NCBI GenBank assembly: GCA_044892525.1
Contig: CM097885.1
Location: 14,572,001 to 14,636,000 of the forward strand
DNA length: 64,000 nt
Origin: Schmidtea polychroa
Lineage: Eukaryota
Direction of reading: 5' to 3'
Positions 1 to 64,000 of the stretch are shown here, one piece after another (positions within the stretch are counted from its first letter, which is position 1; every line of letters begins with the position of its first letter). Under the pieces are notes generated by a model. It saw only the letters and a program-made list of their open reading frames with translations. It made no database searches and was not told the origin of the DNA. The position numbers were made by a program, and so were the translations under genes.

Positions 1-1520
1 ACTTGGAAGGTAAAATAGTTGAAGCGATAAAAAACTTATGGGAAAATGATATTATCAAAAAGTGTAATTCGCCATGGAACACTCCATTAATATGCGCCTG
101 AAAGAAAGAAAAGCAAGATTTCAGGCAATTATACCTGGTAACAGAGAGACAGGCGTTCCCTATGCTGAATATAGCAGTAATGTTAGATAAATTGGGTGGA
201 GCAAAGTATTTCAGCTCGAGAGATCTTGAAAATGCATATTATCAAGTAGAACTAGAAAACGAATCCAAGTTGAAAACGGCGTTTTCAACCAAATCAGGTC
301 AATACTGTTTTAACAGAATGCCTTTTGGAATAGCAGCGGCACCAGGTACGTTTCAGGAACTGATTGGAAAAGTATTAATGGGTACGAGATATGCAGCAGT
401 GTACCTAGACGATATTTTGATATTTACAGAAACGATCAATCATAACTACGAAGTTTTAAATGAAGTGCTGTATAAAATTGGAAATGCGGGTCTTAGGATA
501 AACCCTGAAAAGTGCCATATCCTTAAAGAAAAAGTAAAATATTTAGGTCGCATAATTAACAAGGATGGAATACAGACGAACCCGTCAAAGCTAGACGCTA
601 TTAAATCATTTGAAAAGCCAAAATGTGTTAAGAATCTGAGAAGCTTCCAAGGAATATGCAATTACTACAGAAGATTTATAAATGAACACGCAAAAAATAT
701 CAAGAGTTTTAGAAAAGATATGCGGGTTAAGCAACAAATAATTAATTTGGACTGACAAATGCAACATCGCATTCGAAAATATTTAATGTCCTCACCTATT
801 CTAGGGTATCCAGATTTCGAAAGAGAATTCATTTTAGATACAGATGCGAGTTTTGACACGATTGGAGCAGTATTATCACAGAAAGACGACAACGGGTGCG
901 AAAAGGTTACAGCATACGGTTCTCATGCAACGAAAAATCATGAAAGGGGATATTGCATAACAAGGAAAGAGTTGCTGGCAATCTATTATTTTTATCAACA
1001 CTTCAATCATTATTTATATGGAAAACGGTTCGCTTTGAGAACGGACCATAAAGGTATCAAATTTTTGTTATCTACAAAGATACCAATAACAACGCAATAT
1101 CAGACATGGATTAACTACCTCAGTAGTCCGGATCATGCAAATGCAGATATGTTGTCTAGGAGTACATGTGGAACATGCATACAATGTTTATTGGCACACG
1201 AAGACGCGAAAGTGGAAAGAATTGAAACCCGAAGAATAAACACGATGGAAAAAGCTGAAGATTATAAATAGCAAAAAGATAATACAGAAATAGAACAAAT
1301 AAAAAAGGAAAGGACAATGAAAGAACGAAAGTTGTGACAGCATAGATGAAGGAAGAGACAATAAAACTGACAGCACAGGATTCAAGTTGGAAATTTATAC
1401 TGGTTGACAACACGGGGAAAACTATTGAGGGTAAGATATGGATACCTAGATACAAAAGACAAGAAATGATAAGGAGTGTGCATATTTTGCTATCACACGC
1501 AGGAGCAGAACATTTAGTTA
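1..1520 (+). mobile_element. Ty3/gypsy LTR retrotransposon pol remnant (RT, RNase H, start of integrase region), frameshifted
   Basis: ORF 162-755 has RT motifs (KTAFST, RMPFG, VYLDDILI, YLG). ORF 759-1271 has RNase H motifs (LDTDASF, KELLAI, RTDH, NADMLSR). ORF 1346-1570 has an H-x4-H motif (VHILLSHAG). The domains are split by stops and frameshifts. Confidence 0.93.
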
Positions 1521-1619
1521 AATTTTTCTTCAACAAAATTTTTTGCGTAGCTAAATTTGCAAACTACTAAATAGAAACGAAAATTTTGAATTAATTGAAA
1601 ATTCAAAACAACTCATAAA

Positions 1620-2260
1620 ATATATTTTTACAGTAATATATGGATTTTCAAAAGATGACTCCGCTAAATAATATCTGGAATTCTGCGAACATAATTTATC
1701 ATAATTCCAAAAATAAAAGTAAAAATTATTTATTAAAAATATTGCAATAGATTATTAAAAATAATAAAAAAAATTATTAATTATTTAAAAAAAATATTAA
1801 AAATGATAAAATAAAACATTATATTAAAGCTAATAAATTAATAAAATTTAAGGAGTCTAGAAATGAAATATTAAAATTAATAATAAAACTGAATTTTGAA
1901 AATAATTAAAAATAATACAGAACTTTAATAAATTTATGATCATAATAAAAATCAAAATCAAAATAATATTAAACAAAATGAAAGAATTAATAATTATTTT
2001 AAAAAACATTAAAAATAACAAAATAACAAATTATATTAAAGCTATTAAACTAAAAAAAATTTAAAGATTCCAGAAATAAAATATTTAAATAAAAATAAAA
2101 CTGAATTTTGAAAAATAATTAAAAATAAAATAATTAATTAATAATTAATAATTAAAATTTTAAAATATTTAAAAAAACATTAATTTTCGCACGAATAAAA
2201 CTAAAAATTTTTTAATAAAATTTATTAAACAAACATTTATTAATCAAAAATTTTTAAACA
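1620..2260. repeat. AT-rich degenerate tandem repeat downstream of Nup205
   Basis: Recurrent units such as ggagtctagaaatgaaat and aaactgaattttgaaaa; almost purely A/T. Confidence 0.7.
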
Positions 2261-2317
2261 AGTTTAAGAATCCTCATCAGTCGGTGAACCAAGATTCTCA
2301 AGAATGAGCTCTCATTC

Positions 2318-5300
2318 TCATCGGAATAAATCTGGAAATAAAACAGTAATCAATGATTCATTATTGATAAATATATCAACAAATGTCACCTCAAATGCCG
2401 ATTGGATCTTGTAGAGAAGGTCATCATCGATACATTTAGATAATAAGAAAATTATATCGTTATTTGATTGATTGACTGCTTTTGGTTGATCGAATTCCAT
2501 TTTAATTTGTTGAATTTTATGCAATCGCTGGATTGGATGAAGGCTGGAATCAGCTGTGATCATATAGTTATCTTTATCGGCACTCGTTGAGCTGTTGTTG
2601 TTGTTGTATGCCAGCGCGTGATACCAGATCAAGAAACAGCAACTTTCCAATGAGTCTAGAAATGGAATTATAACATTTATAATAAAATAAAATATTAATA
2701 TTTTAAAAAATAAAAAATTAAAATCGAAAAAAATTTTTAATAAAAATAATTAAATTATTTTAATTAATGATAAAATAAAAATTATATTAAAACTAATAAT
2801 TAAAATAATTTAAAAAAAATTAAAATATATTAATTATTATATTAAAATAATTTTAAAAAATTAGGGCGTCTAGAAATAAAATATTTGAATTAATAATAAA
2901 AAAAATATTAATAATATAAATAAAAACTGAATTAAAAAAAATTTTAAATGTAATAATAAAATTTAAAATAAAACAATAAAGTGATAATTTAAGCCTTTTG
3001 CTGTGAATAATGTGTTTAATAAAACAAAAATAATAAATATTAAAAATCGAAAAAATTGTAAAATAATAATTTAAAAATATTAAAAAAAACAATGATAAAA
3101 AAATTAAATTAAAATAATTTTAAAAATAATTAAGGAGTATATTAAATACAGAATTTTCAAAAATAATAAATATTAAAAATCGAAAGAGATAAAAAACATT
3201 AAAAATGATTAAAAAATTATTTTAAAATAATTAAAAATGAAATTAAAGAGTCTAGAAATTTAGAAACATTTATAATAAAATAAAATATTAATATTTAAAA
3301 AAATAAAAATAAAAATAATTAAAAGTGGAATAATAAAGTTTAAAATAATTATGGAAAATAAATATATTAAAAATTTAATTATTTTAAAAAAACAAAAAAT
3401 AATAAAATAAAAATTATTTTAAAATAATTAAAGAGTTTAAAAATGAAATAATTAAATAAATAAAAATAATATTAATAATTTAAAAAATTATTAATTATAT
3501 AAAATAATTTAAAAACAATAAAGGAGTCTAGAAATGAAATATTTAAATTAATAATAAAATAAAAATAATATTATTTAAAAAAATAAAAACTAAATTTTGA
3601 AAAATAATTAAAATGGAATAATAAAGTTTAGAATAATTATAAAATATTAAAAAATAATAATAATTATTTAAATAAAAATAAAAATTATATTAAAACTAAT
3701 AAATTAAAATAAAAATATTAATAATAAAAATAAAAACTGAATTTTGAAAAATATTTAAAAATGGAATAATAAAATTTAAAAAATAATAAATAGTAAAAAT
3801 CGAAAAAATTGTAAAATAATTAATTTTAATAATTATAAAAACTAAAATTATTAATAATTTTTAAAAGAAAGTAAAAATGATAAAATAAAAATATTAATAA
3901 TATTTTAAAAAATAATTATAAAAATAATAAATATTAAAAATTGAAAAAATAATAATTTTAAATTAAAAAAGATATTAATTATTTTAAAAAAACAAAAAAA
4001 TGATAAAAAAATATAAATAAATCAGGAAACCTTTGAGTGATGAAATAACACAAGTAATGCGCTTGTATACGATCACGAGATCATTCACTTGATCCGGTAA
4101 TGCGATAATTGGGCTGTCGTCAGTGATCCTAGGAACTGAATCAAATACTGAATTCCACAGCAACTGCAATTGATCAGTTGACATTCTCATCAGTTTCTCC
4201 TCAATTTCCCCTGCCGACCTCAGCAGCTTCCTGCGGCCTTTGCAATCCAGCAATCCGGCGGCACCAGCAGCGGCACCAGCAGCGGGCAAATCTTGCATCA
4301 CATCAAAAACCGACAGTTTCTTGCTGGCCATTTCAAAGCATTCCTGCAATTTGAACAGGATAATCACTGCCAAACTGAGAGGCGGTTTATTGCCCGATCG
4401 GACAGCCTGGGAGATCCTTCTCAGCGCGCAATTCCAACCTGCAATTATCGATCCAGCTGTAAATGAACGCGCGCGCGCACACAAATGGATTCATTGCTTA
4501 CTATTCTTTCCGCCAATAGATTCATCGATCACCGGTGAGAAAAAGACGCGATTGAATGCATCAGGACCATCAGCGGCACATTGAGCACCAGCAGCAGCAC
4601 AGGGAGCGACAAATCCAGCGGCAATCGATAGGCAATTCCCCATCAACTGAATGTGAAGGAAATGGAGCATCATTTCATGCTCATTGTGCATGATGGGATT
4701 GGTTAACAATTCCAATATCACACTCATCACCATCGATCCTGCCCGTTTCATCTTCTCCAAGCTCCGGTATTTATACTCCAATCTAAACGCGCTATTATTA
4801 ATTGGCTGTTCAGGGGGAGGCGGGAGGAATTATTTTACTCTATTAATGATTTGGAATTGAGAATTGCCGGGACGAGAATGACAAATAGATTGCTAATCTG
4901 AATCATTTCCTTAATAGAAATGCTATTGGAAGCATTGGAAGGTGAATGGAACGGCTCAATGAAGCAATCGATGGATTCGCCAATAAATATCAGCACTTCT
5001 CGAATGGCATCGGTTTTATCAAGCCCTGCAGGAGAAAGGAGCGAATAGCAATCATTAATCTTATAGACCAATCAATTCAATTCTACCGGAAGCAGAGAGA
5101 ATATTATTGGCAAATTGAATAGCCAATGAGATAACTGTTTTATATTGAACGCGGATATCATCGATATCTCCTTCATCATCGGTGTCCATGACGTTGTGGG
5201 ATATTGATTCTCCTCCAATCAATGGCGGCTTCATTTTGAATATCTCACAGCGAGACAAGCTCGATAATGCGCCACATTGGACCAATGCTTTGGCACCGCT

Positions 5301-8300
5301 TGGTTGTGTTGCCAATTTGCATAGCAATGACAATCGGGACTGATATAAATAATATGAATAAATGGCATTTGTGTTGCTGGAATCTGCTTGAATATAATTC
5401 GTGCCGTAACAATGCTGCTTCATATTGATATAGAGATTGTCACAATCTCGTATCAGACTGACAATGAAATGCTTGAGATAGCCCTGTGAATTCAAGTAGC
5501 CAATTAAACCGCCATTGTCATTATCAAGTGTAGCAATGCAATCAAGGAGAGTCAATGCAGAGAGAGATAAATGGAAATTCCCACTGATGCAGTCACAGCA
5601 TACAGTAGAGTAGAGGGAATTCTCAGATATCTTCTCCAGCAACAATGAATGGTTATTGATGGTCAAATAACACTCATTGAGGAGGCTCGAGAAATTTGGA
5701 TTGAATTTACCTTAAATAGCGCGTAAAAGCATTCGACAATATATTATCTATACAAACTTATCGCGAGGACAATTTCAAGCAGATATGTCAGAGCACCATA
5801 AAACTTTATTCGGATATTTTGATATTTGAAATCTAGAGCAGGCAAATTACAAATAATGATTTAATAAATATCAAAAACAATAAAAAGATCAATAATTCGA
5901 GAGAAATTATATATAAAATATCGTAAAATCAAATATATAATCGATAATTATAAATAAAATACCATGGCGTAATGAAGTAATACATTTATCAATCATATGC
6001 CTCAGAATCAATTATTCGAGAGGAATTATAGGTAAAATATAATAAAATCATTTATTAATTAAAAATCGATTATTAAAGATAAAATATCGTGAAGCAAATT
6101 CAAACTCAATTATAATACATATATCGATTATATATCCAAAAATCAATTATTAATCAATTCAGGTATAATAAAATCAATTAATAATCAAGTCAAATATAAT
6201 AAAATCAATTAATAATCAATTATTAATATTGATCAAATATAAAAAATCAATTATTAATTAAATATCGTAAAATCATTTAATCAATTATTATAATAAATAT
6301 ATTGATCAATTATAAAAAATAAATTATTAATTAAAAATCGATATTTATAAATAAAACACCATGGCGTAATGAAGTAATACATTTATCAATCATTCAATTA
6401 TTCGATAGTAATTATAGCTAAAATATAATAAAATCAAATATATAATCGATTACTATAATTAATCAAATACTAAAAAATCATTTATTAATTAAGAATTGAT
6501 TAATAAAGATAAAATATCGTGAAGCAAATACTAACTATCAATCGTACATCCCAAAATCAAATATTAATCGATTCAGATATAATAAAATCAATTATTAATC
6601 TATATTTTTAACGAAAAATCAAAATTATGGATAAAATATCACAAAATAAATTATTAGCCAATATTATAATAAATTTATGGATCAAATATTACCAAATCAA
6701 TTATTAATAATTATAAAATATTGCATAAAATAAATCAATTTATTTATAAGTGCAGATTTTTAACATTTTTTAATATTCAATCGAAATCAATAGAAATTAT
6801 TGAGTTGTGATTATATAAATCGATAATTATGCAAAAATATTCAAATACAGCAGGAAATGCGCTTACTTATTTCCATTATACATCTAGTTGTGAGCTTTAT
6901 CAATATTCTCAATTGATTACATAAGCTCTCAATGTCGATTGTTTCTAGCCGTTTTTCTTCTGAATTTCTCATTTCATCGCTCGGCATGAGTTGTGAAAGG
7001 AAATTGCTTTGGGTCTGATTGCAAATAAATGTGCCAGCAAGAACGGCAGACAATATCAGCGAAACTCGACTGAAAGGGCTAACTAAACAGCTCGGGGTGC
7101 TCGGAATTAGCATCTGTCAATCAATCTCATAATAACCATTTCCAATATTCAATAAATCGAACTTTCTGATAGATTAAATGGAGAATTTCATAAATTTTTT
7201 TCTTCTTAATCTCGATTTGTACAGAATCTTCTCCACTGCATTCCGACAGCATCACAACCTCTATCACTTGAGACCAGGCATCTGTGGCTGCCGATTTCCC
7301 GAATTTCAACCAGATATTGTTTGTATTGTATCTATCGATCAAATGGCAAACGTTATCAACCTCGAACTGTAACATCTGAAGCTGCTCCTCATCACCAACC
7401 ATATTTATATCAGCAAATATGATCTGCTTGAATTTATTCCCATCAATTAACTGTATTCCCATATATGTCTCTTCGATGCAATCATTCAGATACTACAGAA
7501 CATTATCAATAATTGCTGATCATTCATTTCCCTAACTTCTTTCAAAACTTCAGGTTTCAACCGTTGACAAATAGAGAAATCAACGAAATCTTCAGAGTCT
7601 GTGATGTCAAAATCTTCAAGAATTACATAAATAAGACCTTGGCAAACAGCTTCTAGAAAGAGTTGACAATGAATATTCACAGTAATTTGTTTTAAAATTG
7701 CTACAATACCTTCGTCACTCAGCCACGATAGGAACGAATTGCTATTGGAAGAGTATAAGTCTTCTAAAAGGAAAGAAAGGTCATAAGGGAACACAAACTA
7801 AGACACTGGTTACCTCCGAGCAAAAGTTTCAATAATTTGGAAATATATGAGCGCTGCTGATTTGCGGTACATAAACGGATTTCTATGGCGATAATTTTCA
7901 GCAGCCATGATTTTTGATTCCAGACGATTGCTCTCAATTCTAGATTTAAAATGAGAGTAAATATATGAATTCCGTGTTTATGCCGGCAAATTGAAATCGA
8001 GGCCTCGCGTCACATTGAAAATTGTTTTTATAGGTCAATATAATGTATTTATTAATCAATATATAATATTGCAATTTCATAATCAATTTATCGAATAAAT
8101 CATTACAAAGTATTGATTAAAATAGATTAAAAATGAAAATCAATAACTTCTAAAATATTTTTATATCATTTCATAGAGAATTAAATTGATTTAAATAAAA
8201 AAAATATATATTATATCGCAGAGAATTAAATTATCTGCTAGACAACTGAAGTTTTTCGAAAGCAAAAAGGAAGATCAATGAGAAAATCAAAAACATTGAA

Positions 8301-11300
8301 AATCGATAATGACCAAAAAATTCCAATTTGTTTTCATATATTGGAAAATTTGATGTTTAAATATGTTTAGAAAGGCGCGGTGAGATCTCAAAAATATTTA
8401 AACAACACTCAAATATGGTTAAATTAATCAATAATCAATAATGATAATAACTTACCAGGATTATTTAATCGAGCAGTTGTAAATGCCAGCAAATCAATTT
8501 GCTTGAAAATGAACTGGTAATTGCTCCTAATGAACCTCAAGACAGCCATTGATGTGAATGAGTTACTGGCTAAAAGATAAAGAATGCGATATCCAAGGCA
8601 GATATCGATCATATCGGCAGCTAATTCCGGGAGACATTCCACAGGGATATCATTATCCTTCAATAATGGATTTGAAACGATTCCAGTAACCAATCGTTGA
8701 ATGAGATTCAACAATGAATGCAAACACGTTTTCGGGAAATCTCCAACTCCTGCTTCTTGCAATGATGTCCGTTTGACTGAGAACGTGCTAGCACAAGAAA
8801 ACCCCATCAGATATTGACCGAGATTCGGAGTTGGCTGTTGGAGGCAATTGATCAATATCTTCAGCACCAAAGTCCTTGGAGAGTGAGAAACATAATCATT
8901 GAAAAACAATTGAGATATTTTCCCCCTTTCCACGCAATCAACGAAAGTCGAATCAATATCTCCATATTTATCAATGCAATTGACCATCAGGGGCAAAATG
9001 TCCACATCTACTGCCTAATGTATGGTAACAACAATAAACCGCTGATGATAGGGATAAATCAATTCATTTACATTCTGATTGGTCAACAGCAACATCAAAT
9101 TGCTATGAGGCTGAACTATTTCAATACAATAATTGAAAATCGTTAAAGCTTTCCTTGCGATTTTCTCATTTTCATCAGCAATGCTGATATACTTGATGAG
9201 ATTCGGTAGGAAAGATTGAGATCCACCAGTTGTGATCAACAATTGGCTAAGTTCCTGCGGTATGACATTTCTTGATTTCACAGACCGAATGTTGGAGCGA
9301 TAATTATCGATTTTATATTGACTACTGCAAAATGTCGTCATTGGAAATCGATAAAAAACCAAAAATGAGCTACTTAAATTTTGTGTTTAATTCAACTAGA
9401 AATGATTCATGCTTCAAAACGGTTGAAACTAAATCCATGGCAAGATATATGGAATTTCCCAACAACTCAACAGTTCGCTCGCTGAATGTTTTCTGACCAA
9501 AGGTAACATTATTTAGAGTTTCATTGATTTGTAGGAATCCATTTTCAATAATGCTAACGATGGTTTTGAAAAAGGGAGATTCCGATAATAATTGATTGAT
9601 AATGTAAAATCCTGGATCATATTGACACCAGGAGATTTTAGATTTGCTGTTTTTTGTGTTACCGCTCTGAGCAAGGAATAACTCGACGCATTTACTACTC
9701 AACTTCAAAAAGCTTTCACAAATTGCAAACTGAAAAGTGAGAAAATAAAGAAAATTTCATTGATTCTTTATACAAGGTCAAAAAATCAGAATTCGATAAT
9801 ATTTGTTGAATAAGGAAGAAATTTTATTATTTATTGTTTTATTAGGAAACCGGAACAAACGATATTATAAGAGTATTTTGGAAAGTATTTAATTATTCCT
9901 TCATTGGAAGATTGCACCAGATTGTCAGTTTGCATGAGAAGCCTACAAATCGTAAAGATAAAGATTTCCTTGGTTGTTTCTCACACAAATCGGATAAAGA
10001 TTCCAATACGATTTATATTCTATTTATGATTTGTCTAAGCTCGGTTTGCAAGGTTTTCAAATTGATTTTATAATAAGTTCCATTTCCTTATAGATTTTCT
10101 CTAACAAAATATTAGTTTTATACTATAATCAATTCGATTCTGATTTTGAACTTTTGAAAATCAATATTTTATTATTTCAAGGCGGATGCTGAAACTATAA
10201 TTGCCAATTAATAAAAAAAATAAATAGCAAAGGCTCAAATTATTATCGATACAAGAACTGATTGTTGAGGAAATGATCTAAAACTGTGCCATTATGTAAC
10301 GGATCATTAGCAGGGGATCAGCAGTAAATATGAGATGTGAAGGTGACAAAACTAATCAATGGCTGTTTTTATTGAATAAAATCAATTATATGTAAAATTC
10401 AATTTTAATAGAATAATTAATCATTATAAATAAATAATTACTAATCAATAATAAATTATAATTAAAAATCAGTTCTATTATGAGTAATATTATAAATCAA
10501 TATAAATTTATTATGTGCAGCTGAGGGCAGAAATAGATACCGTTTTCCATTATAGGCAAATATGCTAGTTTTTGAATGTATTCCGTGCCGGTATTTGATT
10601 ACAAATGGCCACATAACGTCACGGTTTGCCGCTGATTTCTCACCTCAGATATAACACAAGTAAACGATGAATAAATCCCACTCCAAAGGGTTAAAAATCA
10701 ATATTTTTATGAATTATATTATAAAAATACATAAAAAGCAAATAAAAAATGATCATTAGAAATCAATATTAATAATAAATGATATCAATAAATCAATATA
10801 AAGTAAATCACACCTTTTCGTCGATATTTCTATAGGTCCTCATAGAATGTTTGAGAAAAACATTCTCCATCATCAACTGGACAACAGAAGTAAGATTCTC
10901 GACAACCGCGTGATGAGAAGGAGCAGAAATAATGGAGACATTCAATTTATCATATGACAACATAGACTGATCCAAATACGATATATCACACAAGATATGA
11001 GGAGCAATTGCTAATAGGAAATTGAGAAATGCTCTAGTAATATCGAATTCTTCTAATTTAGGCTCATTTTCCCCAAGTTCAATTTGAATACTACAAGAAT
11101 GGATTTCATGTGAGTTGCTTATGATTTTGTTTGATTCGAGTGCTTGCCAGATTGATTTCGCTACTAAAACGTTATGACAAAACACAGCCAAACAATTAAA
11201 CAGCTCGGCTTTCAGTGATTTCGGTACACCACAAGACAACAGCAAGACCAAGTTTTGAACTATCATCAGCGAGTCGTTATTCACCATCATTTCACACACT

Positions 11301-14300
11301 TTAGGACTCTGTTCAATTACCGGGTTAATAATCAGTAGAAAATGTCACCAAAGAACCAATACCATTTTAGTCACTTGCCTTGTGAGCTGCAGTACAACTA
11401 ATAACCCTGCAAGTTCCATCGGATCCATTACTTGATTTCTGTGAGGGTTCGAGTGGTAAAACTTGGCATGGTGAAGCATGCAAGTTGAAAAATATTCCCA
11501 AGAAAGCTTATTATGATGCCCTGGAATGAAATATTTCAGCTATTAGATCAGTGAAGGAGAAACTTATATAATTTATTAGCCATATTTATGAAACCTGATA
11601 ATTTGATATGTATATGCAACTTTTATCAATACTCGATCCTCGCTGTGACTTTTTTGAATGACTTTGACTAACTTATAATGACCTTCACCGATATTTCTAA
11701 CAATAACCTATTCCAGCTGCTTTTTACATGGTTCTTAATTATTATGTAATTCCTATTTCAATTGACTTTGACACACTTATCAATATTTCTAACTTCAATG
11801 ACCTTGACCTATTTCAAATAACCTTGATTTATTTTTAATGACCTTGACTTGAATGGCCTTTTACTAATTTGGACGACCTTGTGTAATAAACTTGACTTAC
11901 TTTCGAAAACTTTAACCAATATTTATAACTTACTTGAATGACCTTGACCTAATTTAGACAACCTTGACCAATATTTCTAATTTACTTTATTGACGTTTAC
12001 AAATTTCAAACGACCTTGACCTACATTTCTAACAGTAACCTACCTGAGTGACCTTGACTACCTTTAAACCGCTTTCAGCGCCTCTGTAACACCGCGTGAC
12101 AGATAAAAGTGCTTACTAAATGAGTTATTGTTGATGAAATTTAATGAGAATATTTCATATGGAAATGGAAATTATAAAGAGAAAACAGAAACCGCTTACC
12201 AATCAGATTGCTGTTGAACATATTGTAAATATAAACCGCCACGCGTTCATTTATGCACAACCCTTTCAACATGAAGAGGAAATTCAACAGAAACTCTGGA
12301 TTATCGATCAAATCTCCACAGTCTCGAATGAATTTAAAAAGCATCGACTGTCGATATGAACAATTGGATTTGATAGGCAAATTCTTGTAATTGCCAGCCG
12401 ATATCAATGATGCCGATAAATCGGTACCTGTCATGTCTTGCGGAGCCCAGAATTCCAATGTTAAGCTTTCCAAGTATTCATTATTAAATGGAATTGAAGA
12501 TTCAAACAATCTCTCAGGAGGCCCATGCACATTTCCAATTAATCCCATCAATGAGGAGAAATGAGTAACATTCGATGCAGTTCTTAAACTTTCCGTTTTT
12601 AAATCCTTCAGCATTTTCGGCATATAGATAATGAAATCGGTGACCAAATCATGAAAGCATTTTATCCAAATGTTCTGTAAAACAAAGTCAGAAATCTTTC
12701 CCGCGTTGAAATCCGTTTACCTGCTCATGGAATTCTTCAATTCCTGTTATTACGGTCAAAAATGAAAAGATTTCATAGAGATTTCCAGATTCGAGTTTCG
12801 ATTGGTCACAGTCCAAAATATCGTCATAATCTCCGAAATTGGTGGTCATTTGACAACTGTTAATGCATTTTTCCTGTTTCAAATGCGACACCTTCTGTAG
12901 GGAAATAATCCATGCCAGAAATATAACTTGATCAAAATTCTGAACGATATTTTTCATTTCATATTCTTTCATTTCGTTATCATTATTCCCATTAATATTC
13001 TTCGAAAGCAAATCGCTAATATTTCTCGTGTATTCGTCATCAGTAAAGAAAGGATGCGTGAGGCCTAAACCGATGGAATTCAACAAATAAAAAACGCCAT
13101 GAATGAAACCAACAATCCTGTGAATAATTCGTCGCGTTGTTTTCATTAATGACTGGATTAATTGAATCCATCAAACTGACTAGCAAATATACAAAGCATT
13201 TATCTACGATTTTAACTTCCCGCAAAGCAATTGTTTCATTCTCTTCATTCTGTAAAATTTATTCCAATGAAATTTACGAGTCGATTTATTGAGTAAATCA
13301 CATTATTGATTACAATTACTCAAATATAATGTTATCAAACAATATTAATAAGATGAAAAATCAATCATTAAAAGGTAGAAATAAGCAATATCGGGAACTA
13401 GGGCGGTTAATCAATAGGAATACCACAATAACCCTATTTATTGATATCCGTTAGCGGGTATATTTGTAAATATCGATAAAATAGTGCTATCGGTAAAATC
13501 TTTATTATTTTGGTCACCTTTGATCGTTTTCGTTTTTGGTGAAGGAAATTTGAATTTTGATATTTTGTCACATAGAAAATAGATAAAATATCGATAAAAT
13601 AGTGTAAAAAGCAGTCAATGATAGATCAAACGCATTTTATATAGTTTTGGACTCACGGATCGTGTCACAGCGAAGCCCAAAGCTAAGCGCAATAGTTATA
13701 GAGGCGGTTAATGACAAGCAGTGATTATATCCATTAAATTTACTGGTTTTTTGATTTGCTATCGCTGATTGGTTGAATTTATAATGAATGTTTCTGTATG
13801 ATTACAGCAATATATCGATAATTACCCCCCGAATAATTCGCATGGCGTTCCATTTGGCAATGTTATTCCCATTGATTGAAGCGTTTCATTTATTAAATAC
13901 GTATTAATATGTAGGATAATAAATAGGACAGCCCGTGTTACCCTCACCCCCCCACGCGCTCCACCCGCCTGCTACAGCCACCGCTACTAATGAAATATAT
14001 AATTATATAATAATTGCCCTAATAAATGTTCATAATTAATTATCTACATTAATAATTCACTAAACTATTCAAATATTAAGCAAAACAATTACCTTGATTT
14101 CTTTGTTGCTTTCCTTATAAAATTCCCGCATAAATTCGATTAATAATTTTGTATCAGCCGTATTAAGTGGACATTTGAAGCTTCGTAACAAAATACATTC
14201 AGCCAGTGTTTCTTTAATGCTTTGAAAAATTAAAAAAAACCGACGCCTGTGCCTAGCTGTTCCTAGAGCTCGTTGAGATTCCAGTAATTCGATTTCTTTA

Positions 14301-14949
14301 TTTATGTCTAGATTTTTTAATAAACCGATCAATTTCGGAAATAGGCCATGTTGAAATAAACTATCGCAAAAGGCTTGAGTGAAGTTTACAATTTCCACTG
14401 CTTTTGCATTGTCTGTTGTGATTGTTAAAAATAATTTTAGTAGATTTCGCAGAGCTTCTACTATTGTTTTTTGCGAATTATAATATTGAATTACTGCCAA
14501 TAATCCGCGAGTCATGTCAGGATTTGATGTTCGCTCACTTTCACCTAAGGAGTACAACTAGAGTAAATAAAGAGTACACTAAAATATATAATTTAACCGA
14601 ATAGTAATAATTCAACAGATGTTATTTCATTTAACTTAAATAAATCGCTTATAATTATTGTTTCCTGGATGAAATCTTGAGATAGTGTTATCTTTTGTTG
14701 GAAACCTGGAATTTGAATTGGATCTCTATAAGAATTTAATACTAAATTTCGATCATTTACATTTGAAGCCTATTAAGTTTAGATAAATAAATATGTAATA
14801 AATTAATAATTCACATCATGATCTAATATGTTCAAAAACACAGAACGATTTTTATTTAAAGTTTCAATAAACTCAGGAGCATAATCAAAAAGCTTTTGAA
14901 CAGCTAGTTTGTCAATAATATTGAACAATAAATTTCTAATTTCAAGCAT
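2318..14949 (-). CDS. NUP205: Nuclear pore complex protein Nup205, multi-exon (start codon approximate)
   Basis: Minus-strand ORF blocks from 14069-14557 down to 2318-2655 read as Nup205-like peptides in the expected order (PDMTRGLLAVIQYY, RALGTARHRR, QPTPNLGQYLMGF, KTCLHSLL, YLNSQGYLKH, ESCCFLIWYH). Adjacent blocks are joined by short GT-AG introns, and the last intron is 2656-4030. Family assigned by recalled similarity, not by a search. Confidence 0.88.
2660..4020. repeat. AT-rich degenerate tandem repeat filling the last Nup205 intron
   Basis: Same gagtctagaaat / aaactgaatt / aaaatcgaaa motifs repeated at about 2865, 3247 and 3523. Confidence 0.7.
11630..12070. repeat. Degenerate GACCTTGAC-containing tandem repeat in a Nup205 intron
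   Basis: About ten occurrences of (tg)accttgac-like motifs with irregular spacing. Confidence 0.65.
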
Positions 14950-15173
14950 TTCTAATGTTGAATATTTTAAACTAAAACCAATATTTAAACAAAATAAATT
15001 TCATTAAAAGAATATTAGTTTCATAAATAATTTATTCATCAACCAGTTAACTGAAAGAAAAAGATTTTTAATTTCAATATAAATAATTTGACAGAATTAT
15101 TAATAAATTCATAATTTTTGAGAGTATGTAAAGTATAGGAAGTAAGCCACGTCTGATTTTGAAATATAAAAAC

Positions 15174-15880
15174 TAACAAAAACTTTCGGCTTACAATTGA
15201 TTCAATTTTGTAATAAAAATTTATGACTAAAATTTAACAAAATTCAGTCATACTTTTTAATAATATGACTACCCAAAAAGTTAAATTTGATTAAATTGAA
15301 ATTGCTATTTAGCGGAAAAATTTATGCGTCATAGAGAAAATATTTTGAAACATTCATCTTTAATGATAATGGTGCTGGGCTAGAATGAATTTTCAATTTA
15401 TTTTGTTTTAATCTTACAATGAAGTGTCAACTAGGAAACTTACATAGCAAGCATAAAACAAAAAGTTAACAAAAATAATATAAAAAATTAATTGAAACAA
15501 AATAAACAACATAAGAGTAAAGTCACTAAAAACCAAATTAATAAAAAACAGAAAAAGTAAGAAGTAACAAATAATACACAAATTGGAAAAATAGAAAACC
15601 AAGATCAGTAATAAAGGGGGAACAAGAGTTACAAGCAATCAAGATCGAGAAAATAAAATGAAAACTTTAAAAAAGAAATCAAAAAATTTATACGCATATG
15701 AAAAAAGAACCAATCAAATAACGAGAATTAATATTTAAAAAAGAATTAAAAACTTTAAGAAATTAGCACACCTGCTCGATCCTGATTGGTTAAAAGCGCG
15801 ATTTTTTTTTAATTTTTAATTTTTAATTTTTATCTTTGTATGATTTGTTATTATGATGTGTGGTAAACGTTTCATAAAAT
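15174..15880 (+). repeat. Dispersed repeat, homologous to 33890-35300 and 36340-36410
   Basis: Shared strings taacaaaaactttcggcttacaattgatt, gggctagaatgaattt, gggggaacaagagttacaagcaatcaagatc and aaattagcacacctgctcgat. Confidence 0.85.
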
Positions 15881-16534
15881 TAAAAATCAGAAAAAGTAAA
15901 ACTAAGAAGGAAAATGTTAAATTAAAATTATTTCATGATTAAATTTTGTAAAATTAAAAGTGAAATTTAAATTTTTTGAAATATATTAGAATTAAAATGG
16001 TTTAAAATAAAAATGAATATTTTAATGTTAATTTTGAAATAAAATAATTTTTGTTAAAATTGCAATTCAAGTATGAATGTGGTATGTTTACGGTATGTTG
16101 ATATTGGTTGAAATTAAAATTTATATAAAGAAAATGTCGCAAGAATATTTGTTTATAAAAGCTGTTTTAAAAATGCAATGAAATATTATAGTAGGTAGTT
16201 AGTGGCCTACGGGAACAATAGGGGGGGGTAAAAATGTTGCAAACTTTTGATTGCATAACTTTTTCCGTAGACATTTTTTGATTACATAATTGTTGCTGTA
16301 ATGCCCAATGTATTCTGGGATTTTAAATACAAATTTTTTTTTTTTTTTTTTTTTTTTTTAATAAACAAGCCAAGGATAAATATTATTTGGGTGGGTCTCC
16401 TTGGTCCTGAGAATTTCAATAGAAAAAGGTAGTCTTCAATAAAAAAGCATGGATTTTTCACACTATAGAGAGGGGACCTTCTTGGTCATGAGAATTTCAA
16501 TAGAAAAGGTGGTTTACATTAAAAAACGCATAGT

Positions 16535-17170
16535 AAATTTTTAAAATAAAGCTAATTATGGTCCTAAAAAATTAAATTACAGTAAATGATGGGTCTAAAA
16601 ATTTAAGTAAATCAAGGTTCAGATTTATTTTTGAAATAAAGTAAATTATGGTCTAAATAAGTAAATTATGGGCTAAGATTTTTCAATTAAAGTAAATAAT
16701 GGTTCTAAAAAATTAAATTACAGTAAATTATGGTCCAAATTTTAAAATTAAAGTAAATTATGGTTCTTAAAAATTAAATTAAAGTAAATTATGGTCCTAA
16801 AAAATTAAATTACAGTAAATAATGGTCAAAAATTTTAAAATTAAAGTAAATTAAGGTTCTAAAATTTAAATTAAAGTTAATTAAGGTCCAAATTTTTAAA
16901 TTAAAGTAAATTAAAGTAAATAATGGTTCTAAAAAATTAAATTAAAGTAAATAATGGTCCTAAAAAATTAAATTACAGTAAATAATGGTCAAAAATTTTA
17001 AAATTAAAGTAAATTAAGGTTCTAAAATTTAAATTAAAGTTAATTAAGGTCCAAATTTTAAAATTAAATAATCAATGGTAAAAAAAATTTAAATTAAAGT
17101 TAAATAAGTAAATTAAAGTAATATTTTTTAAATAAGTAAATTAAAGTAATGTAATAAGTAAATTAAAGTA
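16535..17170. repeat. Subterminal ~30-bp tandem repeat array (aaattaaagtaaattatggtc...), mirrored at about 31190-31760
   Basis: Many imperfect copies of agtaaattatggtc/agtaaattaaggt at about 30-33 bp spacing. Confidence 0.85.
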
Positions 17171-17357
17171 AGATTTTTAAATTTATTAACAAAAATAGAA
17201 GGTGTTTGAGAATTGAAATTTTTTAATGGAAATTTTAATGAATTATTTTTTAAGTAATTTTTAATAGAAATTTTTATGAATAATTTTCAATGGAAATTTT
17301 TAATGGAAATTTTAATAGAATAATTTTTAAGATAATTTTTAATGAAAATTTTTATGA

Positions 17358-17395
<38 letters not shown>

Positions 17396-17582
17396 TAATA
17401 TTAATAATATATCAACCAAATACTATACAACACATAAAAAATTAACTAAACACATAAAAATAACTAGACACATAACAAAACATATAAACATTAACTAAAC
17501 ACATAAAAATGAACTAGACACATAACAAACATAAAAATTTACCAAATAACAAATGTAAAGATATAAAATTTATTCAATAAAA

Positions 17583-20500
17583 TTAGTCCTCATCGGACAA
17601 AATAACGTCATCGATATCGATGTCATCTTCTTCATTAAATTCTTCCTCATCTTCTCCATCATTTTCTCCATCATTTTCTTCCTCATCTTCTCCATCATTT
17701 TCTCCAACATTTTCTGAAACATTTTCTGCAACAATTTCTCCAACATTTTCTCCAATATTTAATTCACTTAATCTTACATGCCCATATGCAAGACTAGTAT
17801 TTTTCCCCACCCAAACCCTTTTGTCATCTTTGTTAGTTAGTGCTATTTTTGTGTTTTTAATTGTAAAAATTTGATGATTTTTGCTTGTTATTTTAGTCTG
17901 AGGAACCGAAAAAATCTGGTTAGTGTTATAACAATCGAGGTATGACTGATGTTTTATGTCACTACCTTTCAATGTTACACCTTTTTGCCTTTTTTGTTTC
18001 ATCATCACCCAACAAGCTATAACATTTAGGTCTAAGAAAAACCCACTCCTTATATTTAAGACCTTTATTCTCGTCTTTGAACTTTCCAATGACTGAATCA
18101 AGGTTCTTGCTATATAAGGAATGACAACTATTGTAATTGGAAGTATCCAATAAATTATCTCGAATCATTGCAGGTAAAAGAACCTCAAGTTTGCAGTTAA
18201 TGACTTCGAGGAAAAAAGAATCTGTATCACCAGCAACGATATTAATTTTACAATTAAACTCATTGCGAAATGATTCCAGATCCTTATATTGCAATTCATA
18301 CATTCTAAGTTTAGATAGATCAAGTACAGATTGACCAATGTAACTCGGTCTATCTAAACATATAGAATCTGAATTCAATAATGTTGCAATTAAATTATCT
18401 GCTATTTTAATAGATTTTTTAAAAGTCGGTTTTGACGAATATTTAACTAATTTACCGGCAGTTGTACAAAGACGAAGATTCATTCTTCTCTTTAAATTTT
18501 CAACTGTTTTGCCGTATAAACTGTTATTTAGCAATTTATAATAATTTTTATCTAAGTTATTTACGCTTTTTGATCTTAATTCGGTATTTGTATCTATATA
18601 TTTTTTAAAAATTGGTGATTGCTTAAATCTTACACCCCTATTTACACGTGTTACTTTAACACCAAGTTCCAAATATAATTTTAATAATCTCCAATGAATA
18701 ACATAATTAGATTTTGGAAGATGAGTTAATAATAATTTTTCAACCTTAGACCGAGCAGGTTTCATTTTTTCAGCAGCTACAGGGAAATCATCCAACTTAT
18801 CATGAAGCTCAGAAGGAATTACAAGATCAACTTCAAGTGTGTATCCATAAGACAAAGATTCAAGATTTAAATTCCTACATTCATCCATTATTTTATCAAA
18901 TCCATCAAGAACCCAACAAAATTCGCCACAAGGTAATGATTGACTTAAAGCCCACCCATAAAGATTATTAATATCTATATAAAGTAACTCGGTGTTCTCG
19001 TCGGTTTTTACGTAATGCTTATTCACAAAAGTAAGACCGCCTCTTATTCCACCCTCATAAAAGCTAAACATTTCGTTTTCAGTTATGAGTTCAATTGGTT
19101 CATTTAAAGATATTAATGCAGAAGACCAAGACATGCCTGGAATTCCGAAATAATTCAAAGGCTCTAATCTATTGTGAGCAATTGATTTCAACCTAAACTG
19201 ATGAAAGAAATCAGCCAAAAGAAAACAATCAAGTTTTAGGTAGATCATCATATAATCTAATAAAGTTCTGCAATTAGATTCTACCCAAATCTCCTGAGCT
19301 TTTTCATACTCAAGCTCAGTGACACCCTCCCAGATTGGTGGTAATTCATACGTAGTTTGTAGAACATCTAAAGAAGTGGCGAAATTATAAGGGAAGATTC
19401 CTTTTTCACTTACTATGGTGCCAGAAAAAGCAGAATTAGTAAAAGGCAAAGAATTCAAAGTTTTGACTGCTTTAGCCAAAGAATCATTGACAAATTGATA
19501 TGAATCAATGAATCTTATGCTAATTTTGCCTAAATGAGCAATCAAAGATATAAATTTTTCCGTAGTTATTGGGATGCACCCTAAATTCCAATTTTTAAAT
19601 TTATTTAATCCATATTTAAGTATATGATGCATATCGTATCCCTTCAAGTTGTGAAATACGATAGGCAAAATTTTATTTATTTTTCTATTTACGTTACATG
19701 TGCTACAAGCTGCACCCAAGTATTTGCCCGTAAAATGATCGTGATCTCTAACAGGATCCACGATAGATTTCAAACAAAGATAACAAACCGTTGAATTAAT
19801 GAATTGTTGTTGCTCAATTTTAGTTAATTTAATCATTGGTTTCCTACCCATTTTATAATAAAAAGGAAGAACCTTATTTAATGCTATATCCTCTATAGCA
19901 CTTAAAAAACTCTCGACGCAATCTAAACCTATAAACTGTTGATAGGATTTAGATCCGTCAAAGTTATTTACTAGTAAAAGACCAGCAGATATTGGCATGT
20001 GTCGCTGAAAATGATCATTATCACAAGGTAAAATAGCCTCAAAATCGGCATAAACTACGAAAGGAGGAGTTACTGTTTTCGACCAGTCAGTAAACTGTAA
20101 GAATTTATTTTGAGGGAAAGTATAAAGAGTTGTTCCTAATTGATTGCGTTTGCATAATATTTCATGTTTTTCTAGTGCGTTTCTATTATTAAACCCATTC
20201 AAACACCGATGGCACCATAATGAACGTATGCGTGTAGGACAACTAGTGTTTATGTGGCAATTCAGTAACCTATTTAAATTGCTTATAGCAATGTAATGGA
20301 AATTGTTCCCTTTATTTAATAATAGTAAATTAATTACTGTTCCATTTAAAACTTTGGAACGATGTATAATGTCTAAATGGGGGTGTTTTAAAACGTAATT
20401 ATCTATTAATTGTTTGTTATTGTCATAAGAAAAAACATTAATTATTAAACCAGGATTTTTGGCCTCGAATTTTCTAATATCTTTTAATTTCATGGGTAAG

Positions 20501-22001
20501 TCCAATGGATTATATATTAACTCAGATAAATTATAACTGGATGTTCTATTTCTATATTGTTTAATAACTTCATCATATTTTAAAATAGCTAAAATGCTAT
20601 ATAAAAAACATGAATCATCGGTGTTTTTTACATTAATTAAACAATATTTATTTTTTAGACAAGTAGGTAGTTCAATGAAACTCCTACCACTTAATCTACT
20701 TAGCCTACTTATCTTTGTTATGGTGAAGTGAATTTCTGTTATTTTTTTTATGATCCAGCTACTTCCTAACTCTGTGATATTACTTATTTTCTCGTTTAGT
20801 TCCCTAATGCCTTCGTCAAAAAATGAGGCAGTTAAAGGTTTTGCGTAATTCGAAATATTATTAACCTTTATTTCCCCATCTTTTTCAAATTCGATTGTTA
20901 TTCCGAATTGAATTTTGACGGAGCCTAATTCGTTAATAATATCTCGTAATTTTATAATTAATTGTTCAGGAAATATTATTTCCTTTATATTTAAGTCGCT
21001 AGTATTTAAACTTAATATTTGATGGGTACCCCTTAGATCTTTTTGTATTATGGGAACATTACCCCCTATTTGTATTATATTTAATCCATCCCAAGAATCA
21101 AAGGAATTGAATAATCCGACCTGGGATTCAACAAAAGGCAATCCGACCTGGGATTCAACAAAAGATAATCCGTCCTGGGATTCAACAACCAATCCATCAT
21201 TGGATTCAACAAAAGACAATCCAGCCTGGGATTCAACCTCTAATCCGACCTGGGATTCAAAAGAAGAAGTATCTAATTTAATTTTTTTATTTGTATTATT
21301 TTTTTCTATAGTTGATGGTCTTTTAAAAACACTATCTTTTTTAAAATTAAACCTATCTAAATGATGTTTATGTTTATTATAAAAAACGCTATATGTTACA
21401 GGGTCACTAGTCTTACATATGGGACATATAAAAAAAGTTTTATTATAATATTTTTTCGTGTAATAATTCTCCATTATAGAATGGCAATTATTATCATGTT
21501 CTTTCGATGAACAATAATTTGGGTAAAGTATACCTATAAAATAAAAATTTAATAAAAAAATATATATATATATATAATTTAAATGAAATATTTTAATAAA
21601 TGTTTACGCATAAATTTACAAATTTTATTTACTAAAAAAAATAAAAATTTACTAAATTAAAAATATTAACATTTAATTAAATAAAAAATTATATTAAATT
21701 TCCTTTAAATTATATAAAAAAGTAATCAATACTTACATTGTAAATTTTCATTTCGATTTATTGACACATTGACATAATTTTTCTCTTTATTCGTATTACC
21801 TAAATTATTAATTAATTAAATCAATTAATAAAAAATTATGTTTACTTTTTCTTTTCAAATTTCCTTTAATCTTCGATTTTAAATTGTCTTCATTAATATT
21901 ATCTAAATTAATTAATAAATTAATTAATAAATAAATTAAAATTTACCAAATTCCTGAATTTTTCCTCGAACATTCATAACGTTTTCTATTAAAGAATTCA
22001 T
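17583..22001 (-). CDS. Protein-primed family B DNA polymerase (pPolB), left-arm copy, with predicted spliced 5' exons and a C-terminal tail in the +1 frame
   Basis: The 1170-aa ORF 17962-21474 has Exo motifs YADFE, FHNLKGYD and YLKLD, polymerase motifs YIDINNLYG, KLLNNSLYGK and GDTDS, and an endonuclease VII-like insert (CYLC...DHDHFTG...CSTCN). Predicted upstream exons are 21947-22001, 21846-21902 and 21737-21799, with exon 4 starting at 21533. The tail (KGV...KIALTNKDDKR) lies in ORF 17583-18101. Confidence 0.9.
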
Positions 22002-22391
22002 TTTTAAAGGTTAACTATTTGTTAAATGTGACTAATAATTGATCATTGTTTATAGATTATTATTGTTTATAGGAACAAATTCTAACCAATCAAAATCAAG
22101 GAAGGGTAGGGAAAAATATATTACGTTGCGGTATTTTAAAATTAAAATTTATTTTAAAAACACATTTTGACGTTAAAGTCGAGTTATGTAACAAAGACAT
22201 AATAAACTTATTATTTACTACAAATATTTCACCTATCAAATACCTAACTAGAGATGCTATATATTGATTGTTCATAAAAGCAAACTTAATCATAAATTTC
22301 TGTATATTATTTTGTAAATTATTTCTGTAAATTAAATTTTGTATATTATTTCTGTAAATTATCAAGTAAATTTAAAGTTCTTGATAAGGTT

Positions 22392-23517
22392 AAATTAAGT
22401 AATCAATGGTCAAATATTTTAAATAAGTAAATTAAAGTAATAATTTTTAAATAAGTAATGTAATAAGCAAATTAAAGTAAGATTTTAAATTTATTAACAA
22501 AATAATAGAAGGTGTTTGAGAATTGAAATTTTTTAATGAAATTTTTATGGAATAATTTTTAAGATAATTTTTAATGAAAATTTTTATGAAATATTTTTCA
22601 ATGAAAATTTTAAATGAAAACTTTTATGAAATATTTTTCAATGACAATTTTAGAAAAAATTTTTTGAAATAATTTTAGATTGAAATTATGTAAATTAAGT
22701 GATACATTTTTAAATTAAAGTAATCAATGGTCTATATTTTAAACTTCTATATTCGGTAAACAAGGACTAAATTAAGTAAATAAAGGGTTAAATTAAAGAA
22801 AATTATGACTAAGTTAATTAGATTTAAAGAATAATTACCTTTTCATTTAACACTACAGTGTTAATTTTTACCATTTTAGAATAATATTTTTTATCAAAGT
22901 TCTTATCTTGATTTATTTAATTTTAATTGAATGTAATGACAAAATAGAGCGTGTTGTCTTCAATTTTAATGAATTAATTTGAAAGATTATTTAGATAAAT
23001 GTTGGTGTTTAAGGTATTCATTAGTAATTATTTTTTTAGAGTTGATGGTTTTTGTGAATTTTTATCATTTTCGTGAATATCATGTGGATTGAATGAATAT
23101 TTAAAAATTTTAAGTTAGTTCTAAATAAATTTAATTAATTTCTTGATAATTGGATGCATTTTAATGGATTGGTTTTTTTTTAAATAAAAATTATTTTTAA
23201 TGACAGTCAGGTTAATAATCATGTGATAGGATATAACTTTGTAATAATATTTTTTTTTCATATTTCTAAGAATTTCATGTTGATTTATTAAAAAATTTAA
23301 AGTTTTAATGATGATTTTAATTGAATTTCTTGATAATTTGTTAAATTTTAAATAAAAATTAATTTTTTTTTAAATGACTGTTATGTTAATAATTAAGTAA
23401 TTGGTTTAATTTTAGATGACTTTGTAATGCATTTGACTAAATATTTTTTTTTCAATAATTTTCTAAGAATATTTACACATTGATGAACTTTTTAAAAAAA
23501 ACATAAGCTAAGAAAAC
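22392..23517 (+). repeat. 1.13-kb direct repeat, copy 1 (spacer of element A)
   Basis: Near-identical to 24841-25968, from aaattaagtaatcaatggtc to aacataagctaagaaa. Confidence 0.92.
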
Positions 23518-23801
23518 AGTAGGTAGATAGTAGCCCACTGCAGCAATGACCCCCCACCCCGGGAGGGGGGTGGGGGGGGGGGGGTTCTGCTGCAACTTTT
23601 GATTGCGCAATTGTTGCAACTAGTTTTTTTTTGTTGTATTTTTTTTTTGTATTATTACGCAATTGTATTATTTTTTTTTCTAGAATTTTCAATACAAAAA
23701 AAAAACAAGTTGCAACAATTGCGCAATCAAATGTTGCAGCAAAAAAAAAGATGCAGCATAAAAAAAGGCTTGCATTTGCAGCGGGCTCCTATCTACCTAC
23801 T
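23518..23801. repeat. Internal 284-bp hairpin cassette with Polinton-like termini
   Basis: Outer stem AGTAGGTAGATAGTAGCCCACTGC...GCAGCGGGCTCCTATCTACCTACT. Inner stem gctgcaacttttgattgcgcaattgttgcaact...agttgcaacaattgcgcaatcaaatgttgcagc. Long G tract at 23561-23584. Confidence 0.88.
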
Positions 23802-23849
23802 ATAAACAGCGTCTGAGAAATGAAAATTTTTTCAATGACAATTTTACAT

Positions 23850-24840
23850 TAAAATTATGGTCTAAAATTTTCAATTAAGTAAATTATGGTCTAAAATTTT
23901 CAATTAAGTAAATTAAGGTCTAAAATTTTCAATTAAGTAAATTATGGTCTAAAATTTTCAATTAAGTAAATTAAGGTCTAAAATTTTAAATTAAAGTAAA
24001 TTATGGTATATATTTTTAAACTTAAGTAAATTAAAGATAAATAAGCAAATTAAGGTCTAAAATTTCCAATTAAGTAAATTAAGGTCTAAAATTTTAAATT
24101 AAAGTAAATTATGGTATATATTTTTAAACTTAAGTAAATTAAAGATAAATAAGCAAATTAAGGTCTAAAATTTCCAATTAAGTAAATTAAGGTCTAAAAT
24201 TTTCAATTAAGTAAATTATGGTCTAAAATTTTCAATTAAGTAAATTAAGGTCTAAAATTTTAAATTAAAGTAAATTATGGTATATATTTTTAAACTTAAG
24301 TAAATTAAAGATAAATAAGCAAATTAAGGTCTAAAATTTCCAATTAAGTAAATTAAGGTCTAAAATTTTCAAATAAGTAAATTATGGTCTAAAATTTTAC
24401 ATGAAATTATGGTCTAAAATTTTCAACTAAGTATATTATGGTCTAAAATTTTAAATTAAAGTAAATTAAAGATAAATAAGCAAATTAAGGTCTAAAATTT
24501 TCAATTAAGCAATTTAAGGTCTAAAATTTTCAAATAAGTAAATTATGGTCTAAAATTTTACATGAAATTAAGGTTTAAAATTTTCAATTGAGTTCTAAAA
24601 TAAAGTCTAAAATTTCAATTAAGTAAATTATGGTATATATTTTTAAACTTAAGTAAATTAAAGATAAATAAGCAAATTAAGGTCTAAAATTTCAATTAAG
24701 TAAATTATGGTCTAAAAATTTCAATTAAAGTAAATTAAGGTCCAAATTTGAATTAAAGTTAATTAAGGTTCAAAATTTAAAATTAAAGTAAATAAATGTT
24801 CTAAAAAATTAAATTAAAGTAAATTAAGGTCCAAATTTTT
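23850..24840. repeat. 29-bp tandem repeat array (aaattttcaattaagtaaattaaggtcta)
   Basis: Direct reading shows many units with some higher-order blocks; related to the subterminal arrays of the arms. Confidence 0.9.
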
Positions 24841-25968
24841 AAATTAAGTAATCAATGGTCAAATATTTTAAATAAGTAAATTAAAGTAATAATTTTTAAA
24901 TAAGTAATGTAATAAGCAAATTAAAGTAAGATTTTAAATTTATTAACAAAATAATAGAAGGTGTTTGAGAATTGAAATTTTTTAATGAAATTTTTATGGA
25001 ATAATTTTTAAGATAATTTTTAATGAAAATTTTTATGAAATATTTTTCAATGAAAATTTTAAATGAAAACTTTTATGAAATAATTTTCAATGACAATTTT
25101 AGAAAAAATTTTTTGAAATAATTTTAGATTGAAATTATGTAAATTAAGGGATACATTTTTAAATTAAAGTAATCAATGGTCTATATTTTAAACTTCTATA
25201 TTCGGTAAACAAGGACTAAATTAAGTAAATAAAGGGTTAAATTAAAGAAAATTATGACTAAGTTAATTAGATTTAAAGAATAATTACCTTTTCATTTAAC
25301 ACTACAGTGTTAATTTTTACCATTTTAGAATAATATTTTTTATCAAAGTTCTTATCTTGATTTATTTAATTTTAATTGAATGTAATGACAAAATAGAGCG
25401 TGTTGTCTTCAATTTTAATGAATTAATTTGAAAGATTATTTAGATAAATTTTGGTGTTTAAGGTATTCATTAGTAATTATTTTTTTAGAGTTGATGGTTT
25501 TTGTGAATTTTTATCATTTTCGTGAATATCATGTGGATTGAATGAATATTTAAAAATTTTAAGTTAGTTCTAAATAAATTTAATTAATTTCTTGATAATT
25601 GGATGCATTTTAATTGATTGGTTTTTTTTTTAAATAAAAATTATTTTTAATGACAGTCAGGTTAATAATCATGTGATAGGATATAACTTTGTAATAATAT
25701 TTTTTTTTCATATTTCTAAGAATTTCATGTTGATTTATTAAAAAATTTAAAGTTTTAATGATGATTTTAATTGAATTTCTTGATAATTTGTTAAATTTTA
25801 AATAAAAATTAATTTTTTTTTTAAATGACTGTTATGTTAATAATTAAGTAATTGGTTTAATTTTAGATGACTTTGTAATGCATTTGACTAAATATTTTTT
25901 TTTCAATAATTTTCTAAGAATATTTACACATTGATGAACTTTTTAAAAAAAACATAAGCTAAGAAACC
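24841..25968 (+). repeat. 1.13-kb direct repeat, copy 2
   Basis: Near-identical to 22392-23517; abuts the inner end of the right arm. Confidence 0.92.
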
Positions 25969-26269
25969 AGTTAACCTTATCAAGAACTTTAAATTTACTT
26001 GATAATTTACAGAAATAATATACAAAATTTAATTTACAGAAATAATTTACAAAATAATATACAGAAATTTATGATTAAGTTTGCTTTTATGAACAATCAA
26101 TATATAGCATCTCTAGTTAGGTATTTGATAGGTGAAATATTTGTAGTAAATAATAAGTTTATTATGTCTTTGTTACATAACTCGACTTTAACGTCAAAAT
26201 GTGTTTTTAAAATAAATTTTAATTTTAAAATACCGCAACGTAATATATTTTTCCCTACCCTTCCTTGAT

Positions 26270-26335
26270 TTTGATTGGTTAGAATTTGTTCCTATAAACA
26301 ATAATAATCTATAAACAATGATCAATTATTAGTCA
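26270..26335 (+). promoter_or_regulatory. Putative Pol II promoter of pPolB (mirrored at about 22029-22094)
   Basis: Reverse CCAAT (gattgg, about 26273), TATAAA at 26293 and 26310, and Inr-like ttagtc at about 26329, all just upstream of ATG 26363. The AT-rich context makes chance matches plausible. Confidence 0.4.
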
Positions 26336-26362
26336 CATTTAACAAATAGTTAACCTTTAAAA

Positions 26363-29300
26363 ATGAATTCTTTAATAGAAAACGTTATGAATGTTCGAGG
26401 AAAAATTCAGGAATTTGGTAAATTTTAATTTATTTATTAATTAATTTATTAATTAATTTAGATAATATTAATGAAGACAATTTAAAATCGAAGATTAAAG
26501 GAAATTTGAAAAGAAAAAGTAAACATAATTTTTTATTAATTGATTTAATTAATTAATAATTTAGGTAATACGAATAAAGAGAAAAATTATGTCAATGTGT
26601 CAATAAATCGAAATGAAAATTTACAATGTAAGTATTGATTACTTTTTTATATAATTTAAAGGAAATTTAATATAATTTTTTATTTAATTAAATGTTAATA
26701 TTTTTAATTTAGTAAATTTTTATTTTTTTTAGTAAATAAAATTTGTAAATTTATGCGTAAACATTTATTAAAATATTTCATTTAAATTATATATATATAT
26801 ATATTTTTTTATTAAATTTTTATTTTATAGGTATACTTTACCCAAATTATTGTTCATCGAAAGAACATGATAATAATTGCCATTCTATAATGGAGAATTA
26901 TTACACGAAAAAATATTATAATAAAACTTTTTTTATATGTCCCATATGTAAGACTAGTGACCCTGTAACATATAGCGTTTTTTATAATAAACATAAACAT
27001 CATTTAGATAGGTTTAATTTTAAAAAAGATAGTGTTTTTAAAAGACCATCAACTATAGAAAAAAATAATACAAATAAAAAAATTAAATTAGATACTTCTT
27101 CTTTTGAATCCCAGGTCGGATTAGAGGTTGAATCCCAGGCTGGATTGTCTTTTGTTGAATCCAATGATGGATTGGTTGTTGAATCCCAGGACGGATTATC
27201 TTTTGTTGAATCCCAGGTCGGATTGCCTTTTGTTGAATCCCAGGTCGGATTATTCAATTCCTTTGATTCTTGGGATGGATTAAATATAATACAAATAGGG
27301 GGTAATGTTCCCATAATACAAAAAGATCTAAGGGGTACCCATCAAATATTAAGTTTAAATACTAGCGACTTAAATATAAAGGAAATAATATTTCCTGAAC
27401 AATTAATTATAAAATTACGAGATATTATTAACGAATTAGGCTCCGTCAAAATTCAATTCGGAATAACAATCGAATTTGAAAAAGATGGGGAAATAAAGGT
27501 TAATAATATTTCGAATTACGCAAAACCTTTAACTGCCTCATTTTTTGACGAAGGCATTAGGGAACTAAACGAGAAAATAAGTAATATCACAGAGTTAGGA
27601 AGTAGCTGGATCATAAAAAAAATAACAGAAATTCACTTCACCATAACAAAGATAAGTAGGCTAAGTAGATTAAGTGGTAGGAGTTTCATTGAACTACCTA
27701 CTTGTCTAAAAAATAAATATTGTTTAATTAATGTAAAAAACACCGATGATTCATGTTTTTTATATAGCATTTTAGCTATTTTAAAATATGATGAAGTTAT
27801 TAAACAATATAGAAATAGAACATCCAGTTATAATTTATCTGAGTTAATATATAATCCATTGGACTTACCCATGAAATTAAAAGATATTAGAAAATTCGAG
27901 GCCAAAAATCCTGGTTTAATAATTAATGTTTTTTCTTATGACAATAACAAACAATTAATAGATAATTACGTTTTAAAACACCCCCATTTAGACATTATAC
28001 ATCGTTCCAAAGTTTTAAATGGAACAGTAATTAATTTACTATTATTAAATAAAGGGAACAATTTCCATTACATTGCTATAAGCAATTTAAATAGGTTACT
28101 GAATTGCCACATAAACACTAGTTGTCCTACACGCATACGTTCATTATGGTGCCATCGGTGTTTGAATGGGTTTAATAATAGAAACGCACTAGAAAAACAT
28201 GAAATATTATGCAAACGCAATCAATTAGGAACAACTCTTTATACTTTCCCTCAAAATAAATTCTTACAGTTTACTGACTGGTCGAAAACAGTAACTCCTC
28301 CTTTCGTAGTTTATGCCGATTTTGAGGCTATTTTACCTTGTGATAATGATCATTTTCAGCGACACATGCCAATATCTGCTGGTCTTTTACTAGTAAATAA
28401 CTTTGACGGATCTAAATCCTATCAACAGTTTATAGGTTTAGATTGCGTCGAGAGTTTTTTAAGTGCTATAGAGGATATAGCATTAAATAAGGTTCTTCCT
28501 TTTTATTATAAAATGGGTAGGAAACCAATGATTAAATTAACTAAAATTGAGCAACAACAATTCATTAATTCAACGGTTTGTTATCTTTGTTTGAAATCTA
28601 TCGTGGATCCTGTTAGAGATCACGATCATTTTACGGGCAAATACTTGGGTGCAGCTTGTAGCACATGTAACGTAAATAGAAAAATAAATAAAATTTTGCC
28701 TATCGTATTTCACAACTTGAAGGGATACGATATGCATCATATACTTAAATATGGATTAAATAAATTTAAAAATTGGAATTTAGGGTGCATCCCAATAACT
28801 ACGGAAAAATTTATATCTTTGATTGCTCATTTAGGCAAAATTAGCATAAGATTCATTGATTCATATCAATTTGTCAATGATTCTTTGGCTAAAGCAGTCA
28901 AAACTTTGAATTCTTTGCCTTTTACTAATTCTGCTTTTTCTGGCACCATAGTAAGTGAAAAAGGAATCTTCCCTTATAATTTCGCCACTTCTTTAGATGT
29001 TCTACAAACTACGTATGAATTACCACCAATCTGGGAGGGTGTCACTGAGCTTGAGTATGAAAAAGCTCAGGAGATTTGGGTAGAATCTAATTGCAGAACT
29101 TTATTAGATTATATGATGATCTACCTAAAACTTGATTGTTTTCTTTTGGCTGATTTCTTTCATCAGTTTAGGTTGAAATCAATTGCTCACAATAGATTAG
29201 AGCCTTTGAATTATTTCGGAATTCCAGGCATGTCTTGGTCTTCTGCATTAATATCTTTAAATGAACCAATTGAACTCATAACTGAAAACGAAATGTTTAG

Positions 29301-30781
29301 CTTTTATGAGGGTGGAATAAGAGGCGGTCTTACTTTTGTGAATAAGCATTACGTAAAAACCGACGAGAACACCGAGTTACTTTATATAGATATTAATAAT
29401 CTTTATGGGTGGGCTTTAAGTCAATCATTACCTTGTGGCGAATTTTGTTGGGTTCTTGATGGATTTGATAAAATAATGGATGAATGTAGGAATTTAAATC
29501 TTGAATCTTTGTCTTATGGATACACACTTGAAGTTGATCTTGTAATTCCTTCTGAGCTTCATGATAAGTTGGATGATTTCCCTGTAGCTGCTGAAAAAAT
29601 GAAACCTGCTCGGTCTAAGGTTGAAAAATTATTATTAACTCATCTTCCAAAATCTAATTATGTTATTCATTGGAGATTATAAAAATTATATTTGGAACTT
29701 GGTGTTAAAGTAACACGTGTAAATAGGGGTGTAAGATTTAAGCAATCACCAATTTTTAAAAAATATATAGATACAAATACCGAATTAAGATCAAAAAGCG
29801 TAAATAACTTAGATAAAAATTATTATAAATTGCTAAATAACAGTTTATACGGCAAAACAGTTGAAAATTTAAAGAGAAGAATGAATCTTCGTCTTTGTAC
29901 AACTGCCGGTAAATTAGTTAAATATTCGTCAAAACCGACTTTTAAAAAATCTATTAAAATAGTAGATAATTTAATTGCAACATTATTGAATTCAGATTCT
30001 ATATGTTTAGATAGACCGAGTTACATTGGTCAATCTGTACTTGATCTATCTAAACTTAGAATGTATGAATTGCAATATAAGGATCTGGAATCATTTCGCA
30101 ATGAGTTTAATTGTAAAATTAATATCGTTGCTGGTGATACAGATTCTTTTTTCCTCGAAGTCATTAACTGCAAACTTGAGGTTCTTTTACCTGCAATGAT
30201 TCGAGATAATTTATTGGATACTTCCAATTACAATAGTTGTCATTCCTTATATAGCAAGAACCTTGATTCAGTCATTGGAAAGTTCAAAGACGAGAATAAA
30301 GGTCTTAAATATAAGGAGTGGGTTTTTCTTAGACCTAAATGTTATAGCTTGTTGGGTGATGATGAAACAAAAAAGGCAAAAAGGTGTAACATTGAAAGGT
30401 AGTGACATAAAACATCAGTCATACCTCGATTGTTATAACACTAACCAGATTTTTTCGGTTCCTCAGACTAAAATAACAAGCAAAAATCATCAAATTTTTA
30501 CAATTAAAAACACAAAAATAGCACTAACTAACAAAGATGACAAAAGGGTTTGGGTGGGGAAAAATACTAGTCTTGCATATGGGCATGTAAGATTAAGTGA
30601 ATTAAATATTGGAGAAAATGTTGGAGAAATTTTTGCAGAAAATGTTTCAGAAAATGTTGGAGAAAATGATGGAGAAGATGAGGAAGAAAATGATGGAGAA
30701 AATGATGGAGAAGATGAGGAAGAATTTAATGAAGAAGATGACATCGATATCGATGACGTTATTTTGTCCGATGAGGACTAA
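26363..30781 (+). pseudogene. pPolB, right-arm copy, with a private nonsense mutation
   Basis: Matches the left copy except TTA>TAA at 29680-29682 and two visible missense changes (IADN>IVDN, EIVAE>EIFAE). Predicted exons 26363-26417, 26462-26518, 26565-26627 and from 26831. AATAAA at 30790 follows the stop at 30781. Confidence 0.9.
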
Positions 30782-30968
30782 TTTTATTGAATAAATTTTA
30801 TATCTTTACATTTGTTATTTGGTAAATTTTTATGTTTGTTATGTGTCTAGTTCATTTTTATGTGTTTAGTTAATGTTTATATGTTTTGTTATGTGTCTAG
30901 TTATTTTTATGTGTTTAGTTAATTTTTTATGTGTTGTATAGTATTTGGTTGATATATTATTAATATTA

Positions 30969-31006
<38 letters not shown>

Positions 31007-32292
31007 TCATAAAAATTTTCATTAAAAATTATCTTAAAAATTATTCTATTAAAATTTCCATTAAAAATTACCATTGAAAATTATTCATAAAAATTTCTAT
31101 TAAAAATTACTTAAAAAATAATTCATTAAAATTTCCATTAAAAAATTTCAATTCTCAAACACCTTCTATTTTTGTTAATAAATTTAAAAATCTTACTTTA
31201 ATTTACTTATTACATTACTTTAATTTACTTATTTAAAAAATATTACTTTAATTTACTTATTTAACTTTAATTTAAATTTTTTTTACCATTGATTATTTAA
31301 TTTTAAAATTTGAACCTTAATTAACTTTAATTTAATTTTTAGAACCTTAATTTACTTTAATTTTAAAATTTTTGACCATTATTTACTGTAATTTAATTTT
31401 TTAGAACCATTATTTACTTTAATTTACTTTAATTTAAAAATTTGGATCATAATTTACTTTAATTTAAATTTTTGGACTGTAATTCAAAAATTTTGACCAT
31501 AATTTACTTTAATTTAATTTTTAAGAACCATAATTTACTTTAATTTTAAAATTTGGACCATAATTTACTGTAATTTAATTTTTTAGAACCATTATTTACT
31601 TTAATTGAAAAATCTTAGCCCATAATTTACTTATTTAGACCATAATTTACTTTATTTCAAAAATAAATCTGAACCTTGATTTACTTAAATTTTTAGACCC
31701 ATCATTTACTGTAATTTAATTTTTTAGGACCATAATTTGCTTTATTTTAAAAATTTACTATGCGTTTTTTAATGTAAACCACCTTTTCTATTGAAATTCT
31801 CATGACCAAGAAGATCCCCTCACTATAGTGTGAAAAATCCATGCTTTTTTATTGAAGACTACCTTTTTCTATTGAAATTCTCAGGACCAAGGAGACCCAC
31901 CCAAATAATATTTATCCTTGGCTTGTTTATTGAAAAAAAAAAAAAAAAAAAAAAAATTTTGTATTTAAAATCCCAGAAAACATTGGGCATTACAGCAACA
32001 ATTATGTAATCAAAAAATGTCTACGGAAAAAGTTATGCAATCAAAAGTTTGCAACATTTTTACCCCCCCCCCCCCCCCCTATTGTTCCCGTAGGCCACTA
32101 ACTACCTACTTATTATTTTGAATTTATTTAGTCTTAGTAATTTATTTGATGATAGAATAATTGATTGTTATAGCTTTTAACACAATAAATGGAGAAATGG
32201 GAGAAAACACCAAAGGATAGTGGAGGTGATTCACACGGAAAGCCAAGGTAGCAAGCCAAATACTGCACATAACTAGCCATAATAATAATAAC

Positions 32293-32326
<34 letters not shown>

Positions 32327-32743
32327 GTAATAAAAAAAAAACACACACATAGATTTTTTAAAGAAAGTTATATGTATTTGATAAAATTTCATATATTTAC
32401 ACACACACACACAATAATTCTCTACCCCATAGCACACACACACACACAATAATTCTCTACCCCATAGCACACACACATAGATTTTTATAAATTTTAAAGA
32501 AATTTAATAAAATTTCATATTTTTACACACATAATAATTCTCTACTTAATACAACACACACAGAAAACATATATTTTTTTTAAAATTTAAAGAAATTTAC
32601 ATGTATTTGATAAAATTCCATTATTATTACCTTTGTTTGATATGTATATTATAAGGTTTAAAATTATTTGGACCTTGAACCCTTCGAGGGTATGACCTTT
32701 GAAGGTGTGGCCATCATACTCACCTGTGTATTAGCTTTTGAAT

Positions 32744-33447
<704 letters not shown>

Positions 33448-33549
33448 CGAAGGAATGTGACCCTTTGAAAGTTATTGACCCATCATTTTATTGTTTTATA
33501 GATGTGTTGATTTTCCTTTAAATTATTTGATATATATTTTATTAATTAA

Positions 33550-33703
<154 letters not shown>

Positions 33704-33889
33704 TAAAACAATAAAATGATAATTTAAGCGTTTTGCTGCAAATAATGTATTTAATGAAAGAATTTTCGAATATAAGATAGTCCTTGTCAATCATCATTTT
33801 ATATTATTATTATTATTTTACTATTATTATTTTTATTATTATTCACATTATAAATACATGTCACGTGTAATTTAACAAAGAGAATGTGA

Positions 33890-35300
33890 GTAACAAAAAC
33901 TTTCGGCTTACAATTGATTGAATATTGTAATAAAAATTTATAACTAAAATTAAACAAAATTCAGTCATACTTTTTAATAATATGACTACCCAAAAAGTTA
34001 AATTTGATTAAATTGAAATTGCTATATAGCGGAAAAATTTATGCTTCAATAGAGAAAATATTTAGAAACATTCATCTTTAATGATAGATGAATGATAGTG
34101 TTGGGCTAGAATGAATTTAAATTTTTTTTGTTTTAATCATACAATGAAGTGTCAACCAGAAAACCTACATAGCAAGCATAAAGCAAAAGTTAACTAAAAT
34201 AATATAAAACAGGGGTGCCCATAAGGTCGATCGCGATCTACCGGTAGATCGCGAAGGATTGTTTAGTAGATCTTCATAAAAAAAATATTTTTTATATAAA
34301 TTTAGATTTTATATAAAATTTCTGTTTTATGCTTAAATTTTTTGCCAATTTTCATGTTCTGTGTTCCATTTCTATGGTAATACTAAATAACATTTTTTAA
34401 TTTTGATTTCACCATTTCCAAAATGTTATTTAGTTTAATTTAGTTTAATTTAATTTTGTTTATTTAGTTTAAATATTATGTAAGTATTAAAAAAGTAGAT
34501 CGCATACACATTTTGGATGTGAATGTAGCTCTCCTAGAAAAATTAGTGGGCACCTCTGATATAAAACATTAATTAAAAAAACAAATAAGGAGTAAAATTA
34601 CTATAAAAAAATAATAAAAATCAGAAAAAGTAAGAAGTAACAAGCAATACACAAATTGGAAATATAGAAAACCAAGATCAGTAAGGGGGGGAACAAGAGT
34701 TACAAGCAATCAAGATCAAGAAAATAAAAAAAAACTTTAAAAAAGAAATCAAAGAATTTATAAGCATATCAAAAAAGAACCAATCAAATAACGAGAATTA
34801 ATATTTAAAATAGAATTAAAAACTTTAAGAAATGATAGATGAATGATAGATTACTGATAGATTAATGATAGATGAATGATAGTGTTGGGCTAGAATGAAT
34901 TTAAATTTTTTTTTGTTTTAATCATACAATGAAGTGTCAACCAGAAAACCTACATAGCAAGCATAAAGCAAATGTTAACTAAAATAATATAAAACATTAA
35001 TTAAAAAAAGACAAATAAGGAGTAAAATTACTATAAAAAAATTAATAAAAATCAGAAAAAGTAAGAAGTAACAAGCAATACACAAATTGGAAAAATAGAA
35101 AACCAAGATCAGTAAGGGGGGGGGGAACAAGAGTTACAAGCAATCAAGATCAAGAAAATAAAAAAAACTTTAAAAAAGAAATCAAAAAATTTATAAGCAT
35201 ATCAAAAAAGAACCAATCAAATAACGAGAATTAATATTTAAAATAGAATTAAAAACTTTAAGAAATTAGCACACCTGCTCGATAATGATTGGTTAATAGC
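33890..35300 (+). repeat. Copy of the 15174-15800 repeat with an internal tandem duplication of about 450 bp
   Basis: 34080-34830 (interrupted by a MITE) and 34865-35260 repeat each other and match 15360-15780. Confidence 0.85.
34210..34558. mobile_element. hAT-type MITE (349 bp)
   Basis: TIR CAGGGGTGCCCA/TGGGCACCTCTG with 8-bp TSD ATATAAAA. The empty site is visible in the tandem copy at about 34985. Confidence 0.92.
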
Positions 35301-35880
35301 GGTAAGAAAAAACTTTAATAAGTTCACCTTCAGGAGACACTTCATTGTAATTTTTTACTTTCGATATGTAAGAATTATCTTAGAATAAATTTGCGGATTG
35401 TCATTTTTGTTGAGTTTTTACTTGTAAGTCGGTCCTGTCTCTGACTCCTCCTGTTCTTAATTTACCAAATCAATGAAAACTCAACACAGAATAAATTTAT
35501 TTGATTTTTATCACAATTACAATCTGTCACTGTTTGCACCTTTCTCTCAATTCAAATTTATTTTATGAGATAAAAACCCAAGGGGCAATTACCTTTTCTT
35601 GTACTATTCTGGCTTCTTTATAATTCACAAATTTCCCCGTTCAATATTGATTTTTAATTTTTATTAAATTTTAATTAATTTTGTACTTATATTGATTTTA
35701 CCAATTTTTGTTCTGCTTTCTGGTACCATGAGAAATTTATTTTGTTTTTGCTCTAACCCCAACATTTTTTTCTTTTGATAGATAGGTAGCCAAGCTTCAG
35801 CATCCAGTTTTATTTGATATTCATATACAGCTTTGTTTGAGAATCAATCCGATTTAATTTTCATTGGAATCTACAGTAAC

Positions 35881-36327
35881 CAAGGCCGTTACAAAGCATT
35901 ATTGCGCCCTGTGCGTTTCATATATCTTGCGCCCCCAACACGCGAATTCAAAACAATCTACTATAATCATTATAATGTTCACGTTAAGATTGTTGGCTAT
36001 GTATTCATCTCCAGCTATTATATAATATGTAGTAATGCTCTTAAAATTCTTTTGCTAATTGAAAAAATGACAAGAACCCATTTTGTGGACTAACATTTTA
36101 TAAAATACATACCTACGAAGGCATGTTAATGGACCAGTCCAACCAGTAATGTTAAAGATAGGCTAGTTAGAATGTCGTTTTTTTCCATTCATGTCATTTA
36201 TTATTTTTTATTTATATTTTTTCATTTTTTAATGACATTAAAAAATGGGTACATCCAAAACTTGCGCTCCTTTCAGATGTGCGCCCTGTGCAATTGCACC
36301 GCTCACACCGCCCGTGTTACGGCCCTG
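35881..36327. mobile_element. hAT-type MITE (447 bp)
   Basis: TIR CAAGGCCGTTAC/GTTACGGCCCTG with 8-bp TSD ACAGTAAC. Confidence 0.88.
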
Positions 36328-37204
36328 ACAGTAACCTCTGTAATTTTTAATTTTTATCTTTGTATGAGATGTTATTTATATGTATGGTTAACATTTCATA
36401 AAATTTTAAGTTCATGAATTTAGATTGTTTCTTTTTCCAAGCACCAAATATTAATAACTCTGATTAATGATTTATTCATATATGATTATTTTTATTTGAA
36501 GTGTTTTGGGGCGACAAACGTCCAGATGTGTAGAGAGACCTCCTGTCATTTTACAGACGAGGATATTTGCAGTGGCGATTGCATTAATAAATCGGACGAA
36601 ATCACCCAACTAATAACTAATTCTAATACTTAGTATTCGATCTTAATCATATAAGTTTTACGACGGAATCACCGACACTAACCCATCTTCTGGAAATGTT
36701 CATTTTATTCGATATATTACTTTCAATTAGGTTTAATAATGTAGCTCCAATGAAACATCGTCACGACTACCTCTGTGGACCACTTCAATCATTGTTGGTA
36801 TTTTTTCAAGGGGTAAGCCTAACGTAATTAATGGATGCATTTATGAGTAATCATAACATATTACGTTAAATTAGATAATTTATAGTTACAGGCATATTTT
36901 AAATAAAGGTAAAGATTTAAAGTCTTAATTTTAGACATGGTATGGTCATCATCTAGCCAGATTTATGTTTTCCCGTTTCTGTGGGCCCATATCCCCTACT
37001 AAAAAGTTTAATAATACGCAGTGTAATAATAATAAAGTAATTTTTAATAGTATACGCAGTAATGGTACGCAATAATAATGATAATATTAATAATAATAAT
37101 ATAATAAAATCAAGCAATATAATGATATATATAAAAATAATATTTTTAATAGCTGACAAATAGAAAAAATGGAATAAATAACGCGAACAAAATCATTATC
37201 ATTG

Positions 37205-38400
37205 ACCAAATATTTCAAGAATCCTAGAGGTGCAACTGTTATTGGTTTTCTTGTACGACAAGCATATTCGAATAATCGTAACTTTCTGATCAGTGTATTT
37301 CAAGATGCTTCAAATTACCGCATGGATATATATTTCTTGATTTTACCCAACAATGTCCTGATGATTTATGGGTAAAAACTGATATTTTCAACAAAGAAAG
37401 GGTTTATAAACAAGATTAAAAACAGGCTTGAGTAATAATGTTTTTCAAAGCGACTTAGAAATCATAAGAAAACTTAGAAAAGGTATTAGAAAGAGTATTA
37501 AAATCAAAGTTCCACCCAAAACTAGTTATACTCCATCTAAAATACTTGTTACTAAATATTTCCCGGTAATGATACTTATTTCAAAAAATCCTAAACCTAA
37601 GAAGAATAATAATAAAAAGAAACAGGCCAAAGTTATTAAAAATAATCAGAGTTTCCCGTTTTATAATGCATTGTTAAGGGCCCGAACATGAAAAGAATGA
37701 ATATTTTACATTCATTTTCAAATTTTGTTGTCCATAAATTACTCGATATTATACTCAATATAGTCAAAGGCAGGACAAATCAGTAAATCCAAAAAATCAT
37801 TTTTTGAATAGACACAGGAAATTTTTGTTATCGTTAGTATATAATAAAAATCGTAACTAAATGATAAAAATTATATATAAACAATAAAGCGGATTTATTC
37901 GTACATTGTTACCATTAACATTATCATTATTAATAGGAGTAATAGGAAATCAAACATAAACAATGGACGCTTATCCTTCATTACCCGAGATTAAATTTAA
38001 ATTTTCTTGTTGTAATGAAGAAAATTTGGACGAACCCCGAAGACGAAGCAGATTTTGGTGGAGTGACAATGTTAAATAATTGAGTTCCGAATTCAAAAAC
38101 AGAAACTCAGTGGTTATCAGAAACACCTGCCTACAGTTTGAAAAAGTCAATGCGGAAAAGATTTCAAACAAGAGCTTATAAAAAATTAGGTATATTCAAT
38201 TAATGGCATATTGATTTGATGAAGATGAAACTGTATTCGAAAATTAACAAGTGTTATAAATATATTTTAAAATGTATTGATGTTTTCAGTCACTTTACCC
38301 GTGCAATTCCAGTCAAGGCAAAATCTGTAGATGAAATGCCTAAAGCAATTAATAATTTATTTAAATATGGACATCCAAAAAACTTATAAACTTTTTTAGG
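37205..38400 (+). pseudogene. Heavily decayed Polinton fragment (ATPase C-terminus, basic/QGG protein, integrase N-terminus)
   Basis: Colinear homology to 53940-55160 (tttcaagaatcctagag, caatgtcctgatgattta, KVPPKTSYTPSK, gcaattccagtcaaggcaaaatctg), with many stops. Confidence 0.88.
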
Positions 38401-38418
38401 TATTATTATTATTATTTA

Positions 38419-38481
<63 letters not shown>

Positions 38482-39490
38482 TACTTTGATCAAAGTCACT
38501 TGAAAAAGGCAATGCCAAAAATTCGTGAATATCAAAAAACATCGATATCTTTACTGACTCATTGTCAAGTTTTTAATAAATAAAATAAATATTAAAATTA
38601 ATTAATTTCATTTAAACAAATAATTTAAAAAAATCAATTCATTAAAACAAAATTTTAAAAGCCAAACATCCCATGGATCATAATTCTTCTTATAAACTGA
38701 TAATTCCATTTAATTTTGCTGACATAATCAGTCACTATCTCAACTGATAACTTTAAATATATTATATGAAATTATATGAAAATATATAAAATAAAACCCT
38801 ATCCAAACTCAACAATTGCATTAAAACAAAATACCAAATGTCTCAGACTTTTACCTACAGAATGCTTTAGTATTTTCTGAATTATTAGATTTATAATTAT
38901 TTATTTTTCATTTTTATATTTTTACATATTTTTAATTTAAAATTTTCTTATTTTACTAAAAATTAATTTTTTCTTTTGAAATAATTTAATATCATTTGTC
39001 TATATTTACATCAATTTTTCTAATTAACTTTTCATTTTGTTATTTTCATTGTAGACTTGATCCGTTTTAAAATTTACTTTAGTTTCCTTTGTTTTATTCT
39101 TTATCTGCTATTTGACTTTGCATAATTTGGTGTTGATGCAATAAATTTAATTTAATTTGTTCAATTTGATTCAATGTACTGGTGCCTGAAAATGTAGTTT
39201 TGTCTTATTAAAATGAACTATAATTTCCCCAGTTTTGCCCAACACTATTGTGTCTTTAAAATCTTTTATTTTTAAATAGTTGAGAACCATTTTGATTACA
39301 CAAAAATTAAATTTAAATTAAATTACTTTATTTTCCAATAAAAAATACGAATTAAAATTCAAAATTTAAAACTAATAATAATAAATCTTAAATTATTATC
39401 ATTTTATTATCATTAGGATTTTTTATTAGGTTTTTGTTTAAATTCATATTTATTTTTAATTTAGTTTTAATAAAAAATTCAAATATAGTG

Positions 39491-40009
39491 ATGAACAGAT
39501 CAAAATCTTTTTTCGAAATCTTCCAATGTTCCAGGCGGTGGAGATTCTAATTTTTTAATGGTTGGTCCCAATTATAGAGTAGGTAAAAAAATTGGTTGTG
39601 GAAATTTTGGTGAACTTCGATTAGGTATTATAATAAATATAATCACTTTTAAAATGTTTCCTTATTTTCATACTGTTTCAGGGAAAAATTTATATACGAA
39701 CGAACATGTTGCTATAAAATTAGAACCCATGAAAACCAGAGCACCCCAATTACATTTAGAATACAGATTTTATAGAATGCTCAATTCTAACAGTTACTAT
39801 TTCATTTATTATATTATGGTTGTGATTAATAATTTTAACAATTTTTAGGTAATCCAATAACAGGTTTTCCAAAAGTCTTTTACTTTGGACCATGCGGTCG
39901 ATACAATGCCTTAGTTTTAGAATTACTGGGTCCGTCTTTGGAAGATTTGTTTGATCATTGCAATAGGCAATTCTCGTTAAAAACAGTATTGATGTTAGCC
40001 ATTCAATTA
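39491..40009 (+). CDS. CSNK1G: Casein kinase 1 gamma (gilgamesh-like), first three coding exons; the remainder is not seen in the window
   Basis: [53 protein letters not shown]...|[30 protein letters not shown]...[15 protein letters not shown] introns at 39625-39681 and 39793-39848, with a donor GTGAGT at 40010. Confidence 0.93.
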
Positions 40010-40641
40010 GTGAGTTCTTTTTAATTATTTAAATTTAAAAACTAATATTATTCAATTTTGTTTAAATTGGAAATAATTTATTTGATAAAAATTAAATAGC
40101 TCAGTTTGTGAATTAATTATATTTATTAAATATACATGTTATAAATTATTATCTGAATTCTTAATAGTTAATATTCATTTTGCATTTATATTCGACATGA
40201 ATGTTTAATCAGTTCCACAAGACCACAGCAAGATTGGTGGTCAATCTAAACGCTAATTCGCCTGTCATTATTGCGAACTCGTTTTTCATTAGTTGTTTAC
40301 AAGGCCATTTAATTTCATTGGACAAATTGGTAGCTCTATCAGTGTGCTATATTCCAATGATTTACAGTTGCTAAATTAATCATTTTTAATTTATATTTGA
40401 TTTCTATTAATTAGAAGCATGCATTTCATGTTAGTTGGAATTATTGAGAAATTTGCTTGCTTAGTAAGGATTTGTGAGCCATTTCTATTCTTTTTCGCTG
40501 GTAGGCAAGCCACTAAATATAATTGAAACTAATAATAATAATTACAAAATTATCACAATAAAAATAATAAAAAGTCGGATTGATAATAAATTGAAAAACA
40601 ATAAATGTAAAATTATAAAAATATTGATAACAAGAAATAAT

Positions 40642-40695
<54 letters not shown>

Positions 40696-40849
40696 TAAAA
40701 TGATAAATAAAAATGGTAAAGAAGAAATAATATTAATAATAATAATAATAAAAATAATAATAATTAAAATGTTAAATAATAATAATAATATAAATAATAG
40801 TAATAAAATTAATTATAATAGTAATAAAAATAATATTAATAAATAATAA

Positions 40850-40916
<67 letters not shown>

Positions 40917-41796
40917 TATATTAATTAATAATAAATAATAATTAATAATAAATAATAATAATTAGCTCTATCAGTGTGCTATATTCCAATTATTTACAGT
41001 TGCTAAATTAATCATTTTTAATTTATATTTGATTTTTATTAATTAGAAGCATGCATTTCATGTTAGTTGGAATTATTGAGAAATTTGCTTGCTTTTTAAG
41101 GATTTGTGAGCCATTTCTATTCTTTTTCGCCGGTGGGCAAGCCACAAAATATATTTGATACTAAAAATAATAATTACAAAATTATCACAATAAAAATAAT
41201 AACATAATAAAAACTCGGAATGATTAAAAATTGAAAAACAATAAATATAAAATTATAAAAATATTGATAGCAATAAATACAAATGGAAATAATAATAATA
41301 ATATGGTGAAAATGACCATCTCATCCATTCAGCTCCATAAACAATATGGGATTCGCCTATATTAATCATTTAGCTATTTCAGCAAATAAAATATAAAAAA
41401 ACGTAAAGGTAATAATTCAAAAATTTATAAACAATAAATCAAATTTATTAATGATTATAAAAAATATTTAAAAAATGAACTGTTCAATTTGTTTTGCTGA
41501 ATCAAAGCACGCACAGATACTCGCATACCAAAATTAGGATATATATCGATGCAATTCAGTCACCATTTAATCCAATCGAGCTGTTCTAAGTTATTCTGAA
41601 AACCAAGAGCCGAATAATTTTGATTTTTGAACTATTGTTTATGCAATTTTAATAGTGAGCCGATTTTGATTTTTTGTTATCATATTTGTTAAATTATGGT
41701 AAATAGATTTGTTAGAGGGGTTTCAGCTTTTTTATCTTTTTCTAAAACAAACCACTCTAACTCTAGGTAACCATGATTATTATGAGTTTTAAGCCC
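39754..41796 (+). repeat. Left arm of a ~2-kb diverged inverted duplication (partner 60931-63960)
   Basis: Reverse-complement matches from atttagaatacag (39754/63960) to catgattattatgagtttt (about 41790/60940). Confidence 0.88.
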
Positions 41797-42659
41797 ACAA
41801 CCAGCTTATTCCACAAGGGAATAAAAGACACAATAAAGTACAATTAAATCACTAGATGCAGATCTTGATGTAGAATAAATATTATCTCTCAACTTCCAAT
41901 TTTACGTTTTTTTATATATGATAATTTTCGATTTTGATATCTGGATTTTGCACCTTTATCACCGATTTTTTTTCTGAGGTCTTGGACGAGAAGACATCTA
42001 TCATATCGAATGAAGCTTTCTTTCAAATATATTTTGCATTGTCCATCAACAAATATTTGATAACATACAACAACAGATTAAACTAATGCATATCTGAATG
42101 CATAAATTTGAGAGTTCTTTCCAGCACTTCAACTCGGATTTTTATATCCAATTGTTTTACTCTTTCGTCGATACGAGTCAACAAAAATTCCTGGAGTTTA
42201 GCTTTCTAAGGAGTTGGTGCGACTACAATTATATCGTGTCAGCTAACTATCGTTGACAACAATGTTTATATCACTTTTTTGGGATATAACTCTACCTCGA
42301 TCATTACTACTATTATCATTAGCATTAATCTTAATTGGTTAAGATGAAATGATAAGATAATAAGATAGCCACATCCCACTAGAGGCAGATCATTGCGTTA
42401 AATAAATATTATCTCTTACCTTCCACTTTAACTTTTTTTTGACATCTGATATTTTTCGATTTTTGATATCCGGCTCTTGCAGCTTGATCACCGATTTTTC
42501 TATTGCTATCAGACTCCGATAACAGACACCGAAATTTCATCACCATCAAACAATTAAGTAGTAACTTCATTAATTTATTTTCTTTCATTTTCAGTATTTA
42601 AATAAATTTTTGTTTTAGGAATTTTACTATTGAAAATCCAAAATAATTTAGCTCCAGTC

Positions 42660-45600
42660 ATGTCGTTATCACTGAGATTTCATTTATTTACAATCTTCTA
42701 CCACCACGACCGCCTTTCCTTCTTGTCGAATCTTGAGGAACCTAGGTGACGTTAACGATTCTTCTAATCTTCACTCCAGCTCTTGCCATAACTCTCATGA
42801 CAGTTGCAGCAGCTTGAGATTGAGCTGGTGATCTCTGTAATCCTCAACCTACTCATATTTCGATGTGGACTGCGTGATTCCGAGTAATTATCATTTATCA
42901 GCCACGTCAAGAGCTGCGAGCATAGCTGCATATTGACTGAGTTCATCTCTGTCGGCTTTGACTTTCAAACAACCGGTAATTTTGACGAAAGTCTCAACTC
43001 ATAAAGATTTCATTTATTTACAATCTTCTATCTCCACGACCGCCTTTCCTTCTTGTCGAACCATGAGGAAATTGGGTGATGTTTACGAATCTTCCAATCT
43101 TCACTCCAGCTCTTGCTATGACTCTCATGGCAGTTGCAACCGCTTGAGATGGAGCTGTTGATCTCTTTAATTCTAAACCTACTCTGATTTCGATGTGGAC
43201 TGCGGTGATTCCGAGTAATAATCATTTATCAGCAACATCATAAGCTGCTAACATAGCTGCATATGGACTGCGTTCATCTCTGTCGGCTTTGACTTTCAAT
43301 ACATTTTTCTTTCATTTTCAGTATTTAAATCAAAAAAAAATAGTAAATGTTATCACTGACATTGCATTTATTTACAATCTTCTACCACCACGACCGCCAT
43401 TCCTTCTTGTAGAATCATGAGAAACTTGGGTTACATTTCGATTCTTCCAATCTTCACTCCAGCTCTTGCTATGACTCTCATGTCAGTTGCAACAGCTTGA
43501 GATGGAGCTGGTGATCTCGTGAATTCTCCACCTACTCTGATTTCGATGAAGACTGCGGTGATTCCGAGTAATTATCATTTATCAGCCATATCATGAGCTG
43601 CGAGCATAGCGGCATATTGATTGCTATCATCTCTCTCGGCTTTGACTTTCTAAGAACCAGTAAGTTTAAGCTCCTTTCACGTCGGTAACTTGAATGAAGT
43701 GTCATTGTTTCCAGCATAGATGTGAGAGATACTGAAATTATCTTTACCATCAACCAATTTAGGTCCCAAAGTGGTAACTTCATTTACTTCATTACTTTTA
43801 CATTTTTTTTTAAATTTTTTTTATTTTTTAATATTTTTATAGAAAATACTTTTTTCTTTCATTTTCAGTATTTATATCAAAACAAATGGTAAATGTTATC
43901 ACTGACATTTCTTGTATGTACAATCTTCTACCACCACGAAAGCCTTTCCTTCTTGTCGAAAAATGAAGAACTTGGGTGATGTTTACGAATCTTCCAATCT
44001 TCACTCCAACTCTTGCTATGACTCATAACAGCTTGAGAAGGAGCTGGTGATCTCTTTACTTCTTCACCTACTCTGATTTCGATGTGGACTGCGTTGATTC
44101 CGAGTAATTATCATTTATCAGCCACATAATGATCTGCGAGCATTGCGGCATATTGACTGCCTTCATCTCTCTCGGCTTTGACTTTCAAAGAACCAGTAAT
44201 TTTGACGAAAGTTTCAGATCCTGTCACGTCGGTTACTAAAAGGAAGGTGTCATTGTTTCCAGCATAGATGTGAGAGATACTGAAATTTTCTTTACCATCA
44301 ACCAATTTAGGTTCCAAAGTGGTAACTTCATTAATATCATTACTTTTAAATTTCTTTTTTTAAATTTTTTTTTATTTTTTTAATATTTATCTATTAAATA
44401 CTTTTTTCTTTCATTTTCAGTATTTAAATCAAAAAAAATAGTAAATGTTATCACTGACATTTCATGTAATTACAATCTTCTACCACCACGACCGCCATTC
44501 CTTCTTGTAGAATCATGAGAAACTTGGGTTACATTTCGATTCTTCCAATCTTCACTCCAGCTCTTGCCATGACTCTCATGGCAGTTGCAACATGAATATT
44601 ATGAATACATAATTATAATTTATCAGCCATATCATGAGCTGAGAGCATAGCGGCATATTGACTGCCTTCATTTCATCGACTTTGACTTTCAAAGAACCAG
44701 TAATTTTGACGAAATTTTAAGCTCCTGTAACGTCGGTAACTTGAATGAAGGTGTCATTGTTTCCAGAAATTCTGAAATTTTCTTTACCATCAACCAATTT
44801 AGGTCCCAAAGTGGTAACTTCATTAATTGCATTACTTTTACATTTTTTTTTAAATTTTTTTTATTTTTTTAATATTTTTATAAATATTAATACTTTTTTC
44901 TTTCATTTTCAGTATTTAAATCAAAACAAATGGTAAATGTTATCACTGACATTTCATGTATTTACAATCTTCTACCACCACGAAAGCCTTTCCTTCTTGT
45001 CGAATAATGAGGAACTTCGGTGATGTTTACGAATCTTCCAATCTTCACTCCAGCTCTTGCTATGACTCTTAACAGCTTGAGATGGAGCTGGTGATCTCTT
45101 TACTTCTTCAACTACTGTGATTTCGATGTGGACTGCGTTGATTCCGAGTAATTATCATTTATCAGCCACATAATGATCTGCGAGCATAGCGGCATATTGA
45201 CTTCCTTCATCTCTCTCGGCTTTGACTTTCAAAGAACCAGTAATTTTGACGAAAGTTTCAGATCCTGTCAACGTCGCCAACTAAAAGGAACGTGTCATTG
45301 TTTCCAGCATAGATGTGATAACTTCATTAATTTCATTACTTTTACATTTTTTTTAAAATTGTTTTATTTTTTTAAAATTTTTTTTATTTTTTTTAATATT
45401 TTTATAAAAAATACTTTTTTCTTTCATTTTCAGTATTTAAATCAAAACAAATGCTAAATGTTATCACTGACATTTCATGTATTTACAATCTTCTACCACC
45501 ACGACCGCCTTTTTTTCTTGTAGAATCATGAGAAACTCGGGTTACATTTCGATTCTTCTAATCTTCACTCCAGCTCTTGCCATGACTCTCATGGCAGTTG

Positions 45601-46740
45601 CAACATGAATATTATGAATACATAATTATAATTTATCAGCCACATCATGAGCTGCGAGCATAGCGGCATATTGACTGCCTTCATCTCATCGACTTTGACT
45701 TTCAAAGAACCAGTAATTTTGACGAAAGTTTAAGCTCCTGTAACGTCGGTAACTTGAATGAAGGTGTCATTGTTTCCAGCATAGATGTGAGAGATACTGA
45801 AATTTTCTTTACCATCAACCAATTTAGGTCCCAAAGTGGTAACTTCATTAATTTCATTAATTTTAAATTTCTTTTTTTAAATTTTTTTTATTTTTTTAAT
45901 ATTTTTCTTTCATTTTCAGTATTTAAATCAAACAAAATAGTAAATGTTATCACTGACATTTCATGTTTTTACAATCTTCTACCACCACGAAAGCCTTTCC
46001 TTCTTGTCGAATAATGAGGAACTTCGGTGATGTTTACGGATCTTCCAATCTTCACTCCAGCTCTTGCTATGACTCATAACAGCTTGAGATGGAGCTGGTG
46101 ATCTCTTTACTTCTTCACCTACTCTGATTTCGATGTGGACTGCGTTGATACCGAGTAATTATCATTTATCAGCCACATCATGAGCTGCGAGCATAGCGGC
46201 ATATTGACTGCAATCATCCCTGTCGGCTTTGACTTTCAAAGAACCAGTAATTTTGACGAAAGTTTCAGCTCGTCTGTGGCTGCTGATATCCTGATTATCA
46301 ACCTAATGTCTTTCTTCTTTGATATTTCTGATTTATATTCAAAATATTTAAACAATTTTTATCTATTTTGCTGTTTAAAATTTCAAATTTCATATTCTAA
46401 AATTACTTTTTTTAATAAATTAATTTCTCTACTTTTAAAATTTTTAATATTTCATTTCTATCTTTTATAAATAAAACCTTTTTTTCATTTTTAATATTTA
46501 AATCAAACTTTTTTTTTAAAAATCCAAAATTATATTAAATGTTATCACGGAGATTACATGGATATACAATCTTCGATTACGACGACGAACTTTCCTTCTT
46601 GTGGAATCATGAGGAAAGGTTTCGATTTTTCCTATCTTCATTCCACCTCTCTCCATGTGTCTCAAGGCAGTTGTTGTAGCTTGAGATGGAGCTGGTGATC
46701 TCCTTAATCCTCCATCAACTCTGATTTCAATGTGGTCTAC
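42660..46740 (-). pseudogene. RPS14: Tandem array of nine decayed 40S ribosomal protein S14 (uS11) pseudogene copies
   Basis: Minus-strand peptides [33 protein letters not shown] and STRRKGGRGGRRL*. 3' ends lie at about 42690, 43020, 43374, 43920, 44472, 44963, 45485, 45971 and 46566. Confidence 0.92.
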
Positions 46741-47575
46741 GATATTTGTTTGTTACTGGTTGATGATACTAAGATGTTGGTATCTTGTACTTGGTAGTTG
46801 GTATCTGATTCTTGTTAGATAGTTGTTGGTTGATATTTGTTAATTTCTCGATGGGATTTGCTGTTGGTTGTTAGTATATGTTAGCTAGTTAATGGGTATC
46901 TGAGGGTTGAGTGTAGCCAATACCTTTATGGTCAGTAATCATAGACGGTCGAAACATCCTGTCGGATAAACTCAAACTATATATAATAAAACAAATCAAT
47001 AATAACTATTTATTGAATGTAATTTTAAATTTTAAATTATTTTCAATTCAACGTGGTGTTTTAAAGTGGTTGTAAATTATTAATTATTGATTGTAATTAA
47101 AAATATTTTAAATTCTAACAGAAATAAATATTAATTTATTTGAAAAGCATTTGATAAAATACAATGAAGAATTCTTAGTTGGTTGTTAGTAATTGGTACC
47201 TAGTTGTAAGTATTTGGTACTTATATGTTAGTACCAGGTTAAAAATATTTAGTAGCCAGTAATTGGTAACATGTTGTTAATAGTATCTAGATAGTACCTA
47301 GTTGTTAGGTATCTAGTGGTTAGCTGTTTGTTAGAAGTACATAGTTGTAAGTATCTGGTTGACATTTTAGATTTTGACAAGAATATAAGAAATATTTTAC
47401 TTTCCAAATTATTAAGAGCTTATTATTATGAAATACGTGATTAAAAATTTTATTAAGTCTTTAATTGATATAATTTTATGTTTAGATATGTGGTTGTTAG
47501 TACAAGGTTGTTTTAACTTGGTTGTTTTTAGTACATGGTACTTGGTTGCTGGTTATAAATACTTGGTATCTAGTT
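46740..47575. repeat. Degenerate GT-rich tandem repeat (gttgttagtacctagt-like)
   Basis: Recurrent ttgttag / ggtatct motifs in blocks at 46745-46910, 47175-47360 and 47485-47575. Confidence 0.55.
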
Positions 47576-49470
47576 GAAATGCTGCTTAAAATTCAAACGT
47601 TCCAAATGTGGCTATTACCAACTGCATCAAAATCAAATGGTTAAAAATATTTCTCTATACGAGGAAAATCTGCCTATCATCAATGAAGATAACCTATATA
47701 CATATCTTGGAGTTGATATAGGTATGAAAACTAGTTATGACATTGATAAAAAGCTAAATGAAGCCCTATTGCAGGGAAATTCAACTGGCGGCCCGCGGGC
47801 CAGATCAGGCCCGCCGAAATTTGAAAAAGGCCCTTTCAATATCTTGGAATATTACACATATATAAAAATATTTGGTGATATCTGCATAAAAACGCACAGG
47901 TACTTTTTTTTATGTATAATATTTGACCTTAAGACTTTGTAATCCGCTACAAAACTAATTACTTTTTAATTGATACGGCCCTCGATTGCCGTTATAAGAA
48001 AAATTTGGCCCTTCATAATATTTAGTTGAATACCCATGCCCTATTGGATACCAAGGATATTATGGAAAGTCATTTGCATCCATCACAAAAGCTATATGCT
48101 TACAAAATTTTCATCCACTCACGGTTAATCTTTTGTTTTAGAAACTGTGTCCTAAACCATATGATACTGAACACCGATAGCAACAGATCTGTGCAAATGA
48201 GGGAGAAACAACTGGGTTTAAGATCAGAAGATAAAACGAATGATTAAAGATATGATAAAAGATAAATTCCAGAATATGAACAACAATTATATTTACGCAA
48301 ACTGCAAATATGGTGGACTAGGATTGACACAGGCTATGGATGAATACCTGATCCAAAGTGTCGTGCACTTTTTGCGAATGTTTAACTCAAATGATACCAA
48401 CTTCAAGAACATGATAATAAATGAGTTAATATGCTCTAGAGGATATGGATCAAGCATAGATACTGCAATAAAGTGGATGAATGGAGAAAATACAGTGGTT
48501 GGTATGAAGGAGTCTATTTTTGTAAAATTCCGAAAATCAGTTAAAAGATTAAAAGAAAAATTCAGTATTCTGGTAAGTTTGAAAATCATCGACAATGAAT
48601 TCGTCCTAGAAATCAAACACAATGAAAGACTACGAATAATGAACAAAGAAAATATGGAAGAAACATGTTCAGAACTACATGATCTTATAAGTATGATATA
48701 TGCTGAAAGATGGCAAACTATGGTCTGTCAAGGACATATAGCAAAGCATATTGGAGAAAGCGAATTTGCCTCAATTTTCATTCAATCGGACTGCCTAACA
48801 GATCAGCAATACTACTTTCTAGTAAAAGCCAGGAACAATATGCTGAACCTAAAATATAATCCGTTTCGATTAAAAGAAAATCTCGATATCATGTGCAGAC
48901 ACTGCAAATATTTCCCGAAACGCAGGCACACGTATTCAATCATTGTACAGAAAAAATAAATGCTAGAAGATCAAAACACTCAAATGTCCTGAAAATAGTT
49001 GGTGATTATTTAGTGTCCATAGGTATAGAAGTTGATATCGAAACATCACCTATTGGGATTGAAACAACACTTAAACCGGATCTGCTAATAAAACCACAAA
49101 GAAAGAATCTCTTCCATATCATTGATCTAAAAGTACCCTATGAAAACAATGACAATTTTGATAACGCCAGAAAGAAAGATTTTGAGAAATATCAAGATAT
49201 TGCATCACATATTGGCAAATTGAATGGATGCTTAACACTGGTTTCTGCATTGGTAATAGGAACTCTTGGTTCATGGGATAGACAGAATGATATCATATTG
49301 ACAAAAATTGGCTTAACAAAACAGGAAACTAGACAACTAGCAAAATTATCAACAAAAGCAGCAGTAATATCGAGCTATCACATTTTCCGTGATCACACAA
49401 ATGACTAATATTATGTTTTTACGATTTTAAGTCTTATGGCTTAAGATGTTTTATGAAGAAAATTAAAATG
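47575..49470 (+). mobile_element. 5'-truncated non-LTR retrotransposon of an RLE clade (R2/NeSL/CRE-like), frameshifted
   Basis: RT end (YTYLGV), thumb GGLGL, CCHC knuckle (CRHC...ETQAHVFNHC) and PD-(D/E)xK endonuclease (KPDLL...IIDLKVPYE) across ORFs 47574-49408. Confidence 0.9.
47772..48038. mobile_element. hAT-type MITE (267 bp) nested in the non-LTR element
   Basis: Imperfect TIR CAGGGAAATTCAACT/AGTTGAATACCCATG with 8-bp TSD CCCTATTG (47764-47771, 48039-48046). Confidence 0.88.
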
Positions 49471-49502
49471 TATAAAAGAAGAAAAATGAGCATCAGCTCT
49501 TT

Positions 49503-50954
49503 TTATTTGTTGTAATTCCTACTGAATAGGAATTTTTTATTAAAATAAACTTTAATTTTTTTTTTAATCCTTTGATCTGTAATATTCAACGCTATTATCA
49601 AAATCTTCGCACTATTGTCTGCCACCCCATAATCATATCCTAGTTTTCGGATTGCTTCTTTTAACTTCGCAAGATAACTTGTCGGTTTATTTGTATACGG
49701 TACGATGCATTCAAACAACCCTTCTTTCATATCTCGATCCATTTCAATGCTTATTATGAAGTCTATATTCGCATTAATTTTATCTTTATTCCCTGCATAC
49801 AGAGTGTCTTGTAAATCTGCTAGAATTTTTTCCCAGTTCTGTCTACCTGAATTCAAAGTATTAATTGCATTAACGACATTTACTTTATTTTTCCAGCCTG
49901 GTATCAGACCGCAATCTACCAAGTACTCCTCGTCTTCAAACGTTAAACAATAATTTAATTTACTTTTTAAATTCTTTAAACCTTCCAACAATAACATTTG
50001 ATCTCTCGTCAACACTATTCTCCAATAATTTTTTAACTGCTTTCAATAATTCTCCGCCGACTTTCTATCACGTCGGGCTCACCAGAATATATGTTGGGTT
50101 TTAGTTAATTTAAGTCGGTAATCGCTGACTCCTCGTGTCCTTTTAATCAAACAATGAACTACCCAACGTATATTTGTATCACAAAAATATATTCTTTTCT
50201 CACCAATAAACAATCAATAATCAAAGTTAAGTTTGACTGATTCTCAGTCGGTATTGATGCTTTGCCAAAAGATAATATTAACCTTTTATTTCCTTCTTCT
50301 CTTTGATTTGATCCTTTTTCACCTTTTCGTCTTCCTATTCTATATCTTCTTTTTCCCTAATCTCGTTAATTCGTTTTTACCTCTCGACTATTCTCGATTC
50401 TTCTTACCCTACCTGAGGCAAAATGCCGATTTGCTCTGATTTTCCCCTTCCTTATATACTCCTCGAAATCGGGATGACAAATGGTTATTGCCGAGCCAAT
50501 CTTTCACTTGACATTTGCTTCCACGTATCTGCTTCGGCTGTCACCCGTAATGGTCCAACGAACAAAGATAATTAATGGCCCGTCCCGCCTTTCTACACAC
50601 ACTATCTTCTCCTTGCTCTTTTCCAATTAATCATTATGCCAAGCTAATGGGCCCAAATCTTCCTTCTGTTTACTTTTCTTCTTGTTTACCCAGCTCGGGT
50701 TTCCTTCATTTCTCGGGTTCTCCATTGGCTCGGATTTCCCATTAGCTCGGGTTTTCTATTAGCCAATTAATTAATTAATTAACGTTTTCTGATTTTACAC
50801 ATTTGAATGCTTTTCGACCCTTCCTAACCATTTTCTGATAAATCCCTAATCATCATCTTGTTGACCATTAGCTAATCTATACCTGTCCCGTTTTCCCAAT
50901 TCGATTTCGATGATTTTACAATTTATTGATTTTTCTCGGATTTCCGGATTCTTG
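49503..50954 (-). mobile_element. LTR retrotransposon 5' remnant: LTR part (50092-50954), tRNA-Trp PBS and gag-like ORF 49503-50015
   Basis: On the minus strand ...CCCAACA (LTR end, 50092) is followed 7 nt later by TGGTGAGCCCGACGTGAT and then a 170-codon ORF. Gag identity is inferred from position only. Confidence 0.75.
50067..50084 (-). promoter_or_regulatory. Primer-binding site complementary to the tRNA-Trp 3' end
   Basis: TGGTGAGCCCGACGTGAT differs at one position from the canonical tRNA-Trp PBS TGGTGACCCCGACGTGAT. Confidence 0.8.
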
Positions 50955-51730
50955 AATAGATTGGGCACCGCAAGCACACCCACCCCCTCCCCGGGTAGAA
51001 AAATTTTTTAAAAATTTTTTCAAGGTCAAATTTTAAACAAAGACATATGACTCTTCAAGGTCATTGAAACAAAGACCATGACTCACCCGATGAATCATCA
51101 AGGACAATTTTTCAAGGTCATTTCAAGGTCATATGAGTCATCCTACGACTCATCAAGGTCATTCCCAAAGTCATATGACTCATCGCGATGACTTCTCAAG
51201 GTCATATTATTATTTTTAAAAAATATTATTATTTTATTATTATTAATTTAAAAAAATATTATTAATTTATTATTATTTTTCAAAAATATTATTAAGTGTG
51301 CTAGCGGTGCCCAACTATTTGGCATGCCAAAATTTGTCGTTCCCATCGTTTTATTTCATCGATCGATGGCTTATTTTGAAGCTTAGTGCAAGACCTTTCG
51401 AATGAGCTATCATTATCTTTAATATTGGCAAAGTTATTAACATTTTCCCAAGTCCATTTTCAAGGTCATTTGACAATTTTATTATTATTTTTAAAAATAT
51501 TATTTTTTTCAAGGTCAAATTTTTTTTCAAGGTTGATTACAAATTCTAAATAATTAATAATTCGGTAATTAATTAATCATGTTAACCTTTTTCTGCAGTC
51601 ATTTTCATCACTTTAAAACTATATTTTAAGTTTGTTTATAGATTTTCTTTATTAAATTTGTATGGCATTTGCATTAATATTGCAATTTCTTTGTTAATAA
51701 AGAGAAAAACAAATATGACTAATACATTTA

Positions 51731-52152
51731 TTAAATATAACAATAAAATACTTGTGAAAGTCTAGCAGACATAATTTTCCAAATAGGAGAATATACATCA
51801 TTATTATCAACTTTATATCCCTGGATTGCAATTGTTATATACCAATTTTCATTTTCTTTGAAACTGATTTTATCAAAAGCATTATAAAATCTTGCATATC
51901 TGTTGTTGAACCATGCATGTTGATTACATGTTAGATTTGAATCTATCCGTTTAAGAACATCATCAATAGTTTTAACATCTATCATTGAAAGCGTGCCGGA
52001 TAAGAATTGAAATTGAGTTGGAATTAGCTTGACTGGTGCAACTAATTTCATATTAATTTCTTCTTTCAAAAAATACATTTGTAGTTATGGAACATTTGAA
52101 CCGGTTGTACCATTTCTTTAGGTTTTTCGATGAATAAAATTTTCTTGGTCAT
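51731..52152 (-). pseudogene. Hypothetical element protein (about 140 aa, one frameshift near 52070)
   Basis: ATG at 52152 (MTKKILFIEKPKEMVQPVQMFHNYKCIF) overlaps ORF 51731-52078 in another frame at a T run. Protein-like composition; function unknown. Confidence 0.5.
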
Positions 52153-52504
52153 CGTGAATAATGATTAAAATGAAATGTTACAGGGTTTTTATATCTTTGA
52201 CTCAGGCCTATCAACCAATTGTCTTTGTTCAAATTGCATGTCATTTGCATTAATGTTGCATTAATGTTCATATTATTATTACTATTTCTATTATTATTAA
52301 TGTTCACATATTATTACTGTTCTCATATTATTAATGTTTTATTATTATTAATGTGTCATATTATTTATTATTATTCTCAAATTATTATTATTATTATTAC
52401 TATTCTCAAATTATTGTTATTACTATTTATATTATTATTACTATTATTTGAAATATGTATAAAAGAAAAAACAATAAAAACACAATAAAAACATTTATTA
52501 CCAT

Positions 52505-52917
52505 TCAACATCCAAGATCTACAACTCGGGAGAAGTGAAACCCTCTAAGAGTTTTTACAAACTCCCACTCCACATATCGCCGATAACGATTGGCACAGCA
52601 AGAGCATCCGATGATGCATTGATATTCCGGCTCCATATGTTTCATCGTCCTATTGATCTTGAGATCTTACAGGAATTGGTGAAAAACTTCAACTATCCGG
52701 ATTTGCGTAGCATAAAATATGAGATCTGGAATAATCTCTGGTTCTCGGTCATTGATAATTTCAAATAATTGTGGATAATAATATTTGAGTCTGTTTAACA
52801 TGACTTCTGAATATTTATCTGAAAATAAAGACTATAAAAATGTAAATAATAAATTAAAAATTTACCATAATCATCGATATCTTTCATCAAATGAGCTGCG
52901 CTAGGAATTTTGTACAT
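52505..52917 (-). pseudogene. Cys-cluster (CxxGCSCC) hypothetical protein, paralogue 1, with predicted intron 52819-52865 and internal TAA
   Basis: Manual translation MYKIPSAAHLMKDIDDY|DKYSEVMLNRLKYYYPQLFEIINDREPEIIPDL...FL*DLKI...CIIGCSCCANRYRRYVEWEFVKTLR aligns with paralogue 2. Confidence 0.7.
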
Positions 52918-52986
52918 AGGAAAAATGATTTCTAAACAAAAAACAGTTTGTTTAAATCAATCAATAACCAATTAGAAATTATCCAA

Positions 52987-53424
52987 TTAGAAATCGACCA
53001 ATGAAATTATCTCATATCGAACATTGTCAACAAATTCTCTATACTCCAAATTTCTCAACCCCAGCATGAAAACCTTTCCACTAGCAAACACGTTGACACA
53101 TATAGGGTTATATTTTAATAGTCTTAGTGCCGGAAACAATTCCGGTTCAAACATACAATCACATTTTTTCGATATGTTATATAGATTGATACTATGCCCC
53201 ATATCCATAGTAACGGTAATTGATTGGATTTTAATATTATTTATTCGATATTGTAATTTATTAATATCCAAGGGTTTCTTACATCCCATGATTCTACATT
53301 TACCAGTCTTGAAAATTATTATCGGGTATTTCCCGCTTCAATCGATAATTTGTTGGGGTTTTCCTGGTGGGAACCTCATATTCGATACATCAAAATTTCC
53401 TCGATAATTTATATTTGCTAACAT
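52987..53424 (-). pseudogene. Minimal TATA-binding-protein-like gene with one in-frame TGA (53338-53340)
   Basis: Two TBP-like half repeats: IIIFKTGKCRIMGCK, and IKIQSIT...INLYNI...FEPELFPAL...VNVFASGKVFMLG (compare TBP YEPELFPGL, IFxSGKVVxTG). Confidence 0.82.
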
Positions 53425-53527
53425 TATTAAATCATTTATGAAAATTAGTCTTTATATACAAATTGAGCACGAGTTCATTAAATCATCGAATATAAACAAA
53501 TACACATATATTTATAAAATTTTTGAA

Positions 53528-54154
53528 ATGGAATTAAGAAATGATGCAGTATACCAAATCGTTGGTCCGAGTGGTAGTGGAAAAACATTATTTGTTTGCA
53601 AATTACTAAAATCAAATTTATTCAAAACAAAATTCAACAGGATTTATTGACATAGGGGTGCTGATGAAGAACATGGATTAACTCAATCAAGTTTCTGTAA
53701 ATTAAAAAACGTGAAAATAGTAAAGGGATTCGATAAAATTTTGTCCAGCCGATTAAAGAAAGGTGATGTCATTATTTTCGATGATTTGTATCAAGAAGCT
53801 AATAAAGAAAAAGATTTTAATAATTTATTTACAAAGATCAGCAGACATGTCGGTGTAACAGTTATTTTCATAACACAAAATCTATTTCATCAAGGTGGTG
53901 CACATCGAACACGTAATTTAAATGTACAATATTTAGTTATTTTCAAGAATCCTAGAGATGCAACAGTGATTGATTTTCTTGCACGTCAAGCGTACCCTAA
54001 CAATCGTAGTTTTCTTATCAGTGCATTTCAAGATGCTACAAAAATACCTCATGGGTATATATTTCTTGATTTCACACAACAATGTCCCGATGATTTACGA
54101 GTAAAAACAGATATTTTCAACCCAAAAGGTGCCATGGTTTATAAACAAAGTTGA
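53528..54154 (+). pseudogene. A32/FtsK-like DNA packaging ATPase with one nonsense codon (53648-53650)
   Basis: Walker A GPSGSGKT, Walker B IIFDDL, SRH, FITQNLF and FKNPRD. Both ORF halves are in the same frame. Confidence 0.92.
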
Positions 54155-54172
54155 AAACCTCTATGAATAATT

Positions 54173-54707
54173 ATGTTTCTAAAAGCAAGGGTGAAAAATA
54201 TTAGGAAATTAAGAAAAAGTATTAAAAAGAGTATTAAAGTTCCAAAAGTTCCACCAACAACTAGTTATACACCATCTAAAAAACTTGTTACTGAAGGTTT
54301 CTCTGCAATGAATCTTATTTCGAAAAATCCTAAACCTAAACGTAAAACCCGTAAAACCCGTAAAACCCGTAAAAAAGTAGTTAAAAATCATCGTAGTTTT
54401 CCATTTTTTTAATGCATTGTTAAAGGTCCCGAGTATGAAAAGAATGAATATATTGCAATCATTACCAAATTTTGTTGTCGATGATTTACTCAATATTATA
54501 CTTAAAGTAGTCAAAGGCAAGAAATAAAATCAGTAAATCAAAAATGCATTTATTGAGCAAACATAGGAAACCTTTGTTATCATTAGTAAATAATAAAAAT
54601 CGTAAGCAAATGAGGAAAATTATATATAAAAAACAAGGTGGATTTATTGGTGCATTGATACCTCTGGCATTATCATTATTAGGTGGAGTTGTAGGAAATC
54701 AATCATA
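54173..54707 (+). pseudogene. Small basic Polinton virion-type protein ending in QGGF plus an amphipathic helix, frameshifted
   Basis: Lys/Arg-rich N-terminus, then NILQSLPNFVVDDLLNIIL...KKQGGFIGALIPLALSLLGG. This resembles small ORFs found between ATPase and integrase in animal Polintons (recalled). Confidence 0.6.
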
Positions 54708-54769
54708 AACAATGTATGCTAATCCTTCATTGCCCGACATTAAATTTAATTTTAAATCTTCTTGCTGTA

Positions 54770-55230
54770 ATGGAGAAGATTTGGACGAACTCAGAAGACG
54801 AAGCCGGTTTCGGTGGAGTGGCAAAATTAACGAAAAGAGTTCCGAATTCGAAAAAAGAAACCCAGAAGTGGTTATCAGATCAGCTTGCGTACAGTTTGAA
54901 CAAATCAATACGGAAAAGATTTCCAACAAGAGCATATAAGACATTTGGTATTGATGATTTATGGCAAATGGATTTGATGTAGATGATACGGTATTCGAAA
55001 ATTAACAATGGTAATAAATATATTTTAACATGTTTTAATGTATTCAGCAGGTTTGCACGAGCAATACCAGTCAAGGCAAAATCTGCAAATGAAATGTCCA
55101 AGGCAATTAATATTTTATTTAAAGATGGACATCCTAATAACTTGCAAACTGATTTGGGTATTATTATTATTATTATTAATATTATTATTATTTTAGGTAA
55201 AGAATTCTACAATAACAAAGTTAAGCAAAT
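54770..55230 (+). pseudogene. Polinton retroviral-like (rve) integrase, N-terminal half, with a stop at 54980 and predicted intron 55158-55196
   Basis: AGFGGVAKL, WLSDQLAYSLNK, LWQMDL, YILTCFNVFSRFARAIP and LQTDLG|KEFYN. The third catalytic residue region is missing. Confidence 0.88.
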
Positions 55231-55311
55231 TATTATTATTACTATTATTACTATTTCTATTACTATTATTATTTCTATTTCTATTATTTCGATTTACAAA
55301 AACAAAACAAT

Positions 55312-55687
55312 TCAACATAAAAATTTATTTTGATACAATCTGACTCGATTTCTCAGAGTCTTCACCAAACACCATTCAACACATTGTTGATAACGGAAAT
55401 TGCAGCAGCTACATCCGAAAATGCAAGGATCCTCTGGTTTCATTTCTTTCATCACCCTTCCTATCTTGATATCCCATAGAAAGGTGTTTATTATATCGAA
55501 TACCCAGATTCGTGTTTGGTTGTATACCAAATCCGGAATGATATCTGGATCTCTATCTTGTAGAATTTCATTTAATTCTGGATAATAGAAGCATAATCTT
55601 TGCGGGATAATTGCCCATGAAATTGAGGCTGTCGACTATATTCGCGGTGACAATTCCGTTTAGAACATTTTCAATAAATTGAGACAT
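55312..55687 (-). pseudogene. Cys-cluster (CxxGCSCC) hypothetical protein, paralogue 2
   Basis: RLCFYYPELNEILQDRDPDIIPDL...FLWDIKI...CIFGCSCCNFRYQQCVEWCLVKTLR; the 5' part is frameshifted. Confidence 0.7.
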
Positions 55688-55847
55688 TTCTACAATAATT
55701 TTTAATATACTGCTTTATTTATATTACTACTACTGATATATCATATGATCTGATTGGTTGATAGATTATAAAAAAAAAAATATGAGTTCTGATTTGATAC
55801 AACATGAATACAATATTTCTATCGGTATAATGAGTGTGTACTAAAAC

Positions 55848-55969
<122 letters not shown>

Positions 55970-56061
55970 TCATTGTGAACAGTACCCTTGTGACCATTAC
56001 CCATAGGAGGACAAAATATTTTGTCGGATAGACTAGGAGTATATATAATAATAATAATTAT

Positions 56062-56097
<36 letters not shown>

Positions 56098-56463
56098 AAT
56101 TATTATTATTATAATAATTATAATAATAATGATAATAATATTGATTAAAACTTTGAAAATAACAACTTCCGCGCAGACGTTAATATCTTTCCCAATAATA
56201 ATAATGATAATAATATTTATATATCAGTAGATGGATCTTGCACTGGGCTTTAAATGAGCTATCGACTAATAAATTCAGATGATGGAAACACTAACTTGTT
56301 GCATGACCAAAACCATGTCACCGCTGGATCACTAATAATATTTTGAATAATAATAATAATTTTTTGATGAGTCATTGTCTTTGTTCTAAAAAAATCCCCC
56401 CGGGGCGTAGGGGGTATGTGATCTAGCGGTGACACTACCATCTACTACTGGGAAGTTGCTCTT

Positions 56464-57351
56464 TTGGATTTTACATTTGTATACAATTTATTCCCAATCT
56501 ATAGCAAATCAGTTATTGAATATAATAAGAAAGTAGCAGTAACAGAATATATTAGTGTTCTTATAGATGAAGATAATTATAACTTAACGAGTTCATCGAA
56601 ATCAAGGAAACCCATAATTTATGATGATGGTCAATATTTATACGTGAATTGCTTGAATAAGCCATTCGGATTTTTAATTTCTACGACGGTTGATGCTAAA
56701 CGTCTTGGATTTACTGATTTACGTAATGTATTTAATGATACAGTCCATATAAATCTCGCCACACTTCCCAAAACTAATAATTTAGTGGAATTCAAATTTA
56801 TACTGTCATACTTTGAAATAACTGAGCATGCATATACTTTTAAAGATAATTTATATATTACAGAACTCGAACAATTACAAACTTATTTAGCTGACAATTG
56901 TAGCGATATTTTAACAGTTTTCAAGCTTCAAAAAGATAAAGTATTTAGATTTAGTATAAATTCTAATCTTAGTCTAGTTAAATTTGACTCAAATTTGACA
57001 AAAAATTAGGATTGTCTAAACCAATATGTACCAAAATGAACAAATTTGTGAAGGAACAAAAAAATCGAAAATCCTTAAACATCATCAGCAAATGTTCATT
57101 TACAGTAATATCGTGGAACCAGTTATTGTTGGCGATTCTAGTGTTCCTTTAATGAAATCTACATGGATTGAAAACATGATCATGATGAAGTTGTACAAAT
57201 CAATGTAGAAAATCCCATGTATTTACCTGTTTCAACATCTTGTATAAACAATATAGAACTAAATATAAGAGATGATTCTGGTCAATTAATCGAATTTCCA
57301 AATGGTTCAAAAAATCATTTGACATTATATTTTCGTAAAATAAATGCCTAA
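56464..57351 (+). pseudogene. Polinton minor capsid (penton-like) protein, frameshifted
   Basis: C-terminal signature FIYSNIVEPVIVGDSSVPLM...NPMYLPV...IELNIRDDSGQLIEF...LTLYFRK, typical of Maverick minor capsid proteins. Confidence 0.8.
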
Positions 57352-57678
57352 TTCTGATATTATTAGTATGTATAGTGGTAGCCAATCTGGTGGTGAATTA
57401 CCATATTTTAATGGTAAACAATACCGATCAGGATGGTTGAGAACAATTGATAGATTTGCCCTGCCTATTCTTAACATATTGGTAGTTTTGGTATGAAAAC
57501 TGCAAAAGATGTTATTATGAATAAACAGAAAATATTACCATCTCTAAAATCAAATGCTTTAGCTGAATTAGGGAAAGTTTTACCAGGGGTTGCGGGTATA
57601 TTTCAAAAAGAAAAACCTCCAGCTCCAGCTCCAGCTCATGCTCCAAAACGTAAAAGACATGGAATATCACGAAAATAA
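57344..57678 (+). pseudogene. Small basic core-like Polinton protein (QSGG motif), frameshifted
   Basis: MPNSDIISMYSGSQSGGELPYFNGKQYRSGWLRTIDRFALPIL...KTAKDVI...PKRKRH; overlaps the stop of the minor capsid gene. Confidence 0.6.
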
Positions 57679-59169
57679 TAATATTTTGAAAAATAATAAT
57701 ATGACCTTGAAAATTATAATATTTTGAAAAATAATAATATGACCTTGAAAATAATATTATTTTGAAAAATAATAATATGACCTTGAAAAAAAAATAATAT
57801 CAGCTTGATAAAATAAAATAATCGAATGCGAGTTGGTGAGCGTGAGCAGTACCCTTACGACAAATACCCATAGGGGGACAGAATATTTTGTCGGATAAAC
57901 TCGGAGTATATATAACTGACCTTGATGAGTTATGGTCTTTGTTTAAATTACCTTGAAAAATTTCGGCCTTGGTGAGTCATATGGCCTTGAGGATGACCTT
58001 GGTGAGTCATCGGATGAGTCACGGTCTTTGTTTCAATGACCTTGATGAGTCATATGTCTTTGTTTAAAATTTGACCTTGAAAAAATTTTTTTTTAATTTC
58101 TACCGGGGGGACGGGGTGGGTGTGCTTGCGGTACCTTGCGCCAGCGGTGCCAAATCCATCTATTTTCTTGCCTTTCGCAATTGCTTTTGGTATTTTTTAA
58201 TACTGCTTCCATCATACTTTCCTTTACTATCAATTCTGTGCATGATCACGCTTCTATTTTCCTTTTTTCTTCACTTACTTTTTATTTAAAATATCAACCT
58301 AAATTTCATTTAAATTTATTTTAATTTACAGACCTCAACAGATTTAATTGTGCAGAAATTTTAATCGCTTTTCATTTTTTAAAAGTTTTGATTGAGAATT
58401 ATTTTTGGTATCTTTAAAAACCTGAATAATAGTTGCTAATTTTAATTTATCTGCTTCAATAATAAATCTTTAATGAAGAGCAATTATACCTAATTTTAAA
58501 TTCCATCTATAAATTGCACTACTGAACATTGCATCAGACGTCACCATATATGAGAAAAAAATCTTGAAAATGTGTTAATAGCTAATATTTAATTATTTAA
58601 AATGTTTACATGCTCATTCCAAATAATTTCTGTTTTTTATATAAAAAAATTTTTTTGCAAAATTGAACATTTTTCAAAAATTACATTGTTTTTTTCTAAA
58701 AATTTACACATTACGGTCATTGTAATAGAAGCACTAATTAAAATTTCACTGCCACTTTTTTTCAAAAATTTATTAAAAATTTCATAAATTTGTTTTTTGG
58801 TCAACAGCGGTACTATTTTTAATTTTTCAAAATGTTTTTGAACAATATCAGTTAAGATTTCAAAAATACCATAAATGAAGCTCAAATGAATTATTCATAA
58901 GTCCGAAGCCCTATTAAATGTCCTGGGCAAAAAAATAGCAAATAATAGCAAAACCGGCCATATAAAAATGCACTATACAAACAATTATATCATATATACA
59001 TATGAAATATATATATTATATAATACATTACAAATATCATTAAATACAAATTTTTAATTCGTTAATTTTAATAATGAATAAACTATTTACTTTCAAAAAT
59101 AATATTTTATTTTGTTGGTCTCTCAAAATTTTGTTTTAATAATATCATTTAATGATATGCTTATAATTA

Positions 59170-59856
59170 ATGAGACTTAGAAATAAAATAGAAAAATTAT
59201 CTGAATCATTATTAAATAATAGTCAAGTGGAGGTATTAGAAAATGTTATTGAAGCAGGTAAATTAAAATTAGCGACTATACTGGTTTCTAAACATACAAA
59301 AAATGATTCTCAATCAAAACTTTTGAAAAATGAAAAGCGATCAAAATCTGCGCTAAGTGGCCCTATTAAATCCGTTAAAACAAAGGTTGGTGGAAAGAAA
59401 TCAAAAGTTACTCCAAAGACAGAAATTAATAATAAGTCAATTGTTTTTATGACTATTCCAAAGAAATCGGTTAAAAAATGTTATAAGAAAAAAATTCAAG
59501 TAAATTTAGATAAGTCTCTAATATCATCGAGTAAAGGCGTTTCGGTTAATTCCAATGGCCCTCAAAAGTCTGATAATTTCCTATCTGCTCGAATTCCTAA
59601 TACTGCGCAAAAATTTAAAACTCCAAATAATATTAAAGTAAAAAGAAAAAAAGCTAAATCTCCAATATGCACTTCTTCGCCAATTTTTCACAATCCGACA
59701 AATAATAGTTCAGTGGAATCTCAATTCGACATGTTTTCATCTCAAATAATATCATCGTCTGAAAATTTGAAGTCTTTAAAATCTAATTTAACTTCAAAAA
59801 ATTCTTTACTTTCAGCAATTACAAATAATAACTCAAAAGAAACAAGAAAAGATTGA
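59170..59856 (+). CDS. Lys/Ser-rich hypothetical ORF (228 aa), possibly a retroelement N-terminal remnant
   Basis: An ATG-initiated 228-codon ORF is long for this base composition; no recognisable motif. Confidence 0.35.
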   Translation: MRLRNKIEKLSESLLNNSQVEVLENVIEAGKLKLATILVSKHTKNDSQSKLLKNEKRSKSALSGPIKSVKTKVGGKKSKVTPKTEINNKSIVFMTIPKKSVKKCYKKKIQVNLDKSLISSSKGVSVNSNGPQKSDNFLSARIPNTAQKFKTPNNIKVKRKKAKSPICTSSPIFHNPTNNSSVESQFDMFSSQIISSSENLKSLKSNLTSKNSLLSAITNNNSKETRKD

Positions 59857-61547
59857 AAAGAATCAAATAATTCCCAAGGTTCATCAAATAGATGAGAGAC
59901 AGATATGAAAATAGAAAATTATCAGATATCAAAAAAACGTAAAAGTTGAAGTTGAGAGATAATATTTATTTTACACAAAGAGTGGCTGTTTTGTTTGAGT
60001 TTATTTCATGTGATACTTCTTGCTTTTGTATCATTATTATTTACGTTTGAGTTTATTATTTGATGTTATGATCATTCTGTTAAATTGTTTAGCTGGTGTT
60101 TGGATGGGTTTGAGTTTGATTCTACTTGGTGTTATGTAAGACCAATAATAAATAAAAACCAGAAACTAAAATTATTCAAAAATCAGAAAGAAATCAATAA
60201 ATTAAAGAGATTCGAAAATATCCATATTATAAGGAGTAGAATTTCAATTATATTCATCCAAAATTGAGAAGAAAAACCTAAATGCGAAAGCTTAGGGATA
60301 ATATTCATATTATACAAATATCTGCATCTAGAGGCATCTATTGGGATTTTTAAATAAATCTTATTACATTTGGTTAATTATTACTTCAGCGATAAATATC
60401 TGACTACAGATGAAAACCTTGCTGCTTAAATGGATGATTAAGGTATTGCACCTTTGAATGCATTGGCTAAGTTTCCTTTACTCCATCAAGTTGATACAAC
60501 TGTAGAAGATTCAATAAAAGAATTCTAGTGTAATAATTTCGTTCTCTGGAAGGATTTGACAATCTCATATTGAACAGTTCATTTTTTTAATATTTTTTAT
60601 TAAAAATATTTTTAAAATTATTTATTTTAATATAATTTTTTTTTATAATTATTAATAAATTTATTTTATTGTTTATAAAATTTTGAATTATTATTTTTAC
60701 GATTTTTTATATATTTTTTGCTGAAATGGCTTCAAGATTAATATATGTGAATCCCATTCTACCAAATGTATTATATCCATTTAACTATCCAATGCAAGGG
60801 TCATTTAATCCTATTGAATTTTGGGCATATATTCCATTGTAATTTTAGTTAATTCTTTTTTTCCTTTATGAATTTCAACGTAGTTAATTGTAATTTTGTT
60901 TTTTTGGACGTTAGGGGTACGAACTCTTAAGGGCCTAAAACTCATAATAATCATGGTTACCTAGAGTTAGAGTGGTTTGTTTTGGAAAAAGATAAAAAAG
61001 CTGAAACCCCTCTAACAAATCTATTTACCATAATTTAACAAATATGATAACAAAAAACCAAAATCGGCTCACTATTCAAATTGCATAAACAATAGTTCAA
61101 AAATCAAAATTATTCGGTTATTGGTTTTCAGAATAACTTAGAACAGCTCGATTGGATTAAATGGTAACTGAATTGCATCTATATAATAATCCTAATTTTG
61201 GTATGCGAGTATCTGTGCGTGCTTTGATTCAGTAAAACAAATTGAACAGTTCATTTTTTAAATATTTTTATAATTATTAATAAATCTTTTTTATTGTTTA
61301 TAAATTTTTGAATTATTACCTTTACGTTTTTTTATATTTTATTGGCTGAAATAGCTTCCAGATTAAGATACGCGAATCTCATTCTATCAAATATATTATT
61401 TCCATTTAACTATCCAATGCAAGGGTTATTTAATCCTATTGAATATTATTCTAATTAGCAATTTTTGATAGATTATTTAGTGATATTGTTTATGGAGTTG
61501 ATTAACGACTTTTAGAAATGCTGGGCATTTTCACCATATTATTATTA

Positions 61548-62584
61548 TGTTGAGGATACCTAAATAACAATTTATAAAGAAATAAATAAAATTACCTGGT
61601 GGAAGATCGCCATGACAAACGGACGATCTATTGGAACTCAGAAAAGAAAACGGAAGTAAAAAGAAATTAAAAATGAGAAAGATAAAGGAAATAAAAGGAA
61701 TCAAACAGGAAAATGAAAACCAAGGTTAGTACTAATTAATTAGTACAAAAAGGAAAAAGAATTTTGAAATCAGGGATAAAGGAAAACAACAATATCCTTA
61801 TCTCGACAGCTTGCCAGTGATAACAGAATTGATGGTAGAAGGCGGTCAAACAAAAAAGGGAAAATAACTTGACAGCTGTCAGAGATAAAAATGGGACAGT
61901 CGGGGAAAGCAGGAGAAGGAAAATGGAGAAACTCTTGATTATCTGGAGTGCCACAAAAAAGTGAACTATATAAGAGAAAACTGATGGACATGAAATTAGA
62001 ACAAAATTAGAGAATAAAATTCGAGAGCAAATTTAGAGACAGAATTAGAGACAAGAAGTGACGCGAAATTGAGACAATTTGGAAGACGATTTGAGAGACG
62101 ATTTGAGAGATAAAATTATTGGAGAAAATAAGAAAACGTTGGACGAAACGTTGTTGGATAAAAAAAAATAATTGTAAAGAAAATAATTGTGGAGAATAAT
62201 TATTGGAGAAGAGTTGAAGAAAAGAATTAATTGAAAAATTAAAACGAAAGAAGTTATTTGATTATTTGAATAAAGCTATGAAAAAAAGTCAAAGAAAACA
62301 ACCAACTCAAATCCCAGTTTATAAACCAATCAGTAATTAATCTTTTAATCCGGTGCTACACAAAGTAGATACACAAATACACAAGTGCTATTCCTCAACG
62401 GGTGTTGTAATAAGCATTGTACAGTCACCAAGCAGAGTGTTGAATTAATTGCCAGTGTAAAGAGAAAAATTATTTGTGATTATCAATAAGGATTTCTGTT
62501 GTCAAGTGTTATTTGTGAATCGTCTAAAGACACGCTTGGAGTAAGAGTAACAAATAAAGTTATAACCAACTCAATTACCCAACA
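61548..62584 (+). mobile_element. Solo LTR (1037 bp)
   Basis: TGTTG...CAACA ends with 4-bp TSD ATTA. Absent from the homologous site at about 41290 in the other arm. Confidence 0.85.
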
Positions 62585-62923
62585 ATTATTTCAATTTTCA
62601 TTTATTGCAATCAATATTTTTATAATTTTATATTTATTGTTTCAAATTAATAAAAATCAAATATAAATTTAAAAGATGATTAATTTAGCAACTGTAAATC
62701 ATTGGAATATAGCACACTGATAGAGCTAATTATTATTATTTATTATTAATTATTATAATTATTATAATTATTATTAATATTATTATTTATATTATTATTA
62801 TTACAATTTAACATATTTTAATTATTATTATTATCATCTAATTATTATTTATTATTATTTATTAATATTATTATTTATTATAATTATTTTTATTACTATT
62901 ATTTATATTATTATTATTTATCA

Positions 62924-62969
<46 letters not shown>

Positions 62970-62970
62970 T

Positions 62971-63039
<69 letters not shown>

Positions 63040-63706
63040 ATTAATATTATTAATATTATTTCTTCTTAACAATTTTTATTTATTGCTATCAATATTTTTA
63101 TAATTTTATATTTATTGTTTTTCAATTTATTATCAATCCGTGTTTTTATTATTTCTATTGTGACATTTTTGTAATTATTATTATTAGTTTCAATTATATT
63201 TTGTGGCTTGTTTACCAGCGAAAAAGAATAGAAATGGCTCACAAATCCTTACTGAGCAAGCAAATTTCTCAATAATTCCAACTAACGTGAAATGCATGCT
63301 TCTAATTAATAGAAATCAAATATAAATTAAAAATGATTAATTTAGCAACTGTAAATCATTGGAATATAGCACACTGATAGAGCTACCAATTTGTCCAATG
63401 AAATTAAATGGCCTTGTAAACAACTAATGAAAACCTAGTTCGCAATAATGACAGGCGAATTAGCGTTTAGATTGACCACCAATCTTGCTGTGGTCTTGTG
63501 GAACTGATTAAACATTCATGTCGAATATAAATGCAAAATGAATATTAACTATTAAGAATTCAGATAATAATTTATAACATGTATATTTAATAAATATAAT
63601 TAATTCACAAACTGAGCTATTTAATTTTTATCAAATAAATTATTTCCAATTTAAACAAAATTGAATAATATTAGTTTTTAAATTTAAATAATTAAAAAGA
63701 ACTCAC

Positions 63707-63960
63707 TAATTGAATGGCTAACATCAATACTGTTTTTAACGAGAATTGCCTATTGCAATGATCAAACAAATCCTCCAAAGACGTACCCGGTAATTCTAAA
63801 ACTAAGGCATTGTATCGACCGCATGGTCCAAAGTAAGACGTTTGGAAAACCGTTTATCGGAGAACCTAAAATTTGTTAAAAATATTAATCACAACCATAA
63901 TATAATAAATGAAATAGTAACTGTTAGAATTGAGCATTCTATAAAATCTGTATTCTAAAT
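63707..63960 (-). pseudogene. Truncated CK1-gamma duplicate (part of exon 2 and exon 3)
   Basis: Exon 3 copy 63707-63865 has a 2-bp deletion and LLGPSLED>LPGTSLED changes. Homology stops abruptly at 63960. Confidence 0.88.
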
Positions 63961-64000
63961 AAGTCACTCAACCATGGTAACCAGGTAAAGGTCACGTGAC

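What the first reader, a model, noticed from the sequence alone, without database searches (positions are those of the whole stretch)
16190..32110. Giant palindromic, PolB-only Polinton-like element integrated with a clean 6-bp TSD
Seen: two near-identical 6.2-kb inverted arms make up about 78% of a 15.9-kb insertion. Each arm holds an outward-pointing pPolB gene. The ends are AGT...ACT, the TSD is TATTAT, and no integrase, capsid, ATPase or protease is visible. Established: Polintons have AG...CT ends, 6-bp TSDs and usually non-coding TIRs of up to about 1 kb, and they encode their own integrase. Inference: this is either a snap-back or TIR-expanded replicon produced by template switching during protein-primed replication and integrated in trans, or a distinct PolB-only linear-plasmid-like class.
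Basis: partly seen in the sequence, partly recalled or inferred. Interest (0 to 1): 0.92.

Follow-up and report, generated by a model that had tools for sequence, protein, structure and literature searches.

The report
Palindromic polymerase-only Maverick-derived transposon family
This is a real, recently inserted copy of a high-copy jumping element in an animal genome, built as a giant hairpin-shaped mirror image that keeps only a self-priming DNA polymerase gene in each half and probably borrows the inserting enzyme from related virus-like elements.

Summary
The insertion spans window 16190-32110 (15,921 bp), has a TATTAT duplication on both sides, and has two 6.2-kb inverted arms. Each arm carries an outward-pointing pPolB gene. 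No other recognisable gene is present.

It is not a one-off and not a fold-back misassembly. The exact 17-base terminus occurs 793 times in the genome (control 0). Ten of 11 copies have perfect 6-bp TSDs. Thirty of the 40 best PolB matches lie in 15 inverted pairs.

In the typical member the palindrome is complete. Its dyad is a 284-bp mini-palindrome that carries Polinton-type ends and whose own flanks are inverted. That is a snap-back signature. The "spacer" of this copy is a rearrangement.

Lineage variants sit in both arms (293 of 303). PolB is under purifying selection (pN/pS 0.12-0.26), and 19 of 30 loci keep an open frame. This copy's two PolB genes are both frameshifted.

My reading is a Maverick/Polinton-derived fold-back replicon that has lost integrase and capsid genes, copies itself with its own PolB, and is inserted in trans. 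At least 111 Maverick-type integrase genes exist in the genome. The trans step and the replication mechanism are inferred, not shown.

The parts
16184..16189 (.). left target-site duplication TATTAT
   Evidence: identical hexamer at the right flank
16190..22393 (.). left arm of the palindrome
   Evidence: inverted copy of 25971-32110, 98.2% over 6,215 columns; 8 mismatches in the 5,460-nt gapless block
16190..16530 (+). terminal 341 bp (T terminus, starts AGTAGGTAGTTAGTGGC)
   Evidence: 40 of 40 scored places 91-100% identical, out of 1,493 candidates; the exact 17-mer occurs 401 forward + 392 reverse, control 0
16659..17105 (.). subterminal 31-bp tandem array (14 units)
   Evidence: the mirror array lies at 31257-31632 with a different unit number
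17583..17961 (-). out-of-frame remainder of the PolB C-terminus (acidic tail), cut off by a frameshift near codon 1165
   Evidence: uninterrupted copies read 1279-1295 aa and end in this acidic tail; both arms of this copy share the shift, which lies in a homopolymer run
17962..21474 (-). left pPolB gene, 1170-aa frame (zinc ribbon, Cys-protease-like domain, C2H2, HNH-like insert, exonuclease, polymerase)
19690..19797 (-). His-Me/HNH (endonuclease VII-like) insert of PolB, residues 560-595, between Exo I and Exo II
   Evidence: E 0.0028, below cut-off in this copy; 16 of 16 relatives match PF02945, best E 6.6e-07; C564 C567 D577 H578 H580 C590 C593 N594 invariant
21475..22393 (-). region upstream of the left PolB, inner end of the arm
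22390..23520 (+). segment X, copy 1; in direct orientation here, inverted in canonical members
   Evidence: among 13 paired X occurrences, 12 are (-,+) and only this copy is (+,+)
23518..23801 (.). mini-palindrome m with Polinton-type ends (AGTAGGTAGATAG ... CTATCTACCTACT); it is the dyad centre in canonical members
   Evidence: folds as a DNA hairpin at -83.8 kcal/mol, z -13.4, 0 of 200 shuffles as good; 1,757 candidates in the genome
23852..24907 (.). central 29-bp tandem array, related to the subterminal arrays
24839..25971 (+). segment X, copy 2 (canonical orientation, abuts the right arm)
   Evidence: 99.4% identical to copy 1
25971..32110 (.). right arm of the palindrome
26890..30402 (+). 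right pPolB gene, with a TAA at 29680-29682 and the shared frameshift
32111..32116 (.). right target-site duplication TATTAT

Best explanation
The insertion is one copy of a family of about 400 Maverick/Polinton-derived elements. The family has lost integrase, capsid, ATPase and protease genes and consists of a PolB-bearing half-element folded back on itself.

**Shown**
- The canonical member is a complete palindrome: terminus, 31-bp array, PolB, upstream region, X, 29-bp array, mini-palindrome m, then the mirror image.
- The flanks of m are inverted repeats rather than a TSD.
- Copies sit between perfect 6-bp TSDs with 5'-AG...CT-3' ends.
- Lineage-defining variants are present in both arms.
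- PolB evolves under purifying selection.

**Inferred**
- The palindrome arose when a strand ending in the hairpin m snapped back and was copied by the strand-displacing protein-primed polymerase.
- The element is still replicated from its T termini by its own PolB. During that replication the two arms are re-templated on each other (fold-back synthesis, or repair in the long hairpin of the displaced strand), so new copies are born with identical arms.
- The double-stranded product is inserted by an rve integrase supplied in trans by the Mavericks of the same genome.

This particular copy is a rearranged and disabled member. Its left X is flipped, the left central array is missing, and both PolB genes are frameshifted.
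For: **Family and structure**
- The exact 17-base terminus occurs 401 + 392 times, control 0.
- 29 of 30 terminus loci carry the array and the PolB 3' end just inside the terminus.
- 30 of the 40 best PolB places form 15 (-,+) pairs, and the 10 singles lie in contexts compatible with a half.
- 12 of 13 X pairs are inverted. m lies between them in 7 of these 12.
- One copy is a single palindromic alignment of 15,176 bp. Its m flanks read ...CTGTTTAT | m | ATAAACAG....
- m folds at -83.8 kcal/mol, z -13.4.

**Mobility**
- 10 of 11 copies have perfect 6-bp TSDs with different sequences.
- One copy is nested inside a sister element.

**Arm concert**
- For 19 of 22 arms the nearest neighbour is the partner arm.
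- In 9 canonical elements, variants shared with other copies are in both arms 293 times and in one arm 10 times.
- An internal deletion of X is present in both halves of one copy.
- One chimeric copy keeps arms that differ at 48 sites, so in-place conversion is not fast.

**PolB in use**
- pN/pS is 0.12-0.26 in all 53 comparisons with at least 40 differences.
- 19 of 30 loci keep an open 1279-1295-aa frame.
- The best fold match is phi29 DNA polymerase, E 3.4e-17.

**Integrase available in trans**
- At least 111 Maverick-type integrase frames at E <= 1e-56, most of them open.
- None lies within 20 kb of the 40 best PolB places.
- Distant relatives of this PolB sit beside an rve integrase in 4 of 4 long contigs.
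Against: - No integrase-bearing element with this terminus was found. Of 16 integrase loci on the part of C1 where termini are listed, only one (C1:80198065) lies within 10 kb of a T 17-mer. The one integrase locus in the range of the 13-mer list has no such 13-mer within 20 kb.
- Private variants are in both arms 25 times and in one arm 32 times. Homogenisation in place by gene conversion is therefore not excluded, although unsampled relatives could explain the 25.
- Three elements, this one included, carry the same disabling change in both arms.
- Only 4 centres were read base by base: 2 palindromic, 1 chimeric, and this one.
- The 13.3-kb size class was not read through its centre.
- No read-level, RNA or extrachromosomal evidence was obtained.
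- All structural evidence comes from one assembly.
Confidence: 0.58

Rival explanations
1. It is an ordinary, very long-TIR non-autonomous Polinton. The palindrome formed once. Since then the whole element is copied or moved as a unit, and the arms are kept alike by gene conversion between the inverted repeats in chromosomal master copies. There is no fold-back step in each cycle.
For: All copies share the same derived layout, which is compatible with a single origin. Twenty-five private variants are present in both arms. Three elements share disabling changes between their arms. Arm-to-arm conversion is well known for closely spaced inverted repeats (recalled, not from a call).
Against: The chimeric copy keeps 48 arm differences unconverted. 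Private variants are more often in one arm (32) than in both (25). The centre shows several isoforms, which suggests repeated template switching.
Confidence: 0.25
2. The copies are defective by-products made again and again from full, autonomous Mavericks, like the snap-back defective genomes of adenovirus or parvovirus. The selection seen on PolB then acts in the parents, not in the palindromes.
For: Young, high-copy Mavericks and at least 111 integrase genes exist in the genome (earlier notes e1-7879957 and e1-7879963). Snap-back defective genomes are a known outcome of protein-primed replication (recalled).
Against: All sampled copies share the same breakpoints, the same X, the same arrays and m, which argues for one origin. 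None of the 40 best PolB places lies within 20 kb of a Maverick-type integrase. Synonymous divergence of up to 6.8% separates sublineages that all have the palindromic layout.
Confidence: 0.08
3. The element is fully autonomous. The conserved HNH-like nuclease inside PolB makes the staggered target cut, and the polymerase joins or copies the element in without any integrase.
For: The HNH motif is invariant in 16 of 16 relatives. No integrase could be tied to the terminus.
Against: The same HNH insert occurs in the PolBs of full elements that carry an rve integrase (L124 and L086; PMC10748475, passages read). A uniform 6-bp TSD with AG...CT ends is the Polinton integrase signature.
Confidence: 0.06
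4. The palindrome is an assembly artefact caused by fold-back chimeric reads or a collapsed graph.
For: Two copies have flanks that are 100% and 99.93% inverted repeats over 1,500 bp, which could be local misassembly. All evidence comes from one assembly.
Against: Ten of 11 copies lie between different unique flanks with perfect TSDs. The arms of this copy differ at 14 sites and in array length. The dyad always falls on the same element, m. This copy sits upstream of an intact host nucleoporin gene.
Confidence: 0.02

Closest known systems
Polintons/Mavericks (polintoviruses, adintoviruses) with Alpha-type PolB
   Same: It has a protein-primed PolB of pfam03175 type with an N-terminal Cys-protease-like region. 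It has a 6-bp TSD, 5'-AG...CT-3' ends and terminal inverted repeats, and it lives in an animal genome that also holds many Maverick integrases (PMC8502044 and PMC10748475, passages read).
   Different: It has no integrase, capsid, ATPase or protease gene. PolB is present twice. The inverted repeats are 6.2 kb in this copy, or the whole half-element in canonical copies, whereas 100-1,500 bp is reported (PMC10748475). The whole element is a palindrome around a hairpin.
HNH-bearing pPolB2 of nematode and oomycete Polintons (Jeong et al. 2023, PMC10748475)
   Same: A nuclease of the HNH kind is inserted in a Polinton PolB, and that PolB clade occurs in elements with an integrase.
   Different: Homology of the two insertions was not tested. 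The insert here matches endonuclease VII (PF02945) and lies between Exo I and Exo II.
Snap-back or inverted-repeat defective genomes of adenovirus and parvovirus, and palindromes seeded by short inverted repeats (Tetrahymena rDNA, yeast and mammalian amplicons); recalled, no call
   Same: A large palindrome whose dyad is a short hairpin-forming inverted repeat, made when a strand folds back and is copied. One genome end is duplicated at both ends.
   Different: Here the product is a heritable, integrating, high-copy chromosomal family under selection, not a dead-end by-product or a host amplicon.
Foldback (FB) elements of Drosophila; recalled, no call
   Same: Very long inverted arms that contain tandem arrays of short repeats, and variable centres.
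   Different: FB arms are non-coding and move by a DDE transposase. This element carries a polymerase gene in each arm and has Polinton-type ends and TSD.
Bidnaviruses and linear pPolB plasmids
   Same: These are small replicons that kept a Polinton-type PolB (with the OTU-like domain in bidnaviruses; PMC8502044, passages read) and terminal repeats while dropping the integrase.
   Different: Those carry capsid/NS genes or an RNA polymerase and are not known as chromosomal TSD-flanked families. An episomal state is untested here.
Integrase-less two-gene Polinton noted by this scan in another genome (e1-7392035)
   Same: It keeps PolB, lacks an integrase, and is presumed to be inserted in trans.
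   Different: That element is 6.4 kb, is not palindromic and has a second gene. It was not examined here.

Membership tests
Polinton/Maverick (autonomous) | [quoted passage not shown] | tested here: met
   PF03175 E 2.4e-31; phi29 DNA polymerase is the best fold match, E 3.4e-17, TM 0.62 on the target; Exo I, Exo II and motifs A, B and C are invariant
Polinton/Maverick (autonomous) | element-encoded retrovirus-like (rve) integrase | tested here: not met
   no rve match in any frame of the element; none of at least 111 Maverick-type integrase places lies within 20 kb of the 40 best PolB places
Polinton/Maverick (autonomous) | capsid proteins, packaging ATPase, adenain-like protease | tested here: not met
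   outside PolB there is no frame of 100 aa or more, and 16 small frames gave no Pfam family over cut-off; caveat: Pfam has weak coverage of Polinton capsids, and spliced genes would be missed
Polinton/Maverick (autonomous) | 6-bp target-site duplication and 5'-AG...CT-3' ends | tested here: met
   TATTAT in this copy; 10 of 11 copies have perfect 6-bp TSDs
Polinton/Maverick (autonomous) | terminal inverted repeats of about 0.1-1.5 kb, non-coding | tested here: not met
   arms are 6.2 kb with a gene each; canonical copies are palindromic over 15,176 bp
Non-autonomous derivative of a resident Maverick | shares terminal sequence with an integrase-encoding partner in the same genome | tested here: inconclusive
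Alpha-type adintovirus PolB (OTU + pfam03175) | N-terminal OTU-like cysteine protease domain | tested here: inconclusive
   no Pfam OTU match even at E 10; a folded domain at residues 142-410 with invariant C289 and H393 and near-invariant D286 is compatible; no domain-level fold search was run
Snap-back (fold-back) replicon | dyad centre is a short hairpin-forming inverted repeat whose flanks are themselves inverted | tested here: met
   the fully palindromic copy read through its centre; hairpin energy; m lies between inverted X pairs in 7 of 12
Snap-back (fold-back) replicon | hairpin or free linear replication intermediates exist | not testable with these tools
Linear pPolB plasmid / bidnavirus-like episome | extrachromosomal genome with 5'-bound terminal protein | not testable with these tools
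   needs wet-lab work or raw reads

The most novel reading that the evidence does not exclude
A distinct kind of eukaryotic mobile element: a protein-primed 'rolling-hairpin' replicon. It keeps only its polymerase. In every cycle it copies one arm from the other by snapping back at a built-in terminal hairpin, so both polymerase genes and both origins are reborn identical. It then parasitises the integrase of resident Mavericks, in the way a satellite uses a helper. The same layout may exist in relatives that are 58% identical in protein sequence, whose contigs are 10.9-16.3 kb long.
Probability: 0.3. Interest if true: 0.85.

Novelty: new variant of a known kind. Interest (0 to 1): 0.72.

Why it matters
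Polintons/Mavericks are called self-synthesising, but their replication has never been observed. This family has stripped itself down to the polymerase and its origins, and it still multiplies to hundreds of copies under selection on that polymerase. That makes it a natural minimal system for studying protein-primed replication in an animal nucleus.

It also shows how a defective snap-back genome can become a successful lineage of its own. It illustrates a satellite-helper relationship among Mavericks. Finally, it provides hundreds of 13-16-kb perfect palindromes, which are likely hotspots of fold-back rearrangement and of assembly error.

Tried and rejected
- **Fetching whole copies.** Only three centre pieces were obtained. 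As a result, the 13.3-kb size class, the 15-17-kb pairs with ...GATAG ends and the candidate locus at C1:80.20 Mb were not read.
- **Reads.** The look-up of sequencing runs listed 20 holders from 8 studies.
- **Tying an integrase to the terminus.** Searches with rve (swamped by retrotransposons), Pox_A32 and adenain gave places that could not be linked to termini.
- **Viral-contig scan with PolB.** No relative was found.
- **Metagenome relatives at 45-59% identity.** They lie on 1-4.5-kb fragments that say nothing about architecture.
- **Rfam.** Only sub-threshold miRNA-like hairpin matches on m and on a flanking hairpin; no 7SL piece in this element.
- **PDB sequence search.** Nothing significant.
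- **Pfam OTU.** No match.
- **Earlier findings by sequence, place or relatives.** Nothing.
- **Literature.** Searches, and passages of seven papers, gave no description of a palindromic PolB-only Polinton derivative. Supplements were not opened.
- **Rejected idea.** I considered that m is a simple MITE insertion into an existing palindrome. Its flanks are inverted, not a direct TSD.
Full report
**1. The observation**

The element runs from AGTAGG at window 16190 to CCTACT at 32110, a length of 15,921 bp. TATTAT lies immediately outside both ends.

A self-comparison gives two inverted arms, 16190-22393 and 25971-32110. They are 98.2% identical over 6,215 columns. The differences are mostly unit-number changes in the 31-bp subterminal arrays. 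In a gapless block of 5,460 nt the arms differ at 8 sites, and in an outer block of 576 nt at 6 sites.

Each arm holds one outward-pointing gene: 17962-21474 on the minus strand and 26890-30402 on the plus strand. Several results identify it as a protein-primed family B polymerase:
- PF03175 matches at E 2.4e-31.
- The Exo and Pol motifs are invariant among 16 relatives.
- An AlphaFold model has mean pLDDT 74.6, and its best PDB match is phi29 DNA polymerase at E 3.4e-17.

Outside PolB there is no frame of 100 aa or more. None of 16 small frames reached a Pfam cut-off.

The host context is genuine chromosome. A multi-exon Nup205/Nup192 gene lies at 5061-14557 on the minus strand, with its 5' end about 1.6 kb from the insertion.

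**2. A family, not a one-off and not a misassembly**

The window is C1:14572001-14636000 of a 781-Mb animal genome.
- The 341-bp terminus has 1,493 candidate places. All 40 scored places are 91-100% identical.
- The exact 17-base end occurs 401 times forward and 392 times reverse, against 0 for the control. That suggests about 400 copies.
- On the listed part of C1, plus and minus ends pair at 8.7-16.8 kb.
- Of 11 copies with both ends in hand, 10 have perfect 6-bp TSDs, each with a different sequence.
- In 29 of 30 terminus loci the array and the PolB 3' end follow the terminus, so both ends of every sampled copy carry a polymerase tail.
- Of the 40 best PolB places, 30 form 15 pairs, always in (-,+) order and 3.3-15.8 kb apart. 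The other 10 are singles. Where segment X or m was also mapped nearby, their surroundings fit a half-palindrome.

**3. The centre, and what it says about origin**

In this copy the 3.6-kb centre holds, in order:
- X at 22390-23520;
- a 284-bp mini-palindrome, m, at 23518-23801, with Polinton-type ends AGTAGGTAGATAG ... CTATCTACCTACT;
- a short linker;
- a 29-bp array at 23852-24907;
- a second, direct copy of X at 24839-25971.

Three other copies were read through the centre.
- One is a single palindromic alignment of 15,176 bp. Its layout is arm, inverted X, inverted array, m, array, X, arm. The flanks of m are inverted (...CTGTTTAT | m | ATAAACAG...), not a direct TSD.
- A second has the same layout, and the same internal deletion of X is present in both halves.
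- The third is a chimera without m. Its arms belong to different sublineages.

The genome-wide positions agree with this picture. Among the 40 best X places there are 12 (-,+) pairs, one (+,+) pair (this copy) and 14 singles. m lies between the inverted X copies in 7 of the 12 pairs. For the T-terminus pairs that hold an m match, m lies within 0-490 bp of the geometric centre.

As single-stranded DNA, m folds into a hairpin of -83.8 kcal/mol (z -13.4; 0 of 200 shuffles as good).

A large palindrome whose dyad is a short hairpin with inverted flanks is what fold-back priming produces. The mechanism is recalled from adenovirus and parvovirus defective genomes and from palindromes seeded by short inverted repeats; it does not come from a call. 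The 'arms plus spacer' picture is a peculiarity of this rearranged copy.

**4. Arms evolve in concert, and the polymerase is under selection**

Thirty PolB loci were aligned.
- Within elements the arms are 99.7-99.98% identical in 9 of 11 elements. The median between elements is 98.5%.
- For 19 of 22 arms the nearest neighbour is the partner arm.
- In the 9 canonical elements (26 loci, 4,518 columns; the two aberrant elements were dropped), variants shared with other elements are in both arms 293 times and in one arm 10 times. Private variants are in both arms 25 times and in one arm 32 times.

A mutation therefore reaches both arms before a lineage spreads. Whether this happens during replication or by conversion in place is not settled. 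The chimera keeps 48 arm differences, which speaks against fast conversion in place. The 25 private two-arm variants speak for conversion, or for unsampled relatives.

An uninterrupted PolB frame is 1279-1295 aa and is found in 19 of 30 loci. Between sublineages pN/pS is 0.12-0.26 in all 53 comparisons with at least 40 differences, and pS reaches 6.8%. Because all these sublineages have the derived palindromic layout, the constraint acted within this family. The element depends on its own polymerase.

This copy is disabled. Both arms share a frameshift in a homopolymer run near codon 1165, and the right gene also has a TAA at 29680-29682.

**5. Integration**

Nothing in the element resembles an integrase. 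The TSD length and the AG...CT ends are those reported for Polintons (PMC10748475, passages: 13-25 kb, TIRs 100-1,500 bp, TSD 5-8 bp).

The PolB carries a conserved His-Me/HNH insert. PF02945 matches in 16 of 16 relatives, and the Cys, His and Asn residues are invariant. The same insert occurs in the PolBs of distant relatives that sit next to an rve integrase; an integrase is present in 4 of 4 long contigs, and the insert was detected in 2 of them. An HNH insert has also been described in Polinton pPolB2 (PMC10748475). The insert is therefore not a replacement for an integrase.

The genome holds at least 111 Maverick-type integrase frames (38-42% identical to a metagenomic Maverick integrase, E <= 1e-56, mostly open). 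Adenain-like and A32-like genes are present too.

I could not link any of them to the T terminus:
- None lies within 20 kb of the 40 best PolB places.
- Only 1 of 16 checkable integrase loci lies within 10 kb of a T 17-mer.
- One checkable locus has no AGTAGGTAGWTAG within 20 kb.

The 13-mer itself occurs 5,485 times (control 33) on several element types. These include m and a sister PolB element into which one copy has inserted. Integration in trans remains the best inference, but it is unproven.

**6. Comparison and novelty**

The element works like a Polinton for replication and insertion. It fails the membership tests for integrase, morphogenesis genes and TIR length.

Its PolB matches the Alpha type, OTU plus pfam03175 (PMC8502044, passages). 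The OTU fold was not tested here, and Pfam gives no match.

Planarian-type flatworm genomes are reported to hold many Mavericks that are targeted by piRNAs (passages of 10.64898/2025.12.11.693146 and PMC8532177). I did not establish the host species.

Seven literature searches and passages of seven papers gave no description of a palindromic, PolB-only Polinton derivative (41, 62, 64, 65, 90-92).

I rate it a new variant of a known kind. The boldest reading not excluded is a protein-primed rolling-hairpin satellite of Mavericks.

**7. Limits**

- All structure comes from one assembly.
- Only four centres were read.

Noticed in passing
L018/L003 (G000 C1:9121571-9134844) and L005/L011 (C1:42580487-42595094): The 1,500-bp host flanks on the two sides of these copies are inverted repeats of each other (100% and 99.93% identical). 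The palindrome therefore extends into chromosomal DNA. This is either a fold-back duplication triggered by the element or a local assembly error. At the second locus a further truncated terminus follows, with the matching TSD.
   Followed up: partly
L015 542-1500 with L006 1972-3210: One copy is inserted (TSD GAAATT) into a sister PolB-bearing element that is about 90% identical. The sister's terminus begins AGTAGGTAGTTAGGAGC, the same kind of end as the central mini-palindrome of canonical copies.
   Followed up: partly
G000 C1, first 9.9 Mb: At least a dozen plus/minus pairs of ends reading AGTAGGTAGATAG lie 15-17 kb apart. They form a second abundant element class of unknown gene content.
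   Followed up: no
G000, 111 places; C1:80198065-80199111: There are at least 111 near-identical, mostly open Maverick-type integrase frames. One lies 8-9 kb inside a T-type right terminus (C1:80207145) and is the only candidate found for a helper that shares the terminus.
   Followed up: no
window 5061-14557 (-): Exons of a host Nup205/Nup192 nucleoporin gene. The element sits about 1.6 kb upstream of its first detected exon.
   Followed up: partly
window 102-1271 (+): A fragment of a retrotransposon pol gene (RVT_1 followed by RNase H).
   Followed up: no
window 32737-33451, 32969-33162: Just right of the element there are long (AT)n tracts in inverted arrangement and a perfect 84-bp inverted repeat with a 26-nt loop. 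Rfam gives only sub-threshold miRNA-like matches there.
   Followed up: no
window 15174-15331 and 33891-34048: A 158-nt direct repeat (96% identical) lies on both sides of the element, about 0.9 and 1.8 kb outside its ends. It is probably copies of another short repeat family.
   Followed up: no
window 21113-21267 (-), PolB residues about 70-120: A 27-nt (9-aa) tandem repeat lies inside the PolB N-terminal region. It falls within the stretch of the model that is disordered (pLDDT below 50 at residues 40-138).
   Followed up: no
proteins P0004 and P0135-P0148: Relatives with 58% protein identity lie on public metagenome contigs of 10.9-16.3 kb, the size of a whole element of this family. The contigs could not be fetched.
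   Followed up: no

Follow-up and report, generated by a model that had tools for sequence, protein, structure and literature searches.

Tetrahymena rDNA and the palindromic mini-genomes of phi29 are parallels to the locus described here, and replicons with resolution sites are exemplified by terminal resolution in AAV and by the hairpin-telomere resolvases. Polintons (Mavericks) are defined as in PMC8097293, PMC4196379, PMC6431247 and 10.1101/2023.08.22.554363, with general background in PMC4974454 and PMC4057610, and their copying rests on an untested model with a single-stranded racket-shaped intermediate (PMC4196379). In AAV, hairpins cause snapback forms by template switching (10.1101/2020.08.01.230755, PMC7397707), and a phi29 review mentions both template switching and subgenomic molecules (PMC4974454). 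Terminal palindromes have been proposed as hairpin replication primers in Halocafeteria virophages and PLVs (10.64898/2026.07.28.741278), and in E. coli a 246-bp interrupted palindrome passes through hairpin intermediates to large inverted duplications of which it is the centre (PMC3315005). Among titles and the first lines of abstracts in a collection with few subscription papers, none was found to describe a polymerase-only Polinton that is palindromic and has inner termini.

The window, which is the whole stretch of 64,000 nucleotides that was analysed, consists of A+T-rich eukaryotic DNA and carries an element, here called element A, with an intron-split Nup205 gene on its left. A first-pass annotation had interpreted a 284-bp cassette inside element A as a double terminus that could divide it into two overlapping replicons. 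This reading is partly supported, and the layout is plainer than a pair of overlapping replicons would be. Two Polinton-type ends, facing inward, make up the cassette, which is attached to the inner array of a polymerase-only Polinton derivative present in high copy number. We put the probability at about one half that the cassette is a fold-back primer and the centre of a head-to-head palindrome of ∼16.9 kb, of which element A would be a once-rearranged copy; this role is likelier than that of a cut site releasing two smaller units.

Layout of element A

Element A occupies 16190-32110 (15,921 bp) and is bounded on both sides by the target-site duplication (TSD) TATTAT, which matches at 6/6 positions. 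Its outer ends carry AGTAGGTAG at 16190 and, inverted, at 32102-32110, and the outer terminal bases of the two ends are identical at 20/20 positions. The features are as follows.

16184..16189, no strand: left TSD copy TATTAT, 6/6 with 32111-32116
16190..22393, minus: left arm, an inverted copy of 25971-32110 with outer terminus, 31-bp array, gaagg block, pPolB and its upstream region
17583..18005, minus: C-terminal piece of the left pPolB in another frame, then an acidic repeat
17962..21474, minus: left pPolB, a Polinton-type protein-primed DNA polymerase ORF of 1170 aa (PF03175, E 2.4e-31)
22390..23517, plus: U1, a direct copy of 24839-25968, both junctions non-native
23518..23801, no strand: cassette C, two inward-facing Polinton-type termini, hairpin-forming
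23802..24838, plus: 50-bp spacer (starting ATAAAC), then the inner array, a 29-bp tandem array (TRF period 29)
24839..25970, plus: U2, comprising array end, gaagg block, 13/40-bp array and ∼850 bp of non-coding sequence, in native position
25969..25974, no strand: site b, to which both non-native left-half junctions map
25971..32110, plus: right arm, carrying the second pPolB copy
26890-30781, plus: right pPolB, with the same C-terminal frame break and a premature stop near 29681
32111..32116, no strand: right TSD copy TATTAT
16190 (plus), 23518 (plus), 23784-23801 (minus) and 32093-32110 (minus): sites of the terminus pattern

The two arms, each of ∼6.2 kb, are 98.2% alike over 6224 columns and differ in 25 blocks overall. 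The divergence is unevenly distributed, with zero differences over 18684-22393 (3.7 kb), where ∼16 would be expected at the U1/U2 rate, and six substitutions in the outer 370 bp. Under every model considered, this unevenness needs an added homogenising or conversion event. Rare letters are common to both arms, for example at 22044 (<0.1% of depth in the sequencing run X1 described below). U1 and U2 are 99.4% identical, with five substitutions and two one-base indels (seven difference blocks). Since 22394-23517 is a direct and not an inverted copy, a perfect mirror up to the cassette is absent from element A. The positions at which the left arm and U1 stop (22393 and 23517) correspond alike to 25969-25971, with overlaps of 4 bases between U1 and the arm (22390-22393) and 3 bases between U1 and the start of the cassette, so that both odd junctions, 1.1 kb from each other, fall within 0-3 bp of one site. 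For that site, a single event is more economical than two.

Both 18-mers given by the first-pass annotation as the ends of the cassette are present on reading the letters. Its outer inverted repeat spans 25 bp (92%) and its inner inverted repeat 45 bp (96%). The calculated DNA fold of the cassette has an energy of -84 kcal/mol and a z of -11.9, equalled by 0/200 shuffles, versus an ordinary fold of the outer terminus 16190-16520 (z -0.73). The terminus pattern has four matches in 64 kb against 0.04 expected (0/100 shuffles). The two cassette termini face inward as in a miniature element, not outward as in a fusion of two left ends. The annotation had also ascribed to the cassette the start, G tract and acttttgattgc box of the outer ends. 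The start is retained, with 17/20 of the first bases identical in the left half and 15/20 in the right half and the first nine bases of the outer ends kept in both inner termini; so is the box, which lies at 16243 and 23595 and inverted at 32037. The G tract, together with a small G/C hairpin, is found in the left half (23518-23679) and is missing from the right half (23680-23801). Past about base 18-20, neither half resembles the outer terminus clearly above shuffles (left 10/300, right 139/300), and the likeness is confined to the first 20 bases and short boxes.

The bases flanking the cassette, GAAAAC and ATAAAC, match at 4/6 positions, so that it has no clean TSD; the first-pass annotation had stated that none flanks it. 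The left flank is a rearrangement junction; its last four bases, next to the cassette, are the same as those that close the right 6-bp flank, and position 23516 departs from the family letter. ATAAAC is likewise present in the outer terminus, at 16361, and the 50-bp spacer shows no homology clearly above shuffles to 16355-16560. TATAAAC spans the last base of the cassette, at 23801-23807. ATTGCGCAAT, present twice, and related boxes lie in the inner and outer termini (23602, 23654, 23718, 16250 and 16281); these boxes look like sites for C/EBP or PAR-bZIP proteins and may be where host factors bind an origin. Downstream of the cassette, the array and the gaagg block follow in the same order as at the outer left end, as had been claimed, and 23518-32110 reads array, U, pPolB, terminal repeat. 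The gaagg block lies at 17198 and 24957, in inverted form at 31149, and a further time before the cassette, at 22508. The inner array is 85% like the outer array in aligned columns and the subterminal gaagg-type block 92%; these are the values for the two ends of the 8.6-kb unit 23518-32110, versus 98% for the outer arms.

Elsewhere in the window, a TBP-family ORF at 52987-53337 (Pfam E 3.7e-16) lies beside a weak A32-like ATPase piece at 53651-54154 (E 0.005), both within a decayed Polinton-like stretch, and 37213-38438 is an 80% copy of 53941-55195. A tandem array of ∼500-bp units that are 80-95% alike occupies 42600-46740. The inverted repeat 39754-41051 / 62638-63960, a 93% duplication 22 kb apart, was considered as a second such element and rejected; it is a duplicated piece of a host gene, reading by eye like casein kinase 1, and does not have these termini.

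Polymerase genes and the family in public contigs

The pPolB sequence has 523 homologues, the best at 64%. In both copies the frame breaks near codon 1,165, leaving ∼70 conserved residues in another frame; for the left copy, the piece at 17583-18005 is identical at 41/71 positions to residues 1155-1225 of the protein P0001 (E 2e-28). As assembled, neither copy is intact. Where the first-pass annotation had one pPolB per unit, there is one copy per arm, both of them broken. Within 16190-32110, no further ORF has a match, with no integrase, ATPase, protease or capsid gene among them; 0/26 short frames matched the relative loci, and an Rfam search over 16000-32300 gave no matches. No nicking or resolving enzyme was found encoded in element A, and such an enzyme may act in trans. 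A CCAAT-type box is located upstream of pPolB (26262-26316), followed by TATAAAC at 26293 and 26310; 19 bases of this box are identical at L005:16-34, in a relative with 51% protein identity.

Among relatives, one in locus L063 adjoins an rve integrase and an A32-like ATPase. A search of viral_contigs with the pPolB of the window gave no relative, and one with alignment A1 gave 14 distant loci at 25-32%. In the 80 metagenome loci retained out of 463, the DNA-level match to element A is confined to pPolB. No giant palindrome was found in two overlapping sets of 12 and 18 relative loci checked for inverted repeats, most of which are contigs of 2-6 kb, so that this negative carries little weight. 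The junction pattern has no match in genome_contigs and the inner-box pattern none in either viral_contigs or genome_contigs. Two matches of the terminus pattern in viral_contigs, both lacking the G tract and box downstream, were taken as chance. In L029:1-183, an element end that opens with AGTAGGTAG and has a distant G run directly adjoins the middle of a pPolB gene, which is 59% identical to that of the window, and L093:1-6543 is a complete 6.5-kb element with 272-bp terminal inverted repeats (TIRs), a distant (27%) pPolB and a few other ORFs.

Parts of 17550-23880 are present in 20 of the 24 sequencing runs listed, from seven studies, and no RNA run is listed among them. Four runs (X1, X5, X7 and X9) from four studies were aligned to 21280-23880; all consist of contigs, so that molecule ends are invisible, and X1 possibly represents the sample of origin. 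X1 alone placed 31,215 contigs on this region, and the element family is present in very high copy, although contig depth as such is not usable as a copy number. Behind 22393, the native continuation is the mirror of the end of U (ten X5 contigs, agreement 0.98), and behind 23520 it is the start of the pPolB side (two X5 contigs); before 22390-22392, other copies have array sequence (28 contigs in X1, four in X9). These continuations of loose ends indicate that the right half has the family order (array-U-pPolB) and that the two left-half junctions are foreign. The U2 letter is the prevalent one in the runs at 22700, 23001 and 23166. U1 is rare, since at 23166 the U2 letter accounts for 99.8, 99.4, 100 and 100% of depth in the four runs (4/4); U1 letters are seen in <1% of depth.

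The junction between cassette and array (23801/23802) was regarded as bridged when a contig had 31 letters on each side. One X7 contig spans 23759-23868, a range worked out from distances to the contig end and not listed as a piece, with 43 and 67 letters on the two sides; it has four differences from the window and is the sole X7 cover at those positions. A variant at 23792 marks a further 36 contigs of X1 and 28 of X5, which cross the junction with <31 letters on one side, and X9 has no cover there. The cassette-array junction thus recurs in at least one diverged copy, and since a diverged copy shares it the cassette is not a fresh MITE insertion. The first-pass annotation had allowed that the cassette might occur only as an independent MITE; the recurring junction speaks against this, as does an inverted-repeat and terminus-pattern search that found no free copy in the remaining 48 kb of the window. 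In each of the four runs, the cassette is covered no more deeply than U or the arm. The listed joints (15/124) and loose ends (24/1353) include neither a strand-change joint nor a loose end at 23518. In one X1 contig, 23518 is preceded by A+T-rich sequence placed at 22583, and this sequence has a weak likeness to the mirrored array start (8/300 shuffles).

Origin of the arrangement

We evaluated the palindrome against the window and the public contigs. Starting from the observed hairpin, outer 6-bp TSD, array-U-pPolB order, recurring junction and mapping to site b, we infer all steps from self-priming onward. The predicted fold of the cassette bottom strand has a fully paired 13-bp 3' end and a 5' template overhang, which is the geometry predicted for a self-primer with M (23802-32110) as template. 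Were the cassette to terminate a single strand, its 3' end would pair 13/13 with the inner terminus and prime copy-back of M. Strand displacement, protein-primed and starting at the open outer end, would then give a duplex mirror(M)-C-M of 2 × 8309 + 284 = 16,902 bp. Its two outer ends would be identical, and a Polinton integrase supplied in trans would insert it with a 6-bp TSD. One inversion, from site b to the left edge of the cassette, together with loss of the 1-kb array would yield the observed 15,921 bp and create the illusion of two overlapping units. The palindrome accounts for the mapping of two junctions to one site by that one inversion, and the drift between inner and outer termini (85%, 92%) against 98% in the arms is expected if the arms, and not the ends of a unit, pair. 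A length of 16.9 kb matches the 16,862 ± 1,678 bp given for intact vertebrate Mavericks in PMC8097293. Against it, an intact mirror(M)-C-M copy was not seen in the window or the four contig runs. The left breakpoint lies exactly on a terminus, which better suits a free end or an integrase cut than a random inversion, and the bases of the left flank suit a cut-down TSD, where the palindrome predicts the reverse complement; the uneven divergence of the arms, too, calls for the extra homogenising event.

It is possible, if doubtful, that 23518-32110 is the native 8.6-kb monomer with the cassette as its left end and that the left 7.3 kb is a one-off addition, whose source would be either another copy that had broken at site b or a hairpin-stalled fork that switched template and returned to 23518. 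The native order in the loose ends fits such a monomer, and this part of the earlier 8.6-kb unit holds. The junction falling exactly at terminus 23518 fits as well, as does a left half that keeps the first nine bases, the G tract and the box of the outer end and 17/20 identity to it. This proposed unit, however, has no TSD of its own at this locus (flanks 2/6), its two ends are just 85-92% alike inside, and two or three separate joins would have to meet at site b by coincidence. Weak evidence against it as well is that <0.5% of the aligned X1 and X5 contigs continue into unlike sequence. The X1 contig with other sequence before 23518 would suit the monomer, but its joint 22583-23518 fits monomer and palindrome equally and is counted for neither. 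We regard it as unlikely that the cassette began as a miniature element of Polinton descent that landed long ago at ATAAAC in a terminal or central repeat, or as what is left of a nested insertion there, and was amplified as a passenger with no role in replication; most of its left TSD would have been lost in the rearrangement of element A. The cassette is short and non-coding with terminal inverted repeats, as MITEs are, and both its ends face inward; its flanks agree at 4/6, with the matching base at 23516 being a non-family letter, and ATAAAC recurs in the outer terminus at 16361. The L029 end, with the same first nine bases and lying against the middle of a related pPolB gene, indicates that such ends land inside relatives. 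Set against this, U1 has four other private substitutions, so that one more beside the junction is unremarkable, the window's other 48 kb hold no free copy, and cassette depth, which is not copy number, does not rise above that of U or the arm in the four runs.

It is very improbable that element A works as a dimer from which resolution at the cassette yields replicons of 7.6 and 8.6 kb, even though both inner termini keep the first nine bases of the outer ends and one breakpoint lies exactly at 23518. The 7.6-kb unit that had been proposed for 16190-23801 is not supported: its flanks at this locus match at 1/6, its right end has neither array nor TIR, and U1, with its rare letters, and the junctions look locus-specific. 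No resolving enzyme is encoded, and both pPolB copies are broken. Equally hard to credit is an artefact, in which the dimer and its junctions would stem from fold-back or collapse of long reads. The identity of the arms over 3.7 kb would suit it, as would the lack, among the contigs listed, of any that bridges 22393 or 23517 by 31 letters on each side; the distinct host flanks with a perfect TSD, the 25 difference blocks between the arms and seven between U1 and U2, and the retention of rare letters that were not polished away argue otherwise.

A bolder extension of the palindrome, which we consider speculative and improbable, is a polymerase-only Polinton satellite that would alternate between two forms, a monomer of 8.6 kb ending in a hairpin and a palindromic dimer of capsid size (16.9 kb), with the double terminus serving as self-primer and integrase-cut resolution site, and with protein priming at one end and AAV-like hairpin priming at the other. 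If the palindrome is correct, a family with a hairpin derived from termini at its centre would preserve a fossil trace of fold-back by displaced single strands, and fold-back would explain the origin of capsid-sized mirror-image satellites. If the cassette is instead a passenger MITE, the finding would be ordinary transposon debris.

Comparison with known systems

Element A shares with Polintons a 6-bp TSD, AGT...ACT ends, a PF03175 polymerase and a length near the 16.9-kb mean (PMC8097293). Polinton TIRs measure 46-1,447 bp (about 100-1500 bp as a class criterion), in contrast to the 6.2-kb arms of element A. The end motif AGTAGGTAG is a variant, the Polinton motifs described in PMC8097293 being (AGT)2 or (AG)3. 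Unlike Polintons, element A has two polymerase copies and two extra internal termini, and it lacks integrase, ATPase, protease and capsid genes and hence is not an autonomous member. The cassette is like a MITE in being short and non-coding, with terminal inverted repeats of the type of an autonomous partner; it appears unlike one in that a clean TSD is missing, the right neighbour stays the same in a diverged copy (X7, 1/1 covering contig) and there is no sign of excess free copies.

The Halocafeteria palindromes, according to 10.64898/2026.07.28.741278, measure ∼52 nt, lie at both TIR tips beside the TSD and occur mostly in elements without pPolB, whereas the cassette measures 284 bp, is internal, comprises two whole termini and belongs to a pPolB element. 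Palindrome-nucleated inverted duplications take place in chromosomes or phages, whereas an integrating element would result here, and this copy is no longer a perfect palindrome. With the snapback and self-complementary genomes of AAV, element A has in common a mirror genome, identical outer ends and a central turn. AAV relies on Rep nicking and hairpin ends, whereas in element A the outer ends belong to the protein-primed, integrase-substrate type, and neither Rep nor a terminal resolution site was found in it. Element A agrees with a snapback genome in its outer ends and mirrored arms and departs from it in that the mirror does not extend to the central hairpin; symmetry up to the cassette is what we infer for the family alone. 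Element A resembles both a non-autonomous Polinton and a snapback genome, yet it is neither an autonomous Polinton nor a perfect mirror.

Follow-up and report, generated by a model that had tools for sequence, protein, structure and literature searches.

A single-stranded fold-back intermediate is reported to have been proposed for Polintons by Kapitonov and Jurka in 2006, and we know of no observation of such an intermediate for these elements. In adenovirus E2B, the first few residues are encoded in an upstream exon. The Polinton/Maverick elements of vertebrates and nematodes are described in three accounts as having intronless core genes and terminal repeats of 100-1500 bp (PMC8097293; 10.1101/2022.07.12.499685; 10.1101/2023.08.22.554363), with ends of the AG/AGT...CT/ACT types (PMC8097293). 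For the Polinton pPolB, the layout TP-vOTU-exonuclease-palm, in which terminal-protein and active vOTU domains precede the exonuclease, is given in a further source (PMC11161782). Planarian Polintons are reported to be de-repressed when the piRNA pathway is knocked down (PMC8532177). Introners of dinoflagellates, according to a recent report, are young transposon insertions that were mostly gained post-integration (10.1101/2025.03.18.643946).

The window, a stretch of 64,000 nucleotides from Schmidtea polychroa (assembly GCA_044892525.1, contig CM097885.1), probably carries a host-style spliced polymerase gene within a non-autonomous, palindromic Polinton derivative moved by a helper. The encoded protein is identified as pPolB by PF03175 (E 2.4e-31, 109.6 bits against a cut-off of 25.8), besides which a weak Endonuclease_7 match is found, and OTU-type Cys and His motifs are visible in its translation and are invariant in the polymerase alignment. 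The gene is present in two mirrored arms, with the following features.

26274..26339, plus strand: putative Pol II promoter, predicted from a CCAAT box at 26274, two CTATAAAC boxes at 26292 and 26309 and an initiator-like TCACATT at 26333
26363..26417, plus strand: leader exon 1 from the ATG, 55 coding nt; the ATG is the first past the initiator-like motif
26418..26461, plus strand: intron 1, 44 nt, GTAAAT..TAG, phase 1; 40-68 nt in other copies
26462..26518, plus strand: leader exon 2, 57 nt
26519..26564, plus strand: intron 2, 46 nt, GTAAAC..TAG, phase 1; the least supported of the three
26565..26627, plus strand: leader exon 3, 63 nt; its final base is base 1 of a conserved Cys codon
26628..26830, plus strand: intron 3, 203 nt, GTAAGT..TAG, phase 1; position kept in the families of 66-68% core identity (630-1426 nt)
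26831..27051, plus strand: start of the main exon with a putative tandem zinc module, C-x6-C-x4-H-x3-C then C-x2-C...H-x2-H, predicted from the residue pattern
26831..30781, plus strand: main exon of pPolB in the right arm; an internal stop (end at 29682) and a frameshift near 30400 interrupt it
21474..22001, minus strand: mirror leader with ATG 22001 and introns 21946-21903, 21845-21800 and 21736-21534
17583..21533, minus strand: left-arm pPolB main exon with PF03175; the frame ends early at 17962 and the C-terminal remainder lies in another frame

The preliminary description of this DNA had placed ATG 26363 and three phase-1 GT-AG introns ahead of the long ORF, and the coordinates, ends and phases could all be reproduced, as could the stop-free join: exons of 55, 57 and 63 nt, continued by the first 59 nt of exon 4, make up 78 codons ahead of Met 26890 and yield a peptide identical to the one proposed. 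The mirrored structure at 22001-21474 was found as described, with ATG 22001 in a 5460-nt inverted repeat that has 8 mismatches, none of them in the leader. That both polymerase genes of the window copy are broken is a point absent from the preliminary description, as is their place as arms of a single palindromic element devoid of integrase and capsid genes. Many other copies have polymerase frames that are open for 1300-1338 codons, and dN/dS of the polymerase core is about 0.1 between palindromic subfamilies, which suggests a core under purifying selection, or could also be explained by exchange with the complete family described below.

An open frame by itself proves little, since 316 open GT-AG paths with up to four introns each run from ATG 26363 into the ORF. 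An ab initio path model, with ad hoc parameters and an exon GC of 30% that is too high for the leader exons, picked another path, with an upstream ATG and a single intron at 26418-26830 that skips exons 2 and 3, and this preferred path outscored just 198 of 200 shuffles. GC content of the introns is 4.5-8.7% versus 17.5-27% in the three small exons, and the two short candidates, introns 1 and 2, are the sole ones in the window to pass a simple AT-rich intron filter. The size of the short introns had been likened to that of host introns, which is roughly valid because 15 of 28 introns modelled in the neighbouring host gene, Nup205, do not exceed 70 nt, these short ones measuring 40-65 nt (median 49) in what is a crude spliced-path model; the element is located 5' of the predicted coding exons of Nup205. 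By their GT-AG ends, host-like size and composition, the leader introns have the sequence characteristics of U2-type introns. It is through comparison across copies and families, not at the locus alone, that the predicted structure rises above chance.

In the genome, 727 sites have the donor motif of exon 3, and none has a control motif. Conservation of the splice sites in related copies, which had been named as a way to check the structure, was borne out: of 30 close loci, 26 retain all six dinucleotides and every one retains the ATG, and the four loci with a broken splice site are both arms of two elements. An anchor pattern, which requires intact anchors and thereby missed 7 sources, parsed 47 of 54 sources into 41 distinct sequences, all of which have exons of 55/57/63/59 nt and an open frame. 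Across these 41, intron 1 measures 40-68 nt and intron 3 193-226 nt, with intron 1 shifting by 4, 12 or 24 nt between copies while the flanking exons stay fixed, and intron 2 is 46 nt in every one. For exon-biased conservation, likewise proposed as a check, indels and substitutions were compared. Among 12 more distant copies with 84-93% identity, indel bases, which are what was counted, affect 4 of 2518 exon positions versus 418 of 3311 intron positions, nearly all of the latter within intron 3; indels would be expected in introns anyway because these are AT-rich and repetitive. Substitutions in the same 12 copies, at a rate of 0.015-0.036 in leader exons versus 0.024-0.051 in introns, are not clearly lower in the exons. 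Exons 1-3 show a weak excess of synonymous changes (8 synonymous to 17 nonsynonymous, p about 0.07, without correction for transition bias), and a second count in the 12 distant copies gave 8 to 18. A junction probe for genomic copies that lack intron 3 had no matches, so that no processed copy was found by this probe.

Polymerase families with 68%, 68%, 66% and 57% core identity to the window polymerase are present in the same genome. Across families, the N-terminal motif was located in 15 of 18 loci examined, and in all 15 an AG stands directly before GY, one codon and LYxxYC, with a donor GT(A/T)AG after a final exonic T located 202-1426 nt upstream of the acceptor, so placed that splicing would create a Cys codon. 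No Met is present in the upstream open frame in 12 of these 15 loci; the other three, complete copies of family A, have an in-frame Met within the proposed intron. One of the three loci that lack the motif is a copy without this exon, and the other two belong to the 57% family, where the Cys is encoded at this place without an intron and short intron candidates lie close by. The same position in diverged families shows, as judged by sequence comparison, the last intron to be old among the Polintons of this genome. Intron 3 is thus very probably genuine; intron 1 is favoured by its length variation, and intron 2 by composition, internal stops and the parallel with other families. That all three introns exist as drawn can be held with good, though lesser, confidence.

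The leader upstream of the last intron differs between families in sequence, exon number and length, with 27-139 residues from the first Met to the junction. Modelled phases are 1,1,1,1 in family E, 1,1 in the complete family A, whose upstream short intron sits in the 5' UTR, and 0,0,1 in family B, the one family with phase-0 upstream introns. Leaders with short, AT-rich introns are also found in three other families of the genome and in three metagenome contigs, and 17 of 19 modelled introns are in phase 1. This variability bears on an alternative by which only the last intron would be real as drawn, the upstream leader being spliced otherwise or alternatively, for instance through skipping of exon 2, use of other acceptors or initiation at a later ATG, and the 78-aa form being one of several. 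Agreeing with it, the leader sequence is unconserved between families, one family has its short intron in the untranslated region, exon 1 contains two more ATGs besides 26363, 136 open paths still end at the Cys-forming junction, and exon skipping without a frameshift would be possible as all exons are in phase 1. We nevertheless regard it as quite unlikely, given that the drawn exon borders hold in all 41 parsed sequences despite changes in the length of intron 1, that no other short candidate in the window passes the AT-rich filter, and that family E has the same layout of three short exons, with its intron 2 region aligning to intron 1 of the window (83% over 59 nt).

The closest database proteins are metagenome sequences with 44-59% identity, and 13 matches in viral collections are distant (24-33%). 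Among 80 metagenome loci, the 9 closest with upstream DNA were examined. In L174, L175, L177, L180 and P0019, a Met and a few residues are followed by the first Cys, uninterrupted in DNA or protein, and the family-C locus L148 also encodes the first Cys without an intron; in all 9 aligned sequences, the Cys, His and Cys that follow it are invariant, as is one Cys further along. Splicing of intron 3 would therefore restore a conserved residue, as relatives carry that Cys in unbroken sequence, and the restored Cys may be the first ligand of a putative zinc module of the form C-x5/6-C-x4/5-H-x2/5-C followed by a C2H2-like motif. Searches with the Cys/His module gave a best Pfam E of 0.021, a model with pLDDT 68 and a best structural Z of 3.4, hence no usable match in Pfam, Atlas, AlphaFold or fold searches, and the module may still have a known fold; a weak search of longer proteins with the 73 residues that begin exon 4 found nothing.

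Met 26890, at which the ORF finder starts the protein, falls within this putative module. If the region upstream were a non-coding promoter or 5' UTR, the protein would begin at this Met with the second, C2H2-like zinc motif only, as is the case for seven database homologues called from the equivalent Met (P0001, P0002, P0012, P0013, P0017, P0036 and P0042), and the module can be considered dispensable because several relatives, L176, L179, L183 and L185, lack it entirely. Those database calls, however, stem from an ORF finder blind to introns, the acceptor falls at the same codon in all 15 loci with the motif, and the 19 codons that precede the Met are conserved as protein across families, with dN/dS of 0.15 and 0.33 against two families over 18-19 codons. 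Since exon 4 is under coding constraint there, the protein would begin upstream of Met 26890, and a start at this Met appears very improbable. What had been described as an N-terminal extension of 78 aa thus holds, by comparison of copies and families, in its spliced origin and not as a conserved domain, for conservation between families is limited to the last ~20 residues.

According to the structure we favour, with three introns as drawn, host Pol II would initiate near 26335 behind the putative CCAAT/TATA promoter, the spliceosome would excise the three phase-1 introns, and translation from ATG 26363 would give about 58 variable residues of low complexity, before the last junction would complete the first Cys of the conserved N-terminal Cys/His module. 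Upstream of the gene, 26159-26287 is 79-89% identical to the corresponding region of the 57% family. The micro-exons ahead of the last junction would be free to turn over because exons of the same phase preserve the frame. Three of the metagenome contigs that lack the module (L176, L179 and L185) have their own 40-52-nt phase-1 introns ahead of the polymerase, and in L150 and L176 neighbouring leader exons are tandem duplicates of each other (0 of 2000 shuffles in either case), a way in which exon turnover could come about. For the exons of the window copy, an origin by tandem duplication was considered as well and rejected as not significant (242-519 of 2000 shuffles).

Candidate introns are not restricted to the polymerase gene. 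The protease gene (PF00770) was searched in 17 loci, and in the 6 with the motif, from three families, the frame lacks a Met and a 36-54-nt phase-2 intron is predicted after ATG-NN in every one. The TDxG-EF motif of the integrase appears split by a 42-nt intron in 3 of 5 loci tested; of the other two, one starts beyond the site and one, from family E, does not fit the pattern. The intronless state described for Polinton core genes would accordingly not extend to the polymerase, protease and integrase genes examined here, as far as the predicted gene structures go.

The element in which the polymerase gene resides comprises the following features.

16190..32110, no strand assigned: palindromic, polymerase-only Polinton derivative, 15.9 kb, termini AGTAGGTAG...CTACCTACT
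16184..16189, plus strand: left target-site duplication TATTAT, 6 bp
32111..32116, plus strand: right target-site duplication TATTAT, 6 bp
23518..23801, no strand assigned: central imperfect palindrome, 284 nt, composed of two terminus-like sequences; the symmetry axis in most copies
22355..23520, plus strand: inner left arm, rearranged; a direct repeat of 24810-25971, not its mirror image
23815..24850, plus strand: 29-31-nt tandem repeats, like those within the terminal repeats (16530-17100; mirror near 31300-31750)

The ends of the element, at 16190 and at 32110, are of the AG/AGT...CT/ACT type, and the 6-bp duplication is exact in 9 of 11 paired ends, with 5 of 6 positions in one further pair and mirrored flanks in another. 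Complete relatives of about 17 kb have the same end motif and, at the DNA level, 98% identity in the polymerase core, but carry a different leader, and they show 6-bp duplications in 3 of 3 cases; they encode TBP-like, ATPase (PF04665), protein-X-like, integrase, protease (PF00770) and RING genes, and their ORFs of 408 aa and 132 aa have no capsid hit in Pfam. None of 10 proteins of the complete family matched the window element or 15 spacer loci, the halves of the helper integrase gave no tblastn hit there, and no genes for packaging ATPase, protease or capsid were found in the same set, where the long ORFs in the spacers are solely retroelement inserts. The element is considered a non-autonomous Polinton derivative because integrase and virion genes are absent.

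The family comprises several hundred copies. Among the first 100 of the 727 leader sites, 26 head-to-head pairs (52 sites) were found, compared with 2 other close neighbours, and most pairs are near-complete palindromes around a hairpin of 275-302 nt, the two ends of which resemble Polinton termini (73-78% identity to the end of the complete family). In the window, the central 284 nt have a predicted DNA fold of -83 kcal/mol (z -11.6). Across copies, mirrored flanks surround 26 of the 28 centres whose termini are clean. A reading of the central piece as a free-standing MITE was rejected, as in 30 loci it always lies beside element sequence, on one side at least, where termini are clean. Palindromes with other symmetry axes exist, and shifted axes could be central deletions. 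For 17 elements, the two arms differ on average by 0.4 substitutions per ~900 nt, compared with 1.8 for the closest other element, and 13 element-private substitutions are found in both arms versus 5 in one arm. The polymerase lineage with 57% identity has a palindrome of its own, with different ends and likewise a 6-bp duplication.

Such a mirror duplication of one genome end, together with the loss of the other genes, is the structure of a snap-back genome. We lean slightly towards an origin by fold-back with subsequent copying from a single arm: fold-back during strand-displacement replication would generate the palindrome, copying of the element from one arm would leave both arms with the same new mutations, and insertion would take place in trans by the integrase of the related complete Polinton family. 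The identity of the arms could also arise through chromosomal gene conversion, and the palindrome might accordingly be an inverted duplication of the chromosome kept alike by conversion, or an artefact of assembly, with introns that are real and unrelated to it. Palindromes convert and delete their centres, which speaks for such a chromosomal origin, as does the existence of single-arm forms with the same leader and target duplications (L156, L273 and L277). That the mirror ends exactly at the element ends, with a direct duplication in most of the paired ends, the excess of head-to-head pairs over other close neighbours and the second palindromic lineage argue against it, and we consider it unlikely; the artefact is rejected because target duplications are present and the arms are mismatched, the few arm differences being unlike a read artefact.

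Taken further than the fold-back origin of this one family, the observations may tentatively be read as those of a clade of animal Polintons in which polymerase, protease and integrase would all depend on the spliceosome, through introns whose positions would predate the divergence of the families, and which would repeatedly yield polymerase-only snap-back palindromes with a hairpin of two terminus-like sequences, copied extrachromosomally from one arm and inserted by a borrowed helper integrase; this broad reading is conceivable and on balance still doubtful. Annotation by single ORFs would in this clade overlook where polymerase and protease truly begin and that the integrase is continuous, and it can mis-score intact elements as broken. 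Introns fixed in core genes would point to a long history of nuclear, spliceosome-dependent expression, by which the host would gain a point of control. With two arms that resemble each other more than any two elements do, the polymerase-only palindromes would provide a handle on how Polintons are copied, a long-open question, and a testable one because the family is abundant with its 727 leader sites. If the reading is true, snap-back palindromes would preserve the proposed single-stranded fold-back intermediate as a fossil record in the genome.

In the literature covered, which was that outside subscription journals and Repbase reports, no account was found of position-conserved introns in core genes of animal Polintons, nor, within the same scope, of polymerase-only palindromic Polintons or of this structure in this host group. 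The elements share with vertebrate and nematode Polintons the protein-primed family B polymerase, AGT...ACT-type ends and the 6-bp target duplication, and their complete relatives share the integrase, the packaging ATPase and the adenain-like protease. They differ in the short GT-AG introns predicted for polymerase, protease and integrase genes, and the window element differs in that its repeats take up almost all of its 16 kb and contain the polymerase gene, with no further gene between them. The introner-bearing maverick-polinton-like elements of dinoflagellates also contain spliceosomal introns (10.1101/2025.03.18.643946); unlike those introners, the introns here are AT-rich, host-sized, unrelated in sequence between families and conserved in position. 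With the adenovirus E2B mRNAs for polymerase and terminal protein, the polymerase gene described here would have in common a related protein-primed polymerase and a spliced message, the latter predicted in our case, yet the adenovirus messages receive a shared leader spliced from a distant promoter (PMC9499273), whereas a dedicated putative promoter, host-sized micro-introns and a junction that would complete a putative zinc ligand are found here. Snapback genomes of AAV likewise mirror a genome end with its adjoining genes around a turning point and lose other genes, which a helper would have to supply (PMC10924063), a likeness that concerns the structure. While AAV snapbacks are described as packaged by-products of virus preparation (PMC10924063), the elements here are heritable insertions, number in the hundreds and have kept the polymerase.

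The putative promoter region of the palindromic element (window 26159-26287) is 79-89% identical to its counterpart in the 57%-identity palindromic family (L148:6424-6596), although the polymerases of the two families share only 57% identity, and a similar motif also lies upstream of the polymerase gene in the metagenome locus L179. These similarities suggest an exchange of modules. Within the N-terminal coding region, the 57%-identity family holds two more short intron candidates (L148:6943-6984 and approximately 7043-7083), and in the homologues P0012 and P0035 the N-terminal Cys/His module, a putative zinc module, is present as a tandem repeat.

One palindromic element, at loci L084/L085 (G000:C2:43.77-43.79 Mb), is bordered by mirrored flanks of at least 29 nt rather than by direct repeats, as if mirror copying had overrun the element end or the element itself formed the centre of some larger palindrome. 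A form with one polymerase (L273:5856-6794), in which a short left arm leads into the central hairpin and the hairpin's flanks are mirrored, would be either the precursor of the palindrome or its deletion product. In one palindromic copy (L044, L045), the inner regions of both arms carry Penelope-like insertions encoding a reverse transcriptase plus GIY-YIG.

Around the element, the window contains:

162-1271, + strand, LTR retrotransposon ORFs for reverse transcriptase and RNase H
4835-15080, - strand, the host's Nup205 gene, interrupted by many short introns
39880-40640 and 63076-63836, another pair of inverted repeats (761 nt at 98%), separated by 22 kb

The element is located on the 5' side of the predicted Nup205 coding exons, at a distance of approximately 1.1 kb. 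The 761-nt inverted repeats enclose a tandem array with a period of approximately 500 nt (42600-46700), and together they possibly constitute a second large element.

Polintons at other loci carry these genes:

L161:8502-8903, L162:7581-8093 and L142:3633-4100, TBP-like genes (PF00352)
L142:4761-5216, Bcl-2-family gene (PF00452, above cut-off)
L152:4730-5875, - strand, RING-finger gene
L162:8870-9253, adenovirus protein X (mu)-like ORF (PF05829)

The TBP-like genes occur in two families of complete Polintons, the RING-finger gene and the protein X-like ORF both in the complete family-A element, and the Bcl-2-family gene adjoins the polymerase leader in family B.
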